Source: Marsupella aquatica
Taxonomy: Eukaryota; Plantae; Marchantiophyta
DNA length: 64,000 bases
Reading direction: 5' to 3'
NCBI GenBank assembly: GCA_973895155.1
Contig: OZ316891.1
Location: 7,247,808 to 7,311,807, forward strand
Within the stretch, counting starts at the first letter, position 1. The number at the start of each line of letters is the position of its first letter. Of the stretch, positions 1 through 64,000 are shown in pieces. The position numbers were made by a program, and so were the translations under genes. Below the pieces are notes generated by a model. That model searched no databases and was not told the origin of the DNA. It was given only the letters and a program-made list of their open reading frames with translations.

Positions 1-376
1 TGCTTTAACCTGGTGAACATTGCAACGTTGAATGAATTAATGGGCCATGTGATAATATGCAAAATGATTTATGCCTCACTCATTTGTCTCAGCCACTATC
101 ATAACCTATTTAGGATGTATAAATTTCAACCCTTATGACACTGCTTCATACCAATCCTCTTCGAAGAATGCCTGTTTTACATGTCACGACTATTGTATGT
201 GATTCAAATGCATGAAATGTTGTTGCAGATCTCCTTTGGTGAATCATAGCCACAATTAAAATTGAGGTGTTGGTGGATAAATTGTATTAGGGGATCAGTT
301 TTGTGTGTGGGCTCAACATACCAAAAGTATGTGTGCTCTGCATCCTTGTGTGGCCATTCCAATTCATTGCAGTAGC

Positions 377-520
377 AAATGCCTTTGTACCTTAAATGCT
401 AAATATATTTTACTTTCTGTGCAGTCTGCTAAATTGTAGAGTCTATCTAAATGCCTTTGTACCTTAAATGCTAAATATATTTTACTTTCTATGCAGTCTG
501 CTAAATTGTAGAGTCTATCT
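377..520. repeat. 72-bp direct tandem duplication (2 copies, 1 mismatch) containing a splice-acceptor-like site
   Basis: AAATGCCTTTGTACC...GAGTCTATCT at 377-448 and 449-520. Confidence 0.95.
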
Positions 521-531
521 CATGCGCAGGC

Positions 532-1212
532 ATGGCACGGCCTAAAATTCAAGCCAAAAAGCGTGTGACAGAGGTGAGAAACACAGGTGTACTTGGGGCA
601 GATGCTACTAACTTCTCTGCAAGTCAGATTTTCCAGAAGGCAGCTCATTGTTGTGCCATTTGTGACGATGGTGGGGGCCTGGTCATTTGTGAGGGCCTTT
701 GCATGAGGCATTTCCACCTCAACCCGGAGTCTGACCTTGCTGCAGAAAACAACTGTCCAGGGGTGGGCCTCCCGTCAACACACCAGGGAGACTGGATGTG
801 CACTGATTTTTTGGAGAAGCAGGCTAAGTGTGCACAGTGTGGGAAGTTGGGGTCCTATGAGGGCTCTGTTGATGCTGCAGCAAATGTTAGGAAATGTCCA
901 GACCGTTTTTGTGTGAGATTTTTCTGTTTTGAGTGTTTGCCTGCTCATGCCACAGCTTGCCCACTTCATAGGTGCAAGGCATGTGGTGAGCATGATGATG
1001 ACTACTGGACTGACATAGTCCATTGTGCTAGGTGTCCCACTATGTGACACTATCATTGCCTGAAAGATCATCAAGCAGAGGGTTATGCTTGTGACAGAGA
1101 AATCTATGATCACTCTGCACATGGTGTTGATCGATGGATATTTTATTGTCATCGCCATGCCATTGATCCTACCTCGCGCACTCCTGTGAGAGATCACATA
1201 TCTTGGTTGTGA
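532..1212 (+). pseudogene. Stand-alone EDM2-like composite PHD/zinc-finger protein (~226 aa) with one in-frame TGA at 1045-1047
   Basis: CAICDDGG..CEGLCMRHFH..C..., C-x2-C-GKLGS, CPLHRCKAC, CARCP. Reading through the TGA gives HYHCL...IFYCHRHAIDPTSRTPVRDHISWL*, matching my recollection of the EDM2 PHD region (CAICDNGG..CEGSCLRSFH; CPLHKC; LIYCQEHEID..TPVRDH). Basic N-terminus ARPKIQAKKR. Confidence 0.8.
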
Positions 1213-1804
1213 AGCTGAACATTGTACATGCACAGTGCACCTGATGTGGATGTACTATTTTTTGAGATTGCAGAGATTCCAATTTTGAAAAGGAGTTGGG
1301 TAGGCGAGTTTATATAGGCAGCACTTATCTTGTGCTCTGGCGTCAGTGGCTGGGTACATGCCTATACAAACTTATCCTTACAAGCCTTCTTGGAAGTATT
1401 TAGGCTGAGTGGTCATTTTCATAAACACTTTCATCAGACTGCTAAATTAAAACAGGACTTCTAAGTTGTAAGCGTATAAATTATCAGGCATGCAATTAAT
1501 CAAATTGCCCTATAAGTTTGTCATTGAATGTATCCTCCTTTACAACAAAATATGTATGTGCCATGACAAGTTGGTTGCACTTCATTTCACCACGGATATG
1601 GATTTTGTAGTATATATTCAAACAATATCCTGCATCCGTGCAGGTGCCTAGTACGTATTGTTCACATATCCCTTGTACCTATTAAAATCGGACTTGAGCA
1701 CCAGTGGGCCAGATCAACTCAAAAAGCAGGAATTTTGTTGTCCTTGTATTGTCAGGTGAACCCATTCTTCCAAAATTCACTGTCATCACGTAGGGTGTGT
1801 GTAC

Positions 1805-2677
1805 ATGGAGCCTGGTAAACTTAGAAAGTGTGACCACCCAGCAGTGTTTACAGGGGTCAGAGCGATTTTGGTCCATGGCCAGCATGGGTTGACCAAAGTG
1901 CATTGGCCAACTGTACAGAAACGATTCTCTGAGCTCCATGGCACTGTAGTTCAGGACATCACTCCAGAGACTACACATGTTGTTGCAGGGACATGGCTAT
2001 CAGTGATAAAGAAGTGGTCATGGTCCTACATGAATTCTGCAATTACTAAGCAAGGCCTAAAAGTAGTTGAGGCCTCTTGGATCACAGCTTCCATAGCACA
2101 TAAGATTGTACAAGATACTGAGCAATATGAGTTGTGGGAGGATGAAGAAGCTACTGCATCAGCTTGGGCTGAACAAGAAGTCTGGGAAGCAAAGGCACGG
2201 CTTGCTGATCTCCAATATGGACCTGTACTCAACAAAGGACAGAGCTCTACAAGGCTGAAGAGTATGTTGGCTGAGGAGACGAAGCAACCAACCCCCATTC
2301 TGAAAGGGCTGAGCATGGTATTTGTGGAGGCGGGAATTGGAGAGGTTAAGTGCAAAGTGTACAAGTCCACAGTGCTTGACCTAGGTGGGACAGTGGAGGA
2401 GAATATAACAGAGGACACCACTCATGTCATTACTAAGTCATATCCCAAAGCCTGCCGCAAGTTTGGGAAGGGAGACATTCGCTTTTATGTCATGTCCCAT
2501 AATGTGTTTGTGGTTTCATATGCTTGGCTTGTGGAATCAGTAGCAGCTGGGAAGCGTCAAAACCCAATGGACTATGATCTTTTTGAGGCCTGGCCACGGA
2601 AGGGTCAGGATCCTTACAGAGAGGACTATGAGACAACAAGTGAGGAATGGGTCATTAGCGATTCTGAATCAGAGTGA
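1805..2677 (+). CDS. Tandem BRCT-domain protein (two Pol lambda-like BRCT repeats, acidic tail); reading frame intact
   Basis: Two repeats with the BRCT pattern: (F/L)xG..., GTV..., TTHV(V/I), W-x3-S (ASWITASI; YAWLVESV). ATG at 1805 follows an AG acceptor at 1793. Confidence 0.85.
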   Translation: MEPGKLRKCDHPAVFTGVRAILVHGQHGLTKVHWPTVQKRFSELHGTVVQDITPETTHVVAGTWLSVIKKWSWSYMNSAITKQGLKVVEASWITASIAHKIVQDTEQYELWEDEEATASAWAEQEVWEAKARLADLQYGPVLNKGQSSTRLKSMLAEETKQPTPILKGLSMVFVEAGIGEVKCKVYKSTVLDLGGTVEENITEDTTHVITKSYPKACRKFGKGDIRFYVMSHNVFVVSYAWLVESVAAGKRQNPMDYDLFEAWPRKGQDPYREDYETTSEEWVISDSESE

Positions 2678-3110
2678 GGAGTAGTAACATCAGTTTGGAC
2701 ACAAGTTTTTTTGTATAAATCAGATCATTGAAATAAATGTGATCTTTGAACTAATGTACCTTGTTATGGTTGGTGGCAGTTGGGCTTATTTTACTGTTGG
2801 CGGATTGTTGTTTCCTGCTGCCTAGGGGTGTCACTATAAACGTACATGCAGAGGCGGTACATTTGAGGACAGCGGAGGAGGTGGTGACACCCTCCAACAT
2901 TTAGGAATTTTGTGTCATTCACTTGACAATAGGTACACTACTTGCAAACCTGTTTTTTTCTTTTGGGGTGGTTTAGGGTTTGTGAGAATTTAGTACACGT
3001 TATGTTAACTCTTTTGGCAGATACAGTCAGGGATATATGGAACACAAATACCACCATTAGGCATCCTTGTTCACTGCTGTCCATGACTGCAGAGCTCCCA
3101 GCCTGTTACA

Positions 3111-6100
3111 ATGCACCCTGGTCACCACCCTCCCCAGACCCAGCCCAGGGCACAGGCACTGCCTTTGCATCATCCCACAAGGATATCACGCCATGATAAT
3201 AAGCTTTGGCAGCGTGAAAGGTTACGAACCAGATTTTCAGGAGCCAGTAGGATGAGATGTCCTTGTGCAATCTGCCAAGGATCCCGTACCAGGGGTCTGA
3301 ATGAGGTTTGGCGGCATATCGCGGTTCATGGAAGAGATCCACAACATCGAGTTTGGAATGATCCTGCAGAGGAAGATTCTTCCGACGAGGAGTGGAGGTT
3401 AGAATTTGATGCTGCCAATGCTGCAAGACGGGCAAGTGAGGTTCTGCCTGGTGCATTTGAAAATGTTGTAGCTGGTCTCTATGGGTTGTCAGCTCTCCAA
3501 CGGGATGGTGCTCAGGCAGCACCACGTGACGAAGGAATTCATGTGGAAGAGATGGTGAGAGACATCTTCCAAGACTTGGATGCATTTCATGATGGGCTGG
3601 ACAACGAAGAGGATACGGCTGCAGATGCAAGTGTGCCCCCTGTCGAAGAGCCTCTTGATGAGTTTGAGATAGGGCAGGAAACCCCTGGGCATGATGGGAT
3701 GTTTGGCTCTCCCCTGCAAATACAGGAAGGCAGGAAGTCTTTGTACCCCGGTAGCAAATGTTCTAAACTGGGATTTGTCATCATGTTCTTGAACATTTGC
3801 GGCAACCACAATGTCCCCAACGTTTTGGTTTCTGAGTTGTTGGCATTCTTGCGAACAACTGTGCTACCAGATAGTAATATTTTGCCCAAGAACATGTACG
3901 AGGCAAAAAGATGCATATCTAATCTTGGATTGAACTATGATTCGATCCATGCCTGTCCTGATGGGCATGTTCTTTTCAGAAAGGAGTATAAAGAATCGTT
4001 GACATGCCCTAAGTGTGGGAAGCACAGGTATCGGAACTCAGGAAAGTCTATGGTTCCCGCCAAGGTACTTCATCATTTTCCACTCATTCCCAGACTTTAG
4101 CGGATGTTCAGAAGCCGTGCCATCTCGGAGATGATGACTTGGGCAACTGACAAGAAAAGTGATGATGGGCTACAACGATATGCTACAGATTCAAGGCAAT
4201 GGAAACTCATAGATGAGATGTATCCCGAATTTGCTGCTGAGCCGAGGAATGTCAGACTTGGGCTGTCATTGGATGGGGTAAACCCATTTGGAGACAAGAA
4301 CAACAAATTTTCGTGCTGGCCTGTAACTATTTTGAATTATAACCTTCCTCCTTGGATGACTACAAAGCAATTTTTTGTTCTGATGGTCCTACTGATACCA
4401 GGGCCAGACAGTGCTGTATCTGCCAACATAGATGTGTTTCTGGCTCCCCTAGTGGAGGAATTGAGAAAGCTTTGGGAGGAAGGAGTTCTCACATATGATG
4501 TCCTACAGAGGCTTGGGAGGTTAAACCCATTCATCCTTAGAGCCATTGTCATTCTGACTATAGCTGACTACCCAGCCCATGGGATGATATCAGGCCAAAC
4601 AACAAAAGGATATTGTGCTTGTACTATCTGTGGGCGCAATGTCACCAGTGAGTACTCCAGAGCCCTGCAGAAAGTGATATACATGGGCCATCATCGTTTT
4701 CTGAAGGCAGATCACCCTTACAGAGAAAGACAGGCACTGATTGCACACTTTGGCAATGAGATTGAGCAACGTGGACCCCCGGCACGAGTGACCAAAGAGG
4801 AGATCAGGCAGTGGGGAGCACTGAGGGATGACTATATCAAACGAGGGGGCAGGGAAGATGGAGTGAGTGATCCAATAAAGCGATATGGTGTAAAAAGACT
4901 GAGCATATTGGACTTGGAGCTCAAGTACTGGAGGGTAAGCCTCTTGGAGTTGATGCTAATTGGGATACATGTTTTGGTTCAGAGCATGTGCATTCATTTC
5001 GAAGAGAGAGACTAAACTTGAGGCATTTCCTGACGCTTTTGCATTGCAACGATGCAGGAGTTTGAGCCAAGCAAACATAACATTGATGTTATGCACATTG
5101 AAAAGAATATTTGTGAGAGTCTACTCAGATTCTTGTGTGGAGAGAAAGACACTGGTTCAGTGAGATTGGATCTTGAACAGAGGGGAATGAAACCCCATCT
5201 TTGGTTGAGGCCACATGCCCACAGAGCTGATGTGCTCTTGAAGTACCAAGCGCCCTATGTTCTGACAGACACAGAGTGGGAACTATTTGTGCAGAGGTTG
5301 AGTTCTTTGAAGGTTCCTTCAAACTATGGTAGTGCTTTCAAGAAGCATATCATGACTAGAAAGCTTGGTAGTATGAAAAGCCATGACTACCATATGTTGA
5401 TGCAACAGGTGTTGCCTTTATGCCTGAGGGGCCTGTTGCAGAAGCCTGTTCGTACTGTGATCATGCGACTCAGTGATGTGTTTCGTCGTATTTGTGTGAA
5501 GGTTTGGGATGAAACACATTTCCCACAACTGACAGAAGATGTCGCTCAGGTGCTGTGTGACCTGGAGATTTATTTTCCTCCCGCATTTTTTGATGTCATG
5601 ACCCACCTACTTGTCCATGTTGTGGAAGAGCTACACCAATTTGGGCTTGTGAGTGCTCGTTGGTTGTACCCTTTGGAACGGTACATGAAGCTACTCAAAG
5701 GTCACGTGAGAACATATTACAAACCTGAAGCAAGCATGGCTAAAGGTTACATCAAGGATGAGACTCTGGGATTTCTGACCGAATACATAGCACAATATGA
5801 GCATGTGAAGACCAGGGTGTGAAATTCTGATGAGGAGGAAGGGGTGATAGGTGAAGTACTGGAAGGGGCTGCAACCACAAAGAACCTGACCATATCTATG
5901 AGAGACTTGGCACATGACTTTGTATTGCACAACACTGTGGTGATGGAACCCTGGATACAGTGAGTGCATACATGTGCTATAATCCAGTTCATGAGCTTAA
6001 ATGTTGTGTTCGTGTGGTTTTCTCCTTCAGCCTGTTCATGTTTACCCAAGCTAATGCTGTGTGGTTGTTCGTTCAGGGAGTATGAGTCATTGAAGGCGGC

Positions 6101-6842
6101 CCATCCCACTGCAGGAACAACTTTTCCAGGTTTCATGGAGTGGATCAGAGTGGCAATTAGAGAGCATCATGAGACCCACCCAGACATGGATGCAGATGTT
6201 TACCTACTGTCTAATGCCCCTAGCCTGAAAGTGAAGACTTACAAACGGATGAGAGCATATGGGAATCACTTCCGAGTGAAGGATGGTCACAGTGCCTACA
6301 GGGTGACGAATGACTGCGGGCTCATCACTGTATTTGAGCAACAGAGCCACAATCACGACAGGGCCTGGATGGAGATGGGATATGTGGGAGAATTAGTTGA
6401 CATATGGGCTCTGGACTATGGGGCGGTGTCCAGTCCTATGATTCTTATGAAAGGTTCATGGGTGCGGCAGGATTGGCTTGGTAATAGGGCTACCATGAAG
6501 AGAGACAACGACGGTTTCTTGCTGGCCAATTTCAGAGGGAAATTGCCCGAATGGTCTGAGCCATTTGTGTTTCCTAGTCAGGTGGAGCAAGCTTTCTTCC
6601 TGGATGTGGAAGACTCCCCAGGTTGGCGTGTAGTGTGTCATAAACAGGCCAGGCAACGTCGGATGGAAGGATCAAACCTTGAGTTTCATTTACACTCTCA
6701 TAGTGCCTTTGATCGTCGGTGTTCAGACCAAGTGCCTGTAGTTCATGATAGCGGGGACTTCATTCCTGTGACAAGGGTAGATGCATTTGCTGAAGGAGGC
6801 GAATTCAGAGATGCAGATGCCAACAGTGTGCCTGTGCCATGA
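3111..6842 (+). pseudogene. CACTA TnpD/Tnp2-like transposase (transposase-associated Zn motif, Transposase_21, DUF4218, DUF4216); introns 4935-5057 and 5960-6076; premature stops at 4098-4100 and 5820-5822
   Basis: IHACPDGHVLF..CPKC, PRNVRLGLSLDGVNPF, YNLPPW, DYPA, HNIDVMHIEKN, KSHDYH, FPPAFFDVMTHL, WLYPLER, EPFVFPSQVEQ. GT-AG introns restore the frame. Confidence 0.95.
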
Positions 6843-6998
6843 GTAATGTGAATTGTTTGCATGGACATTAGTGAGGGGAAGGATGTGTAATAAAGTAATT
6901 CTGAAGCAACACAGATGTATGGATGGATGCCTGGTGATTGTGGTTGCATTGTGTTATACGGGGTGACCATAGATGACATGTTTTTGTGGTCCAGTAGG

Positions 6999-9900
6999 AT
7001 GGAACAGAGTGACACAGAGATGTGTGAGTATGAAAGGAAAGCTATGGAACAACGAGCATACGTGAAAGCCAAAATCGCAGAACTGGATCTGGAAAAGGAT
7101 GTGGCTGAATTGTAAGGGAACGATTCTCAACTACACCCCTCCGCTGAGTTTGTGTGACATGAATAGTTCAATGTGGCACTGAAATTGTGACTGTATTCTC
7201 ATATTGGAATGTCGCAGAGCCACAACATTTTCAAAGAAACAAAAGGAGTACGCAAGAAGGGTGACCAGCACTATCTCTGGGCCTGTGCGTCGGAGTGACA
7301 GGTTGAGCAAGAAGGTCGTACCTACAATGGCAGAATGTGGAGATGACATTAATGCTGCACAGGTGGGTGCAGACACTAGACAAGAAGATGCAGATGATGA
7401 GTATTTTCCAGAGGAAATGGATGAGGATGGGGGTTATGAAGATGAATACATTGCAGAGCAGCCCCAAAAGAAACATGTAAGTAGTTTTCCCAACAAGGTT
7501 TTGAGTTAAAAACTCTTGTTTAGAGGTTTCATATGTTCAGTACTACACATATGTACCTTGCTTAGTTCCTGACATTGTAGTTGGTGATGTGATGCAGCGT
7601 CCTGGCAGTTCTGTTTTGCCTTCGAAGCCTGTGCATGCACCATACCAGCAGGGGGGGCTGACCTCTGATCAAGGTTGGCACTCGGGGGGGGTCACTTCCA
7701 TGGAAGTGACACATCACGTGCGACGAAGTATAGGCCCATTTAAATGGGTGTGGCGGAAGACTTCCAAAGTTTGGTGGAAGAACACATAGGGCATGTTTTA
7801 TTGATTGGTCGACTTTAAAGAACACATAGGCCTATTTAATTGCAAAAAATACTTTCTATAAAGTTTTTAGGGGTTTTTTAATAAAAAATGACAAAATTTT
7901 AAGAAAGAAAGGGCTTTGCAAAAAAATATTTTTCACTTTAAAGTTAGGGGGGTCAAACCCTAAAACGTCGCACGCGATGTATGACCCTCCATATAGTGAC
8001 CCCCCCGAGGGTTGGCAAGGTGGTAGTAGTGGTAGATCCCAGGCTGGTGCCCAATACTATGGCAGGGGGCAAGCTCTAGGTTATGCCCGTGGTAGAGGCA
8101 GAGCAGGTCCAAACCCACAATCTCGTGGGTATGGACGCCCACCTCAACCATGGGGATGTGAGTATATATCTATATGCCAGTTCTTTGTGAAGGCATGGCA
8201 CTCCTGAATTTCAGACTGCATATCAATTTTTGACATTGTTTGGGATGTATTGGATTCAGACAACATGAAATTCTGTCCACCTGCCATTGCATGCAGATTT
8301 TGCCCAACCTGATTGGGCAAATGCTAGTAATGATCAGTTCCAATGTCCACAAGGACAGACATGGGTTGAACCAGGTTGGGAGGATGGTGGTGGGTCGTGG
8401 AATGAACAAGGTTGGGAAGGTGGTGAAGGTAATTGGCAGGGATATCAAAATTCAGTACCTACAAACGCTGGAAGAGGAGCAGGTAATGTCTGATCTTGTC
8501 AGCAATGGAAGAACTCATTATATGTGGAGTCCATTCACGTGGGGGGGACTCTGCACATGTATAATGATAGAAAATGTATGTGTGCAGGTTGGACAGTCGA
8601 ACCATCGACTCAAGTATTCACTAATGCCCCTATGCAGATGCAGCACGGAAGGGGGACAGGTATGTCGGTGAATGTTCAGTTGTTTTCCTATAGTTTGTAC
8701 TTAGTTTTCAGTACATATGTTTGCACACACATACCTAGAAAGTGACATCATCCGGCCCCTGTACTAGGCTGGACAGGTGGTCCAGGGTCGCAACAATTTC
8801 AGAGTGCAGTCCCTGCACAGGCATCTATAGGCAGAGCTACAGGTATGTATGTTTGAAGAATTTTTCTTGAAGTGAAGCATTGAATGTTGCCGTCATCCAT
8901 TCTGCTATATGTAGTTCTCAAGCATGAATGGCATTGTATTTTCCCAGGTGGCTTCAGAACCCCAGGTAGGGTGAATGAAGGGGTGGCCAATACAACGCCC
9001 AGTACTACCGAGAGCAGTGCACGAGGGGAGGTGACAAAGAAAGGGAATGTAAAGTTGAATGAGAGACAATGGGTGGATGCTGAGTGTCCTCGCAAGAACC
9101 GATGGCATGCTGATTTGAAAGCTGAAGTATTGCGTTGGTTAGATGTGAGTGTTATTAATTTTAAAAAATAGCATCCAAAAGATTGGAAGACTGTATGTGA
9201 AAATGTTGCTGCCAAATGGAATTATGTGGGCAGTGATGATGGCGTGGACATAGGTTGCCTAGAGAGTACAGCAGGTAAAATTATCAAGCAAGAGAGGTGG
9301 AGAATGCATAAGGCTTGGAAGGAAGGTGGGGAGAAGCCAGATATGCCTCCACCAGCCAGTTGTGATGATAAAGTGTGGGCAAGGTTAGTAGCTTATTTTG
9401 TAACAGATGCTTCAAAAAAGAAGAGTTCACAGATGACCGAGGCCAGGTTGAGTGTTCAAAACCCTAATCTGACAGGAAGGACCGGCACTGCACCGACAGC
9501 TAAACGTTTGGTAAGAATGAATGGCCTAGCTATGTAATTTATGCTACACTATGTACTATTTTTTAGTGTAAACCCATACATGTAAACTTTGTTTTTTAGT
9601 GTACGTTCCCTGAATATTGATCGATAACTTGTGTTTGCCATGCATGTGCAGAAAGCCCAATTGGGGCAAAGCCCTTCAAAAGAAGAGTTGAGGGCTGAAA
9701 TTGTGAACACCCGGGCTCAAGGGGGTGCATCTGAATCCTCCAAGCAGTAAGTTATATGAGTTCTGATTGGTAATTGAATGACCTGCGTTGAATTTCAAGT
9801 GTACATTGTATATAACATTGATTGTGCATATATTGCCCAACATTTCATATGGAGTGATTGAACCTATACCCCTGTGTCATGTAGGGAGGTGGATCTTCAC

Positions 9901-11041
9901 TTACAGAGATAAGTGGTCGTTTGAAGGCTGTCGAAACATGTCTTCCAGAGATCAATGAACGTTTGAATTCATTGACTGACTTGTTCCATGTGAACTTCAA
10001 GACATTAATGGAAGCTGTTGTGTCGGTGAGAGATAAAATTGATTCCAATTCTGCAGGAGTTCCACCATCACCACTTGAGGTGGCAAAGTCGATGCACTCT
10101 TCTGGCATGCCAACGACATGTAGGCTTGAAGGTAAGGCCTTTACAATTGTGTGGGATATGATTATTAAATGTATAGTTTGAATTGACATTGTTTGTTGAA
10201 TGTGTTATTTTCAGTAACATATATTGTGGTTGTTGTGTCCATAGAGAATAAGATAGGTGCTACAGAGAAGAAGTATGAGAACCTGGCAAATACTCGCTGT
10301 AATTTAGAGGCAACAAAGTTGCAGTCTGTACAAGCAACTTGTTTGACAGAGGGTAGTCAACCATGTTTGGATGAGGATGACATTGGCAAGGGAGTGGATG
10401 ATATCAATGTTGGGGCAAATGAGGATATCAGCAAGCATGACAATGATACCATTGAGCCAGATTCATGCTATGTAGATCTTGACTCCATTGCAGAGATAAA
10501 TGATTTGCAGAATGTATCATTCTCAATGACAGGTGTGCCTCTTGTTGAGATAAATCCAACCAAAGAGTTAGTTGGTATGACACTCCCAGGTGATGAACCT
10601 GCTACTGTGACAGTCCTAATAGAGGAACCTACTGAGCCTAGCTTCACTACTGTGAAGAGAGGAAGCATGCGCACACGAAGCAAGTCTGCTGGTGGGAGCA
10701 GAGCCACGTCAAAGGTTTCATACAAACCTCCAAGAACAGTGCTGGCAGAAAGATCTAAGGTGGAAGTGGGGAAAGCACCTAATGCTGAGGGACAAAGTGG
10801 CTTGTTAGCTGTTGATGAGAGTGGAACACGAGTAGGATTTGCCAGAGTGCAGGTTGGTTCCACAACGTTCCATGGCAAGAGGATTCCCCCAGGTTATTCA
10901 GTAGTGTTAGTCACATTACTAGTGAAACCTAAAGCTGTCCTTCCCATTCCAAACACAAATGATGATCCTCCTCAAAAGACACTTGGAGATGCTGCAGGTT
11001 CTTTGGTATTATGGCCAAGCAAGTTCATAGAGGATCCATAA
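6999..11041 (+). pseudogene. CACTA ORF2 (TnpA-like), about 10 exons; Transposase_24-like central region and TNP1-like C-terminal domain; TAG at 9169-9171 and MITE insertion in exon 3
   Basis: Approximate GT-AG exons: 6999-7111, 7218-7476, 7598-8157 (minus MITE), 8297-8482, 8588-8659, 8768-8842, 8948-9510, 9652-9746, 9885-10131, 10245-11041. Motifs WARLVAYF..KKKSSQMTEAR..NLTGRTG and FHGKRIPPGYSVV..LPIP..TLGDAAGSLVLWP. Confidence 0.8.
7681..8009. mobile_element. 329-bp MITE with ~44-bp imperfect TIRs and an 8-bp TSD (GGTTGGCA)
   Basis: Left CTCGGGGGGGGTCACT..ACATCACGTGCGACG; right CGTCGCACGCGATGT..AGTGACCCCCCCGAG. GGTTGGCA at 7673-7680 and 8010-8017. Removing it restores the ORF2 frame (..SDQGWQGGSSG..). 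Confidence 0.92.
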
Positions 11042-11539
11042 CAATGTCATGCCATTATTTGTTTGTAGTGTGAGTCATGTTATGTAGATTTTAGATGTCA
11101 AGAAGCAGTACAAGAATCATGTCCTCTTGGAGATTCATAGTATCATGCATGTGCTTTCAGTTATCTCATCCTACAGTCATCAATTATGAGTTCCTGTTTT
11201 GTCTAAATTACATTGATCACATTGTAAACTATTCCATTGGAATTCAAATGATCTTCATTTTTTAGCAAGATTGTGATTGTGTTTAATTCTTATGAATGTT
11301 TTATGTAGGATCTGCTTATATGATGCTTTGTTTCATGTGGATGTCATTCATGCTATGTTCATTTCTTGTATTCAATGTGTTATATTTCTAAAGTTAGAAC
11401 ATCAGGTTTCTATGTATTGTAATGTCGAGTGCTCTCTCTCCTTATGAACTGTCCCTCTGTGTTCATTAGTCATGGTTATAACTTGCATGTGAACCTTATT
11501 AGTTATAAACATGAGTATATAGAGTCCCAAATGGTTCTG

Positions 11540-11896
11540 TTGTGTGACGCGGGCCAGGGTCTCCATTGGTCTCTCCTGTGACACTAAATAGTCACACGCT
11601 AGTCGTTGTTGAATGCGGGTAAGTCATGTATGTGACTTACGATGTGACTCGCTGAAGTCATATTGCAGTCACGTCGAAACAAGGCTAGACTCCACAATAA
11701 AGTCACAGATCAGTCACAAATGGGTATCAAGCAAGTTGCAAAGCCCAGTATCAATAGTGACTTCCATTTTTTGGTCTCAACTTTTGCAACTCCAAGGGTC
11801 ACAGCGTGGGTCAAGTCACGTTGAGTCACAATGAAGTCACATGAGCCAAAATGAGTCATATATTGCGGTCTCAGTTCACCTCGGATTCTTCTAGTG
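11540..11896. repeat. CACTA right subterminal repeat array (GTCAC/GTGAC, both orientations) plus TIR
   Basis: About a dozen or more (A)GTCAC/GTGAC motifs in ~330 bp, ending at TAGTG (11892-11896). Confidence 0.85.
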
Positions 11897-12460
11897 GTTG
11901 TATCCCAAATCCTTGGTAATAACACCTTTTTGCAGTTGATTTGCGCTACCTTGATCACCAACTTAGCGTACCTTTGCTTGTACGATGCCTTCTTGGGGCA
12001 AGAATACCAATAAGTCTCCAATACCTTGGCTCCTGCCTCCTCAAACAGGGTCCAAAATCCAAGAGCAGTAAGGTTCATACTAACCTTCTCTGTCCGTTGG
12101 TAGAGCTTGTCTCCCATGCCACATTCGCTCCTCCTCAGGGCAGATCCGCTATCTTCCACGAAGAGCTCCTGATCATCACCTTATATTGCACCTGACTAGA
12201 TTCCGCAACAATGCACATGATCCTTTGGTCTTCTGCAAAGAAATAATGTCGATCCTGAGTGGCAACTGAGCGTAAGCACAAACAAAAGGTGAACAGGTGA
12301 CAATGATGGCAAAGCATGAGGTAGAAATGAGCTGACAGCCATCGAAGGGTTCTTATGGTGCTCTCGGGTGTGTTCGGATGTGAGATCGTTGAGTACTTGC
12401 AGCCGCCATCTCCCAATTGAATGCGACTATATACCTTGGTCCAAGCATGATTTGCCATAA
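11897..12460 (-). pseudogene. Degenerate coding-like fragment of unknown identity, cut by the CACTA insertion
   Basis: Two overlapping minus-strand frames (12135-12458, 11710-12159) and an intron-like acceptor (..TTTTGTTTGTGCTTACGCTCAG). No family recognised. Confidence 0.3.
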
Positions 12461-12779
12461 CAAACTTTTACTCCACCGCCATCATAGTACGTACAGCGAA
12501 TGGTCATAATAGTGCGCATCTTAATCAGCACCCATTATGTGACTAACCTATTCCTAGCCTAATCATAACTGCTAAATTGTTACATGTATTGTTCCGAACT
12601 ACATGTATATAGTCCTAATGACCGTATATGTCCTAATCTACTAATTGGTCCAGGGTAAGTGACACATTGCCCGTGTCACACCTTCACACCAAAGGTGGAG
12701 CTCAAGCCCATTCCTACTGAAAGTGAACCTGTGCAGTGTATAATGAGAACTATGGGTAAAGTTGTAGCCCTTTATAGGT

Positions 12780-13420
12780 GCAGTTGTAGTTTAAGGGAAG
12801 CCATAAGATCTCCATCCAAAGCTTGAAACTCAAATAGGATGCAAAAAGTTCTTTGTGTGAAAGTAGAGACTCTAAAGCCATATCCCCTAGTTAAAATTAC
12901 ATTCCATAGATCTTTTACAAACCTAAAAGACCTATATGAGCAAAAGGTTTCTGATCTGAACTTGTAGCTCCCCAAAGTTGTTGCTTGGCATGATCTAAGT
13001 GACATAAAGCACTATACACGTGATATATAGGGAGCCATGGAGTAGATGGGATCTCTATCCAAATCTTTGAACTTGGAATACAATTTGGACTCTTTGTAAG
13101 AAAGTCAAACTAGCTTGCGTATTATATATCCATGTCATTTAAATACAAATGCATGTTTGCATAGATCCCATGCAGGCTTAAGCATCCTATTTGAGTCCTG
13201 ATAATTTTTTAAGCAAAAGGTTTTGGAAGGAGAATCCTTTCTGAGCTTAAAGCTCAAGATAGAAGAGTAAATATGTATAGCCTTTTCACTATAATTAATC
13301 CATCTCATCATAGTTCAAATGCACATTTTTGTAGATCCCATGCAACCTCAGGAAACTTGTCTGAGCAGAAAAGGTTTGAGGATGGAGATCCAATTCAGGC
13401 TTATAGCTCCAATTTGTGTT
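12780..13420. repeat. Degenerate repeated unit (AGATC(T/C)C..CCAAA..TTGAA; TAGATC..GAGCA(A/G)AA(A)GGTTT), 2-3 copies
   Basis: Recurring motifs near 12806/13050 and 12906/13161/13331. Confidence 0.45.
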
Positions 13421-13779
13421 TGCTCATATTTGCCTTTGTAATGTCATTTGGCTACAAATCCATGGAACTATAAGACTAACTTGTTAATCAAACCCTTCCA
13501 GTATAATATGTGGTAATTGTGTTGCTTTATCTGGGTTCACAGTATGACTTATGAATTCATAGTTTCCAGAGAAACTTTATGTATTTTCCAATTGAAAATG
13601 TTGACAGACCCCTGGTTGAGCACATAGTTACTTCCATCACTTTCAAGCTGGTTCTTGAGTATAGTACAAAGATGAGCATGCTTGTCAAGATGCAATTTTT
13701 TCTACAAATTATATAAAAGGTGTTCTTTATATGTAAGCACTCAACCCTTCTTGACGGAGGAACTAGCCATGAAATTGCC

Positions 13780-16700
13780 TCACTTTCTCTGAAAAGGAAT
13801 TGCCTCTAATGCCTTTTCTCTCTCCTTTTGTGCATCATGTTCTTTCTTAAGTATTGTTTGCTTATATTGCTTGATAATGTAAGCAAGATCTGAAACATAA
13901 TCTCCTACACAATCCAATTGCTTCAAAGGATTGTCATAAGGGAAGTGGCTGATGTGTGACAATTTGCAAACCCGTTGAAAAAGATTCTCAGCTGCCATAC
14001 AAATCTGTCATGGTTTCCACCCACATGCATTGTTAGGTCGTTCAGAAGGTAACTAGTAGAGCAAGAATGTACACTTACGGAAACATATGACCATGCTGTC
14101 TACCATAAACATTGTCACCTAAGATAGAAAATTCACATCGAATATTACATCAAGCAGTACTGAGGAATTAGCCTTTAAATTAACCTATATCTGAGTCTAT
14201 AGTTACTGATAAAGCATACATCCTACTTGGATGCACTGTCTAGGAACATGCATTCAAGGATTCTAGATGATCGACACTGCTCTGAATATTGCAATGTATC
14301 ATACGCTAAAAAACAGTTGAGACTCTAGTAAAGTTATAGTCTCTTTAAACTTTACTGAGTCTATTTAGTTTTCTATGCAACAAAAGGATTGTCTCACAGT
14401 AAGTTAGACCTATGTATGAGATAGTGGAGCCAACTCTTCAGTTTAGTCATAAAATGGGAGTAATTGTAAATTTAATTGCTTACTTATTATGTAAATCTCA
14501 AACTTGTATGCACATATCTTACTAGTAGTTTGCAATACAAACCTAGTTTCATGACCTGGGTCTAGAGTGAAGCCTAGTCTAGACTGTAACTCTGCCTGTG
14601 TCCTCGCCCGTGTCACTTAAGTTTGGGGGTCCAGGGACAAATCACAAATGACTGTCAATAATAAGGAATCATTTTCTTGCTAGGTTTTTCTGTAGGAGTC
14701 ACCTACATTTTTCTTTCAAAGAATGCATAGTCCGGCCGGCTAGTCTATAAACTTGTGGGACTTAAGCTTTGTTGTTGATAATTATGAATACCTGGCCTAG
14801 AGAGGCATGGCTGAGTGGTAGCTCACTTAAGTTGAGACTCATAGGTCTAGAGTTCAAATGTTGTGATTGACTTTTCCCTTTTTATGGGCTTTCATAGATT
14901 TCCCCTTTAATTATTTAATTAATTAATTAAAAAAATTCAGTACCTGACTTCTTGCCAGAGTTTTGGTTGCAGCAGCATGAAGAATGGAGTCCATGTAAAG
15001 TTGTTTTGCAGTTGTTTCCCGTTTTTTTCTTTCAAATAAAAGTTTTTTGACGCTAATATCATTATCGAGATTAAGGATTTCATTCGACGAGGCTTTGACG
15101 TAGGCTTGCAAGGACTCTCGAATTGTTTCCATCTCTTCTCCACAATTTTCAACATGTTGCTTCAGATCATCGTTTGTAGCTTGAAGGGTGGCATGCCTGA
15201 TTAGTTTTACAAAGGATCCAAAATCTGTTAAGTATGTGAACATCTGAATAAGAAATCTCAAATTATAGGTACACACGGACAATATATCTATCAATAAGGC
15301 CAAAACAACACTTCCTAGCTTTATTAAATGTAATGTTTTCAGATCAACCAGGCATGGGTTAAAGACGTCTGTAAACATCAGCCCCACAACTTGTGCTAGA
15401 CAATCTTGGGTATACTGACCTGAGCCCTCGCTAAACCAGATCTGGTCCATCCAGGTTGTGGACTGACTCTCAGTCCTACTCCTTGAATTAAATTTCTCAG
15501 GATTTATCACTGTATATAGCCCTACTGTTGTGATAATTACACTAAAGTTTCCTTTTCATATGACATACTAATTTCAGCATATGGGCTGTCTTCTTAAAGA
15601 AGAGAAGGCTTATCAGGGATGAGAAAATTGACCTCATGAGAAGATCATTGATTTCACTGAATCCTTCAGATGTATCAATCACTGTCTCCAAGTACTTGTG
15701 ATAAAACATCATATGCTCTAGATTGGCATGGGTTGCACTCTTCTCGTGTTTCAAAGAGACAAGTGTACGCTCTAGATTTGCAATTTCCACCTCCTTGAAT
15801 CACCACACTATGCCAGGCTCCAAGTCTTGAGATCAATAGAAAATGGTTTTAACCATCAAAGGATTGTAAAGTGCCTCAAAAGGTAGCTTTTACCATGACA
15901 GGGCTATATAGATGGTTTTCACCTCAGGTGGGATATGCCGTCTCCCAAATATATGCATGCACGTACATCTGAGTAGTATTGATATTGTTGGCTCACTATA
16001 TTAGCTGATACTAAGTTTGATGTGATAAAGTTTCCACCTATAATGTACTCGTTCAATCCAAGTTGCAAATTTCAAATTTGTATATGTCAAAAGACAAAAG
16101 ACTACTTTCAGCTGCATAATTGAAAGGACACCAGCAATTATTGAATAACACTATCTAGCATGTATATTTCTGTTAGATGAATTCAACAATCTAAAGTTCA
16201 CAAATCGTAGGAATCCACTTGGTTTGTAACATATTTGTTCAATATTTTCCTGAAGTCTAGGTACTGGTGAAATTAGAGCGAGGTAAGTTGGAACCAAAAG
16301 AAAGGCTTTGAAGAGACTTTGAATCTTTTGCAATCAAAGACAGTGAAATTAAGCACTGAAAAGAAACCAATACATGCCACAGTTCATCTAAATGTGAATG
16401 AGCTTGATAATGTTGCATGTTATTTCTAGCAGTGACATTGGTTGAAGACGATCATGTTTATAGGATGTGATTTTTCAGTATTTGTTTTTGGGAATGACCT
16501 TCTCATTTCTTAAACGGATCTCGTCAGCTGCCTTTTTCTCTGCACGTTTCTTTTTCACCCCATTCTCCTAAAACACTCAATTTACAATGAAAAAGTGTGA
16601 GGAGCCTTGGCTAATAATTCCTATTGAGAATTTGTTGTAGCATTCACTTCAATGATGAAACGTGAACCATGTTACAAATTTCATGTGAACTGCTTCATCA

Positions 16701-17709
16701 ATGTGCATATGCAACTTGGACAGAGCTAACACTGCAAACCATGTGGAAGGGAATAACTCCAAATATTCATAGACCTTAAATAATGATGTACCCAGATACA
16801 TAGAAATCTCATAAAAGAGGATCTGATATGTAAATAATCAGGATGGATTGGATTGAACTCAAGACTCCATACCTGTAGAAATTTTGAGAAACCAATTAGG
16901 GATTCCTGGAGGAGTAAATCTTTGGATCTCAAGGTATCTTCTCGTTTCCTTAAAATTTCTTCTTTTCTGTGAGGTAGTAAATACAATATCATTCTCAAGT
17001 ACTTCACCAACAATTATACTCACATATTGTGAAATGGGACCATCCACAAAACGTCTGATCAGCAAGTTAACTGACAATAGCCTTCAAGCAGGTCTGTTTC
17101 AGATCTTAAGTTTTGCATCTAAGTTTATGTCTAACCACCGATGTGCACTAAGAGTTCTTGAGACACTTCAAATGGTTGCCCATATTTACCTTGTTGTATA
17201 TTGAGAACTTATTCAACCCTCCTACCATCTCTAATGGAACATTAACACCACTATCACTCTTTACTGTTAAAGGAGGCAAGGTAATGGTGGTAGAAACTAA
17301 AGTTTCTTGAGACACAATGGGATCATGAAAAGGATGGAAGAGGAGGGAGCTGTGATGGGTTCTTGAGCAGAATTTGTCTAAGTGAAAGAGTGAGAGGAAA
17401 AGAGATATTAGAACAGACAACCTAGACAACTTACTGTATAAAATCAAGCTTCTGATTATCCAAAGCCTCTTGTACTTGAGCCACCATCCGTCGCTTTTCT
17501 AGTAGTCTTGTTGCTGGCAAGGCTTTATCCAGTTGTCCAGGACTTGCTTCCACTAGAATGTCCATTGTTGCATCCTTTGGTGCCCCTTCTTTGGTTGCAT
17601 CCTCATTCTCTAGCTCCTTTGCTTCATCTGTCACTCCCATTGGAGCCAATTGTTTCACCCTTTCCCCTGAAGTTGCTGCAGCTATTGCTGCTGCAGAATT
17701 TGTTGTCAT
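13780..17709 (-). CDS. CFAP73: CFAP73/CCDC42-family (DUF4200) flagellar coiled-coil protein, 6 exons, ~358 aa
   Basis: Exons 17709-17435, 16966-16873, 16567-16499, 15793-15633, 15196-14944, 14004-13780 join in frame with GT-AG sites (1077 nt). Motifs TRLLEKRR, QESLIGFSKFLQEN, LLMRHATLQATNDDL, KQLDCVGDYVSDL. Confidence 0.85.
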
Positions 17710-20267
17710 CCTCTTGACCTTGCAACTGTGGAAAGGTAAATCAACTCACAATGAAGCTGATTAGACTTCTAAATCACAAGCTATGAAAGGTCTGGGATGG
17801 ACGGCTGCTAAGGATTACAGCCTTATATCAACAATCCCTAGAAGCCATTTTGAGCCAGGTCTCCTTTGTTGCCCTGCCCTTGTCTCCTATATACACATAA
17901 TTATGTTGTGAGGCCCTCTTCCATTTAGTTTTCCCCCAAAAGTTTTGTCAAGATCAGCTTGCTTGTTCCTACAGTATGACTTCATCCTTGGACACGTCCC
18001 TTCAAGAAATCCATGCAAGCCCACTTGTGTTATTAACATCATAAGGTTGTAAGCCACAAACCTCTGACTACATTCAAATCCTGGGGTGAGTTGTCTTGAA
18101 AAATTATCCCTTGATCAGATTCAAGTGTGTAAGCTTTAATGGGGTAGGATATTATCCTTCATGCTGGTATATAAATTTATCCTTTCTTATGTGGAGTTGA
18201 AGATTCAATTAAGTCAGTGTTAGTGTACCAATGCATGGTTTGAGTGATACACAGAGGTCATCTTACCTGCAATTTGCGCAATTCAGGGCACTATTCTATC
18301 AGCCTTAAGGAGTTCAGCGCAAGAAAAGCAGAGTGGAAGGTTGTGCTGACCAATTCACTCTTGATTAGACACTTAATGGGTGCCCTACAGTAATAAACAG
18401 CTCAAATCTTGCCCATAATTCTTTGAGATTAAAGGGCCTAACTTCTTTGAGAGCTGAAGGAACACTGCTATAAGATCTCACCAGGCCAATCACATCCCGG
18501 CTGTCCTTTAATTTAGGCCTTAACATGGGCTGTGCCAAAAATCTCACCTGACCGTTGGTTCTTGGTTCTTATGAACTTTATATCTCATCGTACACATTGA
18601 AAAGTAGGCAACATGACTAATATAAATAACAAGCAGAAAACTGTAATTAAGGATGGGTTGAGAAACAACAATAGCCGAGCCTATGCATGCAAAGATCTCG
18701 TTATAAGCATAGTGAACCAATTGCAAGGAAAAACTACAATTGAGTGTGAACCCAGGTATCACCACAGAACTGAAGGTTGGGTTAAATATATTTACCTTTA
18801 TGCTACAGTCAACTGCAGTTGCAGTAGTAACTTGAAGTCCTCAAGTGGTTAGATTATGACACAAGCATGATGACAAAGTCCCTTAGAGAGCCCATCCATA
18901 CATGTCACTAAAACTATATGTGAAGTTCATTATATTGGCTCAAGAAAAGCTAGGGTGTTGCTTTGTAAATGATCCACCGGAACATTGGAGTGTGAGGCTT
19001 CATTATTCGCTCAAGCCTAGCCTTTTTTTTGCGCAAGCCTAGTTACTAGTGACAAGATGAAGGTTTCCAACAAGTCATAGCAATCAATACATACAACATT
19101 TAATATATAGATTGCCAGAAGTCCCAACATGGCCTGGAGAGCCAAGAACATGCAGCAATCCCATTCCCAACCCTCACATCTTGCTCCCACCTGAGTAACC
19201 TGTTGCAAAATTCCTAATGAAATTGAGCATTGCACCTTACCCTTACTGCCCATATTATTTGAATATTTTTATCAGATGCTGGTGGTTTGACTTCAATCCC
19301 CATAAATGCCCCATCACTTGAAAACGAGCCCTGGAACAAGCCTAGGGTTTTCTATTCAGTTTTGGAGCTAGAAGACTTAGTAAAACTCATATTGGAATAC
19401 TTAAGGGTTAATTCAAAAATGTCATGAGTCTGGACCTGATTGGTCTAGAAATACCTCTTTTTAACTTTTTAAAGGTGAAAAAGTCCAAACAGTGGCCCGT
19501 GATACAAACTGTATTGTTTTCTCATTCTTGCCTTACCAAAGACACAATTTCTGCTTCATACTCTCAGGGACTACTCTCCTGTGAGTTCAGTTCTTTTATA
19601 CATACGACGACAGCAATAAATTGCTATGAACAATGCTTCTTTAAAAATCAATTTTGGTCCTTCTGGACATACATTGTTAATTGTTGATGAAACAATAATG
19701 TGGAAAATATTAAATTTCCCATCTTAAATACACATCCTGGTATTGCGCTTTTTGTGTGGGAGGAAGGGATATTGCATTTCTTTGACACGTGCCAATATAT
19801 GCAAAAAGTCTCTTTCGCCCCTCTTAGCTCTTAGAAGTTACTCTCGTTTTCTCCATCCATGCTGCATTTCCAATTTCCAGTCCTATGGACCTTCTGCCTA
19901 TACTGAAGTAGTGCTGCAAGAAAACTGTCTTGAGACTTCTATTCTAGAATGTCTTACGTCCTGTTTCCATTCAAGTTAAAGTTTGAAGACGTACATTACT
20001 TATTTGTTCTGTTGTTCACTGTTCTCTGTGGTACATCAGATATATTCATAGCTCTAACCCACACACAACAGATGGGAAAGGAGCAAAGGAACAAAGTTAC
20101 AATTGGGCATTGGAAGATTGAGAGGTTTCTCATCAAACATTAAAATCTAGATGGTGGTAGTTCTACGCTTTCATGGAGCTTGAACATGTTTAGGTTTCCT
20201 TACTTGACGACAACCTGGTGGCCTCTTCATCCTTCACCCGGGGAAAGGACGAAGCAATTTTGAAAAC

Positions 20268-23200
20268 ATGGATATTGGCAAAAATCAAGGCAAAAGTGCT
20301 AGTGAAAAGACTTTGCCAGAGGCAGTAGGAATCGCAGATCTTCTCCAAGATCCTAGATTCAATGTCGTCACTCTTGCAGATGAAAGAGGGGGTAGAAGAA
20401 GGGGGAAGAATTTGAGCACTGAAGATGAAAATTTGAGCATTGGGGAAGAGGAGCCTCCAAAGGAATTGGTAGTAGATAATTCAATAGATTTAACTCTGGA
20501 CAGCAAGATCAATGATCCACGAGGTTGCCATGATGGATACATCCTGTTAGTAAACGAATCCTTCAAGCAACCACCAAGTGGGAAGATTTCTCTTGGCCCT
20601 CTTCCATATTTGGGATTATTTACTGCATTTGGTAGAAAGGCAAGGGCACCCACACCTCCTAAGGTGCAATCAAGATGGAACTTAGTGAAGATTCCTCTTC
20701 GAAGAGAATTTGGCCCTCGTTGCCCGCAAAACAAGTATGCTCATCCAAGGCAGGGTGCTCCTCTGCCTTCCAAAGAATATCAAAGACCTCCTATACCGAT
20801 TGATCCTAAAAAAAGGAGGCGCATCCTGCATCATTTTCCAATAACAGGTGACAAAACGGTAATAATTATTTGCAACAAAAATAAACTTATTCTAAGTGTA
20901 GTGTTGGCCACAGATTATATTATACATTGCTACTCTTAATTCCTTGTACTTAAAGGATATATGGAGGCCTTGTCTTTAATTCAAAACGTTTCAATTGTAA
21001 ACTTAAGGGAATCTAAAAGATGAATAGTGCTTAACTTTAGACTAGTTTTGAACAGCTCGTGCAAACTATGTTTGACCTTTTAAGATAGAGAGGGGAGATA
21101 ATAAATAAGCCACAGAACTAGAATCAGCACAACATATTACAATTCATGTTAGCACTGTCTTATCTTGTCATTTGCCATTATTACTCTACCTTCAAACACA
21201 TACTTAAGTAGCAAAAAACATTTCTGGATTCCACATCAAGTTTTTGACACGAGTTATAATTCTCTTGCAAACAACCTGCAGCACATGTTCAGAGTCCTTG
21301 TACCATCAGGCTTCTATCGAAGGAAAACTGGTGGAGGTTGGATTTGCAGAAGATGGATTAAACGACCATGGCCTCGAAAGCTTATCAATCACACCAAGGA
21401 AGAGTGGAAGGTCTGAATTTTAAAGTTGTATTTCCAGGTGCAAGTAGTTGTAAGGACTGGGATAAATTTTGGGAGAGACTCTGAACTTTTCAATAAGAGG
21501 ATAATTATTCTTCAAATGTGGTACCAACTACTTCCTAATTTCCATACACATTCAAGACTGAACAACAACCAAGGCATACCCACAGACAAGATGAGCAAAA
21601 AGTAAACAAAATATGATCTCTGTAACCATGAACATAGTGAAGAGTATTGAGGAATCTAGGCATACAGTATAAGATACTAAGGGAGGGCGTTCTGGAAACA
21701 CTGGTAAAAAGAGTCAAACTTGGTGATTGTACGTTGTCTTACTTATAAGCAAATTTTTAATTTCTTTTTTCTGGTGGGGAATATTTAGATCAAATATTAA
21801 CCACTCATCTTGAAAGAGAATCCTATGGAATGTAGGCAACACTTGCGCAACAAGAGAAGAGAGAAAAAATAGAGGATGAAAAATTCCAAACTTTACTTCG
21901 TGAGGTTTGGGATGGCATAATAGGGCTTGATCAAGGGATAGTGAAGGAAACTTTTATGAGACTTGTGAAGGAGAATGAGAGAAGAGCTGAGAAAAAACAA
22001 GACATGTATGAACAATGGGACTTAAACGTCTTCAATCATATTCAAAGGCAGACGCAAGACCACATAAACAACGAGGCCTATGATCCACATCTTGTAACTG
22101 CAAAGCAAAGTATGGTAACTATAGAAATTCTTCATGGAATTATTCCAGTTTCAAGAATGTTCCACAACTTGAATGCAAATCTCAATAACACACCAAACTA
22201 CTGTCTATAAGATTTAGTAGAAAGTCATAAATTATATCAATATGGAGATATCTTTACTTTGAGCTTGGCTAACGCTCTTGTCTTTGTTGAAAATTGCTTG
22301 GGTTCAGTGGACCTTCAAAGGAAATATTGTAAGGCTTGGCAACGGCGAAAAGTCTTTTTGGATATCATTCATCCTGAAGAGTACGACCCTTATGAGTACA
22401 GTGACACTGCTTTGAAGTACTCGACAAAAAAACTATATGATCCAATCAAGCACGATTGGTTGAAGGTATAGTAACATTGTATAGTGTTACGTGAATGCAG
22501 CACATTTAGTCTAAGATGGATGAGAACCAACTAACACTTTGTAGAAGAAAATGCTCCCATAGCATCTAAGGTTGTCCTGCACAACTGAATGGAACGTACC
22601 ACATGATATTTATGGTATCAAGGTACATGTATAAATACTCTAACAAGTTATAAATAATGTTGCTGGAGCACATGTAAATTTTAATATTTACGAGTATTTT
22701 GGACAATTGTGGATGCAGAGGGGGTTTCCTGTTTAGACAGTTCCTTTTGGAATTGTAGTAAAAATGAATGACCACAATTGATGGTACCTCAATTTGGAAG
22801 TAGTAGTCCCATATATTCCTCTGAAAACATATTTGGAAGTAGTGGATCTCTGTTCAAAATCTTTGTCCAATTTATGCAAAGCAGAACTGGATCAGCTCAA
22901 CAATCATATAAATTTGCTTTTATTAAAGACTGTTGTCATTTGTAACATTGTTTGGTGTCAAAAAGAGTTTGGTTTATTGGAGTTGAGCCAAACATTTAAC
23001 CTCTGGTTTATTTGCTCCATATAAGATGGACTGTGTTTTACTTGATTAATTAGATCTCTCCCAATCCAGTAAGGTGCTCATTAGTTAAACCTCTATTTTT
23101 TTTCCATGTTGGCAACTGACAGGAAACACAAGAAAAACTCTTTTGTGGTGAGAATGTCTCAAGCAAACACCGGTCAAGAGAAACACTAGAATTGGCTAAT

Positions 23201-24130
23201 TGGACAGAGCCACAGTTTAAGGCTTGTATGGCAGGCCGTGTATGTTGCGATGATGAGCTAAGTGGGGATCGAAAGCACCTTGCCGCAGTTCCCGAGTAAG
23301 CCTATACATATGAGGTCACAAAGTTACTTTTAATTATGCCCAAAAGGTTTTCAAAACAGTAACAAGGATACTTTCAAGTACTACAGAAGTTAATCTAAAG
23401 GTCTTGTTTCTTTTTGGAATGAAATATTTAGGTGCATTGCAAAAAACACCATGTCTTCCTTGATCAAGCACATTTGTTATCATACGTTGTCTTTCCAACA
23501 TTGTGACTAGATAATTAACATTTATTTCTCAGAAGCATGGTTGTCATGTTGTCGGAACGCAATGTCTCTATATGCAAGGGAAACACATGACTCTATAATT
23601 ATGGTTACAATGTCTTTTATTCACAATGTTTGTAGAAAATGGGCCTCCCATCCTGTGCTATATAACAAAAGATGGGGACCAGAGTTTTGGCACACCTCGT
23701 TTCCGAAAGGTGGAAAGGCGGTGAGTATTATATCATTCAATCTCCCAATACTTAGGAATTCTGGAAGCTCTACTCTATTGACTTCTGGAATTATGTTTCT
23801 GGTGACTCATCATTTATTTGCATCTTGTTGTTGGTTCCCTTATCAACTTATGGTAATTACAGTTTTCATTTGTAAATACCAACAAATAGTATTTAAGATT
23901 CTATGAAAGTAATGTGATTTTTTCAAGTGGTTATTAAACTTTGGTTCAAACTTGCAACTTGTGTAGACTTACCTTTACAATCGCTTGGCTTGATGTAGTG
24001 TGATGGTCCAAGACCAACCGATCAAAAAGATGCTGCTGATGTTCCTTGGAGAGGCATTCGAATTGTTTGGGATGCTCCACAGAAACATCAACAAAAATTA
24101 CAGATATCTGAGCAGAATCCTTGGTTCTAG
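20268..24130 (+). CDS. FAM228-like protein with a long N-terminal extension, about 7 exons
   Basis: Approximate exons: 20268-20847, 21282-21410, 21836-22114, 22308-22465, 23123-23296, 23636-23720, 23999-24130. Motifs RRAEKKQDMYEQWDLNVFNHIQRQ and KVFLDIIHPEEYDPY resemble the FAM228 family as I recall it. Boundaries not fully phase-checked. Confidence 0.65.
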
Positions 24131-24358
24131 CTTTACATATTTGTGTCCCAAACTTTCTTGTAGTTATAACTCATTAGATTTTATTTGAATGCATGAAACG
24201 TTTGATTACTTGGTATGCCACTAGGGAGCATTTGTGTTTTACCGAATGTTTTACTATTTAACTTTGGGTTGCTCTTTTCTTGGATCCTCATCATATTGAT
24301 ATGTGTCTGAGGATTTTATTAGAAGCAAGAGATAATGCTTGATAGTGCATGTACTTTT

Positions 24359-24673
24359 TGTTGAGACAATATTGCACAGCACAACATCACACATAACCGG
24401 TGTACATTCCAGAAATTGACATTAACACAGATATATATGGTTCACCTTGTCTTGGCTATGTCCACCGTTGAGAGAAGCAATCATTACACATTGGCACCAT
24501 ACATCTGCCATGGCCTGGCAAGCTACAAAACTGCTCTATGAGTGTTCCTCTCCTCTCACTCTCCAGTCTCCAAGTCCTGAAGACTGATCTCTCCACTAGA
24601 TACTTCAGTAGCCCTTAATCATGGCTAACAGCACCCTACTTAACCTACCAGATGCTAGAGCTAAGTACTAACA
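24359..24673 (-). mobile_element. Old Copia solo LTR, distantly related to the LTRs at 34 kb and 40-47 kb
   Basis: TGTTGAG...CTAACA termini. Contains GATATATATGGTTCACC..GGCTATGTCCAC, a variant of the GATACGTGGTTCACC..GGCTACGTCCAC motif of the other LTRs. TSD imperfect. Confidence 0.65.
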
Positions 24674-25589
24674 ACTTCCTTTGCTGCTAGTATTCTACCA
24701 TTTGTCTGAGAGTCTTGTTCTCAAGCTCTCTTTTTTAATTTTAAGGGTTTAGGGTGCTATTCCATGTCTCGCACTAGCCAATGGTGGTTGAAACACCAGC
24801 TACAATAAGATATTTACAGGTGTCATAAAACATTCTTGGACATTTTAAATATCTTACTTAACTTTTAGAATGTCTCAGTAAATGCAGATTGACGTATGAA
24901 AAAAAACTCTTTAGCAAAGGTAACTGCCAGCTATACTCTACACTGAAAGAGTGGAGAACACTCCTCTGTATTGGATCTATCCTATCTCAAAATCTGGAAA
25001 AATGCACAAAGCAACATAGTGATACAACAATGTTAAATGGTCCATCCAAGCAGGCGTTCTGGGGTGTCCCACTACTCCCCCTGGAGCTATTTGTCCCCCT
25101 CCAAAACAGAGCAATTCAAGTGATGAATTGAGTCACATTTGAAACGGTGACTAATCCTACTATGCAATGAGTGATTGACCTAGAAATCCCCAACAACTGA
25201 TGAAGTGACCAATAGAATTGACAACAATGCAGTTCAGGTTGCAGATTAAGGGTTTAGGGTTACTTTAAATATCATGATTTTCACAATTGGTCAGGAAATG
25301 ACACACTTCCATCAAATGGCCACTGTTGTTGAAGCAAACCAGGTGGACCGGGTTACCAAGATTAGTCAATAATGTTCTCAAGAAAGTAAATGAGTGCACT
25401 ATTTTGTTTGTCCTCCCTGACCATGGTAAACAGTTGCTACCTTCCCCCTGAAAAGTTATGATAACTATCACTCACTTACCCTTTATTCAAAGTAAAACTA
25501 CTGAAGTGCCTCTGGTTTTGTATACCTGTTAACCAATGTTGGATGTCTACTAGCCCCGACTACCCGTTGTTTGAAAGTGAATTGCGGAG

Positions 25590-25910
25590 AGGACAATAAA
25601 AGTGTTACCAAAATATATTCTCTTTCATATTCTTTGAAGGTCAATGAAATGATAAAAACCCCATCATTTTAATAGTCATATATAATATACCATTATCCTT
25701 TCTATGCACATCCTTCTTTCTATGCACATCCTTCTTTCTATGCACATATGTGGTGGTGGGGCCATAGTGCACATTTTTTTTGAATGCGTTTCTTAGAAAT
25801 TATCACAAAAAACTTGCATGTACCAGTTTACATACATCATAGTCATGAGTTTTTCTATGCACATGATGGCCATGGAGTTACGGTCTAGAGGATTCACTCT
25901 AGACCTAGGC
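25590..25910 (-). repeat. Dispersed repeat family copy (inverted relative to 48140-48390); contains an 18-bp x2.7 tandem at 25699-25747
   Basis: CATGGAGTTACGGTCTAGAGGATTCACTCTAGA is approximately the reverse complement of TCTAGAGTGAAACCTCTAGACCTTAACTCCATG at 48152; flanks also align loosely. Confidence 0.6.
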
Positions 25911-26429
25911 TCTTAAAAGTAAACTTTTGTTGGCGCTTTTATAGTAAGATTGACAGTGTGCATGACAAATAAACATAGAGAGTGGGCGATGTCAGTGAGC
26001 AATTGAATGTGTGCAAGGATGAAATGGGTATGCAGGTAATGTGAGCGAGGTACATCTTAGAGGCATTGTTTACAGTGGTCCATCCAGGTTGGAGTGGTCA
26101 ATAGTCACTTTGCAAGAATTCAAACCACATCCAGGTATATGGTCTCTACTTATCAATCCTACAAGGCAAGGAGGCTATAGCTAAGAGTCCTTGTAAGACC
26201 TCCACATCAGCATTTTCTTGGGCCCACTGCTAGCCATGTAGGTAGTAGACAAAAGACCCATGGAGCGGAGCCAGTTGTAGAGGGGAAAACTCCTGCTCCT
26301 TTACGGCCGATCGGGCACGGGCTACAGTGCTGGGATCCCTTCTGCAAGGAGCATTAATGAGGGGACCCGGGCCTCTTTGAGGAGGGGTCATTTACTGGGG
26401 CTGACCGTCTCCATTTGTGCTTTGCCAAG

Positions 26430-26837
26430 GGAGAACAACTACATTTTTTTGCGCTTTACGTTTATTGTCTGTCATGTTGTTTCTAGGCCCTTCTTACGTT
26501 GTTTGTGTATGTCATCTAAGACGACGCAAAATGGGGCACGTTAATAACCCAACCAGAGACGATGCTATTTATGTCCTCAGATGCATCCCAAAGTACAAGC
26601 CACGAGAGGACGTAAAATGTGAATTCAGAGCAAGGGAAGGGGAAATGCACGCTGGACTTGATGACGTGCGTAAGAAGAATAGTATAGTACGTCTAGGGCG
26701 GAGACGTTACGTGAAATTTGTAGTTGTTTGGAACGTCAAACAAATAGGCGTATTGGAGGATGTAACCACACAATGTTGTTTTGGCTTCGGTAATGTTAGC
26801 TATGTCTTGAGATGTAAATTATGTTTACATCGTAGTG
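26430..26837. mobile_element. Possible degenerate CACTA terminus (GACG/GACGT-rich array ending in TAGTG)
   Basis: Many AGACG/GACGT/GATGT motifs, ending TACATCGTAGTG. No partner TIR found. Confidence 0.3.
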
Positions 26838-28287
26838 GGCTTTGAGATAGCCTAGCATTATGCATTATTTTATAACGAACAATGTGTGAAAAGATGTACA
26901 TACAGATGATGGGAGGATGTAGACATGGTTTACATGTACAATGTCCCTTGCGTGGTAAAGTGGGTGTTAAGGGTGATGCTTATGGCTTTGATTTGGTTGT
27001 GGGGGACGCCATGGATCATTGGACCTCTTTGGTCTTCTCAGGGCCTTTTTCCCTTCCTTTACCCTTTCTAGTTATTTGGCTGCTCCGCCTGGGTGTCTCC
27101 CAGTTTGGCATTTTTGTTTGTTGACATTATGATAGATAATAAAAGTTTTTGTAAAGCCTGCTGCAACCATTTTCTTTCATTATGTTGTCCAATTTAATAT
27201 CTAAGAGAGCAGAAAGAAGCAATGGGTCCCAAAGTTTGAGTACTTTCCAACTTACCTTGGTCCTCTATTTTGGTCCTCTATTTGGACTCTAACCCGATCG
27301 ATTGGACACAAAGCTAACTTGCTAGGCCCATAACTTTCTAGTTAGGCGTCCGTAGGTGAATTGCCTGGGCCCTCAAAACCCATCGTCAGGCAGGGGTCCC
27401 GGATGGCTACATCCGACCCTCACCAAGCGTCTGTTCTGCATGAATCAAACTGCTTTGGCATTGGGCCCAAGAGGAACTCTCACTCAAGTACTCAAAAATT
27501 AGAGTTTGTCTAGAGGGCCGGACGGTCAGCCCTGAGCTCGGCCCTTCCCATGACCCGACCGGCTCCTAATGTCAGCCTAAGTCCTTTGTGTGCACCACTA
27601 GCTTAACGAATCGTCGTTGCTAGTGGAGTGCTTCCTTGCCCACAAGTTTCCCTATACTTACTTGGTCCCCACCGGATGGCCGTCCTGGAAGCTTGGACTA
27701 TAGAGGAGCTTGATGTTGGAGTCAGCAACATCGGAGTTAAGTGTTAGGGTAATCGAGTTCTGTGACTCTACTCCATCAACTGGCGTCCAAGTCCTGATTG
27801 TTCACCTTTTCCAGTCTTTTCTTTGTTTGCTGGGACAATTGTGAGCAATGTGTCCCCTTTGTTTACACCCAAAGCATGCATCTTGTGACATAGATGACAT
27901 CCACCCAAAAGCTAACCACATTCTAGATAACCAGGTTTATGGACTCACCAATTTGGCCCCTTAAAGTTTGTAGTGAGCATTCCACGCTCAACGAAAGGCT
28001 TTATGACTTCCATTAGCCTGTTTCTCTCATAGCAACAGACCCCACTAGCAGAATCAATGGCTATCCTTCAATCTAGAGTGATCTAACGGTCATAAACTAA
28101 TCTAGGAACATTATATAAGTAATATTCTTTGCATCTTCTCCTTCGAAGACTTTGAATACGACTGTTGTCATTTCGAGATTTGGGCAAAATCTCTTCATCT
28201 CCGTGCCGACACAATTGACGCATTGCGAGTCTGTGATTGATCGGCGTCTTTGTCGCTCTCCGGGCGGCGCTGCCAGTTTGATGCAAC

Positions 28288-28830
28288 GTGAATCGGAGAC
28301 GGATTTGGCTCACGCTGCTGTGTGAATTGCCGCTCACAGCTCTTTCGCAGCTGCTGAAATCATTCGGTCTCTGAGATTGGCCAATCTTGTCAATGAAATC
28401 GGATGAGTGAAGCAGTGAAGCAATTGCAGTCACGAGGTGCCATCTGTGCTGAAGGTTGGATGCGATTTTATCGAACAGGCTGAGGGCTAGGGTTGTTTTG
28501 ACTCCATGAGTTGATTCATTTGCACAGACTAGACGTCGTCTGTGCTGCAAGGTGTGCGAATCGGAGACGGATTCGGCTCATGCTCCTGTCTGCATTGCCG
28601 CTGACAGCTCCTTTTTGGCTGCTGCTTCTGTAGCATATCATTCTAGTCGCCCATTCCGGACTGAGATTGGACTGTGAATGGGTTCGAGTGAGTGAAGCAG
28701 TGAAGCAATTTCAGTGAGGAGCTGTGATCTCTGCTGAAGGTCGGAGGCGGTTGTAGCGAGTCTATGACTGATTGGCTGAGCATTAGGGTTGTCTCCATGA
28801 TTCGATTCATTTGCACGGAATAGACGTCGT
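28288..28830. repeat. Diverged ~270-bp tandem duplication upstream of the PPR gene
   Basis: GAATCGGAGACGGATT..GAGTGAAGCAGTGAAGCAATT..GATTCATTTGCAC..TAGACGTCGTC at ~28288-28540 and ~28556-28830. Confidence 0.85.
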
Positions 28831-29462
28831 CGTCCGTGGACCAGGCTGTTCTGGATTTCCGGTGCGATTTTGGGTTTTGGTCGGAGCTGAGGAGGGCCTG
28901 GTAATGTCATTGCAGCGTTGGACTAAACTTTGGGGTAAGGAATTTATCCTCCAGAGAAAGAATGGATACAGCGTGCGCCACATAGGAAGTTGATTTGAAG
29001 TCGGCTCAGATTTCAATCCAGAATGTTTTTGCGGCAAGCATTATGATCGTTGATCTCTGGAGCTAATGAACATTGGTGGAGAGTTCTTGCTTCTACTTTT
29101 GCAGCTCAATACTTCGAAAGATTCGGCGGCATTGCCCGAACATTGGGAATTTGGAACTCAGCTTGACGAGCTTGTGCGTCTTGGACCAGAGGGGAGCGAA
29201 ATTCAGCTCAGCATGTGAGATCAACATCAAGACTGCGTTGCAAAGTTGGGAAGTAGTCTAGATGTCACGATACTTCCCCTTGGATCTACGGATTACAGTC
29301 CGCGAAGTGTGGCCGGCATCGCATGGGATAAACTAGCCAGGAAGCTAGATTCTTGTAGATGGTCCCGTCGATTATCGATGAAGTTAGCCTCATCCAGTCT
29401 TGGCGTTGCGCGGCGCTTTGGCCGTGGCAGTTTGTCAAAATAATGAATTTGTGTGCTCTTCA

Positions 29463-31949
29463 ATGGATTCTTTGCGTTCCAGCTTGGGACGTCACTTCCA
29501 GCATTTTGTGAGGCGTGCCAACTTTCGAAAGTACCACTACGAAGCAGCTGGCCTTGAGTTAGGGGCGTGGGACAAGCTGATTTGCGAAGTGATCAGAGCC
29601 GGGCAGCTCGGGAGCCTTTCCAATTCGGAGGACAGTTCTCTGCTAAAGGATGAATTTGCAAAAGCTTTAGGGTTGTCAGGTTCAGCTGGAGAGTTTGAGG
29701 ACTTAGAGGTCGCCCCAACTGGGCCTCTAGACAGGCTTGCAAGAAGCAGGGCCAGGAAGCGGGGCTCACTTATATCCCAGTATTCGAAAGGCCGGTTAGG
29801 TTACCTTCCTAATCTTGACAGTTCGTACTTCAGTGGGGCTGGGTACCAGTGGCGATCGTCTTCAACTCTACAAGAGGCCAGCTCAGGGTCCAGGACAGGC
29901 AGTGAGGTAGAACTTGCGGTTGTGGATGTGAAGAAGTATTCTTCTGAATTGAGTGTTAGGCAATCTAGTGATTTGAGAAAACATGGACAAGAGAGTAGTT
30001 TGCATACACGCGGAGCTTTGTCGAAGAAGAAACCACCGAAAGCAATGGGCGCTGCTACAGCGGTTTGGGATATACACGCAGTGCTTAGCTCAGACTGTTG
30101 GGGACCCGCTACTGAAGATGCTCTCGGCAAATTGGGTTTGCAGTTACGGAACCACCATGTAAGTCAGGTGCTTCGGGGCCTGAAAGATTCAAAGTTGGCT
30201 TGGGAATTTTTCAAGTGGTGCAAGAAGCAAGAAGGGTACAATCACGATGCCCTGAACTACAACATGATGATTGGAATGCTAGCCGCAGATCGAGTTTCGA
30301 AGCCTGTTTTGCCTTTACTTGAGGTGATGTGTGTGGAGGGCTTTGAGGTTTATCCTAAAACTCTCGTCACGATAATTCTTAATTTTGATAAATGCGATAA
30401 GATACAGGACGTCCTGCACATCTTTAGCCAAACAGGGAGATACAAGATGCAAGTAAATGTGGGTGTCTACACCTGTCTGATTGATGTGCTTGCAAGGAGG
30501 GAAGAATACCAGCAGGTCATGAAATTCTACTCGGTTATGCAGAAGTCTAACTGGACATTAGATAATACTGCCTATAATGTGCTGATGCGGGCATTTGGCC
30601 GGGCTAAGAATGCGGGCAAGGTCTGTAGCCTTTTCCAAGAAATGAAGGAGAAAGGTTGCAGTCCTGACATGTACACATTTGGATTTCTAGTTGGTGCCCT
30701 CGCAAAGGCCGGGAGAATGGAAGAGGCTTTGCTTCACTTCAGGGAAATGGAAAAATGTGGTTTGACACCAGACGTGCCTACTTATAACATTGTTATTGAC
30801 TGCCTTGGGAAAACCGGTAAACTTGATGAAGCCTATGTGCTGCATAGAGAGATGGTGGACAGGGGACTTAAACCAGATGTGGTAACTTACAATTCTCTGT
30901 TTGATTCCCTCGGAAAGTCTGGCCAAGTAAACGATGTGCACAAGCTTTACAAGGAAATGTTGAGCAGCGGCATTTTTCCCAACGAATTTACATGTTCCAT
31001 TCTTGTTGAGGCTTTAGGTAGAGCTGGCAGATTGCAAACAGCATGTGATCTATTCCTGGATATGATGAAGACACCTGGGTTCAAAATGGACGTGATTGTG
31101 TACAACACCATGCTAAATAGGCTGAGCAAAGCAGGCCGTTTGGACCAATTACGCAGACTGTTTGGAGAAATGAAAGAAGTGGGGCAGCAACCTGATGTTT
31201 ATACGTACAACATCGTGATCGGTGCTCTCTGTGAGGGACAGGAGTTCCAGATAGGACATCAAGTGTTCATGGAAATGAAATCCGCCGGATGTCCTCCTGA
31301 TGTTGTCACCTACAACAATCTCATACATAGCTGGGGCAGGGCGGGTAAAGTTGCTCGAGCAAAGAAGCTGTTCCAACAGATGATAAGAGATGGACTTGTT
31401 CCCGATCAAATCTCTCACAACATAATGATTAATGTTCTAGGCAAGGCGCAAAAGAGTGACCAAGCATTGAAAGTTTTGAAGGATATGAAAGACAGGGGTA
31501 TGAGGCCCGATGTCGTCACTTATAACAGGCTTATCGATACTTTTGGGAAAGCAGGTGATTGCAAAGCTGCCCATTTGCTCTACACTGAAATGTTAGAGAA
31601 TGGCATTGCTCCTGATCACATCACCTTCACTGTACTGATCAACGGTCTTGCCAGAAATTATAAAGTTGATGCAGCTCGGAAAGTATATCGCGAAATGAGA
31701 GATAGGGGTCTTCGTGCTGATGTGGTCACATTCAACAGTCTTATCTGTGGATATATTAGAGAAGGTAGAATTGCGGAAGCTAATGAAATACTTATTAGGA
31801 TGAAAGCTAGTAAGGTTGAACCCTCTGCCACCACTTATGCGATACTTATTGATGGCAATGCTAGACACAACAATGATGATTTGGTATTCAAACTACGCGA
31901 GGAGAGAATAAAGGCTGGATTTTCAGCTGAATGGAGTGAGGTCATGTAA
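29463..31949 (+). CDS. P-class pentatricopeptide repeat protein, single exon, ~16 PPR motifs, no E/DYW or SMR domain
   Basis: 35-aa repeats of the type PDVVTYNxLIxxxGKAG. First in-frame ATG at 29463 (the ORF track starts at TTG 29400). Confidence 0.95.
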   Translation: MDSLRSSLGRHFQHFVRRANFRKYHYEAAGLELGAWDKLICEVIRAGQLGSLSNSEDSSLLKDEFAKALGLSGSAGEFEDLEVAPTGPLDRLARSRARKRGSLISQYSKGRLGYLPNLDSSYFSGAGYQWRSSSTLQEASSGSRTGSEVELAVVDVKKYSSELSVRQSSDLRKHGQESSLHTRGALSKKKPPKAMGAATAVWDIHAVLSSDCWGPATEDALGKLGLQLRNHHVSQVLRGLKDSKLAWEFFKWCKKQEGYNHDALNYNMMIGMLAADRVSKPVLPLLEVMCVEGFEVYPKTLVTIILNFDKCDKIQDVLHIFSQTGRYKMQVNVGVYTCLIDVLARREEYQQVMKFYSVMQKSNWTLDNTAYNVLMRAFGRAKNAGKVCSLFQEMKEKGCSPDMYTFGFLVGALAKAGRMEEALLHFREMEKCGLTPDVPTYNIVIDCLGKTGKLDEAYVLHREMVDRGLKPDVVTYNSLFDSLGKSGQVNDVHKLYKEMLSSGIFPNEFTCSILVEALGRAGRLQTACDLFLDMMKTPGFKMDVIVYNTMLNRLSKAGRLDQLRRLFGEMKEVGQQPDVYTYNIVIGALCEGQEFQIGHQVFMEMKSAGCPPDVVTYNNLIHSWGRAGKVARAKKLFQQMIRDGLVPDQISHNIMINVLGKAQKSDQALKVLKDMKDRGMRPDVVTYNRLIDTFGKAGDCKAAHLLYTEMLENGIAPDHITFTVLINGLARNYKVDAARKVYREMRDRGLRADVVTFNSLICGYIREGRIAEANEILIRMKASKVEPSATTYAILIDGNARHNNDDLVFKLREERIKAGFSAEWSEVM

Positions 31950-33039
31950 ATTTTCCCTGCTAAGGAAACTTTTCCAGCCTCACTTCAATGTTCCTCACAT
32001 TGAGTGTGTTTTTCTCCTCAGCTTTCATTAGCGGATGGGGAGCTCTCGTACGTTTCCATCAGTTATTTTCTGATTGTCTGAGATCTAGCAGATACTGTGA
32101 GTTGAATGTTATTCAGCATTCTTTGTCTTGACCTCAAAAGTAGTAGGTGTAGAGCTATTGAATGAATTGGCTGTTTTGCCCATGATGTACAGCAAGATTT
32201 CAATTGGAGTTGAACCAATTCGTGGGTTTACATGTGAATCTGAATTTGAGGATACACCGTATCCGTGTGTGATAAGAACGGTGATCTTCTGACAGGCACA
32301 GGCTGCTCTTTGATGAGCAAGAGCATCTTGGCAGCCTACCTGTTTGTGCTTTCTCAAAGTAAGGTCACTATTTCTCGTACTTGACCAAGGTCCCAGGTTC
32401 AATTAGTGCACTTTGCAGGCTTACAGGAATTGGACTTGCAGCTTAGTGCTTGCGGTAGTTCAACTAGATCCGTACTGGAGCAAACTATTGCCTTGATCTT
32501 AGCATGCTGAGCTTTGGTGGATTCTACGTCAGTTCCCAGTTCAATTCAGCAAAATATTCCATTCAATTTGGTCTTTCAGCGTAGAGTAAAGCACTGTAGA
32601 AAGTGTTTTCTGGGATATTTTCTTGAGTATAAAGGGTGTGTGGGAAAGCACGCCTAGACAGGGCTTTAGCAAGCTTCAGAAGCACAAGTGAAGATATTCT
32701 CTTTGGGTGTCAATACGCGAGACCTCCTGGAGGGTATTTTTATCCTGGATAAGCGAGAGTAGACAAGGCTTTAGTAAGCTTGAAGCAAAGACTGAACTTC
32801 TCACGGAGATTATGACACATAAAGGACTTTAGTAAGCTCTTTAGTAAAGCTTGAAGTTGGTAAACTTTTTCCCCAAAGGACAAAAGAAAATACAAATACT
32901 TGAGGGTGAGCTTTTTCACACAGGACAACCAGAGCAATCCAGACTCCGATGTAGATTTTGACGCATAAAGCATAGCAAACCAATCTAACAAAGCTTTGTT
33001 TCCAGGGCATTGTGGGACAGTGTTAACAAGAGCTGCAGC

Positions 33040-33355
33040 TTGAGTTTTGAGAGGTTATTATTGCCCATAATGCTCTGGTAACAAGACTTACAAGTCTAGG
33101 CGATGTTTAGTTTTACTAGTTTCAGTAAAAGCAAAGGAGAATATGCATAATTGATCAAAATCTGAGTTTTGAGGGGAGATTATGGCCCCTAATGCTTTGG
33201 TAATAGGACCTTAATATATATGAAGGCCTAAGAGATTTTTATTTTCACTAATTTTAGTAAAAATACAGGAGAATCTTCATAGTGATGTGATCCAAATCAA
33301 GAAGTGCATTTTTCTCCAATAATGGCCTGAATATTACAAAGAGAACAATCATGAA
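33040..33355 (+). repeat. Dispersed repeat (two ~130-bp tandem units), related to 39415-39650
   Basis: TTATTGCCCATAATGC..GGCCTAAGAGA..TTTAGTAAA..TTACAAAGAGAA shared with 39415-39650. Confidence 0.65.
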
Positions 33356-33857
33356 AAGGCATTAAGAATAGGATAATGTCCTGGTTAGAGGGCATTATGA
33401 GAATATGCATGTGTAACTAGGACATTAGTATACGTAAAAACTTGAGTAATTTTTTGGTAACAGACAAGAAAAAGTGAACCTTTGAAATTAAAAATTGAAG
33501 TTAAAGGGCCATGTAAGAAGCAACTTATGTAATTGGCCAAAAACATGAAAGAATTTCAAAGCAAATCTTATGATATTTGATACAGTTAACTATTTTGTTT
33601 TATATAGTAAAATTGTATTTGGGTTTTACATTTCCTACATTTATGGTGTTTCGCATAACCCTCTCTTCAAAAGAAAGGAAGTTGTATGCAAAATTAATGC
33701 ACTAAAAAATACAAAGAAATAAATTACAAAAGTCTTTACAAATATTGTAAAGTACTGTTTGCATGACATAGAGTGCCATAATGCTTTGGTAACAGGTCCT
33801 CAATACACTTCCTTTCTGCGAAGTTTCACTGATTTCCCTTTTCAACTTTAAGTACAT

Positions 33858-34043
33858 TGTCACTAAAGATGTTTGAATTTACAATATTGCCACTATTTTT
33901 TGTAGTTACAAAACTGCCACGGTTTCCTTATATAACTCCCCTGGTTTCCTTGGTGAACTTGTCATTTATATATGAAACCATGGTATTTGTATAAGTACGA
34001 AAAAATAGTGGCAGTATTATAATTTAGAACATATTTAGTGGCA
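33858..34043. mobile_element. MITE-like long inverted repeat (~75-bp arms)
   Basis: TGTCACTAAAGATGTT..TTGCCACTATTTTT..CCACGGTTTC pairs with GAAACCATGG..AAAAATAGTGGCAG..AACATATTTAGTGGCA. Confidence 0.7.
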
Positions 34044-34123
34044 AGTGCTGTTTCCCTTTAGAAAACAAAAAATGTTACATAGAGAAAAATCACCCTGCGG
34101 GCATTCAGGTTTGATATCCTATC

Positions 34124-34447
34124 TGTTGAGCATAGACGACATTCGCAACGGCAAGCCCATGAACCATCCAACGCACAAGAGTCAACACAGAGAGATACGT
34201 GGTTCACCTCGACATGAGGCTACGTCCACGGGAACACACAAGAGCTTTATTGCACTCTAGGCCGACCGGCCATACCAAACATCCACAGCACAAGCTCTCC
34301 CTACATCTCAACTAGCTCCATCATAATGAGCCTAAGTTCCACCAGGGTCTGCACAATAACACTACCGCTAACATTAGCTAAGTCCTAACCCGAGTTAGAC
34401 TAACTGTGGTTAGCTCATGAGTCACAAGACTAGAGCAATATCTAACA
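34124..34447 (-). mobile_element. Copia solo LTR, same family as the 40638-47307 element, TSD CTATC
   Basis: TGTTGAGC...CTAACA, highly similar to the full element's LTRs apart from a ~20-bp deletion. CTATC at 34119-34123 and 34448-34452. Confidence 0.95.
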
Positions 34448-34516
34448 CTATCTTGACACTGCTATATTGGTGAATCCAACTTTCATGTTTTGTCTTATTC
34501 ATATTTTTGTATCATG

Positions 34517-35415
34517 TATTTTTATTTGAATTTACCTTAACATGGGGCATCCTTTGTATCATATAAACTTTTAATTCATTTTTGGACTCCTTTAATTTGT
34601 TGGTATCCTATGTTAGGTATTGCTCTTAGTCTTGTGACTCTTAAGCTAACCACAGGTAGGCTAACTCAGGTTAGGACTTAGCTAAGGTTAGCGGTAGTGC
34701 TGTTGTGTATAAAGCCAGGGTTGGGGCCAGTCCCTGGTGGATCTTCAGCTCATTGTTGGAGTGGAGCAAGAGAGAAGTAAAGGTCTCTTGTTTTCCCGTG
34801 GACGTAACCTCAGACGTGAGATGAACCACATACTCATTGTGTCGACTACCTGGTGTTCACATGTGCATGGTGTCTTGGGATAAGGATTATCCCCAACATC
34901 CTATAGTATTCTGAATTTATTTTGTCAGCCCCCTTAATTTTTTTTATTTGAATGTACCTTAACAAGGGGCATCCTTTGTATCATATAAACTTTTAATTCA
35001 TTTTTGGACCCCTTTAATTTTTTTGGTATCCTATAGTATTTTGAATTTATTTTGGCAGCCCCCTTAACTTTAAAACTTTTTTATCTCCTAGAGAGAAACC
35101 AAGGGCTTCATTTTCTACCGCTTGTAAGTATTCTCATGAATGAGAGGAATGATTCTAAGTAATGTCAACACATCCTGTCTTAAGTTCCCCTCGCGGCTTT
35201 CTTTCCTAAGTTTATGGTTTTTAAATGAGTGACTCTTGGCAGCCCCCTTAATTTTTAAACTTTGTTATCTCCTAGAGAGAAACCAAGGGTTTCATTTTCT
35301 ACCGCTTGTAAGTATTCCCATGAATGAGAGGAATGATTCTAAGTAATGTCAACACATCCTGTCTTAAGTTCCCCTCACCGCTTTCTTTCCTAAGTTTATG
35401 GTTTTTGAATGAGAG
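34517..35415. repeat. Two successive tandem duplications: a ~130-bp unit x2 (first copy split by the LTR) and a ~184-bp unit x2 at ~35053-35415
   Basis: Direct sequence comparison of the copies. Confidence 0.85.
34611..34898 (+). mobile_element. Copia solo LTR of a sister subfamily in the opposite orientation, TSD TCCTA
   Basis: TGTTAG...CCCAACA. TCCTA at 34606-34610 and 34899-34903. 5' part matches the reverse complement of the 34124 LTR. Confidence 0.9.
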
Positions 35416-36256
35416 TTCATAAGGCACAGAGTTCATAAGACACATTGAACGAAGTGCACAACTCGTGTGTCATAAAATTTAATTGTACTTTTCATTGGTC
35501 ACTATGTGCTTTTATTTGCATGTGCTTTACTTATATTAATCTTATCCCATTCACATTTAATATAGTGTTACTCTCTAACTTTGTCCACTGACATATCACT
35601 ACTAGACAAAAAATAAAGCATGTTCCAATATGAGCATACTATATTCCAGTATGAGCAAGCTATATTTCAGCATGAGCATGCTATATGGCAAAGTGCTGTT
35701 TCCCTTTAGAAAACAGAAAATGTTACATAGAGAAAACTCCTGGATTTGGATTTCTAGGAGGGAACGGTTGCTGTGTGGGTAGACAAGTGGACAGATCTCT
35801 CCACGCTGTCTCCATGGTAGGTGCCTCTGGTTGTCTTTATGAAAAGCAACAGCAGAAAACACTTCAGTCGAGTTTGGGTCCTTCTACAGTTCTACTTCTA
35901 TCTTTCGCCGACAACAGCCAGCTTTTCTTGTATCAAACCCATTCTTCATCCACCAACATTCAGTACGTCACCTTCTCCGGAATCAGTCTCAGCATGAGCT
36001 TGCCAGAGCTCGATTGACTCCATTTCCAGTCAGTCAAGCGTTACGCGTTGCTAACAGAATACCGAAGTGGATCGTGGGCTCTGAATGAATTCGTTGCTTA
36101 TCCTGAATCCACTTCGGAGCACCGTTTTGAATGTGGAATTCTCAACCCAATTGGTTTGATGATTCCAGTGTTCCTTTTGTGGGGGGGATTACAGGTTGGC
36201 TGGATTGGCTCGTTGTGAGGAGAAATAAGTAGGGGTGCCGAACGGTCGTAGAAGAC

Positions 36257-38577
36257 ATGGATTCGTCAGCAGGAAGAGGACGAGGAGGTTTGCCTTTCGC
36301 GGATGTCTATGGAAAGGTTGCAGTCCTGACTATTGGGACTGAGGAATCTGGGGGAATTAGCTTAGCTGTTGAATTTGTGAACCGTGGTTGCCGAGTCGTG
36401 CTGCTTGGGTGCCCTCTCGCTAGAGTGGAACAAGCATGCACTAAAATCTGGTGAGCTCCCTCATTTTTAAGGTTTCTTGATGACGAAATGATTAGAAGCG
36501 GCCCATCTTTTCTATTCATATTCTTTATGAGAACTCGCGACCCAACTGATGTCCGCCGTGATTTCCTTGAGATCAATCTTGGGGTTGCCTTTTGATGAGT
36601 TCTTATGAGCAATGAGAGCCTGGCTAAATTGTTCAGCCGGTCTTCTGTGATTTGCGAATCTTGTTAAAGGTGACTTGGATGGAAGTTCTATACCCTTTAC
36701 ATGTATTATTAAGCCTAGTTTGAATGAGGACTGGCAGCTGGATTGGCGATATCTATTCATTCAATCGTGATGAAGCCTGGAGTGAGCTTTCGGTCTCACA
36801 ACATCTTCTGAGGCATTTTTGATGGTTATGGGTGCTCAGTAAAATTGCAGCAGACGCAGAGCCTGGAGTGCCCGCGAACAGAATCCATGGTGCTGACTCT
36901 GCGAAAGCGGTGGAGTTAGATGCTACAAAAGGGGATCAAGCAGTAGACGAAGCAGTAGAGGAGGCATGGTCTGCATTTGGAGGCATCGACATTCTATTGA
37001 GCTATACCTTAGATTTAGGTAACACTTACATTTACGATATTTTGTGGTCAATCGCTCTTTGTCTCTTTTGAGTTGTCTGTCAAAGAAGAAGTACGCCTTT
37101 GTTCCATTCTCAGCTTTTGTAGCCGATTGGTGCTTTAAGGCCTTAAGGTCTTCTGATAAGACTTATTGGGAGTTTTCTGAAATTCGATTCCCGGTGCTCC
37201 CCCTGCTCTGTCTATGAACTGTTCTTTCTTGCAACGTGCACAGCGACTGGTTCTATAATTGTCACATCCGTTTTGACTCTTTCGCATCTAATACTCTACA
37301 TATTCTCCAATAACTGTCTTCTGGCAGTTGATTGAGGTTCAAGCTGAAGAATTTGGTCTCATTTTCAAGCAGGGACAATGAAGCCCTTAGAGGAGACGAG
37401 TGAAAGTGACTTTGACAAGATCATGGGTGCGAATCTAAAAGCCACTTGGTTAGTGAGCAAATCTGTGGCAAGGAAAATGCAACAGGGGGGAAGAGCTGGT
37501 TCACTGTTGTTCCTCACCTCAATTTCAGGGACGGAGAGGGGGATTTACCCAGGAGTTAGCATCCACGGAACCTCCATGGCTGCCATAAACCATCTGATAA
37601 AGGTGATCTTCCAAAGTTCTCCTACTTTCAGGGATCGAAAGGTGCCCGAATGAGAGTCAATCATCTAAAATTTCTTGTCGAGCAGTGGAACTTGAAAGCA
37701 CCGTCATAGAGTATGCATTGGTATTGTGTTCAATTTATCACAGAATAAAAAAGCTTCAATATTTTTAAGTCTCTTGGTCGTTTTGTTAGAAATTTCGTGA
37801 TGCTTCACATTTCTCATTCTTTTGCAGGTAACGGCTATGGAGTTGGGAAAGTACGGGATTCGAGTGAACGGAATTGCTTGTGGTTTAGCAGAGAATAACA
37901 TTATTTTGGGGCCTAATGATAAAGATTCACTCCAAAGCTTGGCAGAAAGAGTGGTGCCTCTGCAGCGCTGGCTACAGTTTCCAGATGATGTAGCCGGTCT
38001 AATGTTGTGGTTGGCCAGTGACTCTTCATCTTTCGTAACAGGTCGGTAAATTAAACTCATATCTTTTGTAATTCCTCAATGAGCTAGGTCATCTCTTTCA
38101 AAAGAATGCACATTATTCTTTCTAGGCTCCATAAGTACATAGTAGAAATCTTCAGAGACTGTAGAAAACTTGCTTCCCTCGGATGCAAAATTGGTTATGC
38201 AAACATTTTCGAAGTCGCCCTTCCCTTTAAAAAAATGGAATCTCATCCTCTGCATATTTACTGAATGGACGACCAACCCACTCATTATGTTTGAAACCTC
38301 GAAGCTGCCAGTACAGTTATGGATTCGCCCTCCGTCGGTAGGTAAAGGAGATTGGAAAGAGACATAAGTTGAATGCTAGTGCCAATGTAACATGTGTTAT
38401 TGTGATATTAATGTTGCAATGCATAGAGTACTCCTGGTATGATTTGGATTAAAATGTCTTAATTGTATATGTTTGATTTTGCATATTTCTTGTCAAATCG
38501 CAGGTACTATCACAATTGTAGATGGGGGCCTCTCGTTGAGGAGGCCTCGCCTGGGGGAATACAGAAGCCGTCTATAG
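36257..38577 (+). CDS. Atypical short-chain dehydrogenase/reductase (FabG-like Rossmann fold), 5 exons, C-terminal SRL (PTS1)
   Basis: Exons 36257-36450, 36840-37018, 37373-37602, 37828-38041, 38504-38577. Motifs GKVAVLT, AFGGIDIL, ELGKYGIRVNGI, SSFVTGTITIVDGG. Ends YRSRL*. Confidence 0.88.
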
Positions 38578-39414
38578 GGTGTTTAGGCAACTGTAGGACT
38601 GTCCCAGTGAAAAGTAGGCATTGCAGCATACCTCATGTTAAGGGAGGGCTAGGCAGACTGGAAAAAACAGGCCAGGAAAGCCAAACTTGGTTAGCAGCTT
38701 TTCATATTGAAGAGATAGTTTGGTGGAAAGCTCTCTCTACTGACCCCCTGCAATCACGGAGCAAGAGTCTTTCGCATGTGCAACTCTAGCAATCTACTCC
38801 CGTCGATGAGCCTATTAAACGTACCCTCTGCTCTGAATTGCTGTATATGTGAAATTGGTGTGGATTCCTTCCAAAACAGGTTGACAAGGAAAACCTTCAC
38901 AAAGTTGACAGCATGGTTGGTACCTTGCTCTCGTGTAGGAATTCATCATCGTCGCCCTGAGTAGCGATAGGGAAACTTTTCCACGAGAAGGTTCATTTGA
39001 AAATGTTGAAGGTTCATTGTTGAACAGCAGACGGCAGATGGTGTAGAATTTCAACTTCAACCATGAATAAAATAGAAGTGCCAATGTTCCAATCGGAAAA
39101 TTTGTAAACCTGGATTATCAATGTTTAAGGAGTTTCAGTTTTGTTTTCACTAAATCCCTAGAATTGGTTTTTGTTTAGAAAACAGGAAAGCAACAACACC
39201 TTTGCGAGTTGAATGTAGATTGTCATGTCCTACAAATAGTTTGGAGGCAGATTCCATTGGCTCCATGCAGGTGACTGCCTCATAACCCCAAGAATCTCAA
39301 GATTCCTGGTGATAGTCCTTGTAGTCCAGTTGTTGGTGTTGTACATAGTAACATCTGGTAACAGAGCAATATGAGCCAGTAAGTTCTAAAAAACGACTTC
39401 TGAACTTCAGAAAG

Positions 39415-39650
39415 AGCTTTGAGGGGCTATTATTGCCCACAATGCCCTTGCAACATGGCACTAATACAATGAAAGGCCTAAGAGAAATTTTTACTAGTTT
39501 TTAGTAAAGGTAGAGGAGCAGTTTCAGAATTCTATTTTTACTAGTTTTTAGTAAAGGTAGAGGAGAAGTTTCATAATACTCGGATCCAAGTCTGCACTGT
39601 GAATTTTTCTCCTAAAAAGCACCAAGAATTACAAAGAGAAAAACATGCAG
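39415..39650 (+). repeat. Dispersed repeat copy related to 33040-33355, with an internal ~45-bp duplication
   Basis: TTTTTACTAGTTTTTAGTAAAGGTAGAGGAG occurs twice. Confidence 0.6.
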
Positions 39651-40637
39651 GGCTCAGCTACCCAAGCTCCCCCTCCCCCCCCCCCCAACACCCCAACACC
39701 CCCTTAAAAGTATTTGTAGGAACCTCTGACTACGAGGGTCATTTATGACCAGTTACTCCCAAAACTCACTCCTTGCATGTTCTATTGAGAGACTTACTTA
39801 AATATAGTCCCAAGTTGTTAGGTGATATTTGCAGTGAATAAGAATCCTAATTTGGTTTAGGAGTAGTGGAAGACCTTCTTGAAGATAATCCAGTTTTGGG
39901 TAATAATAGTTAAGGTTCTCCCAAACAATCCCAATTTTGTTGGGTAGAATTACTAAAAGACCCTGTCCAAAATATCCCCAATTCTTGAGGTGGTAATTAG
40001 TGAATGACCCTATCCGACAGAATCCCATGCATTTATCAAGTAGTGAGAGTACTGCCATGTGCCACTACAAGGAAGATAGACCCACTCCAAACAAATAAAA
40101 TTTACAGTAAGGCATATCCACCACTATTGCACATAATGGTGGAGATGCTCTACATAGTGGAAGCTCCTCCCTAGCATTCTTTTCCATCCCAATATTCTTG
40201 AAACCAGGACTGTGATCATTGGGCGCTTTGGTCACAAGAAGACAAACTCATTTTCCTTGCTCCCTCCTCTTCAGCTAACATCCAAAGTTCTTATTGCCTT
40301 ACTCTTGCTGGGTGTTGTTCTATCCTGCCCAATGTTTTTCTTGTATATTTTCAAATCTGGTTGTGACAACTTTAACCCGAGATAAACATTATATTGAACC
40401 AGGTCCCAATCCATTACAGTGAGCTTTCAGTTCTTTCAGCTAATTCATACAAACTCAGACCACAATGGTGCCATCTGGATTCACACAATATATAAATAGT
40501 TATTATTACAATTTTGAGTCTGACAACAAAATATAGAAGTCCTTGTGATACCCAGCCAGAATTTTTCATGTAAGTTTAAAGAATATTGAAAGCATCTTGG
40601 TGTAAACATTGACATTTCAGTGCAGATATAGAAAAAT

Positions 40638-43600
40638 TGTTGAGCATAGACGACATTCGCAACAGCAAGCCCATGAACCATCCAACGCACAATAGACGAC
40701 ACAGAGAGATACGTGGTTCACCTCCACATGAGACTACGTCCATGGGAACACACAAGAGCTTTACTGCACTCTAGGCCGACTGGCCATACCAAGCATCCAT
40801 AGCACAAGCTCTCCCTATCTCTCAACTAGCTCCGTAACAATGAGCCTAAGTTCCACCAGGGTCTGGCATCAGCCCTGGCTATATGCACAACAGCACTACC
40901 GCTAACCTTAGCTAGGTCCTAACCCGAGTTAGCCTAACTGTGGTTAGCACAAGAGTCACAAGACTAGAGCAATATCTAACAAACTCCCCCTTGACTCTTG
41001 TCTTGGGGACTGGACTAAATGCTACCATATGGAATCCTCAGCGGGAAGTTCTAGACAATCACCAAACCAGGTCTCCCCCTAAAAACCACAAGGGTTAACT
41101 AAGGGTTAACTAGAACTAAGCCGTAGCCTAACAGGAATGAGTAATCCATATACAAATAGTCACACATTGCTAAATAACTCTACTTGCACTACAATTGCAA
41201 AACCTGCAAAGTAGCACGGTGTCTTGAGAAACTCTCCAAAGGAATCACTTTGGTAAAGGCATCAGCGGGATTGAGCTTTCCATCAATCTTGACTAGCTCA
41301 AAAGTTTTATCAGACACTGCTTGCCTGATAAAATGGTATCTGATATCAATGTGCTTCACCCTGCTATCCATCACCTGGTTAGCAGCCAAGTGAAGAGCAC
41401 TCTGACTATCACAGTTTAGAGTCATTTTTCCATGCTCTAAACCCATCTCCGCGATCAACTTATCCAACCAAATTGCTTTCTTTGCTGCTTCTGCTGCTGC
41501 AACATACTCTGCTTCTGTAGTAGACTGAGATATACACTTCTGCAAGGTAGATTTCCAACTGATACATCCTCCTCCAAGAGTGTATACAAACCCAGTTGTA
41601 GACCTCCTTGTATCCAAACAGCCTCCATAGTCAGAATCTACATAGCCAACTAACGTTCTATCTGATCTGTTATCAAATAGTAATCCATAGTCCTCTGTTC
41701 CCTTCAGATACCTGAGAGTCCACTTCACAGCTTCCCAATGTACCTTCCCTGGATTTGACATGAATCTGCTAACCTTGCCCATCGTTAGGGCCAAGTCAAG
41801 CCTAGTACAAGTCATCAAATACATCAGACTGCCTACTGCCTTCTCATAAGGAATCTTAGCCATCAGACCTTTTTCCACAGCATCCGTAGGAGAGAAAGCC
41901 GATGATAACTTGAAATGTGAAGCTAAAGGAATACTCACTGGCTTACAGTTTTCCATGTTGAATCGTGCAAGTACTTTCCTCGCATACTGGCCTTGACTCA
42001 ACCACAACTGTCCAGTCTCAGAGTTCCTAAAAATCTCCATCCCTAAGATTCTCTTGGCCTTACCAAGATAATTCATCCTGAATTCAACACTCAATTTCGC
42101 CTTGAGACTGTCAACCTCAGATTGATCTTTAGCCACAATCAGCATGTCATTCACATAGATCACCAGAATGATGAAACCAAATACATCATTCTTGACTGAT
42201 TTCGTATACACACAAGGATCATACACCATCCTTGTAAAACCTTGAGCAAGCATGAAATCATCAAACCGCTTGTTCCACTGTCTGGGAGACTGCTTCAATC
42301 CATACAAGGACTTGAGCAATCTGCAAACTAAGTTCTCTTGGCCCTTCTTCATAAAGCCTAGTGGTTGTCTCATGAAGATCATCTCTTCCAAGTTGCCATA
42401 GAGAAAAGCAGTAACAACATCCATCTGATCCATCACCAGACCAAAAAACACAATAAGCTGACACAAGATCCGAATTGTGGAATACTTAGCCACCGGTGAA
42501 AAGACCTCATTGTAATCCACTCCTTTCTCCTGAGTGAATCCCTTGGCAACAAGCCTTGCCTTGTAGATCTTGTCTCCATCCTCTGAAGGACTATCCTTAA
42601 ACTTGTAAATCCACTTGCTGTCCACCACTTGTTGACCTCTTGGAAGCTCCACCAGCTCCCATGTCTTGTTGTCACTCAAAGATTGCAACTCCCTCTGCAT
42701 TGCTGCATTCCACTCATGCTTCTGCTCTGAAGCACAAGCCTCACTATACGAAGAAGGCTCTCCTTCTTCCAAGATCAAAGCCATATCATCTTTATCAAGT
42801 GCAATGTCAATATCATCTAGCTTAGATGAGTCTGCCCATTGACCATACCTGGTAGGAGCTCTAGTAGAACGACTAGAAGTTCTTCTAGTAGATGACTCAG
42901 GCTGATCTGTTGTTGCTGCTGGTTGAATTTGAGGTATCCTAGCAACAATCTGCTCCTCTTGTTCCATCATAGGAACCAGCTCCAAGCCCGGAGCTTCTCC
43001 ATCTCTCCTGTCATGAACTGCATCATGACTAATCTCCCCCTCAACCCGGTCCAGGATGGGAGATTTCCCCTTGTCAGTATGGGAGTCCTGAGAACTCTCC
43101 CCCTCCTTTGATGATCTGGATTCATTAAAGGACACATCTCTACTGACAATTAGTTTACAGGTTACTGAATCCCATAACCTATAACCCTTAACACCTTTCT
43201 GATAGCCAAGGAAAATGCACTTCTTCGACTTGGACTCTAGCTTAGATCGAAGCTGGGAAGGTGTAAGCACATAAGCATCACATCCAAAAATCCTTAGATG
43301 TGAGTAATCTATTGGACGCCCGTACCTCATTTCAAATGGCGTCTTGAATCCAATAGAACTGGATGGAAAAAAATTTACCAAATAAGCTGCAGTGTTGACA
43401 GCTTTAGCCCAAAACTCATGTGGTAAGCATGATTGACTCAACATACTCCTCGAGCGGTCCAATAGTGTTCGGTTGAGTCTCTCAGAAACACCATTCTGCT
43501 GAGTAGTATAGTTTGTTGTGAGATGGCGAGTAATCCCCTGCTCCTTACAATACATTCCAAATTCACCGGAACTGTATTCATCGCCGTTATCCGATCGAAG

Positions 43601-46600
43601 ATATCTCACCTTATTACCAGTCTGATTTTCAACTTGGGCTTTCCACTCCTTAAAAGTGGCAAAAACATCAGATTTATTGTGTAGAAAGTATATCCACACA
43701 TACCTTGAGTAATCGTCAATGAACGTGACATAGTATAACCGTCCAAAATGTGAGGGAGTAGGGGCAGGACCCCACACATCACTATGTACATACTCAAGTA
43801 CCTCCTTGCTGGTGTGAGTTCCAACTCCGAAGGGTTTCCTGTGCTGCTTCCCTAGCACACAGTGCTCACAAAATTCCAACTTACAAGATTGCAAATTAGA
43901 AAGTAATCATTTCTTTTGAAGAATAACCAAACCTTTTTCACTCATGTGGCCCAAATGGAAGTGCCACAACCGGGCCGTCTCCTCATGAGATAAGGTTACA
44001 TTGGCTTCATCACAAACTACACTGCCCTCCATAACGTATAGATTGCAATGTCTGTTTCTCTTCAATACAACTTTAGTACCAGTTGAAACCTGAAGGACAC
44101 CATTAGCAGAACTCCACTGATGGCCATTTGCCTCTAAAACTCCAAGTGAAATGAGATTTTTCATCATGCTGGGAATATGTCTCACATTCCTCAATGTTCT
44201 CACAGCACCATCAAACATCTGAAATCGTACAGATCCAAGTCCAACAACTTGACATGGGATTCCATTTCCCATCAACACTGACCCGTTGGAAACCGTGTAA
44301 GAACTGAAATAATCTCTTCTAGAGCAAATGTGAAAAGTACATGCACTATCTAGAATCCAGTCATCACTACCTGGATTTGATACTACGTTGAGAGCATAAC
44401 CTTGACATCACAATATGTCATCATCATCGAGTAAATCTACCTCATGCGAGCTCGATGCTGCGTTAGCAGAGGCAGTAGGGACCTTTACTTGACAATTCCT
44501 TTTCATGTGGCCTGGCTTGCCACAATTCCAACATGCAAGAGGTTCTCTCTTGCGATTTTTCTCTGGATTTAGATCTCCCCCGTGATGTTGATCTAAACCT
44601 GTTCTGCCCATTCGTGCGCTGCGTTGCTCTGCCCCTGTTCACATTGAGCGCAGTGCCAGAAGAAGATGCTGTCTGTGATTGACCCAGCTTCTTCTGAGCA
44701 TCATCAGACAGTAAAGAGCTTACCACCTCATTATACGAAATGAACTTCAGATCTCTGTACAAGAGCACCTGTTTCAAGCCCTGATATGACGGCGGTAAGG
44801 AGCTTAACAGAAGCAAGGCCTTATCCTCATCTTCAACTCCTTTTCCCAGGTTTGACAGATCAACCGCTAGACTGTCAAACTCATCCAGGTGATCCTGCAT
44901 CTTGCTCCATTCCTTGAGCCTGAGGCTCATCAAGAGAGACTTCTTGTACAACCGGTCTGACGCATCTTCCCGGTAGTACTTCTCTCTTAGAGCCTTGAAC
45001 AGTGACGCGCAATCCGCATAATCATCCAACTGCTTGATGATGTGCGGCTTGAGATATAGCATCATTGCATTGACAACAATCACCTGCTCCTGTCTCCATT
45101 GCCTCACTGAAATCTCCTCCTCTCCATCATACTGCTCTCGCGATGAAAGCAGATGAGCTAAGCCCATGGCCCGTAGAACACCTTTCACTTGCTTCTCCCA
45201 GAGCAAGTAATCAGTACGACCATCGTACTTCTCCACCTCAAACTTCACTCCTCCAAATCTAGCCATCTCCCTCTTCTTCCCTACTACCGACAGCTCTGGT
45301 AGTAACACAGCTTCCTCCACTGCACGTCGCACTGGTGATCGTACCGGTGTTATAAGTTCCTCCTCAAATGGTAGCAGCTCCTCCTCAGACTCTCCGTCTG
45401 ACCGTCGTGATCCTGAAGCTCCACCGACGCCAATTCTTCTAGTATCCTCTAGTCACTCATATGAAACAATCACGAAAAAACGTCTTTTTTTGAAACTTCT
45501 CATAAAACTCAAAACTCAACACTGCCGCGTAGCCCACGAAGCTAGGAGTCCAATACTTAAATCCGAAATCAAAATCGAAATTCGACGAAAAAGTTATTCA
45601 AATTACGGTCGGGGTGGGTAAAACCTTGGGAAACTCCCCCGTTTTGACCACCTCGGAGAATAACCAAAATACCAAGTACAACCTGTCGTCGGAATCGCGA
45701 TGTGATGGGTGCTCCGTGTTGCTAACTCCAATGGCCACATCCTCATCAAAAAAGAACCAAAAAAGTTACCGTGCGGCGGACAGAATCTTTGTGTGACGGC
45801 CGAAAACCAGCTCTCTATTTTTTGGGAATATTCCCGCACAGTCCAACAGGGCTCACAGGGGGCCGTTCCCCTTGTCGGAGCGGTTAAAACGGAGGGTCAC
45901 AGGGCCCGGGATGAGGCACAACCAATGAGGAGGAGGAGAGAAAAAAAATTCAGAAAAACACACTCTAAAGGGGTCTTAAAGCCCCTGGCAAAGGCGCGCG
46001 TATTCGCGGCCAGAATCGCGTATAAACAGCAAAAAATGTGAAAAAACGAGTTTAAAGGGGTCAAAACGCGCGTATTTTTGCGTTTTTGGGCCGTATATGG
46101 GCATTTTTGGCCGTATTTGGGCCCCAAAAAGCACGTTTTTGCGCTTAAAGGGGTGTGGGAGGCCGGTGTGCGCGCCGGGGCGTATGGCGAACCTGGTTTG
46201 TCGGGTATTGGGGCCGTATTGGGGCAAAAAATGCCCTAAACTAACCTTTAAAATGTGCCCAAAATGACACAAAGGCCGTGTTACAAACCTCAGCCGCCTC
46301 CGCTTTGGTTTCCAATGAGAAAAGTGATGATCACCGACATGAAAATGTTTCCGAATTGCACCGGCACGTCTGAAGCTCCACCAGAGAAAGAACTTCAGTT
46401 GCGTCGCCTTCACTCCGCGTCAAGTGCCAATCCCGGACTCAAAACGACCGTCTCGCCACAATCTCTCCATTGAGCCTCAGCACTTTGCGTTTCTTCCTCC
46501 GAGTCAAGCGTCACGACGAGTAATCCGGTTCAGGGAAAAACAAGCACCATAGCTTGTCAAAAAACCAGAACGCCTCCTTCACTCGTCACGACGCACTCGT

Positions 46601-47307
46601 TTCGCAAACATCAGCAAACTAGATACCAAAACGACCAGCGCACCGCACTATCACATGCGACGCCCCGCGCACCGCACACCGCACAGCTCACACCGTTGAA
46701 GAAACGATCTCTGGTTTCTCCCCCGAAATACCGTCGAACACGAATAAACCCTGAACGACGCAAACTTCAATTCCTCCGCACCACGGATACCGATCAGCGA
46801 GCTCTAACCACCGTTAGAATGCCCTCTCACTAACCTATCCGCTCAGCCACACACAATCAAGTTTCATGCGATGAAACTCTGAATGTACCATCGACAATGA
46901 ACGCTGGAAAAACCTGTCACGAAAAAACCTCGTCACCTCCCAGGCATGCTCTGATACCACTTGTTGAGCATAGACGACATTCGCAACGGCAAGCCCATGA
47001 ACCATCCAACGCACAATAGTCGACACAGAGAGATACGTGGTTCACCTCCACATGAGGCTACGTCCACGGGAACACACACAAGAGCTTTACTGCACTCTAG
47101 GCCGATCGGCCATACCAAGCATCCACAACACAAGCTCTCCCTATCTCTCAACTAGCTCCGTAACAATGAGCCTAAGTTCCACCAGGGTCTGGCATCAGCC
47201 CTGGCTATATGCACAACAGCACTACCGCTAACCTTAGCTAGGTCCTAACCTGAGTTAGCCTAACTGTGGTTAGCACAAGAGTCACAAGACTAGAGCAATA
47301 TCTAACA
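40638..47307 (-). mobile_element. Full-length Ty1/Copia LTR retrotransposon (Tnt1/Tork-like), mutated
   Basis: 5' LTR 46962-47307 and 3' LTR 40638-40981 (9 substitutions and one 2-bp indel by eye). PBS TGGTATCAGAGC (tRNA-iMet) at 46959-46948. PPT AGGGGGAG at ~40991-40984. Flanks AAAAT/AAAAC (4/5 match). Confidence 0.97.
41189..45332 (-). pseudogene. Copia gag-pol (gag, zinc knuckle, protease, integrase, RT, RNase H) with a frameshift near 44.5-44.6 kb and stops at 44408 and 43907
   Basis: FEVEKYDG, CWNCGKPGHMKRNC, WILDSACTFH, LWHFHLGH, HSDVWGP, RSDNGDEY, YKARLVAKGF, SLYGLKQSPR, YVNDML (D->N in the RT motif), KHIDIRYHF. Confidence 0.95.
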
Positions 47308-48139
47308 AAAACAAGATAAGAATATTTATGCCCTAATGAAATGAAAAATTAGTTAATGTGTCCTGCAGGTCTGAGACAGCAACACACTCTATGACGGGGC
47401 TATAGTAGGGCCATTCGAACAGAGCTCTAATAAGCATTGCATTACATTACTTCTCTGAGTCCTTGTGTAATTCTTGTGGTAACTCAATATCTGACCCAGA
47501 GTAGAGTTACCAACCACTGCTAATTGATGGGGTTGTGACACTTGGATCTAACCTAACCAATAAAGCCCAATAGTTACTCCCGGGGCCTACTCTTTAGAGT
47601 GAAGTGTCTAGACTGTGACTCTAAGTGAGAGTGCAGACCAAAAACACAGATGGTGCAAAGATGAACAGGAAATAACATGGAACCCCTTTATCCAAGGTTT
47701 TTTTTTCTCCTCATCTCTATTTAAATACAAGGAACTGGGTACATATGAGGCTAGTTGTTTGTAGTTGTAAACTGATACCAACAACTGATAATTGATGGGT
47801 CGTGAGACTTGACCCAATCTTACTTATAAAGTGCAAACATAAGCTAAACTTGGGGTCTAGATTTCTAGAGTGCCGTTGTAGAGAGTAACTCCAGATAAAG
47901 ACAAAACAAATACAAACAAAAGTGATTGTATACAAAAATACATGGATGGAGACAAAGATGAAAGGGATCAACATAGATTCATTTGCAAGACTTTTTTTTG
48001 TTGGTTAATCTAGATCTATTGATATTCAAAGAATCTGCATTTCAGGCTCATTGCTTCTGATTGTAAAGCCCCTTCATGATGACAGGGACCCAAAATGCCC
48101 AAAATCTTATTTAAAAAGCACCTACTATAAATTAGAGTT

Positions 48140-48390
48140 GGGGTCTAGGCTTCTAGAGTGAAACCTCTAGACCTTAACTCCATGGATGTATGTGAAATGA
48201 TAATCATGCATAATTTTTGTTATGATTTCTATTTGCATCAAAAAAATGAGTTCTTTGTTTTAAAAGAGTATGGTACATGTTAAATATGATTATGAAAGTA
48301 ATAACATGCATGATGACTTTTTTATCGTTTCATTACCTTTCAATAAATGTGAATAAGAAGAAATATATATTTTGGGGACATTTTTTATTA
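48140..48390 (+). repeat. Dispersed repeat family copy (inverted relative to 25590-25910)
   Basis: TCTAGAGTGAAACCTCTAGACCTTAACTCCATG core. Weaker variants near 14560, 47592 and 47855. Confidence 0.6.
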
Positions 48391-49051
48391 TTATTGTATT
48401 TTGATGCCATTTGTAGTCGCTCTAGTGAGGAACTCATTTAGTACCTATGAACATAGTCTCACCTTGGGCCCAAAACTCACACGCTCGTATTTTTCTGTTG
48501 AAACAGAAGCAAATCCACTGAAGAAAAGATTTCGAGACACGCAATTTGTTACTCCCTGGCGTTCATTACGCAGACACGCATCCTTTCGTGCTTTCAGGTT
48601 GCAAGCCCAGCCCTTGCCATTGCCATAGCTCTTGCTCATGCAGGACTCGACGTCACGATGAAGTTCTTCACAGAGAAGGTGAGAGCCCTTCGTTTGTCAT
48701 GGATTCGAGTTGTGTGCTGCAAGTTCTGCAGAATTGCTTGGCTCTGAATTTGCGCGAGGATTGATGGTGTAGTTGAAGGGAATCGCCTTCGTTTGAGGGA
48801 AAGGTCTCATGAGAAGTTTGCTTCTCCAGAGGTAACGAATCCGAGAACTGTATCGTTGTTTCACTGTACTCAATGAGGCGAGGCGTTCTGCTATCCATTT
48901 GTGCTCGTTTTTATCGATCATCATTGCGTCCGCAGGTGCAGAGATTCTGAGGCTGCGAAGTTGCTCGAGAGATTGGTGAATGGGGAGGAGTCGTGGAGAG
49001 CGGTGGTGCACTGTCAAGGAGGTGTGGCGTTTGGGGAAATAAGTTGTTGGA

Positions 49052-52000
49052 ATGGAAGAGGAAAAAGCTGCAGAGTACTACAATGAGCTGCTGCGGAAGG
49101 GAGGAAATGCGGCCAAATTTAAGCAGGGGTTAGGGTTCGGCGATTCTCATCCTGCTTCAGTCACCAACGAGAAAGAGCAATATGCTCCGTTGAGCAATTT
49201 TGTGAGAGGATCTAACACGGGGAAAGAAGCGGCAGATCTAGACAAGGAGATCAGAATCGAGAGCATTCGAGATAAACTTCAGAAGCGGGACGAGAGTTCC
49301 GTGCCTGAGCACCGAAGTTCCAGACCTCGGTACTCTGAGGGGCTTGGAAAGAAGTCATCTGACAGAACAGAGTCGAGAGATCATGCCAGGAGGAAATCAC
49401 CGGATAGCTCCGAGTCACAGGAGGGAGTAAGGGAGAAATCCCGACGTCACAGAAGGTCGGCTTCTCCAGAACGACCGGTGAGAGCTTCGGCAAGGAAACT
49501 GTCGGACAAGGACAGAAGAGGACGATCACGTAGCCCGAGAAGGAGAGATGGAAGAAAGATGTCGAGATCTTCAAGTGATGACGACAACCGTAGTAAGTCA
49601 TCTGAAAACCGTCGGAAACGAAGCAGAAGAAGGGGAAGGGATGGGAGTTCTTCTTCAAGAGATGACTCTCGAAGTCGACATGGGCGTAAGAGCTCTGCGG
49701 CCACTAGGAAACGGAGTCCATCCACTTCTTATGAGAAGAGAACAAGGGACGGTAGTCATTCTAATTCTAGGGGACGAGACGTAGACTACAGGCGAAGGCG
49801 GGCTTATTCTCCTCACCAATCTCGTAGAAGACATCGAAGTCGTTCCTCATCTCCGCACAGAATCTCTTCTCGCAAGTACATAGAAAATAGGTCATCAGGA
49901 CGATCGGACAGTCGTCATAATAGTAGCCGAAGGCGTGAAAATGACAGACGGCCATCAGAAAGACAACGAGATGGGAAAATGGAATCTGCAGGTTTCTCTC
50001 GCGGTTCAGGAGCGAAGGAGAGTGCACCTGAGCGGGACTACTCAAAACTCATCCCAAATTTTGATACCATGGTTTGTTTCACTACTCACTGCTCCCCGTA
50101 AATATGTCGTCTTAGGGCTTGACCCCTGTGTACTGATGATTTGACAGAATGGAATGACCATTGTTGAAGAGTTGGCTTTCAGCTTGTCTTGGAGTAGAAA
50201 TTAAAACTGCGCTGGACACGATTACCTTCTTGCTAGGGTGGAAGAAATTTTTCACTGTTGCAATTGGTTTACGCAAGGTCGCGTTGAACTCCTTTCTTCT
50301 GAAGAGATCCTGTGATAGTGGCTAGGTTTACGCAAGGTCGCGTTGAACTCCTTTCTTCTGAAGAGATCCTGTGATAGTGGCTAGCATGGTCCGCTTACAT
50401 CTTTATCGCAAGTGCATGAATAAATATTACCGTAACTGCAGACGCCAGCTGAGAAGGTCAAAGCAAAGACGAAGCTCCAGCTATCAGACGCAGGTACCGA
50501 GCTTCCGGAGAATCGTCAGCTCCTTTATCCTTTGTTGTCTTGCAATCCCAATTGCGTCAGTTCGTTTCTGGATTGCTAAATCAGAAAGGCATGACTGACG
50601 ATATCTTATTTGAGGTTGTTGCAGTTACGAAGGATCGGACTGTAGGGATGTCCGATGAGTGGGAACGGTTTGACTTCGATAAGAATGCCCCTTTGGATGA
50701 TGATGCCAAAATGGATGGGTTTGGAGGTACTCCCTCTCGTGCTATATTTCTGGCCAGTTCTTTATAAAAAGGGTGACCTTTAGGACCGTCCAGGGCCACA
50801 TCGGCGTTAAGCATAATCAATGTTGGCACAAATGATTACAATCCTATGTTCCAATGAAACGGTGACTTGAACATATAACAAATCCCAGTGGATGATCGTA
50901 GCTTCGCAGTGTGAAAATTTTGTCATATGCAGACATCTGCACTCTCGGCTTTGCAGATATTTGCCAGTAGATGATCGCCATGTTTTTTGCGTTTATAAGC
51001 AGTTGACTTGGTTTCTGCTGGTCTATTGTGATTGACATTGCACTGGTTCTGCAACGTTTGGATAGGTACTAGTCCTCTCCTCTTACCTCACGAAGTATTC
51101 ACAAAGTTGGGTTCACCAAAATGACCTTCTAAGAGCAGAAATGTGGATTTCTACCACCAAAGGGTGCAGCTCTGTCAGCTGGAAGTTAATGCAAAATATC
51201 TCCAGGTCCACCCTTGAAGTGTGTGAGGAAGAATTATGCAATGAAGCTGTGAGAGACTCGGGGATTAGGAACAGTGTTTGTATAGGACAGGAGACTGGCT
51301 CAAAATTTTGTTTAGTTTTAGGATTTGTTTTTGTGTGGATCCTACTCAGGGTCTAGTTGCTTTTGGTCATCAACTGGTTTCGTGTCAGATTCTTCTGTTG
51401 ACGTATCTATCATTGTCCTTGCAGATGGTACTGGTGCCAGTGATGATACGCTCTTTCTGAAGAATACAGGGAGCACCTATCTCTCTTCCTCGGGACAGGT
51501 ATCGTGAAGTGTGTAGAAAAGTTATTACACTAGCAAGTGAATTGAATGCTGTTGCTATTTGCTGTACTCCTTTGTTGTAACCAGCTTTTGTGAGTTTTCC
51601 TTTGTTCACCCTCACCTTTGTTTACTGTATGAATGAAGGTTACGCGGGAAGCTTTGGTGACGGCTAAACATGAGGCTTCAATATTTGGACCTCTGGAAGG
51701 TCTGTCGTTGAAGAAACTGGAACCAAGCCGAGAAACTGTTGAAGGAAAGAAGTTTAACGATGGTCGCGAATCCCTTCCCGTGGAAGTGGGGCCTGTTGTC
51801 AGCAACATAAATAGCGAGGCAAAGGATTTCCAAATTGCAATACCCCTTGTGAACAGTGTTGTTAGCGAGCAGGTACCTAATTGTTTACCTCTGAATATTC
51901 CCTTGTCAGGTTATTCTGTCGGCCGCTTGAAGGTACTGAAATATGCCAGGCCGCTCAATAGCGGCATAAAATTTTATTCTCTCTGTATTTCAAATATTGC

Positions 52001-52450
52001 GTAACATTTCCCATAGTTGAATTGGGCATAGGAGAAATATGTCAACTGTTGGCCTGTTTTGAATGATGTCAATTTCTGGAAAACTTACTTTTCCTAAAAT
52101 GTGTATGTTATGTTTTAGGCTTAGTTAACTTGGGTGACGTATGAGGTTTAGACTAAATACAGTTCTAGAAAAAACAATTTGATTCAAACATTGAAAAGAG
52201 TTGTACGAACTGGTAACAAAATTGTCGAAGAAATTTTGAAGGGATGATGTAAAAGGGTGTGGCTTACGGAGGATTTCGTTAGTAGCAACCTATTTCTCCG
52301 ATTCATTGGCATGTGTGCTTGAGCTGATCTGGGAATGCAAAACATGCATCTGGCTTCGTTTTACAGGTAATAGCCATGCAACAGGCTGGATCATGGCAGG
52401 ACCGGGCACGCAAGATGAAAGAAGCTCGAAAAGTAGCCCTGCATTATTGA
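49052..52450 (+). CDS. Conserved plant Arg/Ser-rich protein (possibly splicing-related), 6 exons
   Basis: Exons 49052-50071, 50442-50493, 50625-50726, 51425-51498, 51639-51872, 52367-52450. N-terminus MEEEKAAEYYNELLRKGGNAAKFKQGLGF, RS-rich middle, then TPAEKVKAK, WERFDFDKNAPLD, HEASIFG, GSWQDRA. Confidence 0.8.
50266..50383. repeat. Perfect 59-bp tandem duplication in intron 1
   Basis: GGTTTACGCAAGG...GATAGTGGCTA twice, identical. Confidence 0.95.
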
Positions 52451-53355
52451 TGAGTTCAGATTTGAGAGCTACTCCTATTTTTTGGTCTCGTCGCTTTCAT
52501 GCACGATGGAGCAAACTGCTAACAGCCACTGAGCCAAATGTCATCGAGTTGCCAGGAGGGGGAGGGGATTTTTAATGTAGGGCTTTTATCTGTCCTCTCG
52601 TTTGTGTAAAGTTTGCTAGTTCGAAAATACCTTCAATAGTTGGTTTAACCCATTATGAAATTTCACTTCTACTAATTAAGCGGGAGAAATCATGTGTGTT
52701 GGTATGTATCTTCTTATATGTCAATATCTTCCTGACTTGCCTTCTCTTAATGCGTATGCAGGCTTACCCTGTTCTTGATCCGGCTATCGAGTATCCCCAA
52801 TGCCTGCGCCAGATACTGGTGGGATCATCTCTTTAACTTTCATGAGCCACTTCTTTCGGGTCTACTCCTTCATCTCGAAATTGCAAGGTGACATCTGCTC
52901 TTGAATCTTGATCACGATTCTCTGCGGTCCAGGCTGTCGTTTTGCACATGGGCTACTTAATATTCAGACATGCTCTTCTATTGTCAACTGTAAGTGTATT
53001 TAAAACTGCTTGCAGTTTTGCAGACCACTATACGTAGTTCGAACTCTGGCTTGATAGTTTACCGCAGTTTAAGCTACTTACAGCAACCCTTAGAGTTTTG
53101 AGTAAGTTTCATCTCGACCAACTCTAAGTTCAGTCCTTTCCTGGGTGGTACGGCATACTGAGGACAGTTGGCTGAGAAAAGAGTGCCGGGTACCAAGGGT
53201 ACGACATGGTCAAAATTTGTCAAAAGTAGACACAGTGAGTCATTCAATTGTTTTCGAGATCTTTATGCAATGGCACAATTCCAAGATGTCACTCCTACAT
53301 GGAACTTTTGGTGTAGGTGTTGAGTGGTTTTGACAAAGGTGCATTTAACTCCATC

Positions 53356-53453
53356 TGCAGGATTCAAGAGAGTTAACTATGTTTCAAAATTGAGATCCAT
53401 TGCATGCAGGGTTCAAGAGAGTTAACTATGTTTCAAGATTGAGATTCATTGCA
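53356..53453. repeat. 49-bp tandem duplication
   Basis: TGCAGG(A/G)TTCAAGAGAGTTAACTATGTTTCAA(A/G)ATTGAGAT(C/T)CATTGCA twice. Confidence 0.85.
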
Positions 53454-53529
53454 CCCAGTATACATGAATACCATTTGACTTTGTTGGGGATTTCATAGTG
53501 AGTCACAATATCATGGCACGTTGCAAACA

Positions 53530-54400
53530 AGAATTTATTTATTTTTAAATTAAAATAATTTTTCCTAAATCTTTTCATATCATATTATAAAATATTATTT
53601 TATTTTATTTGATATAATTAATTTATATATTTTATATTAAATATAAATATATAAAATTAATTAAATATTTATAACAATTAAAATAAATTAAATAATCATA
53701 TATTTAATATTAAAAAAAATTATTTTAAAAAAAATTATTTTTATTAAAATATAATATATTAAAGAGTAATATTAAATATCATAAAAATAATAAAAATATA
53801 AAAATAAAAATTAATAAAATATAAAACTTAAAATAAGATTAATTATATGAAAATTTAATGAAATAAAAAATTAATTATGTCTTGGATTTGTACATAATGA
53901 ATTAAAGTTATATGGAGAAGAGATCATTTGTCATATTCCTTATTCCATTGATAATGTATAATTTTCTATTTTCAAATTAAATTTCATAAAAATAACATTA
54001 GAGATTATGTATTCAAAAATTAAATATTGATTACATTTTAAACTTAACATCTAAAACTAAAAATACAAAGAATATAGGGATACACAAATCAATTCTAAAA
54101 ATTTTTCCAAAAAATAAATTTGATTTTAAATAGTTTGCTTACAAACCAAATAGTGAACACTTTCAATAAGTTTGGAATAAAAAATAGGAAAAATAATTTT
54201 AATAAAAAACTTATAATAAATAAATGATAGAGCTATAATTATATTATTTTAAGTTGATCAAGAAAAAAAAAAAAATTTTATTATTATAAATTAGATAACA
54301 CCACTTTAATAATTTACAAAAATAATTATTTCATTTAAAAAAATACTTCTTTTGTATTGATAATATAACTTTAAGAATTTTCAAAGATAAAGAAAACAAA
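53530..54400. other. Extremely AT-rich low-complexity tract
   Basis: Almost exclusively A/T from 53535-53880; no ORFs. Confidence 0.85.
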
Positions 54401-54713
54401 TTCTTGTGTTAAACCTATGGATAAACTTCAATGTTTACAAGTCTACTTTATTTGAAAAACAGCATACTTAAAATGACAGGACTCATTAAATGTAACTTGA
54501 GTGTACTAATAGGTGATTAGATATCTCTTAAAAGTGTACTAACAAATGAATTGATAATCTAACTTCCCATAGTATATCTGGGTAAGGTGCTAGGGCAAGG
54601 GGCTTCCAAAAATTGTGTAGTTCAGTGATCTCTGTCACATTTTGCTCCACCTAAAAGAGCCATGGAGGGGGAAATTGATACAGGACTGATCATTATGTTG
54701 GACTGCCATGTGG

Positions 54714-54900
54714 ACCACATTTAGGTGGTGCATGGGAGTTCGGGCCCCATAACTGGATGATTTTGAATACTAAAGTAATTTCTAGTTTTTCAATTGCACC
54801 ACAACCAGAAAAAAAAGGAGAGCCATTTTGGTGGTGCATGGGAGTTCAGGGCCTTAACTTGATAATTTTGAGTTCTAAAATAAATTTTAGTTTGCATGTG
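54714..54900 (+). repeat. Dispersed/tandem repeat (GGTGGTGCATGGGAGTTC..ATAACT..GAT); another copy at ~56630-56730
   Basis: Two local copies plus one ~1.9 kb downstream. Confidence 0.6.
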
Positions 54901-57151
54901 CATGGTTTAGGGTTTTGGATATTGACCTCCATTTTACATAAGATGTGTATGTCTATAATGTCAATATGATTGTATATTCAATTCTTTTGGTGAACTTTAT
55001 TGTTAGGGTGTCATAGAAATATACAGATGTGGAAATTTGCACTAATCTATTCTAGATTAAATAAACATCAAAATGACTCAAAAAAAATTGTATGATGGCC
55101 CCCTTAAAATCAATCAGCTCGGTCCTCTGAACGCTACTAAGTTGTCTCTCTTACCATACTTGCCAAATTGAATATAGAGGAATAATCTATTCAAACCAGA
55201 ATGTACTTAGGAGCTTATTCTGAAACCCCAATTTTAGAATCTTAATAGCATGGGTTAAGATATTAATACTTCCTCCCTTCTTCACCAATGCCCTTATTGC
55301 AATACTCACGAACCCCAATTCTTAGAAACTAAATATCATTGGGTTAAAATATGAACATGTCCCACTTCCTCACTTATGTACTCACTGCAGGAAACTGACC
55401 TCCCCTTATGGCCAATCCACCTGACCTGCTCAAGGCTGCTATTATTTAGAGGTAAGTATTTAATTTGTGAGCAGAGTCCATCCTCTATTTTTCTTAATTT
55501 TTTAAAATATAGATAGAACCCCATTATATTTATTCTTGATTTTTGTAGGAATCCATTTTTAAGTGTCTTCGGTTGCAAGAGAACCCGGCCCACATTATAT
55601 AGTCTGAGTTGCAAGACTCTATCAAAGGGACTCAACTGGCTGACCTTCCAGCATCGTTGAGCCCTTCTAGGACTCTGCTAAGTGGTTAACATTTATGTTA
55701 GCAATGCTTGTCTCCTTTGGTAAACACAAAGCAACTAGATTACAGTACATTACTTATGTCAAGGGTACCACTTACCTCATTAGACTACAATCATAATGAT
55801 CTGTACCATCCTTCTTGTTAGTACCTTCCCACCCCCTCTTTCTATTTATTTTTATGCTCTTTGAATGCGGTACATTTCTGTATACTTTTTTCTTCCTTTA
55901 TGAGTCAAGAAACATTTAATGCTCTCCAATACTCTGACAACTGAAGCCATGCTGGACTGCAATGTGACACTGGTCATCCCAGTCCCCTATACTGCTACCG
56001 GCTCCAGCCTGAGTTTGTCTGAAGATAAACCAATACTTTACCATTTTGTCACCCACTCTGGTCCGATTTACTTTGTGTCAATCGCTTTAGGTTTATGTTC
56101 TGGGACCCTTCACTTTAGTGTTGTCACCCCGTGCTGCTGCCTGCTCCAACCCAAGTTTGCCAAAACATAAATCAAATCTATCATTAGTTAATTGACTCGT
56201 ATCCAAAGTACTAGGCTTTGCCTAAACACTCAGACTCTATTACGACACAGGCATGACTCCGCTTGAAAGAAGTGTTTTAGGGTTTAGGGTAAACCCTAAG
56301 CCACAACTCCATAGAGAAGAAGCATTTGCCAAAACATAAACCAAGGCCTATCAATCATGACTCTTGACCAAATAGGCTTCCCTTGAACACTTACACTTTG
56401 TTACAAAGCAAGCATGACTCCGATGGAAAGAAATGTTGTCAGAACATAAATCACAACTCCACAAAGTCAATTGGCCAGAGCAGGTGAAAAAATGTAGTAT
56501 TGGTTTATGTTTTCGAAACTTGGTTCCAAGTGAGCAACAGCATCGGGGAATGGGACGGCCAATGCACTGGGCCCAGGAAAATGGGGGGGGCATTAAATGG
56601 GCATAGATTTAACAAGCTTGCTCTCATGTACCACATTTAGATGGTCCATGGGATTTTGGAGCCCATAACTTGATGATAATGAGTTCTAAAATAATTTTTA
56701 GGTTTTCACCTGCTAGGCAACTAGAGAAGGAGATGACAATTAAAAAACAGAAGCCCAATATTTCATATATTACACAATGAAAACTAATTTAATGACACTT
56801 ATCTCTCTGCATTTGATGATGAAATCCTCAACCAAATGGCCAAAATTTGAAGTGTCAATTTGATGGAAGTGTAGCATACACACTCCTCAAGCATATGCAC
56901 TAAACTTTTTTAAAAATTGAATTTATGAATATCCAGCTACGAAAATTAAACTCAAATTTTTGGAAATGTGATTCATGGGTATTTCAAAGGCCAACCTTGT
57001 GGTCCATGAGGGCTTCATATCCAATACCATGAAAATCCAATAAAAGAAACAGTTATTTGAGGAATAAAACAAAGCAATGACGTAGTAGAACTCGCATGCT
57101 AGATCCCCCTCACGAATGTCCTCATTGCAAAAGATTTCGACCTTTCTGGAA

Positions 57152-57420
57152 CAATGGGTCCCATTTGATCTTCAAGCACATGGCACATCTTCTAAAATTA
57201 TAAACGGAATCACTTTATCCAAAAAGTGATTTGCAAGGCACGTGACACCCTCGTGCCAAATCCTGCTATTCCTCTGAAAGGGAAGAATTACAAAGGAATG
57301 ATCAGTGGGTCCCATTGGATCTTCGTTCACATGGCAAATCTTCTAAATTCATAAACAAAAACATGCCATCCACAATTGATTTGCAAGGCACGTGACACCC
57401 TTGTGAAAGTCCTTGCTGTG
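57152..57420. repeat. ~151-bp-period diverged tandem duplication
   Basis: TGGGTCCCATT..CACATGGC..TGATTTGCAAGGCACGTGACACCCT twice. Confidence 0.8.
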
Positions 57421-58021
57421 CTCTCACAGGAGGAGCCAAAACTCTACGATGTAACGCTCCGTGGAACCCGGTGAGGGGAGAGAATGTGAGGCTCTGGCTA
57501 GTCATGACACTTAGTCTTTCTCAGTAGCTAATAGCCGCGTCATTCTGGCCTGCGGGAGGGGGTATAAACTACTTTTGACCATCCCGGCCTTTTCGCCCTG
57601 CCGTTTGAGTTAACTTTTCAAACTTAACGCAAATTCTCAGCCACTGGGAGGTTTTGTCTTGTATTATCGGATCACTTAACGGCAGGATTAGATTCACCCT
57701 CCTTTGTCTATTGTCAACAGCTCGCTCTGAATTACTTAGGGAATTACGAAAACTCTAGCTTGGCTCCTGTTCTGATTACACTCAATGTTTTACAAAGAGT
57801 TTGACCCAACAGTCTGAAATTGTTGCGATTCTTCGTGCTGGGCATCAAGCATCCTTCTCTCAGCAAGCGCCACATTGGTGTATCTCCTGTTGCTCACGCA
57901 ACACTGGCCATACTGGTCCGCTTACTCACAAGCAACACCAAGGCGGTTGGAAGACTCCCGGCAATCCCCGCTATAGAACGAGCTTTTACGAGCCAGATTA
58001 CGAGCTTCTCCCCTTGGTGTT

Positions 58022-59767
58022 ATGGCGAGCAGTGCATCCAGGCGATCTGCCCGATCAGCAACTAATCGCCCAACAATCTCCAACCACAATGACGAGACAC
58101 AACGCGCACCACACGGTCAGTCACTTGTGGAAACAGGCCATCCCATGATTCCCACCGTGCTGACCCAGGAAATTTTCTACATTCAGGAAGACGTTCTGCA
58201 GCAGGGGACAAAACGGATCTATGGGAATAAGGTTGTTCTTGGATTCGAATCGGAATTCGACGCTCGGCTCACCAGGGATTGGATTTCAGCTTACAATCAG
58301 GAGAATGAAACCAAATTGTCCTTGCATGATGAGTTGTCTCAGGCCTTATTCGTAGTGCAGTTTGATGCTAACTCGGGGGACCATATCAAGGACTGTCTGC
58401 TGAGAGCCTCACCTCTCAAAGCTTTAGACAGATATGCGGCCGTGAATGATTACACCCCCAAGTTTGATCCATGCAGCTCACCTGACTTCAAACATCTGGT
58501 TTCGGTGTACATTAAGCAAGGTAGTCCGGAGATTTACGAATACATTAAGTTTGTCGTGGCACCGATTGGGCGCTTCATTCGGGCTAAGCAGGCACCAGGC
58601 ACTGAGCAGCACCACATTTCTGCTATTGTGGAGACTACACTTAAGATTTTCCCCTCGCACAGTAAATTCCAACTGAGCAGCCCGGGCGCTACTACTGTTC
58701 AATTCGATTACATTGGCAGGAACCTCCGCTGCTGCTTCTGTTTTTCCTACAGACACTTCGCATCCAAGTGTCCACTACCACGCCCCCCCTTCTTCAAGGG
58801 CCACAACATACTATTCAATGCCCCGGGCAAGGAGGCCAATCATCCCATCGCATCCAATCAATCAACCAAACTTAAGGTGCGACTTGACGAGGTGGCATTT
58901 CACCAATACCAGAAGAAGGCCGACAAGGCAACGACGGAGGCTGAATACTGGAGGGGCCAGGCTGAAGAACGGCAACGTCGTGAAGAATCGGAACTCCAGA
59001 GTCTAGCACTTAGGGCCGAGCTCTTTGAGGCTGAGAAGGCATCTAAGGGGGACACGGACCTGGCTTCCTCCGCCATCAAAGGATCCACCAGACCTCAATC
59101 CTCCAACTCCTCCAAGCGAGGACCACGTAGGAGTGCGCGAAAGGCATTGCAAAAATCACGCCAATTACAAGGTAATCAGCCCGCTGACGCCACCACTAGC
59201 GATACGAACTGCAAGCAATCTGGTCAGGCCTACGGCGAAAAGGGCAGCGCTGTTCATCCATTTACCAAATCGGCGATTGTCCCTACGGGCTCAATTGCCA
59301 ACTCTGGCAAGGTGTAGCAACCCTCTAATCCACGATGACCACCAAAACGTGTTTGGATCGTCAGGCCTTCACATGCCAGTGGCTCAACAAAAGCCCCGAC
59401 CCCCAGGGAGGAGCTGATTGAGGTAGTGGTAACGACAACCGATACACCGCCATTGCCTCTACCGATTATCACCTCTCCATCTGTACCCATTGATCTGGAG
59501 AACATTACCATCCGCAAGCGTCAATTCTCTCGTGAACCATCGACGATGGATTCAGACCCGTTACCCCTATCACCGTGTGAGACTCCGTCTAGGGCTAAAC
59601 GCCCCAGACTCCTGGCGCCCATTTCACACCCGATTTTCTGCCACAAAATACCACCAACTCAAGATGACCAAACTCACCATTCTGACATACAATTTGCGGG
59701 GACTAGCATCCAGGCGGCGTCGACTACGAGCCAGATTCATCCTGGAGGGGCTACAACATTCCCCTGA
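58022..59767 (+). pseudogene. LINE ORF1 (CX2CX4HX4C knuckle, coiled coil, low-complexity tail) with stops at 59315 and 59336
   Basis: CCFCFSYRHFASKC. The 59426-59767 ORF is in the same frame as 58022-59317. Confidence 0.75.
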
Positions 59768-62700
59768 TATTTTGTGCATACAGGAACACAAGCTTCGGGC
59801 TGGCAGAATCAATAAGCTTCAAGAAACTTGGCGAACTGCACACTGGGTTTGTGCTCCTGCAGCGGATGGAGCTCATTCCACACGTAATAACAGAGTGGAG
59901 GCTGGCCAGGGTGGAATGGCGATTGCCATTAGGAATAGTCTCTTTCAATTTGTGGTCTCGGAGGGGGTTTTAACTTGTGGGCGGGCTGCTTGGTGCTGTA
60001 TGGTCCACGCTGGGCTTGGCAAGGTGGGTTTCCTTGGAATCTACGCACCTAATTCAGCTCGCGGAAGGACTAACTTGTGGAGGGAACTTTTCAATCGGCT
60101 GGATCCATCCTTTTCTTGGATGCTACTGGGTGACTTCAATATGATCGAGAATATCTCTGACCACTGTGGGGGCCAGGGATCTACCCTTGCGGGCAGTGAG
60201 AAGAGAGCCTGGCAACATCTCAAGAGGAGGCTGCATTTGGTGGACTCCTTTCAGGCGCAACAGGGGCATCTTCAATTCAGCTGGGATAACAAAAAGAGCT
60301 TTCGACACGTACCTGACATAATGAATGAGGTGCTGGTTGGCGGACGGGTCTTGAGAAGGCTTGACAGAATCTACACTTCCAAGGGGACGTTCCAAGGGAA
60401 TTTCACAGTTACATCGACCATTCTGCCCGGGATTACCTTATCGGACCATGCACCGGTGTTGGCCACTGTCGTACCTCTTGTCCCCATTCAGAGGCCATCA
60501 CAGCACCGCATGAATACCAGCCACCAGCAGTAGGGGGATTATCAGGAACGGATCATCACCATGTGGGAACAGGAGGAACTTTTGTGCAATTTGAGCGGAT
60601 TGCCATCGGACCTCACTCTCATTCGCTGTCTCAAAAAAGCTAGGAAGATTGACAGGTGTTGGGGCAAGAGGAAGGCTGCTGAAAGGCGTCAAAGGGAAAA
60701 TACATTACGCCGTAATCTAGCTTTAGCACAACTGCATCTTGAAACCAACCCACAGGACTTCAGGAAACAAGCTGCGGTGAAGGAGGCAGAAACCTTACTT
60801 CATGAATTTGAAGCTGAGCGGGTCCAATGGATGGACTATGTCCTACAATCAAGGTGGATCGGGGAGGGAGATAAATGCTCTAAACTTTTCTTTAGGAGCT
60901 TCAAGGGGCTGGCCCAAAACAAGGAGATCACTCAACTCTTCAACTCAGAGGAATGCATCGTCAGTGAGTGGAATGCCATGGCAAACACTGCCACCCTCTT
61001 CTTTCAAGACATTCTTGGTCAATCTGCTGGACACCACTGGGGACAGGTGATGCAAGTACTCGACCAACAATCAGAGCGCATCCCCCGGGAAGACAGGATT
61101 CTGCTGAACCAACCCCTTACGGTGGAGGAGCTTGGGAAGGCAACTGCGGCGAAAAACAAATGTCCTGGACCAGACGGGGTCCCGGTTGAATTTTTCTTGG
61201 CACATTGGGGCAAGGTGGGACCATCTGTGCAACGCGCCCTGCTTCACGGGATCAGCATGGGGATTTTCTCGCAGGAGATAACTTGCGGATTCATTGTGCT
61301 CCTTCCCAAGAAAGATGACCAACGATACCTAACCAATAAGCGACCCATCACGCTACTCAATACGGTGCATAAGATTGGTGCGAAAGCTCTTCAGCTGAGG
61401 TTAACCCCTATCCTCCAGAAATTCATTTCGCATCAACAATTCGCTTTCCTTCCGGGCCGCAATATTCACCACTCACTTATGCTTCTCAACGAGATGCTGC
61501 ACCATGCTAAATGTTCTGGTTTGGAATACATCCTACTGAAGTTGGATATCACCAAGGCATTCGATAAATTGGAATGGCGCTTCCTCGAGTCCCTGTTGGC
61601 GAAAGTTGGATTCGGGGGCCTGCTCATGGATTTCTTGCAGGCCACACATGCATCTGCCACCTCTGCGGTAATGGTTAACGGGCGAATGGCCTCACCCTTC
61701 AGATTGGCTCGCTCGGTTAGGCAGGGATGCCCCTTATCTCCCTTGTTGTTCCTCATCGCTATTGATTCCCTCAGCCGAATAATTCAGTGGGAAGTCAGCC
61801 GGGGCACAATTCGGGGCGTGGACATTCAACATGTGGCGGTACACAATGTGCACAATTTGTTCGCAGATGATATTGCCATGCTCATTCGCGCAGTGATGCA
61901 TTATGTGGATCAATGCAGGATGATTCTTCAGCTTTTCGGCATGGCCTCTGGTCTCTACTGTGCCTGGGAGAAGACCAAAGCCGTGTATATCTCACCCCAT
62001 CCCATTCCAACAGAATTCAAGTGCTTACCCTGGCAGTGGGAGGACGACACCAATGCCACCAAGCTTCTTGGAGTTCCTTTGGCTCAACACATCTCGGAAT
62101 CACAGATGGTCTCAACATTGTCTGAGAGGCTGGAGACTAGGTTAGATCACGTCCGTAGGAGCTCTGCTTCTCTGATCGCTCAGGTCACTATGGCCAATCA
62201 CTTAGTCATGAGCACGCTTTGGTACACGCTCACCGTGTGGGCAGGCCAATTGAATACCTTGGACGATCTCCAGAAGAAGATTACTGCTTTCGTATGGGCT
62301 GGACAGAACACGAAGGCCAGGGCAAGGGTGGACTTTGCTTCTATTACACGACGTAAGCGATTTGGCGGATTGGGCTTGATTTCGCTTGCAGCTCAATTCA
62401 GGGCCCTCGCTGGAAAATTCATCATTTGGGCACTTGCTGAAGGGGATCATCCCTTGCGCCGCATCCTCCAATACGAAATGAAGCAGCTATCACAACAAAG
62501 ATGGGGAACGGAGGACTTCACCTGGGTATTCTCACAATGTCACACTCTACCACTGTCCGGATCACGCGTATGGACCAACGTTTGCACCGCATGGAATGTC
62601 CTTAAGAAAAATCTGAGACCTTCACAACCGGGCCACCTTGAGGGTTGGAGGGATCTCCCTCTGTGGAGGCCACATCTAAACCACGTCAACTCGTCGATGG

Positions 62701-63857
62701 CGAAGTGCCGCACCAACCCTCAACGGAAAATCAAGCAAGCTGGCTTCCGCTCCATGAAAGACGTCCTGGATGGGGAAGGGAATTTTATTACCTGGGAGGA
62801 TGGTCCTTGTGCGATTTTTTTCATGGAGGCAACTCTACCTGACGGGATTCTTTACATCTGGGAGTACCTCACACAGAGGAGGTACATCATGACCCAATGG
62901 CAACAATTCCGGGATGCATCCGTCCCCAAGAGAACATTCAATGTATCGAACGGCTGCCTATCTAGAATTGATAATGCTCCTCCACCTACAGGGACTCTTT
63001 TACACAGGGTGATGGTTCGGCAGCAAAACACCAGCGTAACTCTCCTCCTGAGAATTGGGCGTCCCACCGGAACCCTCACACCATTGCTACAATACGAATG
63101 GAAAGACGGCAAATCCTTCTTGGACACGACCATTGCACAATTGAGGGAGATTCAAGGACGGCCAGCAGATTTTGCACACAAGGCTATCCGCAAATGGGCG
63201 AGCAGGTTGAATTGGAGCCCCAACCTCCCTCACCTTTGGGCTAACACCTGGCTTCCTTTCCGCTGTGCCAGCGAGAACTGTTATTTGTGGCAGCTCATAC
63301 ATAGAATACCCACCACACAACATTGGAGGTTCCCCACACTTCCTCCAACTGACCCTACCACCTGGTGTACCAGATGTGGGAGGAATCAGCAGGAGGACAT
63401 CGTTCATTGCATATGGAATTGCGAGTTGTCACAGGCAGTTTGGAGTTGGGTACAAAACATTCTACAACTCTGCGCTTTCTCCAGGAGTACTCCGGTCCAA
63501 CTGCAACCCATACACATTTTCGTGGGAGCAGGCGTACCGGATGAATGGGATATTCCCGCAAAGCTTTGGCACATCCTAAGGGCTATCACTTGCTGGCAAG
63601 TATGGAAAGAACGTTGTACCCACTACATAGAGCATACACACCCCAACACGTACACTGTCATTAGGAAGACCTGGCATCGTCTCGGTATCTACATCAGGCG
63701 TGACTGGGCACGACATCGAGCCAGGATCCGGGTTGGGAAATCCACTTTTGTTGAGGCACATCACCAGATGTGCCAGGATTTTGGTACCTGGGATGGACTA
63801 TGGAAGATCCATGAAAACATTCTCCAAGTCCCACCAGTTCCCCCGTGCCCTCCGTGA
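59664..63857 (+). pseudogene. LINE ORF2: AP endonuclease, reverse transcriptase and zf-RVT; one TAG at 60531-60533
   Basis: TYNLRGL, LCIQEH, IYAPN, LGDFN, RLDRIY, SDHAPV, PGPDG, RPITLLN, LDITKAFD, VRQGCPLSP, LFADD, CTRC..EDIVHCIWNC. Confidence 0.95.
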
Positions 63858-64000
63858 TTTCCGTGAGCCTTGCTGGGTTAGGGGCTGTATTGCAGGTAGA
63901 CTGGTAGGATTATCTCTATCTTGGATCCACTGCAGGGGACCTCGCCGGTCCCTGGGCACTGGCCAGTCTTCGGAGTTTTGCTCCTCCTTCTGTAGTTTTC

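Follow-up and report, generated by a model that had tools for sequence, protein, structure and literature searches.

A CACTA transposon of Marsupella aquatica that apparently carries an EDM2-like PHD module and a double-BRCT gene ahead of its transposase

Can a plant DNA transposon keep, beside its transposase, genes of its own for dealing with chromatin and DNA breaks? The question is raised by a locus of the liverwort Marsupella aquatica at which four closely packed genes precede a CACTA terminus. The window analysed here is a stretch of 64,000 nucleotides (contig OZ316891.1, positions 7,247,808 to 7,311,807 of the forward strand), and the first-pass annotation had proposed that its beginning is a CACTA transposon with two accessory genes, an EDM2-like histone reader and a Pol lambda-like tandem BRCT protein. 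We find that positions 1-11896 form a single copy, with slight decay, from a young CACTA family; its parts are as follows:

1-531, plus strand: 5' non-coding part of the element; its left end and left terminal inverted repeat (TIR) fall before the window start
532-1212, plus strand: stand-alone gene for a PHD cluster of EDM2 type, one exon of 226 codons (Pfam, homologues, profile search, fold matches)
532-561, plus strand: H3-tail-like N-terminus of the PHD protein (profile search and motif scoring; weak)
1805-2677, plus strand: double-BRCT gene, 290 aa, single exon, open frame (Pfam, homologues P0001 and P0002)
3111-6842, plus strand: TnpD transposase (Pfam, splice search, motif positions, majority letters)
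7200-11041, plus strand: TnpA-like multi-exon gene (weak PF03004, candidate exons); limits approximate, exon chain partly resolved
11544-11840, both orientations: subterminal array of 13 GTCAC-core motifs (motif count)
11881-11896, minus strand: right TIR, starting CACTA (16-mer match; depth down to flank level past it)
11897-11899, plus strand: candidate 3-bp target-site duplication, GTT (sequence only; left counterpart outside the window)

The proposed order on one strand, PHD gene, double-BRCT gene, TnpD and TnpA-like gene, followed by subterminal repeats and the right TIR, is borne out by the sequence, the open reading frames and the Pfam scan. As in other CACTA/En-Spm elements, there are a CACTA terminus, a TnpD and a subterminal array, and the element is multi-copy, the repeat ending at the TIR. 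The TIR 16-mer has a single exact match in the window, the next-best one carrying three mismatches, which is chance level, and sequencing depth drops from the thousands in bin 11701-12150 to that of the flank in bin 12151-12600, the limit being placed at bin resolution only. Counted in 400-bp bins across the window, GTCAC/GTGAC motifs peak at 10, and the second-densest bin has 4. At the other end, depth is already high at position 1 in runs X1, X2, X4, X5 and X6, whose contigs overrun the window start, and the 5' non-coding part contains a 72-bp tandem duplication at 377-520. A scan of 1-3300 for TIR-like sequence, allowing four mismatches in 16 nt, two in 12 nt or one in 10 nt, came back empty. 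This confirms that no left TIR separates the first two genes from the transposase, and rules one out between the PHD gene and TnpD; the reported lack of a GTCAC array ahead of the transposase also holds, just two motifs (2830 and 2884) lying between the BRCT stop and TnpD.

The transposase has the domain set of Transposase_21 with DUF4218 and DUF4216 (PF02992, E 4.5e-69; PF13960, E 2.5e-26; PF13963 and PF13952 weak). A GT-AG model predicts exons at 3111-4934, 5058-5959 and 6077-6842, with an uncertain start codon, and acidic motifs, which we take to be catalytic, could be positioned within it. The window copy has two internal stops in TnpD, at 4098-4100 and 5820-5822, and a further stop at 9169-9171 in the TnpA-like gene, which gave weak PF03004 matches only (E 5.5e-5 and 2.8e-4, under the curated cut-off).

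The PHD gene runs from an ATG at 532 to a TGA at 1210-1212; in the window copy, a premature TGA at 1045-1047 replaces a conserved Trp and the conserved Cys at codon 93 is lost. Pfam gave three NSD-type PHD matches, all under the curated cut-offs, and a profile search matched long RFD plus PHD proteins with E-values down to 1e-30. DNMT1-RFD together with the same PHD cluster occurred in 13 of the 41 proteins scanned, a layout that is presumably that of EDM2, the matched entries themselves carrying no names. The module has about 30% protein identity to these long relatives and, as a 226-aa frame with PHD matches only, is without their N-terminal RFD and their C-terminal methyltransferase-like (ELP) domain. 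Profile matches and the domain layout of the long relatives thus uphold the description as EDM2-like, the predicted protein being an EDM2-derived or EDM2-like module and not a full EDM2 member. Its fold matches are H3-binding PHD clusters, but with low TM-scores of 0.2-0.3.

The N-terminus of this protein, on which the first-pass annotation did not remark, resembles the tail of histone H3: five of the nine residues after the Met equal H3 1-9, the K4 and K9 positions among them. Searched against the PDB with E up to 10, the N-terminal profile returned H3 (1-10) as its sole match, a weak one (E 1.8). An H3 motif score averaged 15.8 over ten short PHD proteins, which are kin, against 1.0 +/- 1.8 in 20,000 shuffles; two of the ten scored 0 and 2, and scores of 12-17 also occurred at the N-terminus of 6 of 116 long relatives. 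Met-Ala starts combined with a basic nuclear signal could yield part of the likeness.

The double-BRCT protein contains two PF00533 stretches (E 8.8e-13) about 50 residues apart and related to each other (halves 24% identical, E 3e-11), followed by an acidic tail. Its homologues P0001 and P0002, of 294-295 aa, are 59% and 54% identical over 99-100% of the length. The label "Pol lambda-like" is not supported by these comparisons and we do not treat it as established: the human Pol lambda BRCT (2jw5) ranked 38th of 39 PDB sequences at E 0.84, with Rtt107, ligase 4 and BRCA1 ahead of it in a set without plant Pol lambda, and an Atlas look-up gave generic BRCT clusters only, all below 0.9. The 290-aa frame has BRCT matches only and no Pol X catalytic domain, and a search for longer homologues among 7990 candidates found none, which is weak evidence. 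An AlphaFold model had a pLDDT of 33, too low for use, and of 172 pattern matches to the BRCT alignment in metagenomes none was confirmed.

What might two such proteins do for the element? Passages on EDM2 in PMC7529245 and PMC9910501 describe a protein that binds to H3K9me2 and, in heterochromatin, promotes the formation of full-length transcripts. Having lost EDM2's RFD and methyltransferase-like parts, the PHD protein could presumably only bind. Its likely docking sites are the H3 tails on silenced copies of the element itself, whose silencing it would likely weaken. On H3K9me2 chromatin it may work by competition or by tethering, with TnpA beside it on the subterminal motifs; the H3-like tail, with its K4 and K9 positions kept, could decoy the host's writers and readers of H3 or offer them a docking peptide. 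The PHD ATG is preceded at 528-529, with two bases in between, by an AG that resembles a splice acceptor, and further AG sites lie ahead of the starts of the BRCT gene and TnpD; alternative splicing of transcripts from a single promoter at the left end would be compatible with this arrangement. The double-BRCT protein would be an adaptor to host break repair in cut-and-paste transposition, which is the weakest step of the explanation and, to us, doubtful. Engagement of NHEJ by the BRCT protein and evasion of silencing by the PHD protein, as first proposed, are accordingly things that we infer. We favour an autonomous CACTA element with a chromatin-docking, likely counter-silencing PHD accessory and a putative BRCT adaptor to break repair, and give this reading as a whole an even chance. 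The most specific version, an H3 reader cut down from an EDM2-type factor and doubling as an H3 mimic that decoys host methyltransferases and readers, with a BRCT adaptor recruiting repair to excision and insertion breaks, is rather unlikely to be right in every part.

The PHD protein could instead steer the transpososome to a given chromatin state for insertion, leaving silencing unaffected, much as chromodomains steer some retrotransposon integrases. A reader without an effector domain would suit such a role, and the sole insertion seen sits in a mixed gene/transposon region; however, the protein is separate rather than fused to TnpD, and tethering has no need of an H3-like tail, so that we regard this explanation as unlikely.

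Gene capture by CACTA elements is well known (as set out in sections of PMC13317346), and two captured host fragments might simply have multiplied along with a young family without being of use to it. After a burst with no more than 0.5% divergence, cargo of any kind would still look intact, and several short PHD relatives are truncated or frameshifted. Against this, homologues down to 36% (PHD) and 54% (BRCT) identity keep start, end, length and zinc ligands. The PHD homologues of equal length (P0003-P0007) span 36-81% identity, and across six full-length homologues 23 of 38 Cys/His positions are invariant, compared with 24 of 159 other residues. A metagenome search with the PHD alignment found one locus (L001, 1867 bp), from which the gene differs at pN 0.42 and a saturated pS of 0.78 over 192 codons; 47 of 197 positions are invariant although synonymous sites are saturated. 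Six open reading frames scanned in the flanks of L001 contained no transposon domain, and the viral contigs searched gave no match. A quick tree with flagged long branches unites 12 short PHD proteins (SH-aLRT 98) on a long stem of their own rather than placing them next to any one donor. Homologues of equal length, together with synonymous saturation against one distant PHD copy, indicate long-kept genes and not Pack-CACTA debris, and passive carriage is accordingly improbable. The homologues (P0001-P0159) were compared as sequences without genomic setting, and selection on the distant ones may have acted outside any transposon; with that proviso, conserved limits, zinc ligands and saturated synonymous sites reject neutrally decaying random host fragments. 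The view that both genes are precise stand-alone modules, with starts and ends conserved among homologues, therefore stands. We consider the BRCT gene very probably, and the PHD gene quite probably, fixed cargo of this CACTA family.

Whether the two genes travel with the transposase was judged by the depth of single contigs, not summed bin depths, as a rough measure of copy number; the window itself may derive from X1 or X4. In X1, single-contig depth is 1641 from the spacer to the BRCT start, 1799 in the BRCT gene and 1554, 1782 and 1775 in TnpD, against 24.2 and 24.3 in the flank, so that near-identical contigs of spacer, BRCT gene and TnpD lie at 64-74 times flank depth; in X2, contig depths are 4166 and 3058 against 36. 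A contig of X6 (depth 186, about 95% identity) covers 1923-3177, from the BRCT gene into TnpD, and TnpD and TnpA contigs of that run have depths of 168-207. The extra genes therefore share the multiplicity of the transposase, as the first-pass annotation supposed, and depth rules out single-copy host status for either. The PHD region in X1 is nevertheless at about twice the BRCT/TnpD depth (2775-3878 at 698, 809 and 1175, versus 1641 at 1627), which implies that another structure harbours some of the PHD copies. The PHD gene, and less likely the BRCT gene, might thus come from a second, neighbouring or nested repeat or from a non-autonomous partner. This would accord with a left TIR that is unseen, lying beyond the window, and with a second structure in X1 and X6 that matches short parts of the TnpD 3' region only (loose ends at 6236, 6285, 6549 and 6598). 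None of the listed contigs bridges the 54 bases from the PHD stop to 1266. But the spacer is at TnpD-level depth from 1266 on, the BRCT gene is bridged to TnpD in the diverged subfamily, no terminus-like sequence occurs in 1-3300, and strand and GC skew are unbroken from 1 to 11000, which leaves an origin outside the CACTA element with only a small probability. Runs X7-X9, which have small shares, were left out of the evidence; they gave near-identical pieces at depth 3-20, and their summed depth is high over conserved parts of TnpD and, in X7, over the PHD gene too.

The lesions of the window copy are its own. Majority letters in four runs are open at 1047, 4098 and 5822 and retain the Cys codon at 809; at 9169 the majority frame is open in X1, X2 and X4, and half of the depth in X5 agrees. 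All four stops, like the loss of the PHD Cys, are private to this copy, and the PHD stop is not a family trait. With TnpD present and both of its stops open by majority, the element is also not a Pack-CACTA in the sense of a non-autonomous, transposase-less one. Over 2569 bases, 12 separate the window copy from the dominant X1 contigs. Of 31 differences of the C-to-T type, 21 fall in a CG or CHG context, for which 26% would be expected (p 1e-6), and we therefore conclude that the host methylates the element; since this copy is both methylated and decayed, any counter-silencing must be incomplete. A young family with dozens of near-identical copies, intact majority letters and small single-exon genes lends itself to direct binding, trans-activation and jumping assays.

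The proteins might also be kept as mini-EDM2 regulators that serve the host and are spread by the element, or resemblance to an essential host gene might protect the element against being silenced. Some long relatives (P0017 among them) end straight after the PHD cluster and begin Met-Ala-Arg, so that short forms are not foreign to hosts, and "camouflage" by captured genes is proposed in a portion of PMC13317346, but about 30% protein identity is too low for shared small RNAs and dozens of near-identical copies are more readily understood for a gene of the element than for one of the host, making either version quite improbable.

Set beside known systems, the element shares its CACTA terminus, subterminal array, TnpD and putative TnpA-like gene with En/Spm and Arabidopsis KAKUSEI, and has two further genes upstream of TnpD. 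According to the main text of the preprint, KAKUSEI TnpA binds clustered terminal motifs and causes hypomethylation (bioRxiv 10.64898/2026.08.24.746577), so anti-silencing by a CACTA protein is already known; that main text does not mention PHD, BRCT or EDM2, though its supplements may list accessory domains for 962 Spm proteins. The captured ULP1 of CACTA and MULE elements such as Kaonashi is likewise a host-derived domain long kept in autonomous DNA transposons, its role unsettled in the passages concerned (PMC2528002, PMC13317346); the cargo here consists instead of two separate genes, one for a histone-reader cluster and one for a pair of BRCT domains. VANC of the plant VANDAL elements is also an accessory gene of its own within a DNA transposon, and escape from silencing is its proposed gain (PMC6446971, PMC13317346, in part), but it belongs to Mutator-like elements and is described as recognising DNA motifs, whereas the PHD cluster is a predicted histone-tail reader. 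Fungal EnSpm and other DNA transposons also carry an epigenetic accessory gene, TET/JBP, as here within EnSpm termini; as characterised in part of PMC12730594, it is a fungal enzyme acting on methylcytosine, in contrast to a non-catalytic predicted reader in a plant. Arabidopsis EDM2 has the same atypical composite PHD cluster and C-terminal motif (sections of PMC7529245, PMC3632883 and PMC9910501), but is about 1300 aa long with RFD and ELP domains, both missing from the 226-aa protein, whose gene is multi-copy, transposon-borne and endowed with an H3-like N-terminus.

The claim that the combination is new thus holds in part: accessory genes and anti-silencing in CACTA elements are known from TnpA, ULP1 and fungal TET/JBP, and only the PHD/BRCT cargo is new. 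Our literature search found no CACTA element described as having two such accessory genes under long selection, and that would be so even if their role were targeting. As far as the sources describe them, VANC, TnpA and TET/JBP act on DNA; a conserved transposon-borne reader from the EDM2 pathway, if confirmed, would counter silencing at the level of histones. The H3-like tail, if genuine, would extend histone mimicry from viruses to DNA transposons: viral mimics, as treated in part of PMC11738798, are likewise short H3-like motifs in proteins of selfish elements, and the motif here, weakly supported, is joined to an H3-reader fold. Two looser parallels come from portions of PMC6446971 and PMC6431247. 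Rehavkus also has a PHD finger in a DNA transposon, but is Mutator-related, occurs in animals and holds the finger inside its transposase; and the enlarged En/Spm elements of Chondrus, with 4-5 ORFs, resemble the Marsupella element, by ORF number, as CACTA transposons with extra ORFs.

We identified an autonomous-type CACTA family that has recently spread and carries two conserved accessory genes, one encoding a PHD cluster and the other a pair of BRCT domains. The start of the window falls within the transposon, whose genes all lie on the plus strand:

532-1212, plus strand, PHD-cluster ORF with a premature stop at 1045-1047
1805-2677, plus strand, double-BRCT ORF, open frame
3111-4934, 5058-5959 and 6077-6842, plus strand, predicted exons of TnpD, with two internal stops
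7200-11041, plus strand, multi-exon TnpA-like gene with a weak PF03004 match, ending at 11041
11544-11840, subterminal, 13 GTCAC-core motifs
11881-11896, CACTA terminus, right end of the element

This map bears out the four-gene, same-strand order proposed by the first-pass annotation, as well as its claim that no left terminal inverted repeat separates the first two genes from the transposase, since a search for likeness to the right CACTA terminus found nothing terminus-like within 1-3300. While these observations stand, its interpretation of the extra genes is supported only in part. TnpA-like proteins appear confined to flowering plants, according to the available part of one preprint (bioRxiv 10.64898/2026.08.24.746577); if the host is not a flowering plant, the weak PF03004 gene would bear on that restriction. 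The PPR gene of the window and the types of element around it suggest a land plant as host. Upstream of the PHD gene, a 72-bp tandem duplication (377-520, copies 99% alike) doubles a splice-acceptor-like tract.

The window stretch occurs in nine sequencing runs from seven studies; five of the runs contain at least half of its words, and eight were compared. Single contigs of run X1 show 12 differences from the window across 2569 bases. Their depths, a rough measure, are 1641 (1266-1814), 1799 (BRCT) and 1554, 1782 and 1775 (TnpD), or 64 to 74-fold those of two flank contigs (24.2 and 24.3); two element contigs in X2 stand at 85 and 115-fold. The window itself may derive from X1 or X4, but X2, X5 and X6 come from other studies. 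A contig of X6, about 95% identical and at depth 186, spans from the BRCT interior (1923) into the TnpD interior (3177), and the TnpD and TnpA contigs of that run lie at the same level (168-207). This contig joins the two genes, so a second subfamily, too, links the BRCT gene with the transposase. The PHD gene's tie to the element comes from the window itself and from depth, as no listed contig spans the 54 bases after its stop. Neither a left terminal inverted repeat nor a target-site duplication was seen for the element. That the extra genes travel with the transposase is supported for both, and a separate repeat as their home is unlikely. In X1 the PHD gene has about double the depth of TnpD, a sign of a further structure that bears this gene. 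X1 and X6 both contain a second high-depth structure, at 1-1263, 6236-6598 and 7672-8010. It has the PHD region in common with the element, along with portions of the TnpA region, but matches the 3' part of TnpD in short pieces only; it is a sister subfamily or else a non-autonomous derivative in which the PHD gene was retained.

In all four runs of one contig comparison, the commonest bases leave the frames open where the window has its stops, at 1047, 4098 and 5822; the stop at 9169 is read through in three runs and half of the fourth, and the commonest bases also give the conserved Cys codon at 809. Among the 40 differences listed out of 920 we used 36, leaving out three where the X1 majority equals the window letter and one outside the element, and keeping one (2048) where the majority letter occurs in X5 only. 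C-to-T type changes fall in CG or CHG in 21 of 31 cases, against 26% expected (p 1e-6), an excess that marks this copy as methylated. Searches for homologues recovered five PHD proteins (217-245 aa, 36-81% identity) and two BRCT proteins (294-295 aa, 54-59% identity), all of them from sequencing-run assemblies. Across six full-length PHD proteins, 23 of 38 Cys/His positions are invariant, compared with 24 of 159 others. A distant short PHD gene (44%) lies at 529-1200 of a metagenome locus, L001, with its own in-frame stop (592-594); it ends at the same C-terminal residue as the window protein, and its short flanks, when scanned, held no transposon domain. Its comparison with the window gene gave a pN of 0.42 and a pS of 0.78, the latter saturated. 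These sequence patterns suggest selection on both genes, putatively inside a transposon, and passive cargo is unlikely.

A profile of six short PHD proteins matched 530 cluster representatives, with long proteins ranking beneath the short relatives and many matching near residues 220-430. In 13 of 41 proteins scanned, a DNMT1-RFD precedes the PHD cluster, which we take to be the layout of EDM2. The available parts of three reports describe EDM2 as a protein in which 2.5 atypical PHD repeats accompany a methyltransferase-like domain, and as binding H3K9me2 and favouring full-length transcripts through heterochromatin (PMC7529245, PMC9910501, PMC3632883); the element protein, in contrast, retains the reader part alone. 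A quick tree (60 rows out of 142 eligible, out of 156; long branches flagged) groups 12 short proteins together (SH-aLRT 98; stem length 1.5) without resolving their sister group. Four long or medium EDM2-like proteins (P0017, P0030, P0034 and P0069) end 3-4 residues past the cluster's last motif, and some such long relatives start with Met-Ala-Arg (P0017); they are possible candidates for the donor type of the short gene. The predicted model (pLDDT 69) matches PHD clusters of the PZP and NSD kinds; six of the matches have E < 0.001, and TM-scores are low.

In ten N-termini, picked by eye and aligned at a shared start, R and K are invariant at the H3 R2 and K4 positions; the window protein matches H3 at 5 of 9 residues. 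Searched against 177,635 PDB sequences with E up to 10, the N-terminal profile returned one match, histone H3 residues 1-10 (E 1.8). The H3-motif score averages 15.8 over ten starts, a partly different and mutually kin set in which two score 0 and 2, versus 1.0 +/- 1.8 in shuffles. Among long relatives, 6 of 116 score 12-17, and those starting with Met-Ala-Arg are without the K4 and K9 lysines. A true H3 mimic is a tentative lead, rather more doubtful than probable.

The two BRCT domains share 24% identity and are about 50 residues apart. BRCT domains usually serve as repair adaptors, and by that analogy the element protein may do so too. The label "Pol lambda-like" is unproven, though not refuted: the Pol lambda BRCT ranked 38 of 39 PDB sequences, a comparison without plant Pol lambda, beneath Rtt107, ligase 4 and BRCA1, all weak matches. 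The homologue search returned no longer BRCT homologue, and an Atlas search gave generic clusters.

The most likely scheme is that the PHD protein docks at H3 tails of silenced copies and, being without effector domains, would compete with or divert host silencing factors, assisted by its H3-like tail, while TnpA would occupy the subterminal motifs and the BRCT pair would connect breaks to repair. As a whole, we consider this scheme evenly balanced between right and wrong. That the PHD protein instead tethers the element to target sites is improbable, and host benefit or camouflage less probable still.

Accessible portions of earlier reports describe hypomethylation of Spm ends by TnpA itself (bioRxiv 10.64898/2026.08.24.746577), CACTA and MULE elements with ULP1 (PMC2528002, PMC13317346), fungal EnSpm with TET/JBP (PMC12730594), a PHD within the Rehavkus transposase and VANC in VANDAL elements (both PMC6446971), and Chondrus En/Spm with 4-5 ORFs (PMC6431247); those of PMC11982613 and PMC10241880 held nothing further on such cargo. 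Full-text literature searches, with matches judged mostly by title and abstract start and with subscription journals, Repbase and preprint supplements outside their scope, listed no description of a CACTA element that carries a gene for a PHD cluster or for BRCT domains; sources outside that scope may bear on novelty. CACTA, PHD, BRCT and transposon combined gave no match, and CACTA with BRCT gave unrelated papers only.

Elsewhere in the window, a Copia-type LTR retrotransposon occupies 40638-47309 on the minus strand (98% identity between its terminal repeats across 236 nt; polyprotein broken), with related LTR pieces at 34124-34757. A LINE-like element, labelled from reading its translation, lies at 57977-63857 on the plus strand, where a 446-aa frame is followed by endonuclease and reverse-transcriptase-like frames parted by a single stop (60531-60533). 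Two inverted-arm pairs (25598-25903 and 48152-48385; 34 nt at 94% and 35 nt at 77%), about 22 kb apart, are perhaps opposite copies of a small repeat. No Pfam entry matches the Arg/Ser-rich frame of 352 aa at 49043-50101, which is probably part of a host gene, and an intact, single-frame PPR gene is found at 29466-31949 (PF13041, E 1.8e-139).

Follow-up and report, generated by a model that had tools for sequence, protein, structure and literature searches.

CACTA transposons of the En/Spm layout carry the genes TnpD and TnpA. Accessory genes are also known in EnSpm-type elements and in other DNA transposons, among them Plavaka PAG1-3, the VANDAL anti-silencing protein, HarbingerS SET and TET/JBP, according to the available part of the source, in which BRCT does not occur (bioRxiv 10.1101/2025.02.11.637652). 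Host-derived sequence carried between CACTA ends has been described as Pack-CACTA, and the accessible text presents these elements as non-autonomous, recent fragments (PMC6379663).

The locus studied here lies in a window of 64,000 nucleotides from Marsupella aquatica, which is the whole stretch of DNA that was analysed. Its first part holds an element that agrees with CACTA/EnSpm in having a right end starting with CACTA, subterminal repeats, a TnpD with Transposase_21, DUF4218 and DUF4216, and a TnpA-like gene with Transposase_24. Unlike that layout, it adds an NSD-type PHD gene and a gene for a two-BRCT protein upstream of TnpD (Table 1). With the accessory genes of Plavaka, VANDAL and HarbingerS it shares a non-transposase gene stably carried inside a DDE element; however, the genes covered by the available text on those elements are chromatin-modifying, DNA-modifying or DNA-binding, whereas the cargo in the window is a non-catalytic domain of repair type. 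Pack-CACTA, as far as its accessible description goes, offers a possible capture route for a BRCT domain, but the element in the window has both TnpD and TnpA and its cargo belongs to a long-diverged protein family. No CACTA or EnSpm element bearing BRCT was found in full-text literature searches, whose coverage leaves out subscription journals and Repbase.

Table 1. Coordinates of the CACTA element features and of the parts of the two-BRCT gene.
Feature	Position	Strand	Remarks
PHD-finger gene	532..1212	+	Cys/His-rich, NSD type; PF23011 and PF22908, both below cut-off; stop at 1045-1047 in this copy
Two-BRCT gene	1805..2677	+	290 aa, single open frame from ATG 1805 to TGA 2677, no catalytic domain
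BRCT repeat 1	1841..2140	+	about aa 13-112; Trp-rich alpha2
Linker	2141..2284	+	~48 aa; predicted helix aa 114-138, then low-confidence aa 139-159
BRCT repeat 2	2285..2590	+	about aa 161-262
Acidic Ser/Thr-rich tail	2591..2674	+	predicted disordered
TnpD transposase, multi-exon	3087..6842	+	Transpos_assoc, Transposase_21, DUF4218, DUF4216; two stops in this copy
TnpA-like multi-exon gene	7183..11041	+	Transposase_24 match 9172-9534, below cut-off; exon limits approximate
MITE-like insert	7681..8009		~15-bp terminal inverted repeats, 8-bp target duplication
Subterminal GTCAC/GTGAC cluster	11540..11870		13 in bin 11500-11999; all other 500-nt bins of the window have <=5
Candidate right CACTA terminus	11883..11896	-	reads CACTAGAAGAATCC inward; contig-depth fall in same bin

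The CACTA element and its gene array

The genes of the element are collinear on the + strand in the order PHD gene, BRCT gene, TnpD and TnpA-like gene, and the Transposase_21 (Tnp2) match in TnpD reaches an E value of 4.5e-69 (Pfam). The structure of the copies was read from contigs of public sequencing runs, the depth of which is not a strict copy number. Ten of the 12 listed runs carry part of positions 500-3000, and four (X1, X2, X4 and X5) were compared over 1-13500. The BRCT region had served to pick the runs; the agreement in depth with TnpD and TnpA played no part in that choice. In X1, the contigs listed over the spacer, the BRCT gene and TnpD had depths of 1,554-1,799 with 0-4 differences, and the flank contigs from 11987 and 12642, both identical to the window, had depths of 24.2 and 24.3, giving about 70 times the flank depth over the BRCT gene. 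The fall in depth after bin 11701-12150 was also observed in X2, X4 and X5, that is, in 4/4 runs under three organism codes, and the right terminus and its subterminal repeats coincide with this step. In X5 the whole gene array was found at similar depth and the flank was nearly absent.

The BRCT gene is part of the CACTA element, and its depth is similar to those of TnpD and TnpA and drops beyond the right end, in agreement with the original prediction that it is borne by the element and is not an outside host gene. A host gene adjoining the element would fit with a left terminus that lies outside the window, so that a target duplication and flanking by two element ends are not visible, and with the finding that none of the contigs listed in X1, X2, X4 and X5 spans the whole element. 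However, the depth shared with TnpD and TnpA, the excess over the flank in X1 and the array of X5 make this explanation barely credible. Apparently, tens of young element copies carrying the BRCT gene exist under the three organism codes.

No partner CACTA end was detected at a fitting place within the window, and as the left end precedes base 1 the element is not visible in full. A CACTA at 2832 was considered as the left end and rejected, the depth being without a step there. The stops of this copy, at 1045-47 in the PHD gene and at 4098-4100 and 5820-22 in TnpD, appear to be private to it, because most contigs of the public runs read sense codons at these places. For both reasons the claim that the BRCT gene is the only uninterrupted reading frame of the element could not be confirmed in that form. 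In addition, at three stops per ~4,174 coding bases an ORF of 870 nt would stay open with P~0.54 and, as a consequence, the intactness of the BRCT frame is no sign of special retention.

The PHD gene, which is covered at the contig depth of the element or higher, can for this reason be considered a second accessory gene. We take it to resemble the PHD region of EDM2, a plant factor for transcription through heterochromatic transposons, and it is a candidate anti-silencing reader. A role of EDM2 at intragenic transposons is described in the accessible part of the corresponding report, which does not bear on the resemblance of the PHD gene (PMC10241880).

Several smaller features accompany the array. 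A 72-nt tandem duplication, 99% identical, occupies 377-520, just upstream of the PHD gene. Sites resembling splice acceptors were noticed at 1643, 1755, ~3020 and ~529, ahead of the PHD, BRCT and TnpD frames, and would be compatible with a single leader farther upstream that is spliced alternatively to them. Positions 2826-2892, in the interval from the BRCT gene to TnpD, contain a 9-bp inverted repeat that includes the subterminal GTCAC motif and whose interior varies among copies; its folding as a hairpin does not exceed that of shuffled sequences (z -1.1). The MITE-like insert, presumably hAT-like, lies inside the TnpA-like gene and is skipped by the high-depth contigs of X1.

Elsewhere in the window, a Copia-like LTR retrotransposon with LTR segments 98% identical and an open pol frame of 905 aa was found on the - strand at ~40638-47309, and a related solo-LTR-like copy at 34124-34447. 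The + strand carries an intronless PPR gene with 12 PPR_2 stretches (29388-31949), in keeping with a land-plant host, an Arg/Ser-rich host exon (49043-50101) and an element with ORF1-like, endonuclease and reverse-transcriptase frames (57977-63857), which from its motifs we take to be a LINE.

The two-BRCT protein and its relatives

In 200 shuffles of positions 1-11896 no stop-free frame of 290 codons arose, the longest having 212. Pfam identified two BRCT stretches in the ORF (PF00533, E 6.8e-13), and an AlphaFold2 model from a 16-row alignment contained two confident BRCT folds (mean pLDDT 82.7), an earlier model from 3 sequences having been unusable (pLDDT 33). The elements of the BRCT fold (beta1-alpha1-beta2-beta3-alpha2-beta4-alpha3, with the Gly motif and the alpha3 Trp) were recognised by Pfam, in the model and in its match to PARP4 (Z 15), and W92 and W241, which correspond to the alpha3 Trp of the superfamily, are conserved in the two-BRCT proteins. 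The mutual placement of the domains is undefined in this model (pTM 0.46), and the rmsd of 14-19 A between the modelled pair and tandem-BRCT structures is only a hint, since the alignment of 16 sequences is shallow. Neither the ORF nor the full-length relatives scanned with Pfam contained 8-kDa, fingers, palm or thumb polymerase domains. The gene was thus confirmed as an intact tandem BRCT gene, the motifs formerly cited for its repeat 2 are present in the translation, and the absence of a polymerase domain downstream was corroborated, the ORF closing with the acidic tail and TnpD being the next gene.

Both repeats share 24% identity over 99 aa (pairwise E 4e-11), and the profile of each repeat scores most domains of the other at 40-73 bits. 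As judged from these sequences, the repeats look like the product of an internal duplication and not of the capture of a ready-made pair, because each is closer to the other than to any outsider.

A word-indexed search yielded 2 full-length relatives among 1,271 candidates, with 59-60% and 54% identity. The exhaustive phmmer search gave 23 matches, 16 of which were assigned to the family by shared motifs, the other 7 being other BRCT proteins. There are 11 full-length two-domain members of 264-321 aa, counting the protein of the window and the cluster members, and those scanned by Pfam showed BRCT families only. The relatives thus form a diverged protein family with a common two-BRCT layout, in which even the more distant members (21-30% identity) have both domains in an open frame, together with the residues typical of the family. 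Among longer proteins (549-2000 aa), the family profile found only one match in 6,114 candidates, and this was TOPBP1-like. The homolog searches skipped lengths of 509-548 aa, a gap into which Arabidopsis Pol lambda falls (198+329 aa, as given in the accessible part of PMC4444747), and retrieved no land-plant Pol lambda. In metagenomes, 172 stretches were picked up with A1 as query and not one was confirmed, and the scan with P0033 led to one locus (L001) of 1,404 nt that ends 464 nt past the stop, with no Pfam match in the two downstream frames scanned. The ESM Atlas returned generic BRCT clusters only (best 0.89 and 0.92).

One member, P0032, has the Trp-rich motif of repeat 1 in both of its repeats, which suggests, from its sequence, a second duplication or a conversion within the family. 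The last 30 aa of the window protein include 10 D/E and 6 S/T, and its acidic tail shares with those of P0001, P0002, P0007, P0008 and P0033 a cluster of the Y/W-x-T/S-T/S-x-E type, which we assume to resemble CK2 sites bound by FHA domains.

Variants among close copies were taken from 4 further runs; 40 of 97 variant rows are listed, 28 of them inside the ORF. Seven of these 28 are synonymous, 22% being expected without selection (p 0.43), the listed variants include no indel that shifts the frame of the ORF, and repeat 2, which makes up 35% of the ORF, has 2 of the 28 in this partial list (binomial p 0.0007). These data bear on the possibility that the gene is a captured host fragment, a passenger as in Pack-CACTA without present function for the element. 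An ORF left intact by chance and the lack of a synonymous excess agree with it. No RNA run was among those listed as carrying the region, which counts neither for nor against a function. However, the relatives at 59-60%, 54% and 21-30% identity retain the two-domain frame and the family residues, repeat 2 is nearly free of the variants listed and the gene stands at full element depth, so that a mere passenger is very unlikely.

Affinities and conserved surfaces of the BRCT repeats

The repeats were compared with a panel of 41 cut domains, 29 of the family and 12 outsiders, in which P0003-5, P0012, P0015, P0016, P0026, P0029, P0031 and P0034-36 were left out as near-duplicates. Of the seven phmmer matches outside the family, four are Pol lambda-like, one of which clusters with a named Pol lambda, P0026 grouping with P0037, which has polymerase domains. 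P0023 matches the named Pol lambda at 60 bits, and for P0019 and the streptophyte-algal P0021 it is the best outsider, at about 31 bits. Against the PDB, the sole match of P0021 was a weak one (E 0.2), to the BRCT of human Pol lambda, and because its gene model is without a polymerase domain we only infer that P0021 is a Pol lambda. P0021 and P0036 are neighbouring, near-identical algal gene models with a Pol lambda-like BRCT, a Ser/Pro-rich tail and no polymerase domain; they represent either genes split in the models or one more BRCT that stands alone. No longer relatives of P0021 were found among 252 candidates.

With the profile of repeat 1, the four Pol lambda-like domains lead the 12 outsiders (52.7, 32.8, 32.4 and 30.1 bits), and the BRCA1-type domains reach 25.1 and 23.7 bits. 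The outsiders had originally been picked up through repeat 2, yet the profile of repeat 1 ranks those like Pol lambda first. With the profile of repeat 2, three Pol lambda-like domains come first (64.0, 54.0 and 52.4 bits), followed by a BRCA1-type domain at 49.7, the BRCA1-type domains scoring 46-50 bits. P0021 was top-ranked in 60/60 subsamples for each repeat, and in 52/60 when the close relatives of the window protein were removed; the named Pol lambda outscored the two BRCA1-type domains in 55, 51 and 47 of 60 subsamples. Repeat 2 also appears to parallel the N-terminal BRCT of plant Pol lambda, a resemblance that does not count as a test.

Searches against structures gave another order. 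In PDB profile searches human Pol lambda (30.1 and 28.6 bits) came after Rtt107, Rad4/TOPBP1, Rev1 (36.1 bits), BRCA1 and PARP4, and it was absent among the 34 matches of repeat 2 alone. P0027 had one weak PDB match, Dpb11, and the viral fold library returned generic ligase BRCTs only. The top Foldseek match was a 255-aa chain of 9CQ3 (E 4e-12, rmsd 17-19 A, 15-18% identity), presumably the BRCT pair of Ligase IV (residues 656-910). The tandem BRCT of DNA ligase IV, with its XRCC4-binding linker, is like the window protein in having two BRCTs and a long, partly helical linker, but differs from it by that same rmsd and low identity. In the fold comparison the PARP4 BRCT was first (Z 14.8-15.1; rmsd 1.5 and 93 aligned at the higher Z) and the XRCC1 BRCT had a Z of 13.7, both with only 11-14% identity; Pol lambda was not among the 50 entries shown, which does not exclude it. 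The trees leave the base open (one of them was built without four long rows), and AU tests of four groupings rejected none (p 0.39-0.43; family with Pol lambda 0.43, family with BRCA1-type 0.39).

Taken together, a Pol lambda origin of the repeats is rather probable on the sequence comparisons. The original prediction of a duplicated Pol lambda BRCT stood in part: the duplication was found and the Pol lambda-like domains are the best of the 12 outsiders, but the trees do not resolve the origin and in the PDB other proteins rank above human Pol lambda. Fold and profile searches were similarly divided, with Pol lambda-like domains leading the panel of 12 and PARP4, XRCC1 and Rtt107 leading in the PDB.

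Single BRCTs such as those of PARP4, Rev1 and XRCC1 bind nucleic acid or ADP-ribose, and the domains of the window protein could do so at DNA ends or gaps, protecting or holding the transposon ends. The best fold matches, PARP4 and XRCC1, the score of Rev1 with the family profile and the conserved, exposed Trp, Arg and Lys on alpha2 point in this direction; however, the identity to PARP4 and XRCC1 is low, a likeness of fold shows no function and the tail is strongly acidic. We consider such binding quite unlikely.

A phosphoserine pocket consists of S/T-G after beta1 and T/S-x-K at alpha2, according to the accessible part of PMC10386641. Both motifs together were present in 0/29 family domains and in 4/12 outsider domains, so by motif the protein is not a phosphopeptide-binding tandem BRCT, in line with the original prediction. 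A phosphopeptide reader of the BRCA1/TOPBP1/Rtt107 type, sensing damage signals such as gamma-H2AX, would account for Rtt107, Rad4 and BRCA1 being the top PDB sequence matches and for the BRCA1-type scores with the repeat-2 profile, but the missing motifs, the long linker of ~48 aa and, as a hint from a shallow alignment, the low pTM and large rmsd to tandems render it highly improbable.

The available text on human Pol lambda places its Ku contact on helix alpha1, with R57 and L60 as the docking residues (PMC12056208), and this numbering was mapped onto the family via PDB-search alignments. At the equivalents of R57/L60/F61 the window protein has K/V/Y in repeat 2, K and V being conservative replacements, and H/T/V in repeat 1. 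The R57 and L60 equivalents are both kept in 4/28 scorable family domains and in neither repeat of P0002, the relative with 54% identity, whose two repeats lack the basic residue of the Ku site; the pair also occurs in 3/4 Pol lambda-like domains and in 2 unrelated domains of P0020. Helix alpha1 is the least conserved one, with a mean top-residue frequency of 0.34-0.35 vs 0.46-0.48 for alpha2. In alpha2 of repeat 1, W64 is kept in 16/16 and W73 in 15/16 repeat-1 domains and V67 is also conserved; in that of repeat 2, Y213, C217, G221 and R226 are conserved. The linker residue T117 is kept in 11/11 full-length members and E261 is a further conservation peak. As the R57/L60 pair is rare in the family and conservation lies on alpha2, a human-type Ku contact is not a conserved trait of the family, although such a contact by repeat 2 of this copy is possible from its residues. 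The conserved face of alpha2 may serve either to contact a partner or for packing within the protein.

Compared with the BRCT of Pol lambda (human 2JW5/9G9L; Arabidopsis), the window protein is similarly of the single type without a phospho-pocket and keeps K/V/Y at the Ku-site positions in repeat 2, but it is duplicated, has neither the Ser/Pro linker nor the polymerase, and its Ku-site residues are not conserved in the family. An accessory adaptor with no part in end joining, which within a transpososome or anti-silencing module would scaffold a chromatin factor of the host or the element's own PHD, TnpA or TnpD proteins, is favoured by the strand-collinear array with the PHD gene, TnpD and TnpA, by a conserved surface on alpha2 instead of the Ku helix, and by the known DNA-transposon accessory genes, mostly chromatin- or DNA-modifying in the available part of the survey (bioRxiv 10.1101/2025.02.11.637652). 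Against it, the nearest outsiders are DNA-repair BRCTs of the Pol lambda type and repeat 2 of this copy has K/V/Y at the Ku-site positions. We regard this scaffold as unlikely.

Possible role in host break repair

Our preferred reading, tentative and somewhat short of probable, is that of a transposon accessory adaptor, a duplicated plant-lineage Pol lambda BRCT that would act on host break repair. Its more specific form, in which a eukaryotic cut-and-paste lineage would keep an anciently captured, duplicated Pol lambda BRCT as a mimic without polymerase, to occupy the end-joining machinery where the element itself excises or inserts, beside an EDM2-like chromatin reader, is doubtful.

According to the preferred reading, the element would have captured the N-terminal BRCT of Pol lambda, followed by duplication and long retention. 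The two-BRCT protein would then bind one of the end-joining partners of plant Pol lambda (Ku or XRCC4-Ligase IV), and the contact would probably involve the conserved face of alpha2 more than a helix alpha1 of the human type. Being without a polymerase, it could take the place of the host's Pol lambda at breaks left by excision, and this would favour sister-chromatid-templated repair restoring the donor copy. As an alternative step, it might tether repair factors to insertion gaps.

The link with repair partners is plausible because Lig4 and XRCC4 are reported binding partners of the Arabidopsis Pol lambda BRCT, and this polymerase is reported to act at transposon excision sites, both in the accessible introduction and text of PMC4444747, which cites others; the available part of the same study indicates that Arabidopsis Pol lambda aids transgene integration. 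Moreover, catalytically dead human Pol lambda is dominant-negative and, according to the accessible text, blocks gap filling only while it binds Ku (PMC12056208). A BRCT pair without a polymerase could be a natural competitor, and the protein of the window may have a role in NHEJ.

The family described here is an unnamed family of two-BRCT proteins, and the face that it conserves is neither the phosphopeptide pocket nor the helix by which human Pol lambda docks on Ku. Transposon accessory genes, as far as described in the available sources, act on chromatin or DNA marks and not on repair. Nevertheless, cut-and-paste elements gain copies only through host repair of the donor break, and templated repair of such breaks raises their copy number. 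This CACTA family, apparently high-copy and young, allows a direct test of whether an element encodes the steering of repair-pathway choice and, if the proposed reading is true, its two-BRCT protein would be a transposon-encoded modulator of host DNA repair.
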